A stretch of DNA of 64,000 nucleotides, taken from positions 3,534,001-3,598,000 of the forward strand of contig OZ024764.1 in assembly GCA_964016885.1 (NCBI GenBank), read 5' to 3'. How positions within the stretch are numbered: the first letter of the stretch is position 1; each line of letters starts with the position of its first letter. The stretch comes from Eledone cirrhosa. Taxonomy: Eukaryota. Positions 1 to 64,000 of the stretch are shown in pieces. A program made the position numbers and the translations under genes. The notes beneath the pieces were generated by a model that was not told the DNA's origin, ran no database searches, and saw nothing but the letters and a program-made list of their open reading frames with translations.

Positions 1-38
<38 letters not shown>

Positions 39-74
39 ACACACATACATATACATATATATATATAAACACAC

Positions 75-105
<31 letters not shown>

Positions 106-208
106 AACACACACGTACATGTATATATGTATATATATATATTAACATACACATGCATGTATATATATATATAAACACACACATACATGTATATATATAC
201 TAACACAC

Positions 209-267
<59 letters not shown>

Positions 268-300
268 GACATGTATATATATATATAAACGCACACATAC
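1..300. repeat. (TA)n/(CA)n compound microsatellite
   Basis: Alternating TA runs with AAACACACACATACATG spacers; similar tracts at 815-990 and 1130-1450. Confidence 0.95.
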
Positions 301-364
301 AGAAGACCCGCCTTGCCTAAGTACAAAGCGAAACCTACAGTCAGTAGGCACCTCTAATAAAAAT

Positions 365-815
365 GCCCCCCCACCCACCCCCCACACCATCCACACCACC
401 TCTTTCGATGTAAAGTTATGTTGGTACAACAACATCCAGTCCAAATTAAAGAGGTCATGTAGGTGTCACAACAAAAAAAGACACAGTCCACGCTGTAATG
501 TGGCCGTGTAGGTAACACGGTAAAAACCTCCCAGTCCACACTGTAAACGTGGTTGGTGTTAGGAAGGGCATCCAGCCGTAGAAAACCCGCCAGACAGTCC
601 ACGCTGTAATGTGGCCGTGTAGGCAACACGGTAAAAACCTCCCAGCCCCACACTGTAAATGTGGTTGGTGTTAGGAAGGGCATCCAGCCGTAGAAAACCC
701 GCCAGACAGTCTTATACGAGCAGAACAACAAATCTTGCTTCAAGTGGGAAAACCCCTGTCCAAACCCATGCAAGTATGGAAGATGGACGTTAAACGATGA
801 TGATGATGATGATGA
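365..815 (+). mobile_element. RTE-tailed SINE with 2 internal 112-bp units
   Basis: GGTTGGTGTTAGGAAGGGCATCCAGCCGTAGAAAA body, ends GGACGTTAAACG(ATG)n; tail resembles the RTE LINE 3' end at 47513-47570. Confidence 0.75.
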
Positions 816-906
816 TACATATATATATATATATATATATATATGTAAGTATGTATGTATACGTACATACATATATATATACAGACGTACAGTAGCATGC
901 ATATAT

Positions 907-969
<63 letters not shown>

Positions 970-1134
970 CATACAGGTACACATACATATATGCACGCAT
1001 CAGTTTAGCGGACGCTTATTATAACGCCGCTTTGTTCGTTTGTCAACAAAGTGAACAGCCTGAATTTATGCCATACGGTGTTAAGGCAGCCACGTCACCT
1101 TTTTGTTCAACACTGACACAGGAACGATGTACAC

Positions 1135-1168
<34 letters not shown>

Positions 1169-1214
1169 ATTAACACACACATACATGTATATATATATAT
1201 ATATATAAACACAC

Positions 1215-1263
<49 letters not shown>

Positions 1264-1268
1264 CACAC

Positions 1269-1302
<34 letters not shown>

Positions 1303-1388
1303 TAACACACACATACATGTATATATATATATATATATAAACACACACATACATGTATATATATATATATATATAAACACACACATAC

Positions 1389-1426
<38 letters not shown>

Positions 1427-1454
1427 ACACACATACATGTATATATATATCTTT

Positions 1455-4400
1455 ATCTTAACAGAGAACTTCACCCATTTAAAAATGATAAAGGTCCCTC
1501 TGGACCTTTATCGTTCCTTAAAAGAACAATTTAGACGGGACGTGAGCCCCCCCTGTTTAAAACCGTTAAATCGCGTCCTCTTGAAAGATTTCCCCATAAC
1601 CGCCCCTCTCCCTGACACAACTCCAAATACCCCAACCCCACCACACACGGGTACCCCCACACCACCACAAAACATCCCTCCACCCAACACACCTGACGCC
1701 ATGGAAATTACACAACCCGGAGAGGTAAGTGCTTTTCTTTCTTCACTTTCAACACCAAAATAGATCAATTGAGAGTTGGCTGTTTGAACGCGCGTGGCCT
1801 GGGCTCAGCTTGGAAGCAAGCAAAGCTTCTAAGTGACCTTAGATCACAAAGTATAGATGTGATGGTTGTTTGCGAGAGTCGGATCAGCAGCGTGAGACAG
1901 CTGGCGCCCGCCTTCGATGACTTTGAGATGCACGCATCTCTCTTTCAACCCGGAGGAGGGGGGGGAGTTGCCGTACTGCTGGATAAACGTCTGGCTCTCG
2001 ACGTACAGATTGTTCACTCGGACCCGGGGGGGTCGATTACTGGTGCTGGACGTCGGGGGCGGTGAAGGCGGGGCTTTCAGACTGGTCGGTCTTTATGCTC
2101 TCTTCGGGGCGGAAAGAGCCGACTTCTTCCAGCGTCTGGAGACTTTTCTAGGAACGTCGCGTTCCCTGCTTTTAGTGGGGGACTGGAATGGAATCCTAGA
2201 TGCGCGTTGGGACTATGCAGGGGCATGTCCCGATAGAGGGGGGTGTAGCAACCTCAAGGGGTTACTCGATCGATTCGACCTGGTCGATAGATTTCGACTA
2301 GATTGTCCAACTGTGCCAACCTGGACCTGGGCAAACCACAGTGGACAATCTAGATCGTACCTAGATAGGTTTTTGGTTAGGAGTAAGGATAGGGACGTAT
2401 TTAGTTGTCCAGAATTGATCATGGTTGGCTATTCAGATCACAAATTAGTGACCTGCGTGGTCAACCTTGATAGAACACATAGACAGGGTCCCGGTTACTG
2501 GAAGATGAACTTGTCCTTGCCGGCAAAGAAAGATTACAGGAACCGGATTAGTAGCTTAGTTAAGATGCGGTTGACGGGAGCGATCGTCAACAGCAGGTGG
2601 TGGGTATCTCTAAAGAGAGAGATTAGAGTAAGTTCGATAGGTTACAGTAAGGAACTAGCGGCGAATAGAAATAGGAAGGAAAGGGAGTTAACAGATAAAC
2701 TAGAAGAGGCAATTAGGAGCGGAGACGTAGCCAGAGTGTTAGCGGCGAGAACGGCGTTGAGCCAGTTCTTTGACGCGAAGCACGAAGGCTGCGTTGTCCG
2801 AAGTAAAATACGTGCTTTAGGAAACGAGGGGACCAAAGCTGTTAGCTGGGCCCGCGTGACAGAAGCCAAGAGTGGGATTAAATCCACCATTCGGTCTTTG
2901 CGAGACCAGGATGGACGGGTGATCCTTGAACCTGAGCGGATGTGCGAGGCCTTTCAAAGGCACTTTGCTCGACTGTTCGGAGGGGGCGGGGGGCCGGACG
3001 GGGATGTGGACTTCGGTCCATACCTCGACGGTCTACCGCGTCTTTCGAGCGGCGAAGCGGAGTGCTGCGAAAGACCAATCACAGCCACTGAAATCGGGAA
3101 AGCGCTCGGCCAATGCAGCAGACGCAAATCTCCGGGTCTCGATGGTCTACCATACGAACTTTATTTAGCTATGCCGGTCTTGTTCTCCGAACTCCTCGAG
3201 GCTGTCTATTGCAACTGGCAACAGAACGGGAGAATTCCCTGTTCTGTGACCAAGGGCGTAGTCACGCTAGTGAGGAAGGACGAGAGCAAGGGGGACGACT
3301 TAAGTAACTTCAGGCCCATAACTCTGCTGAATGCAGAGTTACAGATTTTGGCCAAGGTGTTGGCGAAGAGGTTGGCGTTGTGGTGGGTGGTTTGGTGGGA
3401 GACGCGCAGACATGCACTATCCCGTCCAGGTCCATTCACGACAACCTCCACCTCATGCGATACATCATAGAGAGGGTTGGCAACGAACCCGGCTTTGGTG
3501 GGGCCCTGATCAACTTGGATCAATCTAAGGCGTTCGATAGGGTCGACCATGGTTACCTGGATGCGGTGCTAGCGGCGGCGGGCTTCGGACCCGTTTTCAG
3601 GGGCTGGATTTCTGCCATGCACAGTGGCAACATCTACTCTAGGGTTAAAGTAAACGGCTACCTCTCGGAGCCGTTTCAAATCACCCGGTCCATCAGGCAG
3701 GGGTGCCCCCTCTCCTCCCTTCTGTACGTATTGACTCTCGAGCCACTGCTGCGGAAGTTGGAGTTGCTGCGGGGCATACCCCTGGAACCGGGTTGCACAA
3801 AGCGGTCTCGGCCTATGCCGACGACGTAACAGTAATGGTGGCGGACGCCTCGGAAATCGGGGCGATCGCCACCCTACTGGAGGAATACGAAAGGCTGACG
3901 GGGGCTAAGCTGAACCAGGACAAGTCAGTCGGTTTGCAACTCGGAACGTGGAGGGGCAAACCGATGCCATTAGACGGTGTCGTCGGGCGGTGGACGGAGG
4001 GCCCGGTGAAGCTGCTCAGACCGGACCTCCAGGTGGAGAAGAATTGGGGCGAGGTGACGAGCAGGGTGTTTGCGCTGACCCAGAAGTGGGCCAAGTGCAA
4101 ACTATCACTGAAAGGTCGGGCGGAGGTGACGAACGCTTACATAGCGTCCGTCATCTACTACCGCCTGACCGTCGTGCCTTGCCCCAAGGAAAAGCTCACC
4201 ATCATGGAACGCATGCTCTTCCAGTTCCTCTGGAAGAAGCGGCCTCCCATGGTGAGGAGATCCATCTGCTGCCAGCACCCTTCGAAAGGAGGGCTGGGTA
4301 TGCCGTGGCTGTTGATGCGTAGGCACGCATTGAGGCTACGGCATCTACAGGTATTCCTCCACGGTCAGCCGGTGTGGGCCCCGTTTGTGAGGCGAGCCTT

Positions 4401-5463
4401 CCCACAGCTCGTCTCGCTCACCGAACTGCAATCCTGGGTGAAGCAAAGACCGAGAAAACTGGGCAACTGGCACACCGAGTGTGCCCAGGCGCTCACGGCT
4501 ATCTAGCAAGCGGACCCGACTATCAGTGGAGAATCCACCTCGACATTCTATAGAGGGTTGGTGGCTAGCAAGGGCGACGACACCCTTGTAGAGTCGCTAG
4601 GCATGGAGGAGGACGAACTGGCCAGCCTGTTCGGTAGAACTTTCGGCCCGGGACCCATGGACAACTTCCAGAGGTCCCTAGCCTGGCAGTGTTACCGGGG
4701 GGCTATGCCCGTTCGAGAAAAGCTCTACAGACACGGGCGCCCGGGCAGGGATCCCGCGAAAAAGATCTGTCCCAGATGCGTGCGCGACGAGGAAACCGTT
4801 GCGCATGCACTGGTACACTGCCCGGGCGTTGCCGATCTGTGGGGCTACGTCGAACGACTGCTGTCGCGTGTGGCGCCGATTCGATTAACCGCCGAGTCTG
4901 TGGTGAACATCAAGCCGCCTCCTCCCTTCAGAAATGAAGCAGAGGCGGTCTTTCTGTGCGTAATAGCCATGATGAAAGAGGTTGTGTGATGGACGCGCCT
5001 GAAAGGTCTGAGGTCGGGTGACTTTCTCTCCGGCCATCACCTGGTTTACTTCTTCCGATACCACTTCGGAAGAAGGATCAGGATGGAGAGAGAAGTGCTT
5101 GGCCCCAGACAGTTTTATGAAAGGTGGGTGAAAGAAGCGAGAATGGCCCGTGTAAATGGGCCTTCTCTCTACATTGTTCTGTAGGTGAAGAAGTGAAGAC
5201 GAAAGGGGGAGCGCCTCCTCTCTGGGCTTCCCCCGCGAAAAGAGTTGCACACTTTTCGGGGGTATGTGCAATCCCCAACACGCCCCCTCCCTTTTGAGGA
5301 CTTTTTATTGTTATATTATTATTGTTATTCCTTTTTCTTTACTCGATTTATGTAAACTCCCCCACTGTGTAAATGTCCCCTTCTTTTGTGCCCTCGTGGC
5401 AAATAAATAGAAATTTATCTATATTTATCTATCTATCTATCTATCTATCTAACTATATATCTA
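1455..5463 (+). mobile_element. Tx1/L1-clade LINE copy A (5'-truncated in ORF1, frameshifted ORF2)
   Basis: APE endonuclease (GCLNARGL, VGDWNG, SYLDRF, SDHK), RT (KSPGLDG, DQSKAFDRV, IRQGCPLS, AYADDV), C-terminal CPRC..HALVHC zinc finger, 3'UTR ending GTGGCAAATAAA plus (TATC)n. Confidence 0.95.
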
Positions 5464-8400
5464 CTGGTGGTTACTAACCGGTTTCCTCAATTTAGACGAG
5501 GACAACCTCATTTCAATAGGGAAGGCATCCGGCGACGCGTTCAGTGGAACGAGCATCAAAGTTCTGACCCAAATAAGGCCAGAACGCATCGCCCAAATCC
5601 CTGAGCGCGTCATGCTGGATGACTGTACCCACCTCAACATTATTGTGGAGGGTAGGCGTCCCTCCTGTTACCTCTGTGGCAATAGAGGTCACCTGAGGGC
5701 TGCCTGTCCCCAGCTCACACAGAAAAAAACACTGCTACCAACACCACCCCAACTACAACAACAAAAACAACCACAACAACAACAACAACAACAACAAAAA
5801 CCAACAACCCTACCACCACCACAACAACAACAACAACAAACACGTGAAAAAATAACACAGAATACTGTCCCACCCAATCCCTCCCCACCCAAAACAAATA
5901 CAAAAACACACACACCGCAAACACTACCAGAAAACATAACCCTCCCACCCAACAAGGAAGACGAACCCCTTTCGTCGCAAGACGAAAAAGATCCCTTCCA
6001 ACAAGTAAAAAGAAAGAAGAGGAGACGCACCACAGACACACGTTAACTTTAACCCCCCCCCCCCCAAGAGAACACAAACTACACACAAACCACCCCTCCC
6101 TGTCACACAACACTAACTGCTACACAAAAAAAGACCTTACAATATACATACATGAACACAGACAACAAAGAATTACGGAAAACAATTTCAGCAAACCCTT
6201 CGGTCCAATCTTTATAACTGCTGTGGGACTACCTCATTTAAAAATGATAAAAGTCCCAATGAACTTGTACAAAACACTGAAAATAAATTTCACGGAGGAC
6301 GTGCCCCCCCCCCCCCCCCCCTGCGCCAAACCAATCAACCGCGTCCTCCTAAAAAATTTCACCCCCCACCCCACCCAGACACCCACTCAACCACAAACAC
6401 CCCAACCCCACAACACACCGATGCCCCTTCACTTCCACAAACCACCACCCCACCCAACAACCCATCCCCAACCAGCATGGAAATTGAGCGGCCCGTTTCC
6501 CGGGACGCAGAGAGGTAAGTGCCTTTTCTCCTTACCACCAACATGGCTGTGCTAAGAGTAGGGTGTCTAAATGCGCGTGGCCTGGGCTCGTCTTAGAAGC
6601 AAGCAATGCTTCTAAATGACCTCAGGTCACGATCTATAAATGTGATGGTTATCTGCGAGGCCCGGATCAGCAGCATGCGACAGCTAGCCCCCACCTTTGA
6701 CGACTTTGAGATGCACGCATCTCTCTGTCAGCCCGGAGGTGGGGGTGGGGTTGTCGTTCTGCTGCAAAAACATATGGGCCTTGCAACACAGATAGTTCAC
6801 TTGGACCCAGGGGGTCGACTGGTGGTGCTGGACCTTGGCAGTGGTGAAGGTGGAGCCTTTAGGCTGGTAGCCGCATATGCTCCTTTTGGGACAGAGGGGC
6901 CCGACTTTTTCCAGCGTCTGGAGTCTTTTCTAGGGACGTCCCGTTCCCTGCTTTTAGTGGGGGATTGGAATGGTATCCTGGATGCACGTTGGGACTATGC
7001 AGGGGCATGTCCCGATAGAGAGGGGTGCAACAGCCTCATGGGGTTACTCGGCCGATTTGACCTGGCCGATAGATTTCGACTAGATTTTCCGACGGTGCCA
7101 ACCTGGTCTTGGTCAAATCGCAGCGGATCATCTAGGTCGTACCTAGATAGATTTTTAGTTAGAAATAAGGACAGGGACTTTTTAAGTTGTCCAGAAATGC
7201 TCATGGTTGGCTATTCAGACCACAAGTTGGTGACCTGCATGGTCAACCTTGATAGAACGCATAGACAGGGCCACGGTTACTGGAAGCTCAACTTGTCCTT
7301 GCCGGCAAGTAGAGCCTACAGGGATCGGATTAGTACGTTAGTTAAGGAACGATTGACTGGAGCGATCGTCAACAGCAGGTGGTGGGTATCTCTAAAGAGA
7401 GAGATTAGAGTAGTCTCGATAGAATTTAGTAAGGTTCTAGCTGCGGATAGGAATAGGAAGGAAAGGGAGCTAATAGATAGAGTAGAAGAGGCAATTAGAA
7501 GCGGCGACGTGGCCAGAGTGCTAGCGTCGAGAACGGCTTTGAGCCAGTTTTTCGACGCGAAGCACGAAGGCTGCGTTGTCCGAAGTAAAATACGTGCTCT
7601 AGGGAACGAGGGGACCAAAGCTGTTAGCTGGGCCCGCGTGACAGAGGCCAACAGTGGAACTAAATCCACTATCCGGTCTTTGCGAGACCTGGATGGACGG
7701 GCGATTCTTGAGCCTAAGCAGATGTGTGAGGCCTTTCAAAGGCACTTTGCCCGACTGTTCGGGAGGGGCGGGGAGCCGGTTGGGAACGTGGACTTCGGTC
7801 CATACCTCGACGGCCTGCCGCGTCTCTCGGACAGGGAGGCGAAGTCCTGCGAGGAGCCGATTTCGGCCGCTGAGATAGAGGACGTGCTGGGCCAATGCGG
7901 CAAACGCAAATCCCCGGGTCTCGATGGTCTTCCTTACGAATTATATCTAGCTATGCCGGACTTGTTCCCCGAGCTCCTCGAGGCGGTCTACTGCAACTGG
8001 CAACAGAACGGGAGAATTCCCTGTACTGTGACCAAGGGCGTAGTCACGCTAGTGAGGAAGGACGAGAACAAGGGGGACGAAATAAGTAACTTCAGGCCCA
8101 TAACTCTGCTAAATACAGAGTTACAGATTTTGGCCAAGGTGCTAGCAAAGAGGTTGGTGCTTGTCGTGGGCAACCTGGTGGGAGATGCACAGACATGCGC
8201 TATCCCGTCCAGGTCCATCCATGACAACCTCCACCTCATGCGATACATCATAGAGAGGGTTGGGAACGAACCCGGCTTTGGTGGGGCTCTGATCAACTTG
8301 GATCAATCTAAGGCGTTCGATAGGGTCGACCATGGTTACCTGGATGCATCCCTTTGGAACCGGGATTGCGGAAAGCGGTGTCGGCCTACGCCGATGACGT

Positions 8401-10060
8401 GACAGTAATGGTGTCGACGGCCTCCGAAATCGAGGCGGTCGGCACCTTACTGGAGGAGTACGAAAGATTCACAGGGGCTAAGCTGAACCGGGACAAGTCG
8501 ATCGGTTTGCAACTCGGCACGTGGAGGGGCAGACCGATGCCCTCCGATGGCGTCGTCGGACGCTGGACGGAGGGCCCGGTGAAGTTGCTCGGGGTCTGGT
8601 TCGGACCGGACCTCCAGGTGGAGAAAAACTGGGCGGAGGTTACGAACAGGGTGTTTGCACTGACCCAGAAGTGGGCCAGTTGCAAACTATCCCTGAAAGA
8701 TCGGGCGGAGGTGGCGAACATCTATATAGCGTCCGTCATCTACTACCGCCTGACCGTAGTGCCCTGCCCAAGGGAAACCCTCACCAAGATGGAGCGCACG
8801 CTCTTTCAATTCCTTTGGAAGAGGCGGGCTCCTATGGTGAGGAGATCCATCTGCTGTCAACACCCTTCGAAAGGAGGGCTGGGGATGCCGTGGCTAATGA
8901 TGCGTAAACACGCATTAAGGCTACGGCACCTCTACGTATTCCTCACCGGTCAACCGGTGTGGGCCTCGTTTGTGAGACGAACCTTTCCCAGACTCGTCTC
9001 ACTCACCGAGCTGCAATCCTGGGTCAAGCAAAGACCGAGAAAACTGGGCGCCTGGCACACTGAGTGTGCTCAGGCGCTCACCGCCCTCTGGCAGGCGGAT
9101 CCGGTTATCAGTGGAGACTCCACCGCAACATTCTATAGAGGGCTGGTACGCAGCAGGTGCGACGACACCCTCGGAGAAGCCCTAGACATGGAGGAGGACG
9201 AACTGGCCAGCCTGTTCGGTAGGACATTCAGCCCAGGACCTATGGACAACTTCCAGAAGTCCCTGGCCTGGCAGTGCTACCGAGGGGCTCTACCCGTTTG
9301 AGAAAAGCTCTACAGACACGGGCGCCCGGGTAGGGACCCCGCCAAAAAGATCTGTCCCAGATGCGTGTGCGACGAGGAAACCATTGCACACGCATTGGTA
9401 CACTGCTCGGGCGTAGCCGATCTGTGGGGCTATGTCGAACAACTGCTGTCAAGGGTGGGACCGATCCGGTTGACCACCGAGTCTATTGTAATAATCAAGC
9501 CGCCTCTTCCCTTCAAAGATGAAGGAGAGGCGGTGTTTCTGTGCGTAATAGCCATGGTGAAAGAGGTTGTATGGTGGACGCGTCTGAAAGGACTGAGGTC
9601 AGGCACCTTTCTCTCTGGCCAACAACTGGTCCGTTTCTTCCGATATCATTTCGGAAGAAGGATCAGGATGGAGAGAGAGGTGCTCCACCCCAGTCGTTTT
9701 TATGAAAGGTGGGTGAAAGTGGCGAGAATGGCCCGTGTGAATGGGCCTTCACTTTACATAAGCTTGTAGGTGGAAAAGAGGAAGGAACGAGGGAGCACCC
9801 CCTCTCTGTGCTCCTGAGGAAAAGGGTTGCACACTTTTTTCGGGGGTGTGTGCGACCCCCCAAGGTGCCTCCTCTCTATTGAGGATTTTGTTATAAATTT
9901 TATTTTTTGTTATATCTTATTTTATTTTTATATTTTGTTATTGCCTCCTCCTTATTGAGGACGCCTTTTTGTGTAAACTCCCCCCTTTGTACTTGTCCCA
10001 CTTTTGATGCCCCAGTGGCAAATAAAAGAAACATATCTATCTAACTATATATCTATCTAT
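5464..10060 (+). mobile_element. Tx1/L1-clade LINE copy B (partial ORF1 with CCHC knuckle; ORF2 with internal RT deletion)
   Basis: CYLCGNRGHLRAAC zinc knuckle; APE and RT; the RT segment containing QGCPLS is missing near 8348; flanked by the 22-bp duplication TATCTATCTAACTATATATCTA (5442-5463 and 10034-10055). Confidence 0.95.
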
Positions 10061-10256
10061 GCACATTTTTTTTCGGGGGTATGTGTTACCCATATAAACT
10101 GTCTCCCTCTATTGGGGAAAATCGACTAACTTTTAAATTCCATCTGTGATAACATTTTACACGTTTTTATTGTATGTAAACTTCCCCCTTTGTATTTGTC
10201 CCCTTCTTTTGTGCCCCTGTGGCTAATAAAGAAATATATATATCTATCTATCTATC
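10061..10256 (+). mobile_element. Tx1 copy C (3'UTR only)
   Basis: 3'UTR hairpin region, GTGGCTAATAAAGAAA, TATC tail. Confidence 0.9.
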
Positions 10257-10609
10257 TGATTCTTGAAGAAGGATAAGAATGGAGAGAGAGGTGCTTGGCC
10301 ACAGGCAGTTTTATGAAAGGTGGGTGATAGTGGCGAAAATGGCTCGTGTAAATGGGCCTTCTCTGTATACCATCCTGTAGGTAAAGAAGTAAAGGAGAGG
10401 GGAGCACCTTCTCCATGTGCTCCCCGGGCAAAGGATTGCACACTTTTTCGGGGGTGTGTGCAACCCCCATCACGTCCCCTCCCTTTTGAGGTTATTTTCG
10501 ATTATTTTCATTTTATAACCTTTTTACTCGATTGTATGTAAACTCCCCCTTTGTATTTGTCCCTTCTTTTTATGCCTTTATGGTAAATAAAGAAATATAT
10601 CTATCTATC
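10257..10609 (+). mobile_element. Tx1 copy D (ORF2 end plus 3'UTR)
   Basis: RRIRMEREVL..FYERWV coding tail, 3'UTR, TATC tail. Confidence 0.9.
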
Positions 10610-11013
10610 TGATTCTTTTTTTCAAATACCACTTTGGAAGAAGAATCAGGATGGAGAGAGAGGGGCTGTACCCCAGCAAGTTTTATGAAAGGTGGGTGAA
10701 AGTGGCGAGAATGGCCCGAGTGAATGGGCCTTCTCTTTATATCAGCCTGTAGGTTGAGGAAAAGGAGGAGGAGAGGAAGGGGGTACAAACTCTTCGTACT
10801 CCTGGAGATGAGGGTTGCACATTTTTTCGGGGGTATGTGTTACCCATATAAACTGTTTCCCCCTATTGGGGAAAATCGACTAACTTTTTAAATTGCATTT
10901 GTGATAACATTTCACACATTTTTATTGTATGTAAACTTCCCCCTTTGTATTTATCCCCTTCTTTTGTGCCCCTGTGGCTAATAAAGAAACATATCTATCT
11001 ATCTATCTATATC
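10610..11013 (+). mobile_element. Tx1 copy E (ORF2 end plus 3'UTR)
   Basis: Near-identical to the 3' end of copy G; TATC tail. Confidence 0.9.
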
Positions 11014-13719
11014 AACGTGAAACACGAAGGCTGCGTTGTCCAAAGCAAAATACGTGCTCTGGGAAATGAGGGGACCAAAGCTGTTAGCTGGGCCCGCGTG
11101 ACAGAAGCCAAAAGTGGGACTAGACCCACTATCCGGTCTTTGCGAGACCAGGATGGACGGGTGATCCTTGAACCTAAGCAGATGTGCGAGGCCTTTCAAA
11201 GGCACTTTGCCCGATTGTTCGGAAGGGGCGAGAGGCTGGATGGGGATGTGGACCTCGGTCCATACCTCGACGGCCTGTCGCGTCTTTCGGACGAGGAGGC
11301 GAAGTCTTGCAAGAGGCCGATCTCAGCTGCTGAAATAGGGGATGTGCTGAGCCAATGCGGCAGACGCAAATCTCCGGGCCTCAATGGTCTTCCATACGAA
11401 CTGTATTTAAGTATGCTGGACTTGTTCTTCGATCTCCTCGAAGCGGTCTACTGCAACTGGCAACAGAACGGGAGAATTCCCTGTTCTCTGACCAAGGGCG
11501 TAGTCTCGCTAGTGAGGAAGGACGAGAACAAGGGGGATGAAATAAGTAATTTTAGGCTCATAACACTGCTAGATGCAGAGTTAAAGATTTTGGCCAGGGT
11601 GTTAGCAAAGAGGTTGGCGCTTGTCGTGGGCAACCTGGTGGGAGATGCGCAAACATGCATCATCCCGTCCAGGTCTATTCATGACAACCTCCATCTCATG
11701 CGATACATCATAGAGAGGGTTGGGAACGAAATTTGGTTTCGTAGTGCTCTGATCAACTTGGATCAATCTAATGCGTTCGATAGGGTCGACCATGGTTACC
11801 TGGATGCGGTGCTAGTGGCGGCAGGCTTCGGACCCGTTTTCAGGGGCTGGATCACTGCTATGCACAGCAGCCGCATTTGCTCTAGGGTCAAGGTGAATGG
11901 CTACCTCTTGGAGCCGTTCGAAATCACGCGGTCCATCCGACAGGGATACCCTCTCTCCTCCCTTCTGTATGTATTGGCCCTAGAGCCACTGCTGCGGAAG
12001 TTGGAGTTGTCACATGGCATCCCTTTGGAACCGGGATTGCGGGAAGCTGTGTCGGCCTCCGCCGATGACGTGACAGTAATGGTGTCGACCACCTCGGAAA
12101 TCGGAGTGATCGACACCTTACTGGAGGAATACGAAACATTTACAGGGGCTAAGCTGAACCGGGACAAGTCAGTCGATTTGCAACTCGGCAAGTGGAGGGG
12201 CAAACCGATGGCCACAGACGCCGTCGTCGGGTGTTGGACGGAGGGCCCGGTGAAGTTGCTCGGGGTCTGGTTCGGGCCAGACCTCCAGGTGGAGAAGAAC
12301 TGGGGTGAGGTATCGAACAGGGTGTTTGCGCTGACACGGAAGTGGGCTGAGCGCAAACTATCCCTGAAAGGTCGGGCGGAGGTGGCGAACGCTTATATAG
12401 CGTCCGTCATCTACTACCGCCTGACCGTAGTGCCCTGCCCAAGGGAAACGCTCACCAAAATAGAGCGCGCACTCTTCCAATTCCTTTGGAAGAAGCAGGC
12501 TCCTTTGGTGAGGAGATCCATCTGCTGTCAACACCCTTCGAAAGGAGGGCTGGGGATGCCATGGCTGCTGGTGCGTAAATACGCATTAAGGCTACGGCAC
12601 CTCCAGGTATTCCTCACCGGTCAACCGGTGTGGGCCCCGTTTGTGAGGTGAGCCTTTCCGAGACTCGTCTCGCTCCTGAGCTGCAGTCCTGGGTCAAGCA
12701 CAGACCAAGAAAACTGGGCGCCTGGGCACACCGGGTGTGCCCAGGCGCTCACGGCTCTCTGGCGGGCAGACCCGACTATCGGTGGAGACACCACCTCGAC
12801 ATTCTATAGAGGGCTGGTGGTTAGTAGGTGCGACGATGCCCTCGGACAAGCCCTAGGCATGTTGGAAGACGAAGTGGCCAGCCTATTCGGGAGGACATTT
12901 GGCCCGGGACAACTTCCAGAAGTCCCTGGCCTGGCAGTGCTACCGAGGGGTGCTGCCTGTTCGAGAAAAGCTCTACAGACACGGGCGCCCGGGTAGGGTC
13001 CCCTCGAAAAAAATTTGTCCCAGATGCGTGCGCGATGGGGAAACCGTTGCGCACGCATTGGTACACTGCTCGGGCGTTGCCGATCTGTGGGACTATGTCG
13101 AACGACTGCTGTCAAGGGTGGGACCAATCCGGTTGACCACCGAGTCTATTGTAACGATCAAGCCGCCTCCCCTCTTCAAAAACGAAGGAGAGGCGGTGTT
13201 TCTGTGCGTAATAGCCATGGTGAAAGAGGTTGTATGGTGGACGCGTCTGAAAGGACTGAGGTCAGACACCTTTCTCTCTGGCCAACAACTGGTCCGTTTC
13301 TTCCGATATCATTTCGGAAGAAGGATCAGGATGGAGAGAGAGGTGCTGCACCCCAGCAAGTTTTATGAAAGGTGGGTGAAAGTAGCGAGAATGGCCCGTG
13401 TGAATGGGCCTTCTCTCTTTATCAGCCTGTAGGTGGAAAGGTGGAAGTGCAAAGGAGCACTCCCTCTCTGTGCTCCTAAGGAAAAGGGTTGCACACTTTT
13501 TCGGGGGTGTGTGTAACTCCCAAAACGCCTCCTCCCTATTGAGGACTGTATTGTTAATTTTATATTTGTTATTAGTTTTTTACTCGTTCCTTTATGTAAA
13601 CTCCCCCCTTGTATTTGTCCCCTTCTTTTGTGCCCTCGTGGCAAATAAATAGAAACTTATCTATCTATCTAACTATCTATATTTATCTATCTATCTATTT
13701 GTCTATATTTATCTATCTA
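11014..13719 (+). mobile_element. Tx1 copy F (RT to 3' end, degenerate)
   Basis: ORF 10945-12651 RT (SADD in place of YADD), zinc finger, 3'UTR, long TATC tail. Confidence 0.95.
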
Positions 13720-14443
13720 CCAGTTCAAGACAAGCTCTACAGACACGGCCGCCCGAGCAGGGACCCTTCAAAAAAGATCTGTCTGAGATGCGTGCGAGAT
13801 GAAGAAACCATCGCGCACGCATTGGTACACTGCCCGGGTGTTACCGACCTGTGGGGCTATGTAGAATGACTATTGTCGCAGGTGGGACCAATCCAGTTGA
13901 CCACCGAGTCCATTGTCATGATCAAACCGCCACCCTCCTTCAAAAACGAAGGAGAGGCGGTTTTCCTTTGTGTGATAGCTATGGCAAAAGAGGTTGTATG
14001 GTGGACGAGGTTAAAAGGGCTTAGGTCAGACACCTTTCTCTTCGGCCAACAACTGATTCTTTTTTTCAAATACCACTTTGGAAGAAGAATCAGGATGGAG
14101 AGAGAGGGGCTGTACCCCAGCAAGTTTTATGAAAGGTGGGTGAAAGTGGCGAGAATGGCCCGAGTGAATGGGCCTTCTCTCTATATAAGCCTGTAGGATG
14201 AGGAAAAAGAATAGAGGAAAGGGATACAAACTCTTCGTACTCCTGGAGATGAGGGTTGCACATTTTTTCGGGGTTATGTGTTACCCATATGTAATGTCTC
14301 CCCCTATTGGGGAAAATCAATTAATATTTAAATTGCATTTGTGATAGTATTTTACACATTTTTATTGTATGTAAACTTCCCCCTTTATATTTGACCCTTT
14401 CTTTTGTGCCCCTGTGGCTAATAAAGAAACATATCTATCTATC
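13720..14443 (+). mobile_element. Tx1 copy G (zinc finger to 3' end)
   Basis: KKICLRC..HALVHC, 3'UTR, tail; 5' junction shares TCTACC microhomology with the preceding tail. Confidence 0.9.
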
Positions 14444-15130
14444 ATTGAAACCGTCTTGCACGCAATTGTACACTGGCCGGGCATAACCGACCTGTGGAAC
14501 TACGCGGAACAGCTGCTGTCACGTATGGGACAAATTCAGTTGACTGCTGTGTTCATAGTAAGGATCAAACCGCCAACTTCTTTCAAAAACGAAAGAGAGG
14601 CGGTTTTCCTCTGTACAGTGGCTATGGTGAAAAAGGTTATATGGTGGACGAGATTGAGAGGACTGAGGACAGATGCCTTTCTCTCCGGACAACAATTGAT
14701 TCCCTTCTTTAAGTATCACTTTAGAAGGAGAATCAGAGTGGAGAGAGAGGCAATGCACCCCAGTAAATTTACTGAAAGGTGGGTGAATGTGGCAAAAATG
14801 GCCCGAGTGATTGGGCCTTCTCTGTATATAAACCTGTAGGTTGAAGAAGAGAGCAAAAAGAAGAAAGGAACACTTGCACAACACGCTCCTGAAGTTGAGG
14901 GTTGTTCTATCTACGGGGTATTAAACAACCCATTTGTGGCACCTCCCCCCTATTGGGGATTTCAATTGTTAAATTTGTTTATTTCAATATTTTTACACGA
15001 CTGTATGTAAAATCCCCGGCCTATGTCCTTGAATTGTCCCCTTTTCTTGTGCACCCTTGTGGCAAATAAAGAAATATATCTATTTATCTATATCTCTATA
15101 TCTATCTGTCTATAGCTATCTATCTATCTA
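14444..15130 (+). mobile_element. Tx1 copy H (most diverged, 3' fragment)
   Basis: ETVLHAIVHW..PSLYINL*, diverged 3'UTR, GTGGCAAATAAAGAAA plus TATC tail. Confidence 0.9.
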
Positions 15131-15149
15131 TATATATATATATATATAT

Positions 15150-16790
15150 ATCATCATCATCAACGTTTAACGTCCGTGTTCCACGCTTGCATGGGTTTGG
15201 ACGGGGGTTTTCCCACTTGAGGCAAGAGTGGTTGTCTTGCTTGCATAGGACTGTCTGGCAGGTTTTCTACGGCTGGATGCCCTTCCTAACACCAACCACG
15301 TTTACAGTGTGGACTGGGAGGTTTTTACCGTGTTGCCTACACGGCCACATTACAGCGTGGACTGTCTGGCGGGTTTTCTACAGCTGGATGCCCTTCCTAA
15401 CACCAACCACATTTACAGTGTGGGGCTGGGAGGTTTTTACTGTGTTGCCTACACGGCCACATTACAGCGTGGACTGTCTGGCGGGTTTTCTACAGTTGGA
15501 TGCCCTTCCTAACACCAACCACATTTACAGTGTGGGGCTGGGAGGTTTTTACCGTGTTGCCTACACGGCCACATTACAGCGTGGACTGTCTGGCGGGTTT
15601 TCTACAGCTGGATGCCCTTCCTAACACCAACCACATTTACAGTGTGGACTGGGAGGTTTTTACCGTGTTGCCTACACGGCCACATTACAGCGTGGACTGT
15701 CTGGCGGGTTTTCTACAGTTGGATGCCCTTCCTAACACCAACCACATTTACAGTGTGGGGCTGGGAGGTTTTTACCGTGTTGCCTACACGGCCACATTAC
15801 AGCGTGGACTGTCTGGCGGGTTTTCTACAGCTGGATGCCCCTTCCTAACACCAACCACATTTACAGTGTGGGGCTGGGAGGTTTTTACCGTGTTGCCTAC
15901 ACGGCCACATTACAGCGTGGACTGTCTGGCGGGTTTTCTACAGTTGGATGCCCTTCCTAACACCAACCACATTTACAGTGTGGGGCTGGGAGGTTTTTAC
16001 CGTGTTGCCTACACGGCCACATTACAGCGTGGACTGTCTGGCGGGTTTTCTACAGCTGGATGCCCCTTCCTAACACCAACCACATTTACAGTGTGGGGCT
16101 GGGAGGTTTTTTACTGTGTTACCTACACGGCCACATTACAGCGTGGACTGTCTGGCAGGTTTTCTACAGCTGGATGCCCTTCCTAACACCAACCACATTT
16201 ACAGTGTGGGGCTGGGAGGTTTTTTACTGTTTTACCTACACGGCCACATTACAGCGTGGACTGTCTGGCAGGTTTTCTACAGCTGGATGCCCTTCCTAAC
16301 ACCAACCACATTTACAGTGTGGGGCTGGGAGGTTTTTTACTGTGTTACCTACACGGCCACATTACAGCGTGGACTGTCTGGCAGGTTTTCTACAGCTGGA
16401 TGCCCTTCCTAACACCAACCACATTTACAGTGTTGGGGCTGGGAGGTTTTTACCGTGTTACCTACACGGCCACATTACAGCGTGGACTGTCTGGCGGGTT
16501 TTCTACAGCTGGATGCCCTTCCTAACACCAACCACATTTACAGTGTGGGACTGGGAGGTTTTTACCGTGTTGCCTACACGGCCACATTACAGCGTGGACT
16601 GTCTGGCAGGTTTTCTATGGCTGGATGCCCTTCCTAACACCAACCACGTTTACAGTGTGGAACTGGGAGGTTTTTACTGTGTTGCCTACACGGCCACATT
16701 ACAGCGTGGACTGTGTGTTTTTTTGTCATGACACCTACACAACCTCATTTGTTTCGGCCTGGATGTTGTGGCACCAACATAACTTTACAT
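15150..16790 (-). mobile_element. RTE-tailed SINE with about 13 tandem 112-bp internal units
   Basis: (CAT)n tail at 15150, then the unit CTGTCTGGCGGGTTTTCTACAGCTGGATGCCCTTCCTAACACC..CAGCGTGGA repeated 15250-16710. Confidence 0.85.
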
Positions 16791-16791
16791 A

Positions 16792-16841
<50 letters not shown>

Positions 16842-17002
16842 TCAAAGAAGAGAGAAATAGGACGAAGGTAAAGAGTTACAAAAGAATTTAATCCACGTAT
16901 TAACAACCTGTTGAGTCACCTTAACGTATGTTCAGAACTTTCCTCACAACTTGTTCTACCAAGCTTTGGAATACTCCTAGTTACTGAATATATATATATA
17001 TA

Positions 17003-17513
17003 TGTTGGTGCGACAACATCCAGGCCGAAACAAATGAGATCGTGTAGGTGTCACGACAAAAAAACACACAGTCCACGCTGTAATGTGGCCGTGTAGGCAA
17101 CACGGTAAAAACCTCCCAGTCCCACACTGTAAATGTGGTTGGTGTTAGGAAGGGCATCCAGCTGTAGAAAACCTGCCAGACAGTCCACGCTGTAATGTGG
17201 CCGTGTAGGCAACACGGTAAAAACCTCCCAGACCCACACTGTAAATGTGGTTGGTGTTAGGAAGGGCATCCAACTGTAGAAAACCCGCCAGACAGTCCAC
17301 GCTGTAATGTGGCCGTGTAGGCAACACGGTAAAAACCTCCCAGACCCACACTGTAAATGTGGTTGGTGTTAGGAAGGGCATCCAGCCGTAGAAAACCTGC
17401 CAGACAGTCCTATGCGAGCAAGACAACCACTCTTGCCTCAAGTGGGACTACCCCCGTCCAAACCCATGCAAGCGTGGAACACGGACGTTAAACGTTGATG
17501 ATGATGATGATGA
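17003..17513 (+). mobile_element. Same SINE family, 3 internal units
   Basis: Reverse complement of the 15150-16790 element; (GAT)n tail. Confidence 0.85.
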
Positions 17514-17557
17514 TATATATATATATATATATATAATTAGCTATATATCTATCTTTT

Positions 17558-17599
<42 letters not shown>

Positions 17600-17682
17600 T
17601 CACAAAGGGTTTTCCCAAAATGTATACACACTTCAACAGCATTCTAATAAAAGTGTATACATTTTTTGGGGACACCGTGTAT
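17600..17682. mobile_element. Tiny Tc1/mariner-type MITE relic
   Basis: Imperfect inverted ends GGGTTTTCCCAAAATGTATACAC / GTGTATACATTTTTTGGGGACACCGTG|TA. Confidence 0.5.
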
Positions 17683-18526
17683 ATACAGAGGTAGAGAGAG
17701 ATGGAGAGGAGATGGGGAGAGGGGTGAGAGGAAGAGATAGAGAGGAGAGGGGGAATAGGGAGAGAGAGAGGGGGTAGATAGAGAGGGTAGAGAGGGAGAG
17801 AGAGAGATAAAGAGAGAGGGGGAGAGAGGGAGAGTGGTGTGTTAGCCATATCATCTACCATGTCCCCCTATTCCCTTACCATGTTTTTCCCCAGGGGTGG
17901 GGCAACAATAAGTCTATTAGGTACTTTACATTTGATGCAATGCCTTGCCTACCCCATCTACCCTTTACCAGTATTTATATAAGTGTTTTTTTTATGCCAA
18001 ACTGACTGCTTCTATATACACACACACACACATATATATATATACACACAAACACACACGCGCGCGGCTAAAAGTCTGATTGTTTGCTTGCTTCTCTGTA
18101 ATGTAATACAGCCAAAAGGGTACATAATGGGAAAATACTTTGAAAGGAAGTTGTCCCTGAAATGGGAATACAAATGGAATAAAACAAGTTTTGAGTAAAT
18201 TGGAGCTCGGGTGACCGAGATATGGGGTTTACTGAGTACCTTCATAAATATAGAGAGAAGGTTAGAAAGGAAGAGATAGTGGTTGTGAGACTGTAGATTG
18301 AAAGAGAGACATAGAGAGGAAAGAGAGAGAGGGAGAGAGAGAGAGAGAGAGAAGGAGAATGGAAGAGAGACAGCTGGTGGTGGTGTTGTGTGTGTGTATA
18401 ACACTTTTTGTGTATAACACTTGTTGTGTGTGTGTGTGTAACATTTTTTCACGCTTAGAGTTGCTGAAGCATGGAACAAACTACCTGCGTCAGTTGTTAG
18501 CTGTCGAAACACTGCATCCTTTAAAC

Positions 18527-19260
18527 CAAAGGTTCTCAACGGGGGGGCATATTCACCCCCCCCCCCCCCCCCCCCGGGGGGGGGGGCGTTTCGGAACTCC
18601 AGGGGGGCGTTTGGGAGCAAGGTCGTGTTAGGGGGGCATTTGGAGCTGGGGGAGGGGGGTTAGGGGGCGCTGGAAGGCTCCTTATTTTGGTAAGTTTTAT
18701 AAGCCATATTTGTATGTCTTTGAGACAGCCAGTGTGGATGCATTTGAATGAGCTTGCATAACTATAGTCTGACCTCAGCTGTGAGCAGGTGTGCAGGCAT
18801 GTCTGGTAATTGAGACGTTAACCGGTAATTGAGATCCTAAAAATGGAAAAACCCACAGTCAACTGGGTCAAAGACACTTTGGGCGCAGCCAGTTAGAATC
18901 TTATCTTTCCTTCACCGATAACAATGTATTTCATGTCTGAAATTATTGACTCAACCGTAACGAGTTAACACTATGTAGATCTATTTTATTCCCTATTGTA
19001 TAAATAATATTACAAATAAAAAAAAAAAGAAAAGAAAAAACAGAAGCGAGTAGCACACACATCTAGGACCACATGCAACACATAATCAGATAATACACAC
19101 ATCTTTGGAATATTGTTAATCAATTTTTTAGTAATCTACTGATATAAAAATCAGTAGTATATTGAAAAATGGAAAAATAGAGGGGGGCGGGGGGGGGGGG
19201 CGTTTCGTGATTTCGAGGGACAAAAGGGGGCGTTTGGCCTAAATGGGTTGAGAACCTGTG
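18527..19260. mobile_element. hAT (Charlie-like) MITE
   Basis: TIRs CAAAGGTTCTCAAC / GTTGAGAACCTGTG; perfect 8-bp TSD CTTTAAAC at 18519-18526 and 19261-19268. Confidence 0.9.
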
Positions 19261-19269
19261 CTTTAAACC

Positions 19270-20801
19270 CTCCATGGAACAAACTACCAGCATCAGTTGT
19301 TAGCTGCTGAGACACTGCATCCTTTAAAACCTCCATGGAACAAACTACCTGCATCAGTTGTTAGCTGCTGAGACACTGCATCCCGTAAAACCTCCATGGA
19401 ACAAACTACCTGCATCAGTTGTTAGCTGTCGAGACACTGCATCCCGTAAAACCTCCATGGAACAAACTCCCTTCATCAGTTGTTAGCTGTCGAGACACTG
19501 CATCCTTTACAACCTCCATGGAACAAACTACCTGCATCAGTTGTTAGCTGTCGAGACACTACATCCTTTAAAACCTCCATGGAACAAACTACCTGCATCA
19601 GTTGTTAGCTGTTGAGACACTGCATTCTTTAAAACCTCCATGGAACAAACTACCTGCATCAGTTGTTAGCTGTTGAGACACTGTATTCTTTAAAACCTCC
19701 ATGGAACAAACTACCTGCATCAGTTGTTAGCTGTTGAGACACTGCATTCTTTAAAACCTCCATGGAACAAACTACCTGCATCAGTTGTTAGCTGTTGAGA
19801 CACTGCATCCCGTAAAACCTCCATGGAACAAACTACCTGCATCAGTTGTTAGCTGTCGAGACACTGCATCCTTTACAACCTCCATGGAACAAACTACCTG
19901 CATCAGTTGTTAGCTGTTGAGACACTGCATTCTTTACAACCTCCATGGAACAAACTACCTGCATCAGTTGTTAGCTGTTGAGACACTGCATTCTTTAAAA
20001 CCTCCATGGAACAAACTACCTGCATCAGTTGTTAGCTGTTGAGACACTGCATTCTTTAAAACCTCCATGGAACAAACTACCTGCATCAGTTGTTAGCTGT
20101 TGAGACACTGCATTCTTTAAAACCTCCATGGAACAAACTACCTGCATCAGTTGTTAGCTGTTGAGACACTGCATTCTTTAAAACCTCCATGGAACAAACT
20201 ACCTGCATCAGTTGTTAGCTGTTGAGACACTGCATTCTTTAAAATCTCCATGGAACAAACTACCTGCATCAGTTGTTAGCTGTTGAGACACTGCATCCCG
20301 TAAAACCTCCATGGAACAAACTACCTGCATCAGTTGTTAGCTGTTGAGACACTGCATTCTTTACAACCTCCATGGAACAAACTACCTGCATCAGTTGTTA
20401 GCTGTTGAGACACTGCATTCTTTACAACCTCCATGGAACAAACTACCTGCATCAGTTGTTAGCTGTTGAGACACTGCATTCTTTAAAACCTCCATGGAAC
20501 AAACTACCTGCATCAGTTGTTAGCTGTTGAGACACTGCATTCTTTAAAACCTCCATGGAACAAACTACCTGCATCAGTTGTTAGCTGTTGAGACACTGCA
20601 TTCTTTAAAACCTCCATGGAACAAACTACCTGCATCAGTTGTTAGCTGTCGAGACACTGCATCCCGTAAAACCTCCATGGAACAAACTACCTGCATCAGT
20701 TGTTAGCTGTCGAGACACTGCATCCCGTAAAACCTCCATGGAACAAACTCCCTTCATCAGTTGTTAGCTGTCGAGACACTGCATCCTTTTTAAACCTCCA
20801 T
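19270..20801 (+). repeat. 61-bp tandem array (about 25 units) derived from the CR1 ORF2 end
   Basis: Unit AAACCTCCATGGAACAAACTACCTGCATCAGTTGTTAGCTGTTGAGACACTGCATTCTTTA. Confidence 0.95.
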
Positions 20802-21001
20802 ACTTCCTGAGATTCACCAACACTACACCTAATATCCCCCTCCACACACACACACATGTATATCAAGACTCATACACTGTTCACTTCCCTGACATTTGTA
20901 TATTATTCTATGTACTGTACATGCACCTTTGACGAGTTGTAGTGCACCTGAACACTGTACATAATAATTTCATTGTGTTTATATATATATATATGTTTCT
21001 A

Positions 21002-21497
<496 letters not shown>

Positions 21498-22273
21498 TAT
21501 ATATATAAGATGTTGTAGTTTGCTTGAAGGAATATAAAGTTAACCCTTTAACATTTACATTACTCTATATATACTATTGTATTTTCACAGTAAAGGCTTT
21601 ACCTCACATAATATCTCACATAACATTTACATTACTCTATATATACTATTGTATTTTCACAGTAAAGGCTTTACCTCACATAACATTTACATTACTCTAT
21701 ATATACTATTGTATTGTCACAGTAAAGGCTTTACCTCACATAATATCTCACATAACATTTACATTACTCTATATATACTATTGTATTTTCACAGTAAAGG
21801 CTTTACCTCACATAATATCTCACATAGCATTTACATTACTCTATATATACTATTGTATTGTCACAGTAAAGGCTTTACCTCACATAATATCTCACATAGC
21901 ATTTACATTACTCTATATATACTATTGTATTGTCACAGTAAAGGCTTTACCTCACATAATATCTCACATAACATTTACATTACTCTATATATACTATTGT
22001 ATTGTCACAGTAAAGGCTTTACCTCACATAATATCTCACATAACATTTACATTACTCTATATATACTATTGTATTTTCACAGTAAAGGCTTTACCTCACA
22101 TAATATCTCACATAACATTTACATTACTCTATATATACTATTATATTTTCACAGTAAAGGCTTTACCTCACATAATATCTCACATAACATTTACATTACT
22201 CTATATATACTATTATATTTTCACAGTAAAGGCTTTACCTCACATAATATCTCACATAACATTTACATTACTC

Positions 22274-24361
22274 TGTAGTGGTTGTCTCCCTTGTTTTGAT
22301 TGGGATCTAGACGGGAGGTGGAACCCTTTCTGCGACTTCCGGTCAGAGCCCTATAAAACTAACAACTTTAAGCTTCCTTTCTCTCTTTGCCTTTTCGGCA
22401 CCAGGACAAGAGCCTCTCATTTGGCTCTGCCATTAATTTGGCCAACAGGCGCCTGGCCTTAGCCAGGCGCCCTCTGCCAGCCGCGTTTGCCTGGCAATCA
22501 AAACGGTAACTACTAACTTTGTTTCATTCTAACATCTATCTTTGACATGTCAAGTATACTATCTACCGTTAATTAAATATTATACACACAAACCATGTCT
22601 CGTTTTGTTACTACCCATTTCACCTAGTATCCTCGCTATATTGGTAACCTTAACGTGATACGAACACGCAGCCGTTCATCGCTATAAGTGGTCACCCCCA
22701 AAAAAGAAAAAAATAGCACATCTGGTTTCGTGTGAGTAACATTACGAATACACAGCAAATTTAGCGACAAACTATGAAAATACTCAAGGACACGCACACA
22801 CGTACATGTGGAATTCGCACAGACAGACTTTTTCTCTCACGCATCAATTAACTGTCGCATTTCACCAATATATATATATATGTTTCTCGTTTCTTACAAC
22901 GAACACTTTCAAAACAAAAAAAAAAAAAAAAACATTTCACGATATATATATATGTTTCTCGTTTCTTACAACGAACTCTTTCAAAACAAAAAAAAAAAAA
23001 AGAAATTTGATATTCTTTAAAAAACATTTCAACAGGAACATTTATTTTCGATGAACCATTGCCTTTTTGTTCATCGTTTTGTTCATCGTTCAAGTTTTTT
23101 GTTTTTTTTTCCCAAAGTTCACACCAATAATTATGCTGATTGAAGCCTTTCTTTTTCATCATTGTCACTTTCAAAATTGCACTATCATTTTCTCGCGCGT
23201 TAGAAATATTTTTTTTCAACCTTGTATTGGCATGTGTAGGCAGCATAAATTCTCGATTCACTGAGATGTCTCTACTCACAGACAGCCGCACGCCAGAGAT
23301 AGCATTTCTCCCCCAAGGATTCTTCAGCCTTAAGCTATATTCTTCTATTTGCCGGTTTATAAATTTACAATGTAAATTTACCGTTGATAACCGCGCATTT
23401 ATTAAGAATGCTTATTTCTCTGGTCGCTGGCCTCTTGACCCTTCCAGGTCAACGCATTCTCAACATCGACCATCAACTTCGGCTGCTATTTCTAGCACTT
23501 TGCGCAACTCATTTTTTCTAAAAAAAAATTTTTTTACTGTGAATTTAAACACCGAATACGCTCACTCAGCGAGGCAACAGCAATATAACAGCAACAGCAA
23601 TACATCAACACAGCTTCACCAAAGCCAGAGAATTTATTTTTGCAGCACTCTTCCTGTGAGAAAATCCATTCGGAGGTTGGAAATTTCACGATATACCACA
23701 GAACAGAAACCACCTGCATTCATTCTCTGGAACACACTTTCTTTCTTGCTGTCATGTGATTGCACACCTGTGAACTATATTTTGAACTTTGAGCTCTTCT
23801 ATTACTTTTACTTTATTACATTGTATCTTTGGGTGATGGATAGATGGATGTCCAGTCGTTCTCTGGCCAAGAGCGGTTGGCTACCTTGATATCTATCATT
23901 GATTTTTCCAAACATTCTTTTGTCGTAATTTTCATGCCTGTTACAACATTCTCGCCAACTTGCTACATATTTTCATTTCGATTTTTATACACTAAAATTC
24001 TGGCGGGAGGTTATGTAGCGGTTGTCTCCCTTGTTTTGATTGGGATCTAGACGGGAGGTGGAACCCTTTCTGCGACTTCCGGTCAGAGCCCTATAAAACT
24101 AACAACTTTAAGCTTCCTTTCTCTCTTTGCCTTTTCGGCACCAGGACGAGAGCCTCTCATTTGGCTCTGCCATTAATTTGGCCAACAGGCGCCCTCTGCC
24201 AGCCGCGTTTGCCTGGCAATCAAAACGGTAACTACTAACTTTGTTTCATTCTAACATCTATCTTTGACATGTCAAGTATACTATCTACCGTTAATTAAAT
24301 ATTATACACACAAACCATGTCTCGTTTTGTTACATTCATACAACCCAGTAATCTCGCTATA
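22274..24361 (+). mobile_element. Non-autonomous Gypsy-type LTR element, copy 1
   Basis: LTRs 22274-22640 and 24014-24361 (TGTAGYG..CGCTATA); PBS TGGTAACCTTAACGTGAT resembling the tRNA-Trp PBS TGGTGACCCCGACGTGAT; purine-rich GGCGGGAGG before the 3' LTR; 4-bp TSD ACTC; no RT or integrase core recognisable. Confidence 0.85.
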
Positions 24362-25013
24362 ACTCTATATATACTATTGTATTGTCACAGTAAAGGCTTT
24401 ACCTCACATAATATCTCACATAACATTTACATTACTCTATATATACTATTGTATTGTCACAGTAAAGGCTTTACCTCACATAATATCTCACATAACATTT
24501 ACATTACTCTATATATACTATTGTATTGTCACAGTAAAGGCTTTACCTCACATAATATCTCACATAACATTTACATTACTCTATATATACTATTGTATTG
24601 TCACAGTAAAGGCTTTACCTCACATAATATCTCACATAACATTTACATTACTCTATATATACTATTGTATTGTCACAGTAAAGGCTTCACCTCACATAAT
24701 ATCTCACATAGCATTTACATTACTCTATATATACTATTGTATTTTCACAGTAAAGGCTTTACCTCACATAATATCTCACATAACATTTACATTACTCTAT
24801 ATATACTATTGTATTTTCACAGTAAAGGCTTTACCTCACATAATATCTCACATAACATTTACATTACTCTATATATACTATTATATTTTCACAGTAAAGG
24901 CTTTACCTCACATAATATCTCACATAACATTTACATTACTCTATATATACTATTATATTTTCACAGTAAAGGCTTAACCTCACATAATATCTCACATAAC
25001 ATTTACATTACTC

Positions 25014-27101
25014 TGTAGTGGTTGTCTCCCTTGTTTTGATTGGGATCTAGACGGGAGGTGGAACCCTTTCTGCGACTTCCGGTCAGAGCCCTATAAAACT
25101 AACAACTTTAAGCTTCCTTTCTCTCTTTGCCTTTTCGGCACCAGGACAAGAGCCTCTCATTTGGCTCTGCCATTAGTTTGGCCAACAGGCGCCTGGCCTT
25201 AGCCAGGCGCCCTCTGCCAGCCGCGTTTGCCTGGCAATCAAAACGGTAACTACTAACTTTGTTTCATTCTAACATCTATCTTTGACATGTCAAGTATACT
25301 ATCTACCGTTAATTAAATATTATACACACAAACCATGTCTCGTTTTGTTACTACCCATTTCACCTAGTATCCTCGCTATATTGGTAACCTTAACGTGATA
25401 CGAACACGCAGCCGTTCATCGCTATAAGTGGTCACCCCCAAAAAAGAAAAAAATAGCACATCTGGTTTCGTGTGAGTAACATTACGAATACACAGCAAAT
25501 TTAGCGACAAACTATGAAAATACTCAAGGACACGCACACACGTACATGTGGAATTCGCACAGACAGACTTTTTCTCTCACGCATCAATTAACTGTCGCAT
25601 TTCACCAATATATATATATATGTTTCTCGTTTCTTACAATGAACACTTTCAAAACAAAAAAAAAAAAAAAAACATTTCACGATATATATATATGTTTCTC
25701 GTTTCTTACAACGAACTCTTTCAAAACAAAAAAAAAAAAAAGAAATTTGATATTCTTTAAAAAACATTTCAACAGGAACATTTATTTTCGATGAACCATT
25801 GCCTTTTTGTTCATCGTTTTGTTCATCGTTCAAGTTTTTTGTTTTTTTTTCCCAAAGTTCACACCAATAATTATGCTGATTGAAGCCTTTCTTTTTCATC
25901 ATTGTCACTTTCAAAATTGCACTATCATTTTCACGCGCGTTAGAAATATTTTTTTTCAACCTTGTATTGGCATGTGTAGGCAGCATAAATTCTCGATTCA
26001 CTGAGATGTCTCTACTCACAGACAGCCGCACGCCAGAGATAGCATTTCTCCCCCAAGGATTCTTCAGCCTTAAGCTATATTCTTCTATTTGCCGGTTTAT
26101 AAATTTACAATGTAAATTTACCGTTGATAACCGCGCATTTATTAAGAATGCTTATTTCTCTGGTCGCTGGCCTCTTGACCCTTCCAGGTCAACGCATTCT
26201 CAACATCGACCATCAACTTCGGCTGCTATTTCTAGCACTTTGCGCAACTCATTTTTTCTAAAAAAAAATTTTTTTACTGTGAATTTAAACACCGAATACG
26301 CTCACTCAGCGAGGCAACAGCAATATAACAGCAACAGCAATACATCAACACAGCTTCACCAAAGCCAGAGAATTTATTTTTGCAGCACTCTTCCTGTGAG
26401 AAAATCCATTCGGAGGTTGGAAATTTCACGATATACCACAGAACAGAAACCACCTGCATTCATTCTCTGGAACACACTTTCTTTCTTGCTGTCATGTGAT
26501 TGCACACCTGTGAACTATATTTTGAACTTTGAGCTCTTCTATTACTTTTACTTTATTACATTGTATCTTTGGGTGATGGATAGATGGATGTCCAGTCGTT
26601 CTCTGGCCAAGAGCGGTTGGCTACCTTGATATCTATCATTGATTTTTCCAAACATTCTTTTGTCGTAATTTTCATGCCTGTTACAACATTCTCGCCAACT
26701 TGCTACATATTTTCATTTCGATTTTTATACACTAAAATTCTGGCGGGAGGTTATGTAGCGGCTGTCTCCCTTGTTTTGATTGGGATCTAGACGGGAGGTG
26801 GAACCCTTTCTGCGACTTCCGGTCAGAGCCCTATAAAACTAACAACTTTAAGCTTCCTTTCTCTCTTTGCCTTTTCGGCACCAGGACGAGAGCCTCTCAT
26901 TTGGCTCTGCCATTAATTTGGCCAACAGGCGCCCTCTGCCAGCCGCGTTTGCCTGGCAATCAAAACGGTAACTACTAACTTTGTTTCATTCTAACATCTA
27001 TCTTTGACATGTCAAGTATACTATCTACCGTTAATTAAATATTATACACACAAACCATGTCTCGTTTTGTTACATTCATACAACCCAGTAATCTCGCTAT
27101 A
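25014..27101 (+). mobile_element. Non-autonomous Gypsy-type LTR element, copy 2
   Basis: Near-identical to copy 1 at offset 2740, same ACTC TSD and same LTR asymmetries. Confidence 0.85.
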
Positions 27102-29213
27102 ACTCTATATATACTATTGTATTGTCACAGTAAAGGCTTTACCTCACATAATATCTCACATAACATTTACATTACTCTATATATACTATTGTATTGTCAC
27201 AGTAAAGGCTTTACCTCACATAATATCTCACATAACATTTACATTACTCTATATATACTATTGTATTGTCACAGTAAAGGCTTTACCTCACATAACATTT
27301 ACATTACTCTATATATACTATTGTATTTTCACAGTAAAGGCTTTACCTCACATAATATCTCACATAACATTTACATTACTCTATATATACTATTGTATTT
27401 TCACAGTAAAGGCTTTACCTCACATAATATCTCACATAACATTTACATTACTCTATATATACTATTGTATTTTCACAGTAAAGGCTTTACCTCACATAAT
27501 ATCTCACATAACATTTACATTACTCTATATATACTATTGTATTGTCACAGTAAAGGCTTTACCTCACATAATATCTCACATAACATTTACATTACTCTAT
27601 ATATACTATTGTATTGTCACAGTAAAGGCTTTACCTCACATAATATCTCACATAACATTTACATTACTCTATATATACTATTGTATTTTCACAGTAAAGG
27701 CTTTACCTCACATAATATCTCACATAACATTTACATTACTCTATATATACTATTGTATTTTCACAGTAAAGGCTTTACCTCACATAATACCTCACATAAC
27801 ATTTACATTACTCTATATATACTATTGTATTTTCACAGTAAAGGCTTTACCTCACATAATATCTCACATAACATTTACATTACTCTATATATACTATTAT
27901 ATTTTCACAGTAAAGGCTTTACCTCACATAATATCTCACATAACATTTACATTACTCTATATATACTATTGTATTGTCACAGTAAAGGCTTTACCTCACA
28001 TAATATCTCACATAACATTTACATTACTCTATATATACTATTGTATTGTCACAGTAAAGGCTTTACCTCACATAATATCTCACATAACATTTACATTACT
28101 CTATATATACTATTGTATTGTCACAGTAAAGGCTTTACCTCACATAATATCTCACATAACATTTACATTACTCTATATATACTATTGTATTTTCACAGTA
28201 AAGGCTTTACCTCACATAATATCTCACATAACATTTACATTACTCTATATATACTATTGTATTGTCACAGTAAAGGCTTTACCTCACATAATATCTCACA
28301 TAACATTTACATTACTCTATATATACCATTGTATTTTCACAGTAAAGGCTTTACCTCACATAATATCTCACATAACATTTACATTACTCTATATATACTA
28401 TTGTATTGTCACAGTAAAGGCTTTACCTCACATAATATCTCACATAACATTTACATTACTCTATATATACTATTGTATTTTCACACTAAAGGCTTTACCT
28501 CACATAATATCTCACATAATATTTACATTACTCTATATATACTATTGTATTTCCAGAGTAAAGGCTTTACCTCACATAATATCTCGCATGACATATACAT
28601 TACTCTATATATACTATTGTATTTTCACAGTAAAGGCTTTACCTCACATAACATTTACATTACTCTATATATACTATTGTATTGTCACAGTAAAGGCTTT
28701 ACCTCACATAATATCTCGCATGACATATACATTACTCTATATATACTATTGTATTGTCACAGTAAAGGCTTTACCTCACATAATATCTCGCATGACATAT
28801 ACATTACTCTATATATACTATTGTATTGTCACAGTAAAGGCTTTACCTCACATAATATCTCGCATGACATATACATTACTCTATATATACTATTGTATTG
28901 TCACAGTAAAGGCTTTACCTCACATAATATCTCGCATAACATTTACATTACTCTATATATACTATTGTATTTTCACAGTAAAGGCTTTACCTCACAACTA
29001 ATATCTTAATCAAAATACGGCGTAAGCACTACTTACCAGCTATTTTTCAAGATCTCCGCTGTTTATAAACAAAGCTAAGCTTTTTATCTTATATAATGGA
29101 GTTTTAAATAAATTTAGAAAGGTCTTCAAAATGTTTTTAATTAAACATACGGTATATTGCCAAATATACTGTACATACATTCATGTATACATCGCTATTT
29201 CAGAGCATCAATA

Positions 29214-29247
<34 letters not shown>

Positions 29248-29335
29248 ATGTGGTGTTTAATATTGGGTTGAGTAATACATAATTTCCATGTGTGTGTGTT
29301 TGAAAGTGAGTGTATGTGTATCAATGTGCGTGTGT

Positions 29336-32300
29336 GTATGACAGTGTATTATATTGTGTGTATCTGTATGACAGTGTGTCTATCTGTATGACATTATGTG
29401 ACAGTGTGTCTATCTGTATGACAGTATGTGTGTCTGTATGACAGTGTGTGTGTCTGTATGACAGTGTGTCTATCTGTATGACAGTATGTGTGTCTGTATG
29501 ACAGTGTGTCTATCTGTATGACAGTATGTGTGTCTGTATGACAGTGTGTCTATCTGTATGACAGTGTGTCTATCTGTATGACAGTGTGTCTATCTGTATG
29601 ACAGTGTGTCTATCTGTATGACAGTATGTGTGTCTGTATGACAGTGTGTCTATCTGTATGACAGTGTGTCTATCTGTATGACAGTATGTGTGTCTGTATG
29701 ACAATGTGTCTATCTGTATGACAGTATGTGTGTCTGTATGACAGTGTGTCTATCTGTATGACAGTATGTGTGTCTGTATGACAGTGTGTCTATCTGTATG
29801 GCAGTGTGTCTATCTGTATGACAGTGTGTCTATCTGTATGGCAGTGTGTCTATCTGTATGACAGTGTGTCTATCTGTATGACAGTGTGTGTGTCTGTATG
29901 ACAGTGTGTCTATCTGTATGACAGTATGTGTGTCTGTATGACAGTGTGTCTATCTGTATGACAGTATGTGTCTGTATGACAGTGTGTCTATCTGTATGAC
30001 AGTATGTCTATCTGTATGACAGTGTGTCTATCTGTGTCTGTATGACAGTGTGTCTATCTGTATGACAGTATGTGTGTCTGTATGACAGTGTGTCTATCTG
30101 TATGACAGTGTGTCTGTATGACAGTGTGTCTATCTGTATGACAGTATGTGTGTCTATCTGTATGATAGTATGTGTGTCTGTATGACAGTGTGTCTATCTG
30201 TATGACAGTATGTGTGTCTGTATGACAGTGTGTCTATCTGTATGACAGTGTGTCTATCTGTATGACAGTGTGTCTATCTGTATGACAGTGTGTCTATCTG
30301 TATGACAGTATGTGTGTCTGTATGACAATGTGTCTATCTGTATGACATTATGTGTGTCTGTATGACAGTGTGTCTATCTGTATGACAGTATGTGTGTCTG
30401 TATGACAGTGTGTCTATCTGTATGGCAGTGTGTCTATCTGTATGACAGTGTGTCTATCTGTATGGCAGTGTGTCTATCTGTATGACAGTGTGTCTATCTG
30501 TATGACAGTGTGTGTGTCTGTATGACAGTGTGTCTATCTGTATGACAGTATGTGTGTCTGTATGACAGTGTGTCTATCTGTATGACAGTATGTGTCTGTA
30601 TGACAGTGTGTCTATCTGTATGACAGTATGTCTATCTGTATGACAGTGTGTCTATCTGTGTCTGTATGACAGTGTGTCTATCTGTATGACAGTATGTGTG
30701 TCTGTATGACAGTGTGTCTATCTGTATGACAGTGTGTCTGTATGACAGTGTGTCTATCTGTATGACAGTATGTGTGTCTATCTGTATGATAGTATGTGTG
30801 TCTGTATGACAGTGTGTCTATCTGTATGACAGTATGTGTGTCTGTATGACAGTGTGTCTATCTGTATGACAGTGTGTCTGTCTGTATGACAGTGTGTCTA
30901 TCTGTATGACAGTATGTGTGTCTGTATGACAGTGTGTCTATCTGTATGACAGTGTGTCTATCTGTATGACAGTATGTGTGTCTGTATGACAATGTGTCTA
31001 TCTGTATGACAGTATGTGTGTCTGTATGACAGTGTGTCTATCTGTATGACAGTATGTGTGTCTGTATGACAGTGTGTCTATCTGTATGACAGTGTGTCTA
31101 TCTGTATGACAGTGTGTCTATCTATATGACAGTATGTGTGTCTGTATGACAGTGTGTCTATCTGTATGACAGTATGTGTGTCTGTATGACAGTGTGTCTA
31201 TCTGTATGACAGTATGTGTCTGTATGACAGTGTGTCTATCTGTATGACAGTATGTCTATCTGTATGACAGTGTGTCTATCTGTGTCTGTATGACAGTGTG
31301 TCTATCTGTATGACAGTATGTGTGTCTGTATGACAGTGTGTCTATCTGTATGACAGTGTGTCTGTATGACAGTGTGTCTATCTGTATGACAGTATGTGTG
31401 TCTATCTGTATGATAGTATGTGTGTCTGTATGACAGTGTGTCTATCTGTATGACAGTATGTGTGTCTGTATGACAGTGTGTCTATCTGTATGACAGTGTG
31501 TCTGTCTGTATGACAGTGTGTCTATCTGTATGACAGTATGTGTGTCTGTATGACAGTGTGTCTATCTGTATGACAGTGTGTCTATCTGTATGACAGTGTG
31601 TGTGTCTGTATGACAGTGTGTCTATCTGTATGACAGTATGTGTGTCTGTATGACAGTATGTCTATCTGTATGACAGTATGTGTGTCTGTATGACAGTGTG
31701 TCTATCTGTATGACAGTATGTGTGTCTGTATGACAGTGTGTCTATCTGTATGACAGTATGTGTGTCTGTATGACAGTGTGTCTATCTGTATGACAGTGTG
31801 TCTGTATGACAGTGTGTCTATCTGTATGACAGTATGTGTGTCTGTATGACAGTGTGTCTATCTGTATGACAGTATGTGTGTCTGTATGACAGTGTGTCTA
31901 TCTGTATAACAGTATGTGTGTCTGTATGACAGTGTGTCTATCTGTATGACAGTGTGTCTATCTGTATGACAGTGTGTCTGTCTGTATGACAGTGTGTCTA
32001 TCTGTATGATAGTATGTGTGTCTGTATGACAGTGTGTCTATCTGTATGACAGTATGTGTGTCTGTATGACAGTGTGTCTATCTGTATGACAGTGTGTCTG
32101 TCTGTATGACAGTGTGTCTATCTGTATAACAGTATGTGTGTCTGTATGACAGTGTGTCTATCTATATGACAGTGTGTGTGTCTGTATGACAGTGTGTCTA
32201 TCTGTATGACAGTATGTGTGTCTGTATGACAGTGTGTCTATCTGTATAACAGTATGTGTGTCTGTATGACAGTGTGTCTATCTGTATGACAGTATGTGTG

Positions 32301-33778
32301 TCTGTATGACAGTGTGTCTATCTGTATGACAGTGTGTCTGTCTGTATGACAGTGTGTCTATCTGTATGACAGTGTGTCTGTCTGTATGACAGTGTGTCTA
32401 TCTGTATGACAGTATGTGTGTCTGTATGACAGTGTGTCTATCTGTATGACAGTGTGTGTGTCTGTATGACAGTGTGTCTATCTGTATGACAGTATGTCTA
32501 TCTGTATGACAGTATGTGTGTCTGTATGACAGTGTGTCTATCTGTATGCCAGTATGTGTGTCTGTATGACAGTGTCTATCTGTATAACAGTATGTGTGTC
32601 TGTATGACAGTGTGTCTATCTGTATGACAGTATGTGTGTCTGTATGACAGTATGTGTGTCTGTATGACAGTGTGTCTATCTGTATGACAGTGTGTCTATC
32701 TGTATGACAGTATGTGTGTCTGTATGACAGTGTGTCTATCTGTATGACAGTATGTATGTCTGTATGACAGTGTGTCTATCTGTATGACAGTATGTGTGTC
32801 TGTATGACAGTGTGTCTATCTGTATGACAGTGTGTCTATCTGTATGACAGTATGTGTGTCTGTATGACAGTTTGTCTATCTGTATGACAGTGTGTCTATC
32901 TGTATGACAGTGTGTCTATCTGTATGACAGTATGTGTGTCTGTATGACAGTGTGTCTATCTGTATGACAGTATGTGTGTCTGTATGACAGTGTGTCTATC
33001 TGTATGACAGTATGTGTGTCTGTATGACAGTGTGTCTATCTGTATGACAGTGTGTCTGTATGACAGTGTGTCTATCTGTATGACAGTATGTGTCTGTATG
33101 GCAGTGTGTCTATCTGTATGACAGTGTGTCTATCTGTATGACAGTATGTGTGTCTGTATGACAGTGTGTCTATCTGTATGACAGTATGTGTGTCTGTATG
33201 ACAGTGTGTCTATCTGTATGACAGTGTGTCTGTATGACAGTGTGTCTATCTGTATGACAGTATGTGTCTGTATGGCAGTGTGTCTATCTGTATGACAGTG
33301 TGTCTATCTGTATGACAGTATGTGTGTCTGTATGACAGTGTGTCTATCTGTATGACAGTATGTGTGTCTGTATGACAGTTTGTCTATCTGTATGACAGTG
33401 TGTCTATCTGTATGACAGTGTGTCTATCTGTATGACAGTATGTGTGTCTGTATGACAGTGTGTCTATCTGTATGACAGTATGTGTGTCTGTATGACAGTG
33501 TGTCTATCTGTATGACAGTATGTGTGTCTGTATGACAGTATGTGTGTCTGTATGACAGTGTGTCTATCTGTATGACAGTATGTGTGTCTGTATGACAGTG
33601 TGTCTATCTGTATGACAGTATGTGTGTCTGTATGACAGTGTGTCTATCTGTATGACAGTATGTGTGTCTGTATGACAGTGTGTCTATCTGTATGACAGTA
33701 TGTGTGTCTGTATGACAGTGTGTCTATCTGTATGACAGTATGTGACAGTGTGTGTGTCTGTATGACAGTGTATGTGTC
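29336..33778. repeat. 20-bp minisatellite (about 220 units)
   Basis: TCTGTATGACAGTGTGTCTA alternating with TCTGTATGACAGTATGTGTG. Confidence 0.97.
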
Positions 33779-33867
33779 AACTGTAGAGTTACAGGCAGAA
33801 ATAGGAATAAAGCCAAATCTAAGCCCAGCAGCTATTATCATAAGTGGTAAAATAAGAGTTTACTTAC

Positions 33868-36800
33868 CAATAGTTGTCATAACTGTAATGGCATAGAGCA
33901 GGGAGCTGGCGTAGGACCACTTTAAATCTCGTTCATTCGAGTCATTAGAATAATACCTATCAAACTTCGTTGCATTGTGGACCTTAAGTTCAAACTTTCT
34001 TAATTCTTGATCTAGCAACGTTTGAAATTTTGTTACTGATTGTTTACCAAGTTTGGACTCATTTGAGAGTTGGTTGATCCTGATAACAGCCTTCACGCGC
34101 AGGTCGGTGATGTTCACAGCTTTTTCGTTCTCATAAGGTCCTTCAATAGCTTGGAACACAAAACCCCCCATTATTGAGTAGGCTACCACCAGAGAACAGA
34201 GCCCGATATGTGAGAAGAGGAAAGCAATGAATTTTTTTATGCAGCTGAGGATTTTGCGACGTCTCTCACGCATTCGGAATGCCTTGCTCTCTCGCCGCAG
34301 CTGGGCACGCTTTGCTTGGAACTCAGGGTCGTCCTCTTTCGGCTGCTTTGAGCCATCAATTTTTTCATACATACCTCCACCGCCAACGGCCTGCTTTGTA
34401 TCGTCATCAACGAGTGCCGTCTCCCGGATGTCAAGGGGCTTGAAGAGGTTTGCCTCATTCTCCATGGTGAGAGGAGTGTCGAGGGGTTGGCGCACTAGTT
34501 GATTCAATAAATTCAATTCTCTCAATTCGTTGACGGAGCCAATGTCTTCGTTGTCAAGTTCGAAGCCAATCCTGAGTCGTCTCTGGCGTGCCAGTCTGTT
34601 CTTCAAGAGGACCACAGCTGACAGAGACAGTCCTCCACCAACACCAATGCCACCTACAAATTTGTCTATCTTTCGAACTTCTCCAGTGCCACCATCCTCT
34701 TCATAACTGGCCTCCACATCCAGCTTGATGCCCGCCAAGTGTTCTCCAAGTAATACAGTCTGTGTGGAAGCATGTGGTGGCCCATTATAGGTGTCGTCAT
34801 TCTTCGAGGTGACATTATCTGATTTCTTTACTTTCCGACTCGCTTTCTTCTCTTTCTTTGATTTCTTCTTCTCAAGTTCCTTCTTTTTCTCCACAGCTTT
34901 GTCCTTGCTCTTTCCTTTCAAAGACCATCTTTTTGTCTTGCTTTTCTCCTTCGTCTTGCTCTCCTCAGCCACGTCTACCTTGGTGTCCAGCAGACATTCT
35001 TTCTCTCCGGCCTTCTCCAGTGCTGATTCAGATGATGTCATCTTGTCACCCTTTCTCAGCATCCCGGAACCTGCTCCCACTCTTCCTCCTGAGGACGAGC
35101 GACCACACCGTCTCAATGCTGCCTTCTCATCGTAACCCCCTTTTCTTCCAGCCTCTCCGAACATCCCAATATTCTCGGCACTAATCCGCGTGATCTTCCG
35201 CATGGAATCTGTCTTCACAAGGACCTCAGGAATACGTGGGATTATCGGACGTTTCGAGGCGTCCCTTTCTGAAAACGAACGCTGGACTTTCACATTCTTC
35301 TTTTTCTTCACCTTCTCCGTATTCACGTCTGTCGTTTCTTTGGCTGCCTCTCTCTGGAGAGCTTCCGTGGCTGTCACACAAGGTTTTGTGTCAATTTCCG
35401 GGAAAAACATTCTATTAGTGGCCGCTTTCCGAGATCCTATCTTCATTTCGTGGATTTTATCAAGCCATGTCGTACCGCTACTGAGAGCACTTCCACCCAC
35501 ACCGGTTGTGTGTGGACGTTGCTGCTGCTGTTGGTGGTGTTTGTGGGGCTGGGAGTCAATAGCGGCTGTGTTAGGAGAGGGACTTCTTGAAGAAGAAGAG
35601 GACAGAGCGGCCGGACTTGACCCACCGTCCGTGCTCACCGAGGAGGAACAGCTCTTTTGACTGCTGCCGGTGGTGGCGCCGCTGACTGGAGACAGAGCTG
35701 GACTCTTTGAGGGAGACTTCGACGAGGCAGACCTCGAGTGTGAGTTTAGACTGTGAGGTGAGACGGACTCATCGTCCGTGGAGAACCTCTGTGGTATTGT
35801 GATTGTAAGTCGAGTGGGGTCAACAGGTGGGGCATGGTGGTGGTGGTGGTGGCCAGGAGTGGTGGTGGCGGTGGCGGTGTGGTGGTGATGGTGGTGGTGG
35901 CTACTGGTCTTCTTTGCACTGCCTGACCTCGACAGGTGATCCTCTTTCGGCAGGTCGGAAGAGGGGGTCGTCCCGCCACCGCCAGTTGGAATGGGTGTCA
36001 CATGACTTGGTTTGGTGTTGGAGGAGGGTGGAATGAAAGGTGGTGTGTCGCGGGGCTTGCGGCGCGCAGGTGACCCCGATCTCGAATCTCCGTAATAATC
36101 CTCTGGTTTAGACACCTTAATTGTTGGAGACTGCACGGATTTCTCCGGAGATTGTGATCCGTATCGGTCCGAACGTCCGGAAGACGGAGTCCTCTCATAG
36201 CGGGAGGATGAGAAAGATGTCGGACTTCTCTCGATGACCTGAGTCACATGACCCGGCTTTCTTTCCCTGCCTCGTGCAGCCCTCCTCGTTGTCGTTGTAT
36301 CGCCCTCTAAGTCGCTCATGTCCTGGTCCCCCGCTGGGCCATCGCCATCATCATCATCTTCGTCATCACCAGCACGGAGGCCAGTAGATTTCCTATCCCT
36401 GAGAGAATGGTGCGGTGGGGAGAAAGTCCTCTTGTATTTCTGTTGTTGTTGTTGCCGTGACAACGAGGAAGGGAATGTAGGCTGTTGGTGGGGGGAGGGT
36501 ATGTCGTCGTCGATATCATCATCATAGAAGACCGAGGAGCTGTCTGGTGATATCGGACTGACAGCGAGCTCTTCACTGTTGTTGCTTGCCATTCTCCTAG
36601 AGCGTTTGTGTTCCACACTTTCACCTCTCCTTGTACCCCTAGGAGAGGAAGTGGAGGAAGGTTTCTCTCTCGACTCCGAGTACCTCGGATGTCGTGTCTC
36701 TTTCTCCGTCTCTTCCTTCGTGCTATGACGAGACCGGCCTCTCGGTGACACACTCCTCGTGTCTTTTGCGACACCCAGAAAGGAATATTGGGATTTTCCT

Positions 36801-37698
36801 TTTCCATGTGTGCCACCAAATTCCTCCGTTGTCGCTTCACAGTCCTTTACAGCCTGCAATAAGTTCGAAGTCGACCTCTTCAGTTGATTGTATTTATCGA
36901 CTGCGAGCTTGTCCTGCTCGGTGCCTCCATCTTGTCGCGCGGAAAAAGGCGAGGCGGTCTTACTCAGTTCCATAAACAAGGTGTGTGGTTCGTTCATGTC
37001 AGAATCATCACCACAACCATCATAATCATCGTCCTCACCATCATCTGAGTCGTGGTATACTCTTTGTTGCTTCTCGGCACCCCTCCGTGCAGTTTTCCCC
37101 GAGTCTTGCTCCCGTGTCTCTCTTTGAGTCTTTTCCATTGACTTTGTTCTTCGATCACGAAGCTTCTTCGTCTTTGACGTCTCATTGCTAGCCGAAAAGG
37201 ACCGCACCACCTTTGGTGTTGTCCGAGAACGTGACTCGCTTCTCTCCCTCTTTGGAGACTTTGACCGGCTCTGCTGTCGCTTCCTCTCTCTCGATCCCGA
37301 GGTCCCGCCCTTCACTTTAGTGCTCGGTGACCTTGAACCCGCAGACGGCGAGCGCTTTGTGTGCCGCGTAACTGAGGGAGACGAGGGTGCTGGCGTCGCC
37401 TTCTTCTCTGTGTGTTTGATGTCCCTACCAACACGTATATACCTCACGGGCTCTCCTCCCTTCTCTTTCGGGAGCACCCCTTTACTGCCACCACTCCCTT
37501 TCGTGGCATCCTTGTTCCGTGAAGGGGTCGCGGTGGACTTCACAACTTTGTGTAATTTGTCTGGCGTACGTCGGCGGACCTCCTTAGCAACGGCGGACCT
37601 GGTCGTCGCCGGGGAGGAAGGTGTGGGGGTAAAGTCGTCGTCCATGTGAAGGTCAGGTGTGGAAACAGAGAGAGCACGTACTGAACCATCGTCATCAT

Positions 37699-37743
<45 letters not shown>

Positions 37744-38386
37744 AATGGCGATCCTTACTTCCCTTAGTGCCAGAGTGGGACCGCAGTTCATTCACCCTTC
37801 TCTGCTTCCGAGTCGATGAGGAGCTGGGCAGCGCATGGGCTGATGACATCCACTTTACTCTCTTCTCCATGCGAGCTTCCTTCACAGTCATCCTGCGTAG
37901 TCGGTCGCGAGGCCTGCTGCTCACTGGGCCGACACCACTACTGCCTTCGTCGTCGCTAACGACAGCCCGCGGGTCAAGTGCTGCCTGTGTGCCCCATTCT
38001 GGAGCAACATGGCCCCCGCTGCCACTACCAAATTCCAGCTCCCCTCCCCCACCAGCATCGTCACCGCCATTCACGACACTCTTGGTGGGGCTGCGTGTGC
38101 CGCTTGAAGAGCGGCTCCTCTTAAAGAAACTCAGTTTTTTCTGTTTTGTAGATCCATTCTTCCGCTCCAGGGGTGAACTTGGATCTGTGACTGCAGGGGC
38201 TGTGGTGGCAGATGGGGAGCAAGGGGGCGGTGACGGGGATTGAGGTTCCATCCCACTTCCAGTCCTCTCACCTTTCATTGTGCCACCACCACTGCTGCCC
38301 GCTCTTTTCAACTGCTTCCCCGAGTTGTCTCCCTTGGTGGAAGGTATCTCTTTCTCTTTGTCTCTGTGTCTCTCTTTAGAACTCAT
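33868..38386 (-). CDS. First coding exon of a two-pore-domain (K2P/TWiK-family) potassium channel with a very long low-complexity N-terminus
   Basis: 1508-codon ORF; C-terminal part has M1 (FLFSHIGLCSLVVAYSIMGGFVFQAIE), a cap region and pore helix WSYASSLLYAITVMTTIG, then donor G|GTAAGT at 33867 interrupting the GYG filter; acceptor TTTTGTGTCTTAG|G at 38449; in-frame TAA upstream of the ATG. Downstream exons were not found in the window. Confidence 0.88.
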
Positions 38387-38472
38387 TCTCGCGAATCCTT
38401 ACGCATTTGTCCTCCATCGGCTAAAGTCCTTCGCCAACACACCATTTCCTAAGACACAAAAGACACACATCT

Positions 38473-38544
<72 letters not shown>

Positions 38545-39119
38545 ATATGACTGTGAAACTATCAGTTCCTTCAATATCCAGCTAACACCATCAATTAAAA
38601 CATATTATTTTCTGAGAAAAAATATTTTTACTCTTTGCTCACATGTATTGAGTAGTGAACCAGTTAAATTTAATGTTTCACTGGTTATACTCACTATTTA
38701 TGTATGTATGTATGTATATATATGTGTGTATATAAGTGTGTATATATATATATAAATATATATATATAAAATTTATATAGGTTATATTTTTATATATAAT
38801 TTTTGGTGTTTCTTAGCAATTTCTTTTTCATTCCTGTTCCTTTAATAGTTTGGTTCTGTTGATCCTCCAATCATTGTCGTATTTTCCATAAATTTGGCCA
38901 ATATATTCCGTAGTTTCCATTGACACGTCACACAGAATGTCACCAAAAACATCACTGGTATTGTTTTCATTTATATTTTCCTCTGAAATTAAGACATTAC
39001 TGAACGTTAAGGATAAAACATTTCCATATTGGTGTTATCAATATATACAGTTCTGAGATTCTGTCACATGTAAAGAGAGAGGAATAGTATGAGGTAGTCA
39101 AACTCTTTATGTCTGTTAA

Positions 39120-40492
39120 CTGTGTGAATGTATGTGTGCGTCTGTGTAAATGTATGTCTGTGTCTGTGTATGAATGTATGTGTGTGTTTGTGTGAATGTA
39201 TGTGTGTGTCTGTGTGAATGTATGTGTGTGTTTGTGTGAATGTATGTGTGTATGTCTGTGTGAATGTATGTGTGTGTTTGTGTGAATGTATGTGTGTATG
39301 TCTGTGTGAATGTATGTGTGTGTTTGTGTGAATGTATGTGTGTCTGTGTGTGAATGTATGTGTGTGTCTGTGTGTGAATGTATGTGTGTGTTTGTGTGAA
39401 TGTATGTGTTTGTGTCTGTGTGTGAATGTATGTGTTTGTGTATGAATGTATGTGTGTGTCTGTGTATGAATGTATGTGTGTGTCTGTGTGAATGTATGTG
39501 TGTCTGTGTATGAATGTATGTGTGTGTTTGTGTGAATGTATGTGTGTGTCTGTGTGAATGTATGTGTGAGTCTGTGTGTGAATGTATGTGTGTGTTTGTG
39601 TGAATGTATGTGTGTGTCTGTGTGTGAATGTATGTGTTTGTGTATGAATGTATGTGTGTGTTTGTGTGAATGTATGTATGTGTGTGTTTGTGTGAATGTA
39701 TGTGTGTTTGTGTGAATGTATGTGTGTTTGTGTATGAATGTATGTGTGTGTCTGTGTATGTTTGTGCGAATGTATGTGTGTCTGTGTGAATGTATGTGTG
39801 TGTTTGTGTGAATGTATGTGTGTTTGTGTGTGTCTGTGTGTGAATGTATGTGTGTGTCTGTGTGAATGTATGTGTGTGTTTGTGTGAATGAATGTGTATT
39901 TGTGTGAATGTATGTGTATTTGTGTGTATGTATGTATGTGTGTGTCTGTGTGTGAATGTATGTGTGTGTTTGTGTGAATGTGTGTGTGTTTGTGTGAATG
40001 TATGTGTGTGTCTGTGTGAATGAATGTGTGTGTTTGTGTGAATGTATGTGTGTGTCTGTGTATGTATGTATGTGTATGTCTGTGTATGAATGTATGTGTG
40101 TCTGTGTATGAATGCATGCGTGTGTTTGTGTGAATGTATGTGTGTTTGTGTGAATGTATGTGTGTGTTTGTGTGAATGTATGTGTGTTTGTGTGTGTGTC
40201 TGTGTGTGAATGTATGTGTGTGTATGTGTAGGAATGTATGTGTGTGCATGTGTATGAATGTATGTGTGTGTCTGTATGAATGTATGTGTGTGTCTGTGTA
40301 TGAACGTATGTGTGTGTCTGTGTGAATGTATGTGTGTGTGTAAATGAATGTGTCTGTGTAAATGTATGTGTGTGTGTTTGTGTAAATGTGTGTGTGTGCG
40401 TTTGTATGTGTGTGAGTTTGTGTAAATGTGTGTTCGTGTGTGTAAATGTATGTGTGTTTGTGTAAATGTATGTGTGTGTGTGTGTTTGTGTA
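39120..40492. repeat. Degenerate (TGTGTGAATGTA)-type low-complexity array
   Basis: GT-rich repeats with recurring GAATGTATG. Confidence 0.95.
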
Positions 40493-40848
40493 AACGCCAG
40501 AGGTCACGGTCGTGTGTCATCACCATTGAGAGGTGTAATTGGGCAAGGTCGACTTTTATCACCTCATCCCAAGTCCTCCTGGGTCTCCCCATTCCACGGC
40601 TTCCATCGACTTCTAGTACTCTTCACCTTTTTATGCAGCTGTCATCCTTCATACACATCTCATGTCCATACCAATTCAACCTCCTCTCCTGCACACTGCA
40701 TCTGATTCCTTTTATGCTCAGTCTCTCTCTCAATTCCTTTATGCTTTGCCATTCACATATATTACTATTACACATCCATCGGAGCATGCAGGCTTCGTTT
40801 CTTTCTAATCTGCGCAAGTCTTCTACAGACAACGCCCAAGTCTCACTA
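40493..40848 (-). mobile_element. RTE-clade LINE 3' coding fragment
   Basis: SETWAL..LERNEACMLRWMC..ERRLNWYGH..GRPRRTWDEVIKVD..DRDLWR. Confidence 0.85.
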
Positions 40849-41301
40849 ACATATGTATATATATATATATAATACATTATGAAGAGAGAAGAAACATTAG
40901 ATATAATTAGTAATAAGATATATCATACCTAAACTGCTTCATTAGTCCCCGACTACGTAGTTTCGTGGCATATTATGCAAAAACACTACATCATAGAGAT
41001 ATAGAGTTTTTATGAGGTTCTGCTGACTTATCAAGGAGATACCTCATTAAGGGTTTCAAAACACGTCTGTGATGCGTGAGATAGAATCTCGAAAAGGCGG
41101 AGGGGGAGTCAATCACGTGATACAGCGGTCAAGAAACAGAGCTAAGCCCCTTATAACCCTGAAAAAAATACCACGGAGGCGGAGGGGGTATTTATATCAA
41201 AGCCGTAGAAGAGGTGGTTTGAGGAGGAGAGAAGTATGAGTAATGGTAGCTATCCAACAGTCACTACACTTCAAAGGTTACTCGACCAAAGGGAGTTATA
41301 A

Positions 41302-41453
41302 ACAATATATAGAGAGAAACACACAGATACATGCGGACACATACATACACATGTACATCGGTTGAGGTTGGTACCACTAACTCAGGGATATATGTGGATA
41401 TATTCATGTGTATGTATGTGTCCGCATGTATCTGTGTGTTTCTCTATATATTG
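41302..41453. repeat. Fold-back inverted repeat (about 50-bp arms)
   Basis: CAATATATAGAGAGAAACACACAGATACATGCGGACACATACATACACATG versus its reverse complement at 41405-41453. Confidence 0.85.
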
Positions 41454-41640
41454 TATATATATATATATTTATATATATATATATATATAACCAAAGATTA
41501 ATATGGTTCATTGATTACTCAATGAATACAATTTTACAATAGATTAAAAGCACTCAACAAAAGGTTTTTACTGGAGTTTTTAATATTATTCAAAATATTA
41601 ACAAATGAAAGACATTCACATAATCAAAATATATGTTTTA

Positions 41641-41752
41641 TTATATATATTTCAAAGGTACTGTGTTGTTTTTTTCAGTACGTCTCCATCAGATATATAT
41701 TTTATCTGATGGAGACGTACTAAAAAAAACACAGTGCCTTCGAATTATATAT
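41641..41752. repeat. Fold-back inverted repeat with degenerate hammerhead-like arms
   Basis: AGTACGTCTCCATCAGATA / TATCTGATGGAGACGTACT core with imperfect outer arms. Confidence 0.8.
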
Positions 41753-41754
41753 AA

Positions 41755-43046
41755 CTAGCAGTGGTACCTGGCATTGCATGGGATAAGGTATTTTGGAATG
41801 CAGGCTGCCAACAGACCTAATCGTGGAAAAACTGCATGCCTGGACAATATGTAAAGAAAATAAACCGAATACTCTGATGGCTGGATAATCTTTAAGATTT
41901 TCCTCGATGAAGCAAGAAAAATGCAGGTTTTCACCTAATGTGGGCCCTAGGGATCAAGAAAATGAATTCTTTTTATGTGCATAATATGCCTTGAAATTTC
42001 AGGAAAATCGGCTAGACATAACGCCTCAAAAAAGCCCTAAAAGCTGAAAAAATGAAGTTTTTCACCTAATGTGGGCCCTAGGCCATACAAAAGTTGGATT
42101 TTCTTCACGGTATGAAGAAGAGACTGACTAATACATAGTTACAATTTCAAGGAAATCGGTCTGACGTAACGCCTAAAAATATCCCTAAAAAGCTGAAAAA
42201 ACGCAGTTTTTCACCTAATGCGGGCTCTAGGGGATCAAAAAGATGAATTTTTTATGTCTATAACACTCCCTGAAACATAACGCGGGCCGCCAACAGACGT
42301 AATCGTGGAAAAACTGCATGCCTGGACAATATGTAAAGAAAATAAACCGAAAGCTCTGGTGCAATTAGTTTTAGATATGCTTCTCCTTCCACGTGGAGAA
42401 AATCGGCTTGGTGCTTTTGTACTTTAATAAAGTGGCATGAGTCAGCAGGACAGATGTCACCACTTATGTCAGAGGAAAGTCTGCAATACTTAAGCAAGGC
42501 ATGACGTGCAATCGGACAGCATGTGGAACCTTCTCGAAGGAGTCCACCGCACCTTAGTAAGTAAACGCAACTGGACAAACGTTTACCAAACTGTGGGTAT
42601 AATTTAACAAATTTAAAGAGGAATGGTGCAATAAAATGGGCCCCGAGGCGTGTGCATGTTCACTGGCAGCCCTAAACGAAAGGGTCACCATCAGTTATTT
42701 CAAGTAACACCCCAGTAAGGAGGGGTAACCATCAACAATTTCAAGCGGAATTGTAGGAAGTGACGTAATGCAGACAGCCAGACATACAGACAGATATTAT
42801 AAGGGTGCGATGTTATATGCATGTATCTATCTAAAAAGAGAAAGACTAAGAATTATTTAGAGAGAGAGATCGCTAAATCGCCCAATCTAGGGGATTGAAA
42901 ATTTGAAATTTGTTTTGCTCAGAACACTCCCTGAAACATAAGTATTACATGTGTAAAGTTTGAAAATAGTCGGTTGGGTTTTTCTCGAGTTTTAGGGATT
43001 CAAACTCACACACACACACACATCCTCGGTTTTATATATATATAGA
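41755..43046 (-). mobile_element. Non-autonomous Helitron with internal repeats
   Basis: Minus strand begins A|TCTATATATATATAAAA and ends in a degenerate hairpin plus CTAG|T; three internal TTTTCACCTAATGYGGGCYCTAGG repeats and a roughly 60-bp duplication (41807, 42288). Confidence 0.75.
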
Positions 43047-43116
43047 TAAAACATATTTTGATTATGTGAATATCTTTCATTTGTTAATATTTTGAATAAT
43101 ATATATATATATACAC

Positions 43117-43495
43117 ACATGAGATCGTGTAGGTGTCACGACAAAAAAACACACAGTCCACGCTGTAATGTGGCCGTGTAGGCAACACGGTAAAAACCTC
43201 CCAGATCCACACTGTAAATGTGGTTGGTGTTAGGAAGGGCACCCAGCTGTAGAAAACCCGCCAGACAGTCCACGCTGTAATGTGGCCGTGTAGGCAACAC
43301 GGTAAAAACCTCCCAGACCCACACTGTAAATGTGGTTGGTGTTAGGAAGGGCATCCAACTGTAGAAAACCTGCCAGACAGTCCTATGCGAGCAAGACAAT
43401 CACTCTTGCCTCAAGTGGGAAAACCCCCGTCCAAACCCATGCAAGCGTGGAACACGGACGTTAAACGTTGATGATGATGATGATGATGATGATGA
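43117..43495 (+). mobile_element. RTE-tailed SINE, 2 internal 112-bp units
   Basis: Same family as 17003-17513; (GAT)n tail. Confidence 0.85.
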
Positions 43496-43512
43496 TATAT
43501 ATATACACACAT

Positions 43513-43634
43513 AAATATTTATTAAAATAACAGATTAAAGTTTAAGCAAAGAATCGCTGCTTTCAGAAGATCTCGTTAAGGTTGAAAGCAGCGATTCTTT
43601 GCTTAAACTTTAATCTGTTATTTTAATAAATATT
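43513..43634. repeat. Perfect fold-back (about 50-bp arms) around a degenerate hammerhead-like spacer
   Basis: AAATATTTATTAAAATAACAGATTAAAGTTTAAGCAAAGAATCGCTGCTTTC and its exact reverse complement. Confidence 0.9.
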
Positions 43635-43804
43635 TGTTCTATGTGTTTATATATTTTGACATATATATAATCCTTATCGAACCCTTTTGGATTTTAGTCT
43701 TCACATTTATTTGAATGATATCGTCTTTTTTTAAAGTATCATGGATTACTTTACTGATTACATAAGACAGTGTAACATAGGTTTGGTTCAATTTCTGTGT
43801 ATAT

Positions 43805-44365
43805 TCATCATCATCATCATCATCATCGTTTAACGTCCGTGTTCCACGCTTGCATGGGTTTGGACGGGGGTTTTCCCACTTGAGGCAAGAGTGATTGTCT
43901 TGCTCGCATAGGACTGTCTGTCTGGCTGGATGCCCTTCCTAACACCAACCACATTTACAGTGTGGGACTGGGAGGTTTTTACCGTGTTGCCTACACGGCC
44001 ACATTACAGCGTGGACTGTCTGGCGGGTTTTCTACAGTTGGATGCCCTTCCTAACACCAACCACATTTACAGTGACGGACTGGGAGGTTTTTACCGTGTT
44101 GTCTACACGGCCACATTACAGCGTGGACTGTCTGGCGGGTTTTCTACAGCTGGATGCCCTTCCTAACACCAACCACATTTACAGTGCGGGGCTGGCAGGT
44201 TTTTACCGTGTTGCCTACACGGCCACATTACAGCGTGGACTGTGTGTTTTTTGTCGTGACCCCTACACGATCTCATTTGTTTCGGCCTGGATGTTGTGGC
44301 ACCAACATAACTTTACATTGAAAGGGGCGGTGTGGATGGGGTGGGGGTGGTGGGATGGGGGTGTA
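43805..44365 (-). mobile_element. RTE-tailed SINE, 3 internal 112-bp units
   Basis: (CAT)n tail then the same family body. Confidence 0.85.
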
Positions 44366-44990
44366 TATTGTCAATTACAATTTTATTTGATGTATCATAT
44401 CTACATGTATGTATACTTGTGTATAATATCAATATACACACTACACATGCTAGCAGAAAACCACCCGGGGATGGTTTTTCTGCTAGTATATTTAATAGAG
44501 GAGCAACACAACATTGAATAAAAGGATACTTTTGCAGTCAGAAAACTTGTTTAAGGGATACAATACAAACTATATACACATATATATATATACATGTGTA
44601 GATATATTTATATGAATGTATGCATACACTTGAACATATTTATAGATGTATGGCCAAGCTTCCGGAATGTAGAATCAGGCACAACAACCATCATCACCAT
44701 CATCATCTGTAATGAGAAGAGAGACAGAATTATGTTGGTTTAATGTCATGGAATATATACATAAATTTGAGAGACTTCTGTCTGTCCATCACACAATGTG
44801 TGTGTGTGTGTGCGTGTGTGTAAAAGAAAGGAGGGGAATGGTGAAAAAGCTATGGCAAAACAGCGGGTGACGTTCCATTTGCTACACTGTGAAAAGATCG
44901 ATCGACTTTCGTCAAATCGGACCGAGGAAAAATGTTTCCGTTGGTCTTTCCAGTTGTTAGTACTATCTATCGGTCGCAACTCCAGTTAGA

Positions 44991-45111
44991 AGGAGCAACG
45001 TGAAATAAAGTGTCTTGCTCAAGGACATAACGCATCGCCTGGTCCAGGAATCGAACTCACAACCTCAACATTGTGAATCCAATTCTCTAACCACTCAGCT
45101 ACACGCCTTCA
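44991..45111 (-). mobile_element. tRNA-derived CORE-type SINE head
   Basis: Minus strand: A box TAGCTGAGTGG, B box GTTCGATTC, CORE-like TGTCCTTGAGCAAGACACTT. Confidence 0.75.
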
Positions 45112-45235
45112 CATGTGTGAGCATATATATATATATCAGGGGCTACACTGTGTGAGCATATATATATATATATCAGGGGCAAGGGGTGCGTACATGCGTT
45201 ATAGAATCTTGAGTTGATCAATTGCGTCGGTTGAA

Positions 45236-45281
45236 GCAAGCAGAATTTTGGCTGCTTACTAAATCGTAGACACATAAAAAG

Positions 45282-45330
<49 letters not shown>

Positions 45331-45486
45331 CAGCTTTGGGGCAAGCAGAATTTTGGCTGCTTGCTAAACCATAGACACATAAAAAGATAAGACACACACA
45401 CACACACACACACACCACACAAACACACAACAGCTTTGGGGCAAGCAGAATTTTGACTGCTTACTAAAACGTAGACACATAAAAAG

Positions 45487-45531
<45 letters not shown>

Positions 45532-45587
45532 CAGCTTTGGGGCAAGCAGAATTTTGACTGCTTACTAAAACGTAGACACATAAATAG

Positions 45588-45648
<61 letters not shown>

Positions 45649-45733
45649 CAGCTTTGGGGCAAGCAAAATTTTGACTGCTTACTAAAACGTAGACACATAA
45701 AAAGATAACACACACACACACACCACACACACA
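45236..45733. repeat. 5 tandem units of about 100-120 bp, each with a variable (CA)n
   Basis: GCAAGCAGAATTTTGRCTGCTTACTAAAACGTAGACACATAAAAAGATAA(CA)nACAGCTTTGGG. Confidence 0.9.
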
Positions 45734-45878
45734 CTAGATAACACTACATGCGGCTTTGACCGGGAGGGTCATTTAGAGGGAATTGGGGGGGGGGGGGGGG
45801 GGGGTAAGGCTGCACAGCCCCACTTTCCACCATGGTGATTGGACTGCATGCCCTGCTTTCCAGGTTACCCTTTGCCAC

Positions 45879-46026
<148 letters not shown>

Positions 46027-46056
46027 TTAGTGGTTATATATATATATATATATGGC

Positions 46057-46224
46057 TGAGTGCTGGGTGCTTTTTTGCCGTGGCACCTCCACGTCCACTT
46101 TGCAGTCACTGTAAATGAGGTTGGTGTTAGGAAGGGCATCCAGCTGTAGAAATCAAGCCAGAATCAGTTCCCGTCCCACCCTTGCAAGCAGGGAAAAGCG
46201 GACGTAAAATGAAATGAAATGAAT
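46057..46224 (+). mobile_element. Short SINE copy with inverted 5' segment and RTE tail
   Basis: 46057-46107 antisense, 46108 onward sense; tail GGAAAAGCGGACGTAAAATG matches the adjacent RTE. Confidence 0.7.
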
Positions 46225-46234
46225 GTACGTGTGT

Positions 46235-47580
46235 GTAGCGGGTACCTAGGAGATCAGATTAGCATGAGAGTGGGGTGTTCCGAGGCTATAGTATCTAGAA
46301 TAAGGACGGGTTGGAAGAAGTTTAGAGAGCTGCTTCCTCTGCTGACGAAGAAGGGTTTCTCCCTACGTACGAAAGGCCGATTATATGATGCCTGTGTGAG
46401 GAGCGCGATGCTGCATGGTAGTGAGACATGAGCAACAACTGCAGAGGATATGCGACGGCTGGATAGAAATGAGGCAAGCATGCTCCGTTGGATGTGCAGT
46501 GTAAATGTGCGTGAACGACCCAGCATAAATGTGTTGAGAGAGAAACTGTGTTTGAGAGGGATAGAATATAGTGAACGAGAGAGGAGACTGCGGTGGTATG
46601 GACATGTGATGTGTTGAGAGAGAAACTGTGTCTGAGAGGGATAGAATGTAGTGTACGGGAGAGGAGACTGAGGTGGTATGGACATGTGATGTGTTGAGAG
46701 AGAAACTGTGTCTGAGAGGGATAGAATGTAGTGTACGGGAGAGGAGACTGAGGTGGTATGGACATGTGATGTGTTGAGAGAGAAACTGTGTCTGAGAGGG
46801 ATAGAATGTAGTGTACGGGAGAGGAGACTGCGGTGGTATGGACATGTGATGTGTTGAGAGAGAAACTGTGTCTGAGAGGGATAGAATGTAGTGTACGGGA
46901 GAGGAGACTGCGGTGGTATGGACATGTGATGTGTTGAGAGAGAAACTGTGTCTGAGATGGATAGAATGTAGTGTACGGGAGAGGAGACTGAGGTGGTATG
47001 GACATGTGATGTGTTGAGAGAGAAACTGTGTCTGAGAGGGATAGAATGTAGTGTACGGGAGAGGAGACTGCGGTGGTATGGACATGTGATGTGTTGAGAG
47101 AGAAACTGTGTCTGAGATGGATAGAATGTAGTGTACGGGAGAGGAGACTGAGGTGGTATGGACATGTGATGTGTTGAGAGAGAAACTGTGTCTGAGAGGG
47201 ATAGAATGTAGTGTACGGGAGAGGAGACTGCGGTGGTATGGACATGTGATGTGTTGAGAGAGAAACTGTGTCTGAGAGGGATAGAATGTAGTGTACGGGA
47301 GAGGAGACTGAGGTGGTATGGACATGTGATGCTCATGGAGGATGACCAATGGGTGAAGAAGTGCCAGGAAATGCCAGTTGAAGGAAGACATTGTAGAGGT
47401 AGACCACAAAAACATGGGCGGAGGTGGTGAGAACAGACCTCAGATTGGTGAAGCTCACAGAGGAGATGACGAAGGACCGTGACAAGTGGAGAGATGCTGT
47501 GCTGAATAAGACCCGTCCAACCCTTGCATGCAGGGAAAAGCGGACGTAAAATGATGATGATAATCATGATGATCATGATG
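46235..47580 (+). mobile_element. RTE-clade LINE 3' fragment with 10 x 80-bp internal tandem (46531-47330)
   Basis: YLGDQIS..SRIRTGWKKFRELLPLL..KGRLYDACVRSAMLHGSET..RRLRWYGHVM..GRP; (ATG)n tail. Confidence 0.9.
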
Positions 47581-47865
47581 TGTGTGTATGTGTATGTGTG
47601 TGTTTGCATAAATGTATGTGTGTGTGTTTGCATAAATATATGTGTATGTGAATGTGTGTGAGTGAATGTATGTATGTGTGTGTGTTTCTGTGAATGTATG
47701 TCTGTAGGTGTGTATTTCTGTGTGTCTGTGTTTTCACATTTATATTTATACACTCATACTTATAAATATATGCATATGCACATACACACATGCACACACA
47801 TGTACACATACACATCAGCATGTTAAAAAAATCCTAATTATCTTAAATTTACTAGTATATGACTG

Positions 47866-47896
<31 letters not shown>

Positions 47897-48529
47897 CAGG
47901 TTGTTCCTGAGTGCTACTGGTAACATGTCACCCAGTACAACCTGTCTTATGGTCAGGTTGTCAGCGACTAAACCAGCAACCCCCAACAAGCTTGGTTGGT
48001 GAGGGGGGGGGTGATATTTGGACACCCTGCGGGATGAAATACAAGACCCGACAAAGGGCAGAGGAACTCAGCAGAGTCAACAGCCACCCAAATAGTACTT
48101 TTTTTCCCACCAGGGAGTGAAAGGCCCCCAGTTGTTGTCACAACACCTTTCTAAGAGAGGGGAAACTCTGAAAAAATCATGCGGCTTCGAAACATCCGAT
48201 GATGTTGAACAGTTCCCCTTTTCGGGTAGTGTTTCCGATACTCAGAGAGTGGGATTGGTGGAGTACAAGGCCTTTCCCCACTTAAAAAAAACCTTCAAAG
48301 CACAGGCATTGCTTGTTCAGGATATGTTACAGGTTTGTGTGGCTGGCCGTAGCCTAAAAGTGTATCAAACTCTATAATCTGACCAGAGATTGCATTACTC
48401 TTAGCAGAGTTTGCAGCCATCATGTATGTGTGTGTAAAACGTAAACAGAAGTAACAAAAATGACAAAACAAACAGTACAGTACAGTGAAGAAATATATTA
48501 GTTTAATGCTTGAAATAGCAGGAAGAGAG

Positions 48530-48565
48530 TCTTAACGTTTCGGACCCTAGTCCTTCATCAGAAGA
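48530..48565 (-). ncRNA. Minimal type I hammerhead ribozyme motif (Penelope/retrozyme type)
   Basis: Minus strand TCTT-CTGATGA-A-GGAC(TAGG)GTCC-GAAA-CG-TT-AAGA: intact core, stem I TCTT/AAGA, stem II GGAC/GTCC, palindromic AACGTT stem III. Confidence 0.7.
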
Positions 48566-49049
48566 TAGAGTTAGAAATAGAAGATAAATAGAAAGTAAAA
48601 TGTGAAGAGAGGAAGGAACAGGGAAAATGAGAAAAAAAAATATGTGTACGTATTGAGTCGACCACAGTTTAGGGACTGTCCACTATTAAAATGGTGAACA
48701 CTTCACTCCATCGCCACCTCTACCACTGGATGTACTCCACCACTATTCACCCATTTTCTCAATCCCTTCTTTCTACATCTTCCCCTCCCCTATCCTACCC
48801 CTTCGCATATTTATTCTACCCCAATCAACTGCTCAAAACTAAGAACTGATCACCCCAAATGAATAAGAATGCATATTTTTCTTAACACTGTACGCGAAAC
48901 ATTCCGTGATGGCACTAACAGAAGTCTGATGAGCTTTAGATTCCAGAAATGGGCCCAATGGATAGAGATCAAACCTGGAGCTGATCAATCGCGAAATGTG
49001 CGTCACACCTGAATAAACTCAATGTTGATTTGACACCTCATCCATGCTT

Positions 49050-49910
49050 TGAATTGGAAGTATCGGTAGAGCGTCAGACACAACGGTCCTTTACGTTCTG
49101 AGTTCAAATCCTGCCGAGGTTAACTTTGTCTTTCATCCTTACGGGGTGGATGAAATAAAGTACCAGTAATACACTGAGGTAATTGCTGGCCTTGTGCTAA
49201 AAGTAGAAACAATTATTAAGGGGTCGATGAAATAAAGTACCAGTAATACACTGGGATAATTGCTGGCCTTGTGCCAAAAGTAGAAACAATTATAACGGGG
49301 TCGATGAAATAAAGTACCAGTAATACACTGGGGTAATTGCTGGCCTTGTGCTAAAAGTAGAAACAATTATTACTGGGTTGATAAAATAAAGTACCAGTAA
49401 TACACTGGGGTAATTGCTGGCCTTGTGCTAAAAGTAGAAACAATTATTACTGGGTTGATAAAATAAAGTACCAGTAATACACTGGGGTAATTGCTGGCCT
49501 TGTGCCAAAAGTAGAAACAATTATAACGGGGTCGATAAAATAAAGTACCAGTAATACACTGGGGTAATTGCTGGCCTTGTGCCAAAAGTAGAAACAATTA
49601 TAACGGGGTCGATAAAATAAAGTACCAGTAATACACTGGGGTAATTGCTGGCCTTGTGCCAAAAGTAGAAACAATTATTACGGGGTCGATGAAATAAAGT
49701 ACCAGTAATACACTGGTATAATTGCTGGCCTTGTGCCAAAAGTAGAAACAATTATTACGGGGTCGATAAAATAAAGTACCAGTAATACACTGGGGTAATT
49801 GCTGGCCTTGTGCCAAAAGTAGAAACAATTATTACGGGGTCGATGAAATAAAGTACCAGTAATACACTGGGGTATTTGCTGGCCTGGTGCCAAAAGTAGA
49901 AACAATTATT
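49050..49910 (+). mobile_element. tRNA-derived SINE whose 3' 77 bp is repeated 10 times
   Basis: B box GAGTTCAAATCC, conserved TTTCATCCTT..GGGGTCGATAAAATAAAGTACCAG domain; tandem 49139-49910. Confidence 0.8.
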
Positions 49911-49914
49911 CCTA

Positions 49915-51218
49915 TCATCATCATCATCACCGTTTTACGTCCGTTCTTCCACGCTAGCATGGGTTAGACAGGTTGTCCTGCTGTGGGCAGTGTCCGGTCG
50001 GCTGACCTTGTCTTGCTCATACAGGAACTGATTCTGGCTTGATTTCTACAGCTGGATGCCCTTCCTAACACCAACCTCATTTACAGTGAGTGCTGGGTGC
50101 TTTTTTGCCGTGGCACCTCCACGTCCACTTTACAGTGAGTGCTGGGTGCTTTTTTGCCGTGGCACCTCCACAACCACTTTACAGTGTGGACTGGGTGCTT
50201 TTTTGCCGTGGCGCCTACACATCCACTTTACAGTGTGGACTGGGTGCTTTTTTTGCCGTGGGGCCTACACGTCCACTTTACAGTGTGGACTGGGTGCTTT
50301 TTTGCCGTGGCGCCTACACATCCACTTTACAGTGTGGACTGGGTGCCTTTTTGCCGTGGGGCCTACACGTCCACTTTACAGTGTGAACTGGGTGCTTTTT
50401 TGCCGTGGCACCTCCACATCCACTTTACAGTGTGGACTGGGTGCCTTTTTGCCGTGGTGCCTACACAACCACTTTACAGTGTGGGCTGGGTGCTTTTTTG
50501 CCGTGGCGCCCACACATCCACTTTACAGTGTGGACTGGGTGCTTTTTCTGTGGTGCCTACACGTCCACTTTACAGTGTGGACTGGGTGCTTTTTTGCTGT
50601 GGCGCCTACACATCCACTTTACAGTGTGGACTGGGTGCTTTTTTGCCGTGGCGCCTACACGTCCACTTTACAGTGTGGACTGGGTGCTTTTTTGCCGTGG
50701 CACCTCCACATCCACTTTACAGTGTGGACTGGGTGCTTTTTTGCCGTGGCGCCTCCATGACCACTTTACAGTGTGGACTGGGTGCTTTTTTGCCGTGGCG
50801 CCTACACATCCACTTTACAGTGTGGACTGGGTGCTTTTTTGCCGTGGCACCTCCACGTCCACTTTACAGTGTGGACTGGGTGCTTTTTTGCTGTGGCGCC
50901 TACACGTCCACTTTACAGTGTGGACTGGGTGCTTTTTTGTCGTGGCGCCTCCATGACCACTTTACAGTGTGGACTGGGTGCTTTTTTGCCGTGGCGCCTA
51001 CACATCCACTTTACAGTGTGGACTGGGTCCTTTTTTGCCGTGGCACCTCCACAGCCACTTTACAGTGTGGACTGGATGCTTTTTTGCCGTGGCGCCTACA
51101 CATCCACTTTACAGTGTGGACTGGGTGCTTTTTTGCCGTGGCGCCTACACATCCACATTTTACAGTGTGGACTGGGTGCCTTTTTTGCTGTGGCACCTCC
51201 ACGACCACTTTGCAGTGA
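49915..51218 (-). mobile_element. RTE-tailed SINE with about 23 x 49-bp tandem
   Basis: (CAT)n tail, GGATGCCCTTCCTAACACC body, unit TTTACAGTGTGGACTGGGTGCTTTTTTGCCGTGGCGCCTACACATCCAC. Confidence 0.85.
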
Positions 51219-51321
51219 GAGAGTGTGGGGGCATGTTGACTATATGCTTCAGCTTCGGCTTGTACCCGTGGGGGGGGGGGGGGGGTCGGGTCTTCTGTAT
51301 TACTGCGTAATGCCATATATA

Positions 51322-51881
51322 TGAGGGTAATCCCAAAAGTAAGGTCCCCAAAGCGATGGGGGACGCAGAGAAACTGTTCGTACGGCTGTTGGCAACACTG
51401 TTGTGATTGGTGCTTCCTTCACTCCCATACGAGCGGTTTGCTGGGATGCTCAATCTTGGCTTGGCAGCCCGTGAGAATGGAGCTCCCGTTGAACGCTACC
51501 GCAGCCAAGTGCAAAGTTTGCGTAGTTATTCAGTTTTTGAACGCAACAGGCGTTGAACCGATTGAAGTTCATCGCCAATTGACGGAAGTGTATGGACAGT
51601 CGTGCATGGATGTCAAAAACGTTCGCAAGTGGTGTAGAGAGTTTACAGCCGGTCGTACTGAAATTCACGACGAACAAAGGAGCGGGAGACCGTCAATTTC
51701 CGACGAGACAGTCACAAAGGTTGAGGAAAACATGCGTAAAGATCGGCGGATCACTCTGGATGCTCTCTGCATTTTGGTTCCTGAGGTTTCCTGAAGCACC
51801 ATCCACAGGATTTTAACGGAAAAGTTGCAATATCTCTGCATCCCCATTGCTTTGGAGACCTTATTTTTGGGATTACCTTCG
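51322..51881 (+). mobile_element. Internally deleted mariner transposon
   Basis: About 50-bp TIRs (YGARGGTAATCCCAAAARTAAGGTCYCCAAAGC), TA flanks; transposase N-terminal HTH from ATG 51477 (VIQFL..EVHRQLTEVYG..VRKWCREF..DEQRSGRP). Confidence 0.9.
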
Positions 51882-51898
51882 TATATGTACTATATATA

Positions 51899-52687
51899 CA
51901 GGGTGTAGACGATATTTGTTCGCAATTTTCAACTGCTAATTTTATGCAAAGTTTTTTTACTTCCGTTGTCACTCTTGTCTTCATAAAAACAGTGACTATA
52001 TTTCCATTATTTATTTTCAGAATAATTGATTATGAATAATTTTGAACCTCCAAATTTGTGGAATCCGCACCGGGAGGACAAATAAGACCAGAAGATCAAC
52101 TCCCAGAACAACAGGTGGCTCGCTGTCTAATCCAAAGACGTGCCCAGAGTGATGCAGACAAAGTTTCCAGTGACAACATTGGTCTTAGGTGCCGATGGCT
52201 ACATCCGCGTTCTGAGCGAAGTAGTAAAGCCCTGGATCGACCAGGTAGCTGCAGGTAGGCCGTACGTGTGGCAGCAAGACTCAGCGCCCTGCCATACCAG
52301 CTGAAAGACCCAAGCCTGGCTGTCAGAGAACTTCATCGACCACACTTCACCTGACATCTGGCCTCCCAGCTCGCCTGACTGCAACCCTCTCGACTTCTTT
52401 GTGTGGGGCGCAGTGGAACGAGACACCAACAGAAAGACAATCTGAAGGCTAGGATCACAAGTGTCTTTAGGGCCTAAGTCGGGGGACAGTGACGAAGGCC
52501 TGTAGCCAGTTCCGAGGCCGCCTTGGGGCCGTCATCAAAGCCAATGGCGGGTTTATCGAGTGAGATCGAAAGAACAAGTCATGAAGACAAACTGACCCAA
52601 GTTTGATAAATAAATCTTAAAAAATAAAACTACTATGTTATTTTTTCCTAGACAGTAATCTTGCGAACAAATATCGTCCGCACCCTG
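51899..52687 (+). mobile_element. Deleted maT (DD37D) Tc1/mariner transposon
   Basis: 27-bp TIRs CAGGGTGYRGACGATATTTGTTCGCAA, TA flanks; WQQDSAPCH..WPPSSPDCNPLDFFVWG with 37 residues between the last two Asp; in-frame stop. Confidence 0.9.
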
Positions 52688-52849
52688 TATATATATATAA
52701 ATATATATATATACAATGAGGTCTACCTTTCATGGTAGGGCCTATACTGTAGATAGAATGCAATTTAATCCGTTAGCAAGTAATCCAGTGAAATCCATAT
52801 ATATATATATACACTCCACCCCACACACCCTACCCCATCCTCCCATTTC

Positions 52850-54842
52850 CATCCACTGTAAAGTGGTCATGTAGGTGTCATTACAAAAAGTACCCAGTCC
52901 ACACTGTAAGGTGGTCATGTAGGAGACACAGTAAAAAGGCTCCCAGTCCACACTGTAAAGTGGTCATGTAGGAGACACAGTAAAAAGACTCCCAGTCCAC
53001 ACTGTAAAGTGGTCATGTAGGAGACACAGTAAAAAGGCTCCCAGTCCACACTGTAAAGTGGTCATGTAGGAGACACAGTAAAAAGACTCCCAGTCCACAC
53101 TGTAAAGTGGTCATGTAGGAGACACAGTAAAAAGACTCCCAGTCCACACTGTAAAGTGGTCATGTAGGAGACACAGTAAAAAGGCTCCCAGTCCACACTG
53201 TAAAGTGGTCATGTAGGAGACACAGTAAAAAGGCTCCCAGTCCACACTGTAAAGTGGTCATGTAGGAGACACAGTAAAAAGGCTCCCAGTCCACACTGTA
53301 AGGTGTTCATGTAGGAGACACAGTAAAAAACTCCCAGTCCACACTGTAAAGTGGTCATGTAGGACACACAGTAAAAAGGCTCCCAGTCCACACTGTAAGG
53401 TGGTCATGTAGGAGACACAGTAAAAAGACTCCCAGTCCACACTGTAAGGTGGTCATGTAGGAGACACAGTAAAAAGACTCCCAGTCCACACTGTAAGGTG
53501 GTCATGTAGGACACACAGTAAAAAGGCTCCCAGTCCACACTGTAAGGTGGTCATGTAGGAGACACAGTAAAAAGGCTCCCAGTCCACACTGTAAAGTGAT
53601 CATGTAGGAGACACAGTAAAAAGGCTCCCAGTCCACACTGTAAAGTGATCATGTAGGAGACACAGTAAAAAGGCTCCCAGTCCACACTGTAAAGTGGTCA
53701 TGTAGGAGACACAGTAAAAAGACTCCCAGTCCACACTGTAAGGTGGTTGTGTAGGAAACACAGTAAAAAGACTCCCAGTCCACACTGTAAAGTGGTCATG
53801 TAGGAGACACAGTAAAAAGGCTCCCAGTCCACACTGTAAATTTGTCATGTAGGAGACACAGTAAAAAGGCTCCCAGTCCACACTGTAAGGTGGTCATGTA
53901 GGAGACACGGTAAAAAGGCTCCCAGTCCACACTGTAAAGTGATCATGTAGGAGACACAGTAAAAAGGCTCCCAGTCCACACTGTAAAGTGGTCATGTAGG
54001 AGACACAGTAAAAAGACTCCCAGTCCACACTGTAAAGTGGTCGTGTAGGAGACACAGTAAAAAGGCTCCCAGTCTACACTGTAAAGTGGTCATGTAGGAG
54101 ACACAGTAAAAAGGCTCCCAGTCCACACTGTAAATTTGTCATGTAGGAGACACAGTAAAAAGGCTCCCAGTCCACACTGTAAATTTGTCATGTAGGAGAC
54201 ACAGTAAAAAGGCTCCCAGTCCACACTGTAAAGTGGTCATGTAGAAGATACAGTAAAAAGTCTCCCAGTCCACACTGTAAAGTGATCATGTAGGAGACAC
54301 AGTAAAAAGGCTCCCAGTCCACACTGTAAAGTGATCATGTAGGAGACACGGTAAAAAGGCTCTCAGTCCACACTGTAAAGTGGTCGTGTAGGAGACACAG
54401 TAAAAAGACTCCCAGTCCACACTGTAAAGTGGTCATGTAGGAGACACAGTAAAAAGGCTCCCAGTCCACACTGTAAAGTGGTCGTGTAGGAGACACGGTA
54501 AAAAGGCTCCCAGTGCACACTGTAAGGTGGTCATGTAGGAGACACGGTAAAAAGGCTACCAGTCCACACTGTAAAGTGGTCATGTAGGAGACACGGTAAA
54601 AAGGCTCCCAGTCCACACTGTAAAGTGGTCATGTAGGAGACACAGTAAAAAGGCTCCCAGTCCATACAGTAAACGCGGTTGGTATTAGGAGGGGCATCCA
54701 GCCATAGAAAACCTGCCAGATACAGTTGTGTATAAGCTAGACACGGTCTCCAAATCAATGTCACCTTAAGTGGGACAAAACCTTCCAGCCCATGCTAGCG
54801 CGGAAGATGGACGTTAAACGGTGATGAGGATGAAGATGATGT
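52850..54842 (+). mobile_element. RTE-tailed SINE with about 37 x 49-bp tandem
   Basis: Unit CCAGTCCACACTGTAAAGTGGTCATGTAGGAGACACAGTAAAAAGGCTC, then GGTTGGTATTAGGAGGGGCATCCAGCC and a GGACGTTAAACG(GAT)-like tail. Confidence 0.85.
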
Positions 54843-55019
54843 TGAATTTGCTTTTGCAAGATTTCTCATCTGAAAACGTGTGTTGAAACAGATATTGTTG
54901 TACTTTGGGAGGGTCATATTGACAGTAAAAACACATGCATCTGTTGGTTTCAACTTATAAGTTTCTGGTTGGTTCACATACATGCATAACAGCAGAGTAT
55001 CATTTAGAGGTGTCATTTG

Positions 55020-55495
55020 AAGCACACACACACATACACATTCTTACAAACACATACACATACATACACACATACACACCCGAACACACACACATACAGA
55101 CATACATATACAGACATACACATACAAACGTACACACACATACACGCACCCGTACGCACACACATACAGGCATACAAACACACACACACATACAGATTCG
55201 TACACACACATACACATACATACACACACCCGTACGCACACACATACAGACATACACATACAAACGTACACACACATACAGACATACATATACAGACATA
55301 CACATACAAACGTACACACACATACACATTCGTACATACACATACGAACACACATACACACACCCGTACACACACATACATATGTACACGCACATACATA
55401 CGTACGTACACACACATACATATGTACACACACACACACACATACACATACGTACGTACACATACATACATACACAGATATACACACACAAACAT
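55020..55495. repeat. (CA/CATA) low-complexity tract
   Basis: Visible directly in the sequence. Confidence 0.95.
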
Positions 55496-57456
55496 ATAAG
55501 GACAAACTAAACTCCTTAACCCTTTAACATTTACATTACTCTATATATACTATTGTATTGTCACAGTAAAGGCTTTACCTCACATAATACCTCACATAAC
55601 ATTTACATTACTCTATATATACTATTGTATTGTCACAGTAAAGGCTTTACCTCACATAATATCTCACATAACATTTACATTACTCTATATATACTATTGT
55701 ATTGTCACAGTAAAGGCTTTACCTCACATAATATCTCACATAACATTTACATTACTCTATATATACTATTGTATTGTCACAGTAAAGGCTTTACCTCACA
55801 TAATATCTCACATAACATTTACATTACTCTATATATACTATTGTATTGTCACAGTAAAGGCTTTACCTCACATAACATTTACATTACTCTATATATACTA
55901 TTGTATTGTCACAGTAAAGGCTTTACCTCACATAATATCTCACATAACATTTACATTACTCTATATATACTATTGTATTTTCACAGTAAAGGCTTTACCT
56001 CACATAATATCTCACATAACATTTACATTACTCTATATATACTATTGTATTGTCACAGTAAAGGCTTTACCTCACATAATATCTCACATAACATTTACAT
56101 TACTCTATATATACTATTGTATTTTCACAGTAAAGGCTTTACCTCACATAATATCTCACATAACATTTACATTACTCTATATATACTATTGTATTGTCAC
56201 AGTAAAGGCTTTACCTCACATAATATCTCACATAACATTTACATTACTCTATATATACTATTGTATTTTCACAGTAAAGGCTTTACCTCACATAATACCT
56301 CACATAACATTTACATTACTCTATATATACTATTGTATTTTCACAGTAAAGGCTTTACCTCACATAATATCTCACATAACATTTACATTACTCTATATAT
56401 ACTATTGTATTGTCACAGTAAAGGCTTTACCTCACATAATATCTCACATAACATTTACATTACTCTATATATACTATTGTATTTTCACAGTAAAGGCTTT
56501 ACCTCACATAATATCTCACATAACATTTACATTACTCTATATATACTATTGTATTTTCACAGTAAAGACTTTACCTCACATAATATCTCACATAACATTT
56601 ACATTACTCTATATATACTATTGTATTTTCACAGTAAAGGCTTTACCTCACATAATATCTCACATAACATTTACATTACTCTATATATACTATTGTATTT
56701 TCACAGTAAAGGCTTTACCTCACATAATATCTCACATAACATTTACATTACTCTATACATAATATTGTATTGTCACAGTAAAGGCTTTACCTCACATAAT
56801 ATCTCACATAACATTTACATTACTCTATATATACTATTGTATTTTCACAGTAAAGGCTTTACCTCACATAATATCTCACATAACATTTACATTACTCTAT
56901 ATATACTATTGTATTTTCACAGTAAAGGCTTTACCTCACATAATATCTCACATAACATTTACATTACTCTATATATACTATTGTATTTTCACAGTAAAGG
57001 CTTTACCTCACATAATATCTCACATAACATTTACATTACTCTATATATACTATTGTATTTTCACAGTAAAGGCTTTACCTCACATAATACATCACATAAC
57101 ATTTACATTACTCTATATATACTATTATATTTTCACAGTAAAGGTTTTACCTCACATAATACCTCACATACCATTTATATTACTCTATATATACTATTGT
57201 ATTTTCACAGTAAAGGCTTTACCTCACATAATATCTCACATAACATCTCGTATACGAGAGACGTGTGTTGACCTGTATGTACAAGCTCGGTTACCGAGTT
57301 GGATTTACTTACTCAAAAGTGAGTTTTGATTTATTGTTTTATACTGTAATATACGTTAACCCCTTGCCTGGGTCGTCAGACTTTGAGTTTATTTATTTTC
57401 GCCCCTTTTTGGGGCGAATTTTACATTTAAAAATTGATTACGGCAAACTGATAGAA

Positions 57457-59225
57457 ATGGACGGAATTTTCACATCTCATCCTAACGAGAAAGCCACGCC
57501 CCCTAAGAAAGGTGATACAGAGAAGCTAGAAGCACAAGGCTCTAAGTCTTCCCTCCTCACTTCTGCAAAAGAAACATGGGACACGGAATTAAAAGAAAAA
57601 TTTGTAAAAATGGGTGAAAACCCAGAAAGTCACATAAACGCAGACAAAAACAACAATGACAATAACAGCACGACCAACAACAGCAATAGTCACAACACCA
57701 ACCAAGAAAAAAAGGAAAAAAATAACGATAACACCAAACAAAGCGAACCCACTACTGGTGCCTCCTTTGCACAGGCGGTCCGAAAAACACAGACCTGCAA
57801 GCAACTGGACATTACAACTCTGAGAGAAAAGATGAAGGAAGCAAAACAGTATGTAACTTTCAAAGGAGGAGGAGACTTCACAATCACCTCCCCACAAGAA
57901 ATCAAAAGAGACACGACGCTAAGAACGATATCTTTCAGAACAATTTCCAACATAACAAGGAAACCAGCTCAATTATCCCAAAAAGAGATAGAGCTGGTCC
58001 TAAAAAATGTGTGGAGTGATATATCGTTCATACAATGGGAATATAACGTTCACTCTATGGGAATATAACGGTCCTAATGAAGGATCAATTGACGGCCAGG
58101 AAATACTCTGTGGTGCCAATTGTTTCCAAGCTACATACATTTTTCCCCACATATTTAGGGAAAAGAACGCAGAAAATAAGGGTCTCCGGAATCCGGCCAA
58201 ATGCATGCATTTCCTGGGTACTATCGGGATTTTTAGAAGACGAGGACGGAATCCTCTCAGTAGGAGAAGTCACCACAGACGTTTTCGGCGGTTTGAGCGT
58301 GGAGGTTCTGGTCCAAATGAGACCAGAACGAATAGCTAGAATACCACAGAGGGTGTCCCTCGATGGAGAAACATTTATATACATTTCAGCCGAGGGTAGG
58401 AGGCCCATATGTTACTACTGTTCAAGCAGGGGTCATCTAAGGGCTGCTTGTCCTTAATTGACAAAAAAAAAGGCTCTTTTGCCTACACCCCACACACCAC
58501 CACCGCCACCACCACCACCTCCACCACCACCACCACCACAACAACAACAAAAACAACACGGAAAAATAACACAAGACACGGCCCCACCCAAAACAACTCC
58601 AAAAACACACACAAACACAACAAAACCCCAAAATACACCACTACCCGACAGCACGGACGAAGATCCAGCTGAAACGGCACCTAGTGACGAAGAGGGGGGA
58701 CCCTTCCAACCTGTAAAAAGGAAAAAAAGAAAGCACCACTCGAACATAAACGAAACAAACACACAACCACCAACAAAAACAAAACAAACAGAACAAACAA
58801 AATCCGCCCCACCCCAAAACATAACACATACAACAAAACGTAAGCACACACAAGAACAACAAACAAACACAACACAAATAAAACAGTATACATACATTAA
58901 CACAAATAACAAAGAACTAGTAAAAACAATACACAAAGACCCTTCGGTGGAAACTGAAGGGCAATTCTTTGCAAGCGCGGCCAACAAACCGCATTTAAAA
59001 ATGATAAGACTCCCAATGGACACCTATGCAAAACTAAGAGAGAACTTTCCTGAGGACGTGGGGAAAACATGTACTCGACCCTATAACCGCGTCCTCTTGA
59101 AACGTTTCCCCACCCACACCTCACCAAACACCCCCACTCCACCACAGAACAACACCCCACCAAACAACCCCTCCAATACGCCCATGGATATTGTGCAACC
59201 TGCTCCTCAGGAGCCGAACAGGTAG
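57457..59225 (+). pseudogene. Tx1 ORF1 (gag-like, single CCHC knuckle, Pro/Thr/Gln-rich tail)
   Basis: MDGIFTS..SFAQAV..CYYCSSRGHLRAAC..PHLKMIRLP..EPNR*; frameshift near 58050, stop at 58457. Confidence 0.8.
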
Positions 59226-59246
59226 GTCCTTCCTCTTTTAACCAAC

Positions 59247-62200
59247 ATGGCTGATATAAGAGTTGGGTGTCTGAATGTACGCGGCCTGGGACTGTCTTGG
59301 AAACAAGGCAAACTTTTAAACGATCTCAGGTCGCATAGAATGGATGTAATGGCTATTTGCGAGTCCAGGATCAGCAGCGAGCACCAACTGGCGCCCCTCT
59401 TCGACGACTTTGAGATCTTCGCATCTCTCTGTCAACCGGGGGGTGGGGGTGGAGTTGTCGTTCTGCTGTGAAAACACCTGGGCCTCGCCATACAGAAGGT
59501 GCACCTGGACCCGGAGGGTCGACTGGTGGTTTTAGACGTCGGCAGTAGTGAAAGTGGAGCCCTTAGACTAATTTCTGTGTACGCCCCTTTTTGGGCAGCG
59601 CGGTCGGAATACTTCCAACGTCTGGAAACTTTTCTGGGAACGTCCCGCTCCTTGCTTTTAGTGGGGGACTGGAATGGTATCCTGGATGCACGTTGGGACT
59701 ATGTAGGGGCATGTGCCAATAGAGGGGGGTGTAAAAGCCTCAAAAGGTTAATCGGCCGATTTGACCTGGCCGATAGATATCGACTAGATTTTCCGACTGT
59801 ACCACTATGGACGTGGACCAATCGCAGTGGAACATCTAGGTCGTACCTAGATAGGGTCCTAGTTAGAGAGAAGGATAGGGACACATTTAGCTGTCCCAAA
59901 ATGTTCATGGTTGACTATTCAGATCACAAGTTAGTGACCTGCATAGCCAACCTTGATAGAACCCATAGACAGGGACCCGGTTACTGGAAGCTGAACTTGT
60001 CCTTACCGACAAGCAAAGCTTACAGTAAACGGATTAGCACGTTAGTTAAGCAGAGTTTGACAGGGGCAATTGTCAACAACAGGTGGTGGAGCTCTCTTAA
60101 GAGAGCAATTAGAATAGAATCGATAGGTTTTAGTCAGGAATTAGCAAGGGATAGGAACAAGACGGAAAGGGAATTAGTAGATAGAGTAGAAGAGGCGATT
60201 AGGAGTGGCAATGTAGCCGGCGTGCTAGCATCAAGAATGGCCTTAGACCAGTTCTTTGAGGTGAAGCATGAAGGCTGCGTTGTCAGGAGTAAAATACGTG
60301 CTCTGGGTAATGAGGGAGCCAAAGCTGTGAGCTGGGCCCGAGTGACAGAGGCAAAAAGTGGGAACAAGTCCACGATTCGGTCTTTGAAGGACCAGGATGG
60401 GCGTGTGATCCTTGAACCTGGGCAGATGTGTGCAGCCTTTCAGCGGCACTTTGCACGACTGTTCGAGAGGGGCGGCATGCCGGGTGAGACTATGGATTTC
60501 AATCCATACCTCGACGGTCTGCCGCGCCTCTCGGACGCGGAGGCGAAGTCCTGCGAAAGGACGATTTCAGCTGCTGAGATAGGGGCGGCGCTGAGCCAAT
60601 GCGGAAAACGCAAATCCTCGGGTCTCGATGGTCTACCATACGAACTATATGTAGCGATGCCGGACTTGTTCTCCGATATCCTCGAAGCGGTCTACTGCAA
60701 CTGGCAGCAGAACGGGAGAATTCCCAGTTCTGTGACCAAGGGCGTAGTTACGCTGGTGAGGAAGGATGAGAACAAGGGGGATGACATAAGTAACTTCAGG
60801 CCCATAACTCTGCTAAATACAGAGTTAAAGATTTTGGCCAAGGTGTTAGCGAAGAGGTTGGCGCTTGTCGTCGGAAACCTGGTGGGAGAAGCGCAGACAT
60901 GCGCAATCCCGTCCAGGTCCATTCACGACAATCTCCACCTTATGCGATACATCATAGAGAGGGTAGGGAATGAACCCGGCTTTGGTGGGGCCCTGATCAA
61001 CTTGGATCAATCTAAAGCTTTCGATAGGGTTGACCATCGTTACCTGGATGCGGTGCTCGCGGCGGCAGGCTTCGGACCCGTTTTCAGGGGTTGGATTGCT
61101 GCGATGCACAGCAGCAACGTCTGCTCAAGGGTCAAGGTGAACGGCCACCTCTCGGAGCCGTTCCAAATCATGCGATCCATCCGACAGGGATGCCCTCTCT
61201 CCTCCCTTCTGTATGTGCTGGCTCTTGAGCCACTACTGCGGAAGTTGGAGCGGTTGTAGGGCATCCCTCTGGAACCGGGATTGCAGAAAGCGGCGTCGGC
61301 CTACGCCGATGACGTGACAGTAATGGTGTCGAAAACCTCGCAAATCGGTGAGATCGGCACCTTACTGGAGGAATATGAAAGGTTTACAGGAGCCAAGCTG
61401 AACCGGGACAAGTCCGTCGGTTTGCAACTCGGAACATGGAGAGGCAAACCGATGCCCTCCAATGACGTCGTCGGACGCTGGACGGAGGGCCCGGTGAAGC
61501 TGCTTGGGGTCTGGTTCGGACCAGACCTCCAGGTGGAGAAAAACTGGAACGAGGTAACGGCCAGGGTGTTTGCACTCACCCAGAAGTGGGCCCAGTGCAA
61601 ACTATCCCTGAAAGGTCGAGCGGAGGTGGCGAACGCTTATATAGCATCCGTCATCTACTACCGCTTGACCGTCGTGCCTTGCCCAGTGAAAAGACTCGCC
61701 AAAATGGAGTGCGCGCTGTTCCAATTTCTTTGGAACAAGCGGACCCCTTTGGTGAGGAGATCCATCTGCTGTCAACACCCTTCGAAAGGAGGGCTGGGGA
61801 TGCCGTGGCTACAGATGCGTAAACACGCATTAAGGCTACGGCACCTCCAGGTATTCCTCACCGGTCAACCGGTGTGGGCCCCGTTTGTGAGGCGAGCCTT
61901 TCCCAGACTCGTCTCGCTCACCGAGCTGCAATCCTGGGTCAAGCAAAGACCGAGAAAAGTGGGCGACTGGCACATTGAATGCGCCCAGGCGCTCACGGCC
62001 CTCTGGAAAGCGGACCCGGCAATCAGTGGAGACTCCACCTCGACATTCTATAGAGGGTTGGTACGCAGCAGGTGCGACGATGCTCTCGGAGAAGCTCTAG
62101 GCATGGAGGAAGATGAACTGGCCAGTCTGTTCGGTAGGACGTTTGGCCCTGGACCGATGGACAACTTCCAAAAGTCCTTGGCTTGGCAGTGCTACCGAGG

Positions 62201-62684
62201 CGCTCTACCCGTTCGAGACTAGCTCCACAGGCATGGGAGCTTGGGTAGGGATCCTTTGAATAAGATCTGTCCGAGATGCGTGCATGACGACGAAACCGTT
62301 GCGCACGCATTCGTACACTGCCCAGGCATTGCTGACCTGTGGGGCTATGTGGAACGACTACTGTCGAGGGTGGCACCAATCCGGTTGACCACCGAGTCCA
62401 TTGTCACGATCAAACCGCCTCCCCCTTTCAAAAACGAAGGAGAGGCGGTTTTTCTCTGTGTGATAGCCATGGCTAAAGAAGTTGTATGGTGGACGAGGCT
62501 GAAAGGGCTGAGGTCAGACACCTTTCTCTCCGGCCAACAACTGGTCCCCCTTTTCAAATACCATTTTAAAAGAAGGATCAGAATGGAGAGAGAGGTGCTC
62601 TACCCCAGCAAGTTTTATGAAAGGTGGGTGAAAGTAGGGAGAATGGCCAGACTGAATGGGTCTTCTCTCTATATCAGCCTGTAG
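59247..62684 (+). pseudogene. Tx1 ORF2 (APE endonuclease, RT, zinc finger) with in-frame stops
   Basis: Single frame with stops at 59471, 61259 and 62222; motifs GCLNVRGL, GDWN, SDHK, SKAFDRV, RQGCPLS, YADD, CPRC..HAFVHC. Confidence 0.95.
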
Positions 62685-63710
62685 ATGAAAGAAGAGGAAA
62701 AAGAGGAGACGAGGGAAGCACCTACTCTTTGTGCTCCTGAGAAGGGTTGCACATTTTTTCCGGGGTGTGTGCGACCCATGTTAATGCCCCCTCCCTATTG
62801 AGGACTTCGTTTGTTGTTGTTATTTCATTGTTATATTTTTGTACTTGTTAATTATATGTAAACTTCCCCCCTTGTATCTGTCCCTACCTTTTGTGCCCTA
62901 GTGGCAAATAAAGAAATCACTCTATATATACTATTGTATTGTCACAGTAAAGGCTTTACCTCACATAATTTCTCACATAACATTTACATTACTCTATATA
63001 TACTATTGTATTTTCACAGTAAAGACTTTACCTCACATAATATCTCACATAACATTTACATTACTCTATATATACTATTGTATTTTCACAGTAAAGGCTT
63101 TACCTCACATAATATCTCACATAACATTTACATTACTCTATATATACTATTGTATTTTCACAATAAAGGCTTTACCTCACATAACATTTACATTACTCTA
63201 TATATACTATTGTATTTTCACAGTAAAGACTTTACCTCACATAATATCTCACATAACATTTACATTACTCTATATATACTATTGTATTTTCACAGTAAAG
63301 GCTTTACCTCACATAATATCTCACATAACATTTACATTACTCTATATATACTATTGTATTTTCACAATAAAGGCTTTACCTCACATAACATTTACATTAC
63401 TCTATATATACTATTGTATTTTCACAGTAAAGTCTTTACCTCACATAATATCTCACATAACATTTACATTACTCTATATATACTATTGTATTGTCACAGT
63501 AAAGGCTTTACCTCACATAATATCTCACATACTATCGAATCTATGAGATTTTGAAAGTATTTATTTCGAGAAACTTAACATCAGTTTGAGCGACCAGTTA
63601 CAGCCAGTTTGAACAGAAAGAGGTAGAGAATTCTGGTCGGTTTTGGCCGGTTTAAACATTAAAGGGTTAACAATGTTCCTATCAAAGAACCAGGATTTTA
63701 CTACACACAA

Positions 63711-64000
63711 CATCATCATCATCATCACCGTTTTATGTCCGTTCTTTCACGCTAACATGGGTTACACGAGTTGTCCTGTTGTGGGCAGTGTCCAGTCGGC
63801 TGACCTTGTCTTGCTCATACGGGAACTGATTCTGGCTTGATTTCTACAGCTGGATGCCCTTCCTAACACCAACCTCATTTTCAGTGAGTGCCGGGTGCTT
63901 TTTTACCGTGGCGTCTCTACGTCCACTTTACAGTCTGGGCTGGGTGCTTTTTTGCCGTGGCACCTCCGCGACCACTTTACAGTAAGTGCTGGGTGATTTT
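63711..64000 (-). mobile_element. RTE-tailed SINE (same subfamily as 49915), runs off the window
   Basis: (CAT)n tail, matching body and the first 49-bp units. Confidence 0.85.

Follow-up and report, generated by a model that had tools for sequence, protein, structure and literature searches.

A train of eight L1/Tx1-type LINE copies, probably built by successive insertions into one degenerate (TATC)n microsatellite in an octopod

How does a genome come to carry eight LINE copies head to tail, all on one strand, with little but a tetranucleotide repeat between them? Such a train lies at about 1449–15076 on the + strand of the window, by which we mean the whole 64-kb stretch of octopod DNA analysed here. 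It comprises eight copies of L1/Tx1-type LINEs (A–H; about 3965, 4568, 174, 331, 379, 2643, 710 and 632 bp), each truncated differently at the 5' end and separated from the next by 11–62 bp of TATC-type repeat. The layout had been recognized in a sequence-only reading and is confirmed, with the spacers consisting of TATC-type repeat throughout, save for 7 extra bases before D. All eight copies end in AATAAA, zero to two nucleotides, and GAAA (at 5413, 10031, 10234, 10595, 10989, 13655, 14429 and 15074), and (TA)n flanks the whole train on both sides. That reading held neither the target-site duplications (TSDs) around C, D and E nor a ninth, full-length copy, I, which lies elsewhere in the window. 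We consider it probable that the eight copies are separate insertions, made one after another into a single degenerate host (TATC)n microsatellite, each of which left the target duplicated over about 15-22 bp and open to re-use by later arrivals. The components are as follows:

1449..5415, + strand: copy A, whose truncation falls in the end of ORF1, its first base being placed to within about 3 nt; its ORF2 contains stops and is frameshifted, its 5' end adjoins a (TA)n run, and no TSD can be recognised.
5416..5463, + strand: spacer A-B, of degenerate (TATC)n; B's 22-bp TSD has its 5' copy here, at 5442-5463.
5464..10033, + strand: copy B, truncated within ORF1 with the CCHC knuckle retained; ORF2 interrupted by stops, with about 210 bp deleted from inside the reverse transcriptase (RT) at 8347.
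10034..10060, + strand: spacer B-C; B's 3' TSD (10034-10055) overlaps C's 15-bp 5' TSD (10046-10060).
10061..10236, + strand: copy C, 3'UTR only, of the C/E/G type.
10237..10264, + strand: spacer C-D; C's 3' TSD (10237-10251), E's displaced 5' TSD (10241-10257) and D's 5' TSD (10245-10264), the final 7 bases of which repeat E's head.
10265..10597, + strand: copy D, end of ORF2 and 3'UTR; a later insertion than E, lying 13 nt upstream of E's head.
10598..10610, + strand: spacer D-E; D's 3' TSD (10598-10617) extends into E.
10611..10991, + strand: copy E, end of ORF2 and 3'UTR; 2-nt microhomology at 10609-10610; head identical to 14053-14084 of copy G.
10992..11012, + strand: spacer E-F; E's 3' TSD (10992-11008) is pure TATC and not diagnostic.
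11013..13657, + strand: copy F, truncated upstream of the RT, with a readable RT domain; start approximate.
13658..13719, + strand: spacer F-G, 62 bp of degenerate (TATC)n with variant units common to spacer A-B.
13720..14431, + strand: copy G, of the C/E/G type.
14432..14442, + strand: spacer G-H, 11 bp.
14443..15076, + strand: copy H, the most divergent (71-79% to the others in ORF2); 5' end backed by a read joint at 14443.
15077..15152, + strand: right flank, degenerate (TATC)n passing gradually into (TA)n.
57247..62918, + strand: copy I, full length, with 5'UTR, ORF1 from 57457 with a CCHC knuckle, and ORF2 at 59247-62684.

The anatomy of the element fits an L1-group non-LTR retrotransposon of the L1/Tx1 type, where 'Tx1' is a designation by anatomy and not by an RT tree. 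The window ORFs match the Pfam Exo_endo_phos (APE) and RVT_1 domains above cut-off and zf-RVT at or just under it; the best solved relative in profile matching is human L1 ORF2p (E 1e-114, vs 1e-34 for R2). A separate ORF1 is seen in copies I and B, and the combination of variable 5' truncation with a common 3' end is an L1-group trait. In both of these ORF1s a knuckle of the form C-x2-C-x4-H-x4-C can be read directly, the Pfam zf-CCHC matches (E 0.0014 and 0.0051) falling below the curated cut-off, and Pfam finds no Transposase_22 match. An ORF1 with a CCHC knuckle in place of Transposase_22 is consistent with Tx1 (PMC5203782), even though the knuckle is not unique to that clade. The target preference described below is likewise Tx1-like, as a local observation from the eight train junctions and copy I's site. 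Protein homologue searches and the atlas returned no match named Tx1, the nearest named proteins being from Argonauta hians (64-71%), and a phmmer comparison of copy B's endonuclease with the PDB gave chance matches only. Every train copy with enough coding sequence to judge is broken; the ORF2 of copy I is a single frame with three stops.

The 3' junctions define the target. All eight train copies are followed, two bases past GAAA, by TAT[C/A]TAT, and all eight junctions share one phase, which bears out the proposed TATC/TCTA-phased target. Copy I has neither a TATC nor a poly(A) tail and sits within a 72-bp satellite whose unit lacks 7 bp where the element joins it; a weight matrix built from the eight train junctions places its site first among the 144 positions of the satellite unit. 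Pure (TA)n scores 10.2 on this matrix against 5.5 for copy I's site; in favour of a target of TATC type, the window holds 62 runs of (TA)5 or longer (1310 bp) with no copy inside any of them, although A's 5' end abuts one. Since copy I lies outside (TATC)n and (TA)n outscores its site, the core motif is only loosely defined. No copy lies in the long (AG)n tracts at 17693-17834 and 18303-18352: the target is of TATC type and not the (TC)n/(TTC)n of Kibi and Koshi. By the rule of Kojima (2015) a microsatellite-specific family has its target in more than 20% of flanks; in the window eight of nine copies are TATC-flanked, all of them from the one array. The last 70 nt of the nine copies show only a weak fold (-4.4 kcal/mol, no net covariation), and we claim no 3' hairpin.

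The order of events is recorded around B, C, D and E. Their flanks resolve into four overlapping TSDs, of 22, 15, 20 and 17 bp respectively, from one 33-bp target which, built from window coordinates, explains all of these flanks exactly; each TSD begins 2 nt past its element's GAAA and all lie in one 4-nt phase. As had been noted earlier, the 22-bp duplication of B is an exact match between 5442-5463 and 10034-10055, and it is absent elsewhere in the window. Under a Markov null trained on the spacers, a match of at least 22 bp arises in 1.9-2.5% of trials (about 1% when the variant unit is included), while C's 15-bp match arises in 8-10% (3-4% with the variant unit). D's TSD is made up of 13 bp from the inner side of E's 5' TSD followed by the first 7 bases of E, which are non-repeat and would be matched by chance at about 4^-7 by simple arithmetic. 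Hence, D landed in the flank of E, and E was there before D: the target was renewed and re-used, as the sequence-only reading had supposed. Only the duplications of B and D are clearly above chance. The longest match between non-cognate flanks, of 19 bp, pairs the 5' side of B with the 3' side of F, and one of 18 bp pairs the 5' side of D with the 3' side of E, as the nesting would predict; no diagnostic duplication is found at A (5 bp), H (8), G (10), F (14) or I (4). The 5' side of A lacks TATC and is poorly explained by a pre-existing array, which counts against the reading we favour.

This last observation is the starting point of an alternative that we regard as unlikely, namely that A landed in (TA)n together with a long, degenerate stretch of TATC acquired through 3' read-through at its donor site, the other seven copies then inserting there by the TSD mechanism. 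Besides A's 5' flank, which lacks both TATC and a TSD, and the (TA)n on both sides of the train, it would account for A and F having identical last 40 nt, the longest spacers (48 and 62 bp) and common variant strings of 19 and 24 bp. The common variants, however, are ordered differently after A and after F, and one of them occurs twice within F's spacer, as expected of internal duplication in a host microsatellite; the missing TSD of A can equally be explained by target deletion, as at copy I.

Quite unlikely, in our estimate, is the account in which each copy carries its own (TATC)n tail, derived from its RNA or from RT slippage, with later copies targeting these tails. TATC does follow all eight copies; the eight + strand runs of at least three TATC units in the window all lie inside the train, with none on the - strand. 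The TSDs of B, D and E could, moreover, be shorter, with two to three leading TATC units being tail, a division that is inseparable by sequence alone, and RTE elements with microsatellite tails exist, octopus included (PMC9115989, in the portion covered). Yet C passes directly into a variant unit that recurs in its 5' flank, the second unit after A and after H is a variant, copy I lacks TATC altogether, and the spacers hold many variant units, as in an old host repeat. The own TATC tail that the junctions would accommodate is none in C and I, at most one unit in A and H and at most two to three in B and D, with no poly(A). The TSDs starting 2 nt past GAAA, C's variant unit and the tail-less copy I leave the earlier interpretation of the spacers as the elements' own tails unsupported, and own tails were rejected as the main source of the spacers. 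By the same token, the claim that B's TSD was made from A's tail holds for its location, on the 3' side of A, and fails for the repeat as A's own tail. In the reading of successive insertions into a host microsatellite, these are likely members of a tail-less LINE family with an endonuclease that prefers TCTA-phased repeats and a target that is renewed by duplication.

Template switching by LINE RTs is established. PMC4494074 also mentions it. Some adjacent copies could thus have come from one event in which the RT switched between RNAs, and the short, non-diagnostic duplications of F, G and H and the 11-bp spacer G-H would suit this; we hold it to be very unlikely for the train, as a separate duplication accompanies each of B, C, D and E, and that of D includes the head of E.

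The divergence between copies points the same way. Mapped on the full-length copy I, the eight 5' breakpoints all fall at different positions. Third codon positions account for 48-62% of ORF2 differences in all 15 pairs among A, B, F, G, H and I (P no greater than 3.1e-3; C and D offered too little sequence for this test), and this excess indicates that the divergence arose in active source lineages, which are 71-99% alike. Together the breakpoints and the third-position excess argue for separate insertions, and with the individual TSDs they bear out the earlier preference for independent insertion over duplication. The 3'UTR types proposed at that time stood in part: C/E/G is firm (87-93% alike, bootstrap 99-100) and A/D are 74% alike (bootstrap 82, last 380 nt), while B/F was rejected as a clean subfamily pair, since A/F are as alike as B/F (77%) and B and F form no clade in any of three trees. 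As the origin of the train, duplication, whether tandem or segmental, is hardly credible, and so is an artefact of assembly: E and G are 98.6% alike over 141 coding bases, the C/E/G 3'UTRs are similar, a recent tandem duplication does lie elsewhere in the window (21631-27742) and no contig or read spans the train, but no breakpoint is shared, no copy order is repeated, individual TSDs are present, and the other pairs, which are 71-90% alike, show the excess of third-position differences.

Raw reads from a related run, X10, a reduced-representation library that samples one subfamily and in which loci are not countable, bear on the C-type ends. In this run 2,124 molecules end at the AATT site (10136) in C-type 3'UTRs; 1,472 and 349 reads (55 and 33 start places) cross the end of C and loop back within TA/TATC spacer; reads past this end do not enter D, and depth there drops to 1-5. 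These reads point to C-type ends running into TA/TATC repeat, as they do in the window. There is no empty-site joint among the 15 read joints listed (1,668 further), and read contigs were cut or skipped at the spacers. The loose ends of reads, among those listed, lie mostly in an abundant repeat (15254-15299) and at internal positions, and supply no flanks for the 3' ends of elements. Run X2 was left out of the evidence for its small share of words. A pattern search of metagenome contigs gave 155 matches and no relatives, and a 21-nt 3'-end pattern gave five loci, none otherwise similar to the element, which we take as chance.

These observations suggest a mechanism. The APE endonuclease would nick the GATA-reading strand just before a TA-TC unit, at a target core resembling NN-TCTA-T(A/C)TA; the freed 3'-OH would prime reverse transcription at the element's GAAA+2 end; a second nick would follow 15-22 bp downstream; and the truncated 5' ends would be joined via microhomologies of 1-4 nt. 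Each insertion's TSD would renew the target and leave a site for the next copy, starting from an empty array of about 190 bp. Because AATAAA lies just before the element's end, transcripts might possibly run a few bases into the flanking TATC and pair with the nicked strand. A wider conjecture, to which we give rather little credence, is that an octopod LINE lineage keeps one TCTA-phased endonuclease specificity across subfamilies up to 29% apart, prepares its own landing sites when a founder carries TATC read-through into (TA)n, and adds to their number by duplicating the target, trains being the usual form it takes in the genome. If true, these trains would be sinks of the lineage's own making, lengthening introns by kilobases and showing in what order its subfamilies had been active.

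The setting of the train agrees with the earlier suggestion that it is antisense to a channel gene:

33868..38398, - strand: large exon of a two-pore-domain K+ channel gene; the left boundary is the exon end and the right the open-frame end.

This exon ends in pore loop 1 (TTIG) with a splice donor GT at 33867-33866, and the train, on the + strand, would be intronic if the gene continues past the window.

Several known systems resemble parts of this picture, as far as the portions of the reports cited here extend. The L1-Tx1 class is expanded in coleoid cephalopods (PMC8967140) and Octopus vulgaris has 13 recently active L1-Tx1 families (PMC13282606); the portions of these two reports covered give no target site or arrays. 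The literature surveyed, with Repbase outside its scope, yielded no TATC-targeting LINE family. If our reading is true, (TATC)n joins the few microsatellites that APE-type LINEs are known to target, and this would be the first target site for a cephalopod L1/Tx1 family within that literature; the nested duplications predict a nick position, useful for understanding how APE endonucleases gain specificity, and such arrays would date subfamilies relative to each other. Kibi and Koshi of the Tx1 clade in teleost fish and a crocodilian Tx1 group, inserted in (TC)n, (TTC)n, (TTCC)n or (TTTC)n (PMC4494074; PMC3812793), are likewise APE-type L1/Tx1-group LINEs in microsatellites, set apart, by target descriptions and not by sequences, by the TATC/TCTA unit and the octopod host here. 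RTE elements, octopus RTE included, also have a LINE 3' end beside a microsatellite (PMC9115989), but there the repeat belongs to the 3'UTR, whereas here it acts as the duplicated target; nor is the present element RTE-like, having two ORFs and its best structure match in L1 ORF2p. In crocodilian Mariner-N4, tandem copies of SINEU-3 and Tx1-Mar around a TSD are read as sequential insertions by Tx1 machinery (PMC4494074), SINEU-3 differing as a non-autonomous SINE with a DNA transposon as target. Closest in arrangement are the R1 arrays of Drosophila 28S rDNA, in which a TSD lies between copies, the later copy having entered the TSD on the 5' side of an earlier one, just as D inserted in the TSD beside E's 5' end; R1 also has precise 3' junctions and 5' microhomologies, with target deletion instead for some full-length copies (PMC2718515). 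R1 is, however, of the R1 clade, with a unique 14-bp rDNA site and, in the species richest in them, a mean of two to three copies (PMC2718515), unlike this train with its repeat target, its TSDs of 15-22 bp and its eight copies of several source lineages. The principle of targeted LINEs forming TSD-separated arrays is thus already known; what is new here, within the literature surveyed, is the TATC repeat unit.

On the + strand of the window, from about 1449 to 15076, eight copies of a single LINE family, A to H in that order, lie head to tail in a train that is a real and unusually well-recorded array. The principal features are:

~1449-15076, +: the train, copies A-H
57247-62918, +: copy I, a ninth, full-length copy of the family
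21549-29006 and 55525-63530: two separate regions of a 72-bp satellite; the unit in the first region belongs to a tandem duplication with a period of about 2.7 kb, 98.6% identical
29355-33743: 4.4-kb array of a 20-bp unit with TCTATCT, free of LINE copies
33868-38398, -: channel exon; ahead of the channel part, its low-complexity N-terminal frame is very long, at about 1,370 aa, and several relatives have similarly long N-termini
483-711, 15248-16714, 17068-17410, 43153-43383, 43925-44243, 50080-51217 and 52854-54673: dispersed SINE-like repeat with a (GAT)n end; how far its inner unit of 112 bp or 49 bp has been amplified in tandem varies widely between copies
46254-47550, +: decayed LINE 3' end, RTE-like by its motif, in which an internal segment of 80 bp has been amplified ten times

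The 3' ends of A-H read AATAAA, 0-2 nt, GAAA (at 5413, 10031, 10234, 10595, 10989, 13655, 14429 and 15074, respectively), followed by two bases (a pyrimidine, then A or T) and a TATC-type repeat; no poly(A) is found at these ends. The spacers are 11-62 bp long, and all eight TATC runs of three or more units in the window fall inside the train.

The element encodes an ORF1 with a single CCHC knuckle and an ORF2 with an APE endonuclease, a reverse transcriptase and a C-terminal zinc-binding region. A, B, F, G and I are interrupted by stops, frameshifts or a deletion; only a short 3' part is present of C, D, E and H. A profile of copy F and 19 relatives matches human L1 ORF2p at an E of about 1e-114, versus 1e-34 for R2; Argonauta hians supplies the closest named protein relatives (64% and 71%), which makes an octopod the likely host, and a large further group lies at 42-47%. 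The homologue searches returned no match carrying the name Tx1, and the family is a probable Tx1 member by its anatomy and target preference rather than by a tree. In A, B and I a 5' splice-site-like motif, AG/GTAAGT or AG/GTAGGT, overlaps the ORF1 stop codon (about 1724, 6514 and 59220; +), with a pyrimidine-rich gap of 25-40 nt between it and ORF2; the motif recurs although conservation is poor at the end of ORF1.

The sequence-only reading had proposed independent insertions rather than tandem duplication, and this is borne out: mapped on copy I, the 5' ends of all eight copies fall at different places, and third codon positions take 48-62% of the ORF2 differences in all 15 pairs drawn from A, B, F, G, H and I (P at most 3.1e-3; C and D being too short). 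Hence, the divergence arose in active source lineages and not after local duplication. E and G differ at only 2 of 141 coding bases, indicating a single subfamily as the source of C, E and G, whose breakpoints nonetheless differ. The 3'UTR types proposed in that reading hold in part: C/E/G is firm (87-93% alike, bootstrap 99-100) and A/D moderate (74%, bootstrap 82), but B/F forms no clade in any of three trees. A and F are as alike in the 3'UTR as B and F (77%), B/F being the closest long pair in ORF2 (89.5%). The last 40 nt of A (5374-5413) and F (13616-13655) are identical, with only about 85% likeness elsewhere: gene conversion or a mosaic source element is possible.

We scored the longest exact match for every pairing of a 5' junction with a 3' flank. 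The own-copy matches are 22 bp for B, 20 for D, 15 for C, 14 each for E and F, 10 for G, 8 for H, 5 for A and 4 for I; matches between the junction of one copy and the flank of another reach 19 bp, as variant units occur more than once in the array. The 22-bp duplication earlier noted around B (5442-5463 and 10034-10055) is exact. When copies are removed in turn, the flanks of B, C, E and D become overlapping duplications (22, 15, 17 and 20 bp) of one 33-bp target, pieced from 5442-5463, 10056-10060 and 10252-10257; they have a common 4-nt phase and start 2 nt after GAAA. Under a Markov null trained on the train spacers, a match of at least 22 bp turns up in 1.9-2.5% of trials and one of at least 15 bp in 8-10%, making the duplication of B good and that of C modest; that of E consists of repeat alone, and none of A, F, G and H shows a diagnostic duplication by the flank-match search and this null. 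The duplication of D ends in GATTCTT, the head of copy E and not the upstream sequence expected for D. Thus, E had already inserted when D landed in its 5' duplication, and nothing else in the train points so clearly to target re-use.

Copy I sits within the 72-bp satellite, showing that insertions of the family occur beyond (TATC)n too. It ends in GAAA plus two bases, with neither TATC nor a tail, and its junction has a 7-bp target deletion in the satellite unit. In a matrix from the eight train junctions its site ranks first of 144 positions in that unit, which favours a core resembling NN-TCTA-T(A/C)TA and speaks against a tail carried by the element. Pure (TA)n outscores this site in the same matrix, and the motif is therefore only roughly defined; eight insertions lie in an array of ~190 bp, one in the satellite arrays and none inside 1310 bp of (TA)n. 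The LINE-free TCTATCT array indicates that a single TCTAT is insufficient as target.

The most likely account, which we hold with fair confidence, is target-primed insertion with nicks 15-22 bp apart that leaves target on both sides. The endonuclease would nick the GATA-reading strand, where target-primed reverse transcription would start; a second nick would fall 15-22 bp downstream, and each insertion would leave usable target on both sides of the new copy. We infer the nick position, the pairing by read-through and a host origin for the array. Least well accounted for is the 5' side of copy A, which is (TA)n without TATC or a duplication. A target deletion like that of copy I could produce this flank; so could a founder copy A that brought the TATC array with it, a reading that we consider improbable. 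The earlier proposal that the spacers are the elements' own (TATC)n tails is replaced by target duplication, given that C has no TATC tail (A and H at most one unit; B, D and E may have up to 2-3), copy I has no TATC and the duplications start so close to GAAA; regeneration of the target by insertion survives, through its duplication.

Among 12 public sequencing runs listed, seven contain part of the window sequence. Four were compared with 9000-15300, and in these no contig or read spans that interval; none of the 15 joints listed is an empty-site joint. The family is highly repeated, matching 47,873 contigs of run X4, 99,204 of X1 and 197,538 reads of X10, a reduced-representation library with the same species label as X4. 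In X10 an AATT site in the C-type 3'UTR ends 2,124 molecules, while 1,472 plus 349 reads (about 55 and 33 start places) run past the end of C and then loop back by 20-21 nt inside the TA/TATC spacer, these being reads or molecules rather than loci, and possibly distinct sets. As depth over D also drops to 1-5, most sampled C-type ends seem to enter a longer TA/TATC repeat. For the dispersed SINE-like repeat, very high depth in public runs is seen at 15119-15300.

The open frame at 33860-38398 (-) encodes part of a two-pore K+ channel and breaks off within its first pore loop; the splice donor lies at 33867-33866. In 19 homologues, chosen from 150 matches, YG[H/N] follows, and what lies downstream of it has no window match at E up to 1; two Ion_trans_2 stretches occur in all four scanned. 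The train is antisense to this gene, as had been suggested; its suggested intronic position would hold, in an intron of >33 kb, if the gene continues leftward.

No TATC-targeting LINE is among the literature matches listed, Repbase Reports and Kojima and Fujiwara 2004 lying outside them. In the parts of the sources available, cephalopod studies report L1-Tx1 abundance with targets unmentioned (PMC13282606, PMC8967140, PMC9115989), and PMC5381506 has no Tx1 passage; the comparison also took in PMC5203782, PMC5753468, PMC3747384 and PMC10088271. A 2,785-aa Branchiostoma belcheri gene model (P0001) contains two copies of ORF2 plus a third, C-terminal piece, a hint that a related LINE is arrayed head to tail in a lancelet. 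The targets excerpted from a review are ACAY, AC, TC, TTC and TAA (PMC3812793), with more such targets for Togen and some Hero families (PMC4640811). The TATC target of the train differs from the (TC)n, (TTC)n, (TTCC)n and (TTTC)n described for Kibi, Koshi and crocodilian Tx1 families in a source that also describes tandem SINEU-3 copies sandwiching a target-site duplication (PMC4494074). The insertion of D in the duplication of E resembles the growth of R1 arrays, which arise by insertion into an earlier target-site duplication (PMC2718515).

Follow-up and report, generated by a model that had tools for sequence, protein, structure and literature searches.

A strong 5' splice site (donor) stands at the end of ORF1 in a group of octopod LINEs, and by comparison of six lineages it is conserved beyond chance and evidently selected. 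A complementary strand that co-evolves with it, located where the 3'UTR begins, is predicted to cover this donor in the RNA. The element was analysed from a window of 64,000 nucleotides of Eledone cirrhosa DNA (contig OZ024764.1, positions 3,534,001 to 3,598,000, forward strand), in which a first-pass annotation had proposed that ORF2 is one precise spliceosomal intron whose removal would leave an ORF1-only mRNA.

The element and its lineages

The stretch at 57247-62918 is a two-ORF non-LTR retrotransposon, an L1/Tx1-type LINE of subfamily F, and it sits within an array of a 72-bp satellite. This copy had been called full-length, which is right for its length and wrong for its integrity, with ORF1 broken and three in-frame stops in ORF2. 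The intact sibling L069 encodes an ORF1 of 578 aa and an ORF2 of 1145 aa. A Pfam search of L069 placed the APE endonuclease, RT and zf-RVT domains of ORF2 above cut-off (PF03372, PF00078 and PF13966), while the CCHC knuckle of ORF1 was weak and scored below it. The features of the copy, and those of two further copies in the window (A and B), are as follows; a slash within a motif marks the proposed exon boundary.

57247..62918, + strand: LINE copy of subfamily F, full-length but defective, by sequence comparison with L069
57457..59225, + strand: ORF1, broken here (intact siblings: about 578 aa, with a weak CCHC); its stop TAG (59223-59225) lies inside the donor
59206..59244, + strand: duplex arm 1 (predicted by folding): final ORF1 codons, donor and pyrimidine-rich spacer to the ORF2 AUG
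59220..59227, + strand: 5' splice-site motif AG/GTAGGT, intron side starting at 59222; the corresponding site in L069 is the top U1 match of 273 GT
59247..62684, + strand: ORF2, 1145 aa if intact, forming the duplex loop; in-frame stops here end at 59471, 61259 and 62222
62665..62685, + strand: acceptor-like ORF2 end proposed in the first-pass annotation, with a pyrimidine run and TAG (62682-62684); encodes the conserved C-terminus
62695..62741, + strand: duplex arm 2 (predicted by folding): purine-rich 3'UTR start
62720..62726, + strand: anti-donor ACCTACT, predicted by folding as partner of 59221-59227
62907..62912, + strand: AATAAA at the 3' end of the element, from the sequence
1715..1757, + strand: arm 1 of copy A (folding); its donor, at 1725, is in ORF1 phase 0, and the ORF2 AUG is absent
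5183..5227, + strand: arm 2 of copy A (folding); duplex energy -50.6 kcal/mol
6500..6544, + strand: arm 1 of copy B (folding), with the donor at 6515
9764..9817, + strand: arm 2 of copy B (folding); duplex energy -49.4 kcal/mol

An ORF1 followed by an ORF2 with APE, RT and a C-terminal zinc finger places the element in the L1/Tx1 group. ORF2 matches human L1 ORF2p, its nearest solved structure, with an E value of 1e-52 and R2 with an E value of 3e-23, so that it is L1-type rather than R2-type. The nearest named proteins are those of Argonauta hians, at 59-66% identity, and more remote relatives (P0003, P0005, P0006) share 40-47%. Each lineage examined for insertion sites has its own repeat target. 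With a strict pattern, the 72-bp satellite was found in 27/38 flanks of subfamily F; (TATC)n is the target of subfamilies A (14/14) and B (13/22), and (ATT)n that of family G (24/25). For the Tx1 clade, target preference has been defined as more than 20% of flanks being of one type (PMC4494074, partial text). One repeat target per lineage fits the Tx1 clade by this definition, a placement made by target preference.

Lineages F, A, B, G, H and I were compared. Their ORF2 proteins are 68-86% identical between groups, with synonymous distances of up to ~1.1, which between clades is at saturation level. The additional lineages were sampled by protein search of the same genome, and of 120 long loci 108 were parsed and 12 were not; lineage H is represented by a single element. 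ORF2 carries its own CAAC-AUG, in a frame relative to ORF1 that varies among lineages. Readthrough or frameshifting was considered as a family-wide route to ORF2 and was rejected because the frame offset differs among lineages. The frame shift that had been noticed at the ORF1 end of copy A is real and common to all sampled A members, in which the ORF2 AUG is also missing.

The ORF1-end donor and the predicted duplex

The donors were found where they had been reported, AG/GTAAGT at 1725 and 6515 and AG/GTAGGT at 59222. G/GTRRGT stands at the ORF1 end in 105/108 parsed elements, a count made with a parser whose donor pattern let variants in. Among 12 representatives with 235-336 GT sites each, the ORF1-end donor is the best U1 match in 11 and the second best in one, the match being the pairing energy to a short U1 motif. 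Its conservation across subfamilies, on which the earlier proposal depended, was confirmed in all six lineages at synonymous distances up to ~1.1. The donor falls in ORF1 phase 2 in F, B, G and H, phase 0 in A and phase 1 in I; being kept in three phases, it is explained neither by an Arg codon nor by a stop codon. Only 65/206 four-fold sites show no variation among the six lineages, and at that rate five neutral bases would all be invariant with p ~0.003. A strong, conserved GT donor, as a U2 intron spanning ORF2 would have, is thus present. Among distant L1/Tx1-like elements from metagenomes (80 loci, 24-37% identity), no donor was found at the identified ORF1 stop of long-ORF2 members. One further locus, L307, has the donor CAG/GTAATT; its 3' end is of G type with part of it deleted, and the locus was excluded from the duplex counts.

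The predicted partner of the donor region lies at the other end of ORF2. In prediction, the stretch that starts about 15 nt ahead of the donor and runs up to the ORF2 AUG pairs with a partner made up of the ORF2 stop and the initial ~55 nt of the 3'UTR, giving a duplex of 35-45 bp whose arms are ~3.4 kb apart and whose loop is almost exactly ORF2. Its energy lies between -41 and -59 kcal/mol among the 12 representatives and is -35 kcal/mol or lower in all 108 parsed elements. In 11/12 representatives no other 70-nt segment of the element is a better partner than the 3'UTR start, the duplex exceeds dinucleotide shuffles with z scores of -2.6 to -6.4, and it is present in the minimum-energy fold of ~3.8 kb in each of the three lineages folded (F, G and B1). 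Both arms have competing local folds, and the net gain on forming the duplex is 20-31 kcal/mol.

The two arms appear to have changed together. When arms were permuted among lineages, the cognate pairing ranked first of 720 permutations in 32/32 choices of representatives, while four control windows ranked 50-697; the same test gave rank 1 in 0/38 distant L1/Tx1-like elements and in 9/9 octopod controls. At the level of single elements, a 12x12 matrix of arms had the exact cognate as best partner in 6/12 rows and 5/12 columns, and a partner of the same lineage as best in 10/12 rows. At the donor itself the anti-donor follows the sequence, with GTAAGT facing ACTTGC or GCTTGC (G, I), GTAGGT facing ACCTAC (F) and GTGAGT facing ACTCAC (H). 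In A1 and B the central donor bases are unpaired, so masking there would be partial. The AA of the donor in subfamily B is predicted to be unpaired in the duplex yet is unchanged, indicating that pairing alone does not hold the donor. As a possible footprint of duplex RNA, A>G changes were counted in the arms (37/3,373 A sites, vs 276/37,137 in the pooled rest, p 0.03); their level equals that of other non-coding or low-constraint regions, and the arms show no clear ADAR footprint.

Proposed donor masking and the possible ORF2 intron

The account that we tentatively prefer, with somewhat less than even confidence, is that U1 is held on the donor during transcription and that the 3'UTR strand then masks the donor, with the result that full-length RNA is exported without having been spliced. 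On this model, which draws on sequence comparison and predicted folding, U1 would bind the donor on the nascent RNA while ORF2 is being transcribed and would suppress early cleavage. When arm 2 emerges, its anti-donor stretch would displace U1, which would block splicing and at the same time remove the nuclear-retention signal of an unused donor. The complete, unspliced RNA would then be exported, translated and copied, and RNAs ending before the 3'UTR would leave the donor exposed and be retained or spliced. The AG/GT at the ORF2 stop would mostly be a helix end beside the ORF2 AUG, rather than a fixed acceptor, and a minor spliced ORF1-only fraction would be permitted, though unneeded.

Two features of the arrangement bear on this model. 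A helix that promotes removal of an intron would be expected inside that intron, but here the donor pairs with what would be the downstream exon, which is the geometry of a repressor; and a perfect donor that is conserved and then masked suggests a positive role prior to masking. A pure telescripting role is argued against by the scarcity of poly(A) hexamers in ORF2 (canonical ones are absent in F, B and H), which leaves a weaker need for telescripting across it. Such hexamers do occur within ~500 nt upstream of the donor in 10/12 representatives, as expected in an A-rich ORF1. More tentatively still, the whole may work as a completion checkpoint of an octopod LINE, in which the ORF1-stop donor and U1 would flag the RNA as unfinished or route it to an ORF1-only splice form, and a U1-mimicking 3'UTR strand would zip over the donor on completion, the element itself setting the split between ORF1-only and full-length RNA.

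A masked donor is equally compatible with a regulated intron. ORF2 might be a true alternative intron with its acceptor at or just past the ORF2 stop, yielding an ORF1-only mRNA, and the duplex would then compete with splicing and set the spliced:unspliced ratio; we regard this as rather unlikely. It would account for the strong conserved donor, and it has a precedent in Copia elements, in which donor strength outweighs acceptor strength (PMC5580714, partial text). Donor masking and this intron differ mainly in the amount of spliced RNA and in the acceptor used.

In the window, the TAG of the ORF2 stop does lie within YTGTAG/R at 8/8 ORF2 ends (5184, 9769, 10380, 10752, 13432, 14196, 14839 and 62684), as had been reported; these ends belong to related subfamilies and are not independent of one another. 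Across lineages the stop is TAG in F, A, B, H and I, followed in family I by T or A, but it is TAA in G, the largest sister family. ORF2 ends in TAA in 26/108 parsed elements, 25 of these G-type, and with the AG missing at the stop of family G the TAG acceptor is not conserved across the family. By a heuristic score of our own, untrained on this genome, the stop AG ranks 1/267 in A and 7/271 in F, which speaks for the intron; the ranks in B, H, G and I are 13-51 (232-271 AGs per element). In G the next AG ranks 46-51 of ~265, and a join to it would add 64-105 codons to ORF1. Acceptors deeper in the 3'UTR were also tried and rejected, being strong in G only and having zero matching genomic copies.

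The reading frame after the join is similarly divided. Joining donor to stop AG ends ORF1 within four codons, in its own phase, in 5/9 representatives (F, A, B1, I1 and I2, which cover three phases), as the intron would predict, but it extends ORF1 by 32-105 codons in 4/9: by 32 in H, by 78 in B2, and also in G1 and G2. The TGA near the 3'UTR start lies within arm 2, so pairing may fix it. In copy A, the join in its own frame meets a stop three codons on. For the window copy, the earlier prediction that the join restores an ending in R and a stop (AAC AG/A TGA) is correct in that ending, but the A following TAG is private to this copy; subfamily F reads TAG/G in 35/35 copies with a parsed end (40 fetched).

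The acceptor-like appearance of the ORF2 end has other sources as well. The pyrimidine run before the stop encodes PSLYISL-like ends, as had been cautioned, and this C-terminal peptide is conserved as protein in relatives that use other codons (TTLSMHL, PTLNMRF). In the predicted duplex, the AG/GT at the ORF2 stop is the end of the helix, facing the spacer ahead of the ORF2 AUG, and in family G an AAG/GTGG 7 nt past the TAA is likewise at the helix end facing that spacer; pairing would therefore account for most of the resemblance to an acceptor. Both the proposed acceptor and the exon after it are thus in or beside the helix, which weighs against the intron. A precise stop-to-stop intron as a family-wide design is unsupported, given the lack of an AG at the G stop and the extension of ORF1 in 4/9 representatives.

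Splicing of this kind could leave genomic copies lacking exactly GT..AG, and none was found against 1,804 junctions, 9,350 3' ends and 3,553 G ORF1 ends. An ORF1 motif stood near the ORF2 start at the 1,804 places and near either of two 3'UTR motifs at none, and the 9,350 3' ends carry the ORF2 end (F, A or B made up 71 of the first 100 listed, judged by eye). Both search motifs are intact in 22-29/38 F and 31-35/36 A/B test elements, and spliced inserts are rarer than roughly 1 in 1,500 3' ends. The searches covered F, A, B and G, and at most part of H, I and the minor subfamilies. Among F copies, 0/298 had a non-G base after the exon, a test that is blind to an ORF2-spanning join since the F 3'UTR begins with G; a non-A at +3 was seen in one F copy only, an unspliced point variant. 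In family G, no GT-AG-spliced copy was found among the 3,553 ORF1 ends, which were counted by an exact pattern.

ORF1-only copies numbered 0 in F/A/B and two single copies in G, neither made by splicing. In these two (of 3,553 G ORF1 ends) the donor is retained and the breakpoint lies 4-6 nt inside ORF2; in one, a 4-nt microhomology makes the join at the base of the helix, ~30 nt ahead of the ORF2 stop. Two copies are anecdotal evidence, and the search window was itself biased towards breakpoints close to the AUG. Of 24 internal deletions tabulated from fetched loci, with some elements entered twice and one neighbour-copy artefact, none begins at the donor. The absence of spliced copies counts against the suggestion that an ORF1+3'UTR RNA is mobilised in trans. 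LINEs copy their own RNA in cis, and this preference means that zero spliced genomic copies limits trans-mobilisation without excluding splicing at the RNA level.

Other readings and known systems

The duplex may instead act in translation or RNP assembly, which we consider improbable, a shade more so than the ORF2 intron. It would hold the ORF2 stop against the ORF1 stop, the spacer and the ORF2 AUG, limit or gate reinitiation and bring the 3' end to the ORF2 start for cis-preference, with the donor motif being separate or minor. The helix does extend to the ORF2 AUG, which in F, B, H and I is paired with the stop region; its loop is almost exactly ORF2, and ORF2 has its own CAAC-AUG in varying frames. 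Long-range pairings in plant RNA viruses control readthrough or frameshifting. The ORF2 of subfamily A, which lacks the AUG, is under purifying selection (dN 0.089 and dS 0.434 against subfamily B), also in keeping with such a role. What a role in translation leaves unexplained is the near-perfect U1 match, kept while the partner strand varies, and the in-step changes of the partner at donor positions.

It is very improbable that the motifs are merely inherited by descent, or kept for a role at the DNA level, and that their complementarity is compositional. The lineages are all related, the arms are biased in composition (pyrimidines in arm 1, purines in arm 2), cross-lineage arm pairs average -38.6 kcal/mol, and the human L1 5'UTR donor is an example of one kept within a RUNX3 site (PMC5860796, partial text). 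This explanation is nevertheless disfavoured by the cognate rank of 1/720, the shuffle z-scores, the compensatory changes of the anti-donor and the saturation-level synonymous distance between clades. A short intron (39-68 nt) that begins at the donor, ends at the AG of ORF2 codon 5 and fuses ORF1 with ORF2 is scarcely credible: in F, B, G and H the phase-2 donor would be joined in frame to a conserved AGA codon 5 and a pyrimidine run does follow the donor, but the frame is wrong in A and I, the intron would be very short in F and B (39-42 nt), the ORF2 AUG context is retained, and such an RNA keeps ORF2 and should copy in cis, yet 0/298 F copies bear the non-G base expected of it.

Several known systems resemble parts of this arrangement. 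HAL1 elements consist of ORF1 and the 3' end without ORF2, the type of product that the first-pass annotation predicted, and no such family was found here. In retroviruses, the major splice donor is sequestered by structure, and U1 suppresses a nearby poly(A) site; in plant viruses, pairing on a kilobase scale connects a gene junction to the 3'UTR. These systems involve a local hairpin or a role in translation only, vs a U1-mimicking strand in the 3'UTR predicted over a LINE donor here.

The closest relatives are the Tx1-clade LINEs (Tx1, Keno, Kibi, Koshi and the L1-Tx1 elements of Octopus vulgaris), which have the same two ORFs, an APE-RT-zinc-finger ORF2 and their own repeat targets. In Octopus vulgaris, 13 recently active L1-Tx1 families have been reported (PMC13282606, partial text). 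No donor or long-range duplex in Tx1-clade LINEs is described in the portions of PMC4494074 and PMC13282606 available, and the string "splic" occurs 0 times in the latter.

In function, the nearest likeness is to the shGAG strategy of Ty1/Copia elements. In the Arabidopsis element EVD, a conserved U1 site likewise stands close to where the structural gene ends, and U1 possibly has a dual role, in splicing and in guarding full-length RNA from premature termination (PMC5580714, partial text). EVD itself is of the LTR type; it has a single gag-pol ORF and a short intron, with splicing coupled to early termination (same source). Unlike EVD, the Eledone element is non-LTR, has separate ORFs and no conserved acceptor, and carries its anti-donor strand 3.4 kb off in the 3'UTR. 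Being non-LTR and having two ORFs, it does not follow the shGAG strategy proper, and the likeness is functional only. Retention in the nucleus of RNA with unused donors, on which the masking model draws, has been described (PMC4380460 and PMC9074902, both partial text).

Among LINEs, human L1 and its SpIREs also have a long-conserved, rarely used donor, and it has been suggested that RNA structure hides this donor from U1, with no strand identified in the text available (PMC5860796). The human donor lies in the 5'UTR and is kept for RUNX3, and spliced copies, which retain ORF2, make up ~2% of full-length L1s (PMC5860796, partial text). Unlike human L1, the Eledone element has its donor at the ORF1 stop, a candidate masking strand and 0 spliced copies found. 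In the open-access literature searched, no LINE was found with a conserved ORF1-end donor, a junction-to-3'UTR duplex or a U1-mimicking masking strand.

To our knowledge, little has been established outside mammalian L1 on how two-ORF LINEs achieve a large excess of ORF1p, avoid splicing and pick out full-length RNA. A conserved donor and a masking strand that co-evolves with it would offer a concrete and directly testable mechanism for these questions, and a strong donor on thousands of copies may also influence host transcripts. The component parts have precedents in LTR elements and viruses, and no report of their combination in a LINE was found in the open-access literature. If true, masking would bring to non-LTR elements two strategies known from elsewhere, the dual use of U1 seen in copia elements and the long-range RNA switching seen in viruses.

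Start of ORF2 in subfamily A

In subfamily A of the two-ORF LINE family, the AUG of ORF2 was found to be replaced by ATA, which overlaps the ORF1 stop, in all sampled members:

Window 1725-1790; genomic loci L102-L111, L128 and L138-L141: ATA where ORF2 would have its AUG

Comparison with subfamily B gave a dN of 0.089 and a dS of 0.434 for ORF2 of subfamily A, indicating purifying selection, and among the 14 copies parsed, ORF2 is open in one. That this ORF2 lacks an AUG yet is under purifying selection and still open in one copy suggests, from sequence, that its initiation would be AUG-independent.

Splice-like motifs and G-family rearrangements

Besides the donor (the U1-type 5' splice-site motif at the ORF1 end), further splice-like motifs were observed at sampled LINE loci, together with rearrangements near the predicted duplex, in which the ORF1 end, donor and spacer before the ORF2 AUG (arm 1) pair with the start of the 3'UTR (arm 2):

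L318 and L308-L310: second perfect donor motif, AAG|GTAAGT, within ORF2 of families G2 and I, ~310 nt past the first
L175 and L318: in the family G 3'UTR, ~160-180 nt after the ORF2 stop, a long T tract and CAG forming a strong acceptor-like site, not kept in other lineages
L317 (G000:C1:53172500-53179500) and L307: H and J junctions between ORF1 and ORF2, whose spacer holds the donor plus an acceptor-like YAG, 37 and ~49 nt apart
L322 1500-1830 and L323 1500-1600: G-family copies without ORF2
L143 1727-1830: back-junction or nested insertion near the predicted helix, G family

In the two ORF2-less copies, the deletion begins 4-6 nt inside ORF2 and the donor is retained; they may represent jumps of the reverse transcriptase over the base of the predicted duplex. 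The 3'UTR of L143 is interrupted ~20 nt past the stop, inside arm 2, and is followed by sequence from near the ORF2 start.

Insertion pattern and other features of the window

Lineage F inserts at a single position of a 72-bp satellite, with identical 5' flanks in 33 of 36 cases (loci L031-L070). Its insertion appears to delete ~7 nt of target, without duplication and without a poly(A) tail.

57240-57247 and 62918: borders of the F copy
1500-15100: (TATC)n with at least 8 copies of related subfamilies, stacked head-to-tail
22848-25018 and 25588-29009: tandem duplication of a ~2.7 kb segment, carrying near-identical open frames as well as satellite arrays
33860-38398 (-): open frame of 1512 codons
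51240-51794 (+): open frame

The 1512-codon frame is probably one large host exon, and its end presumably resembles a potassium-channel pore helix; the frame at 51240-51794 apparently resembles the N-terminus of a Tc1/mariner transposase.
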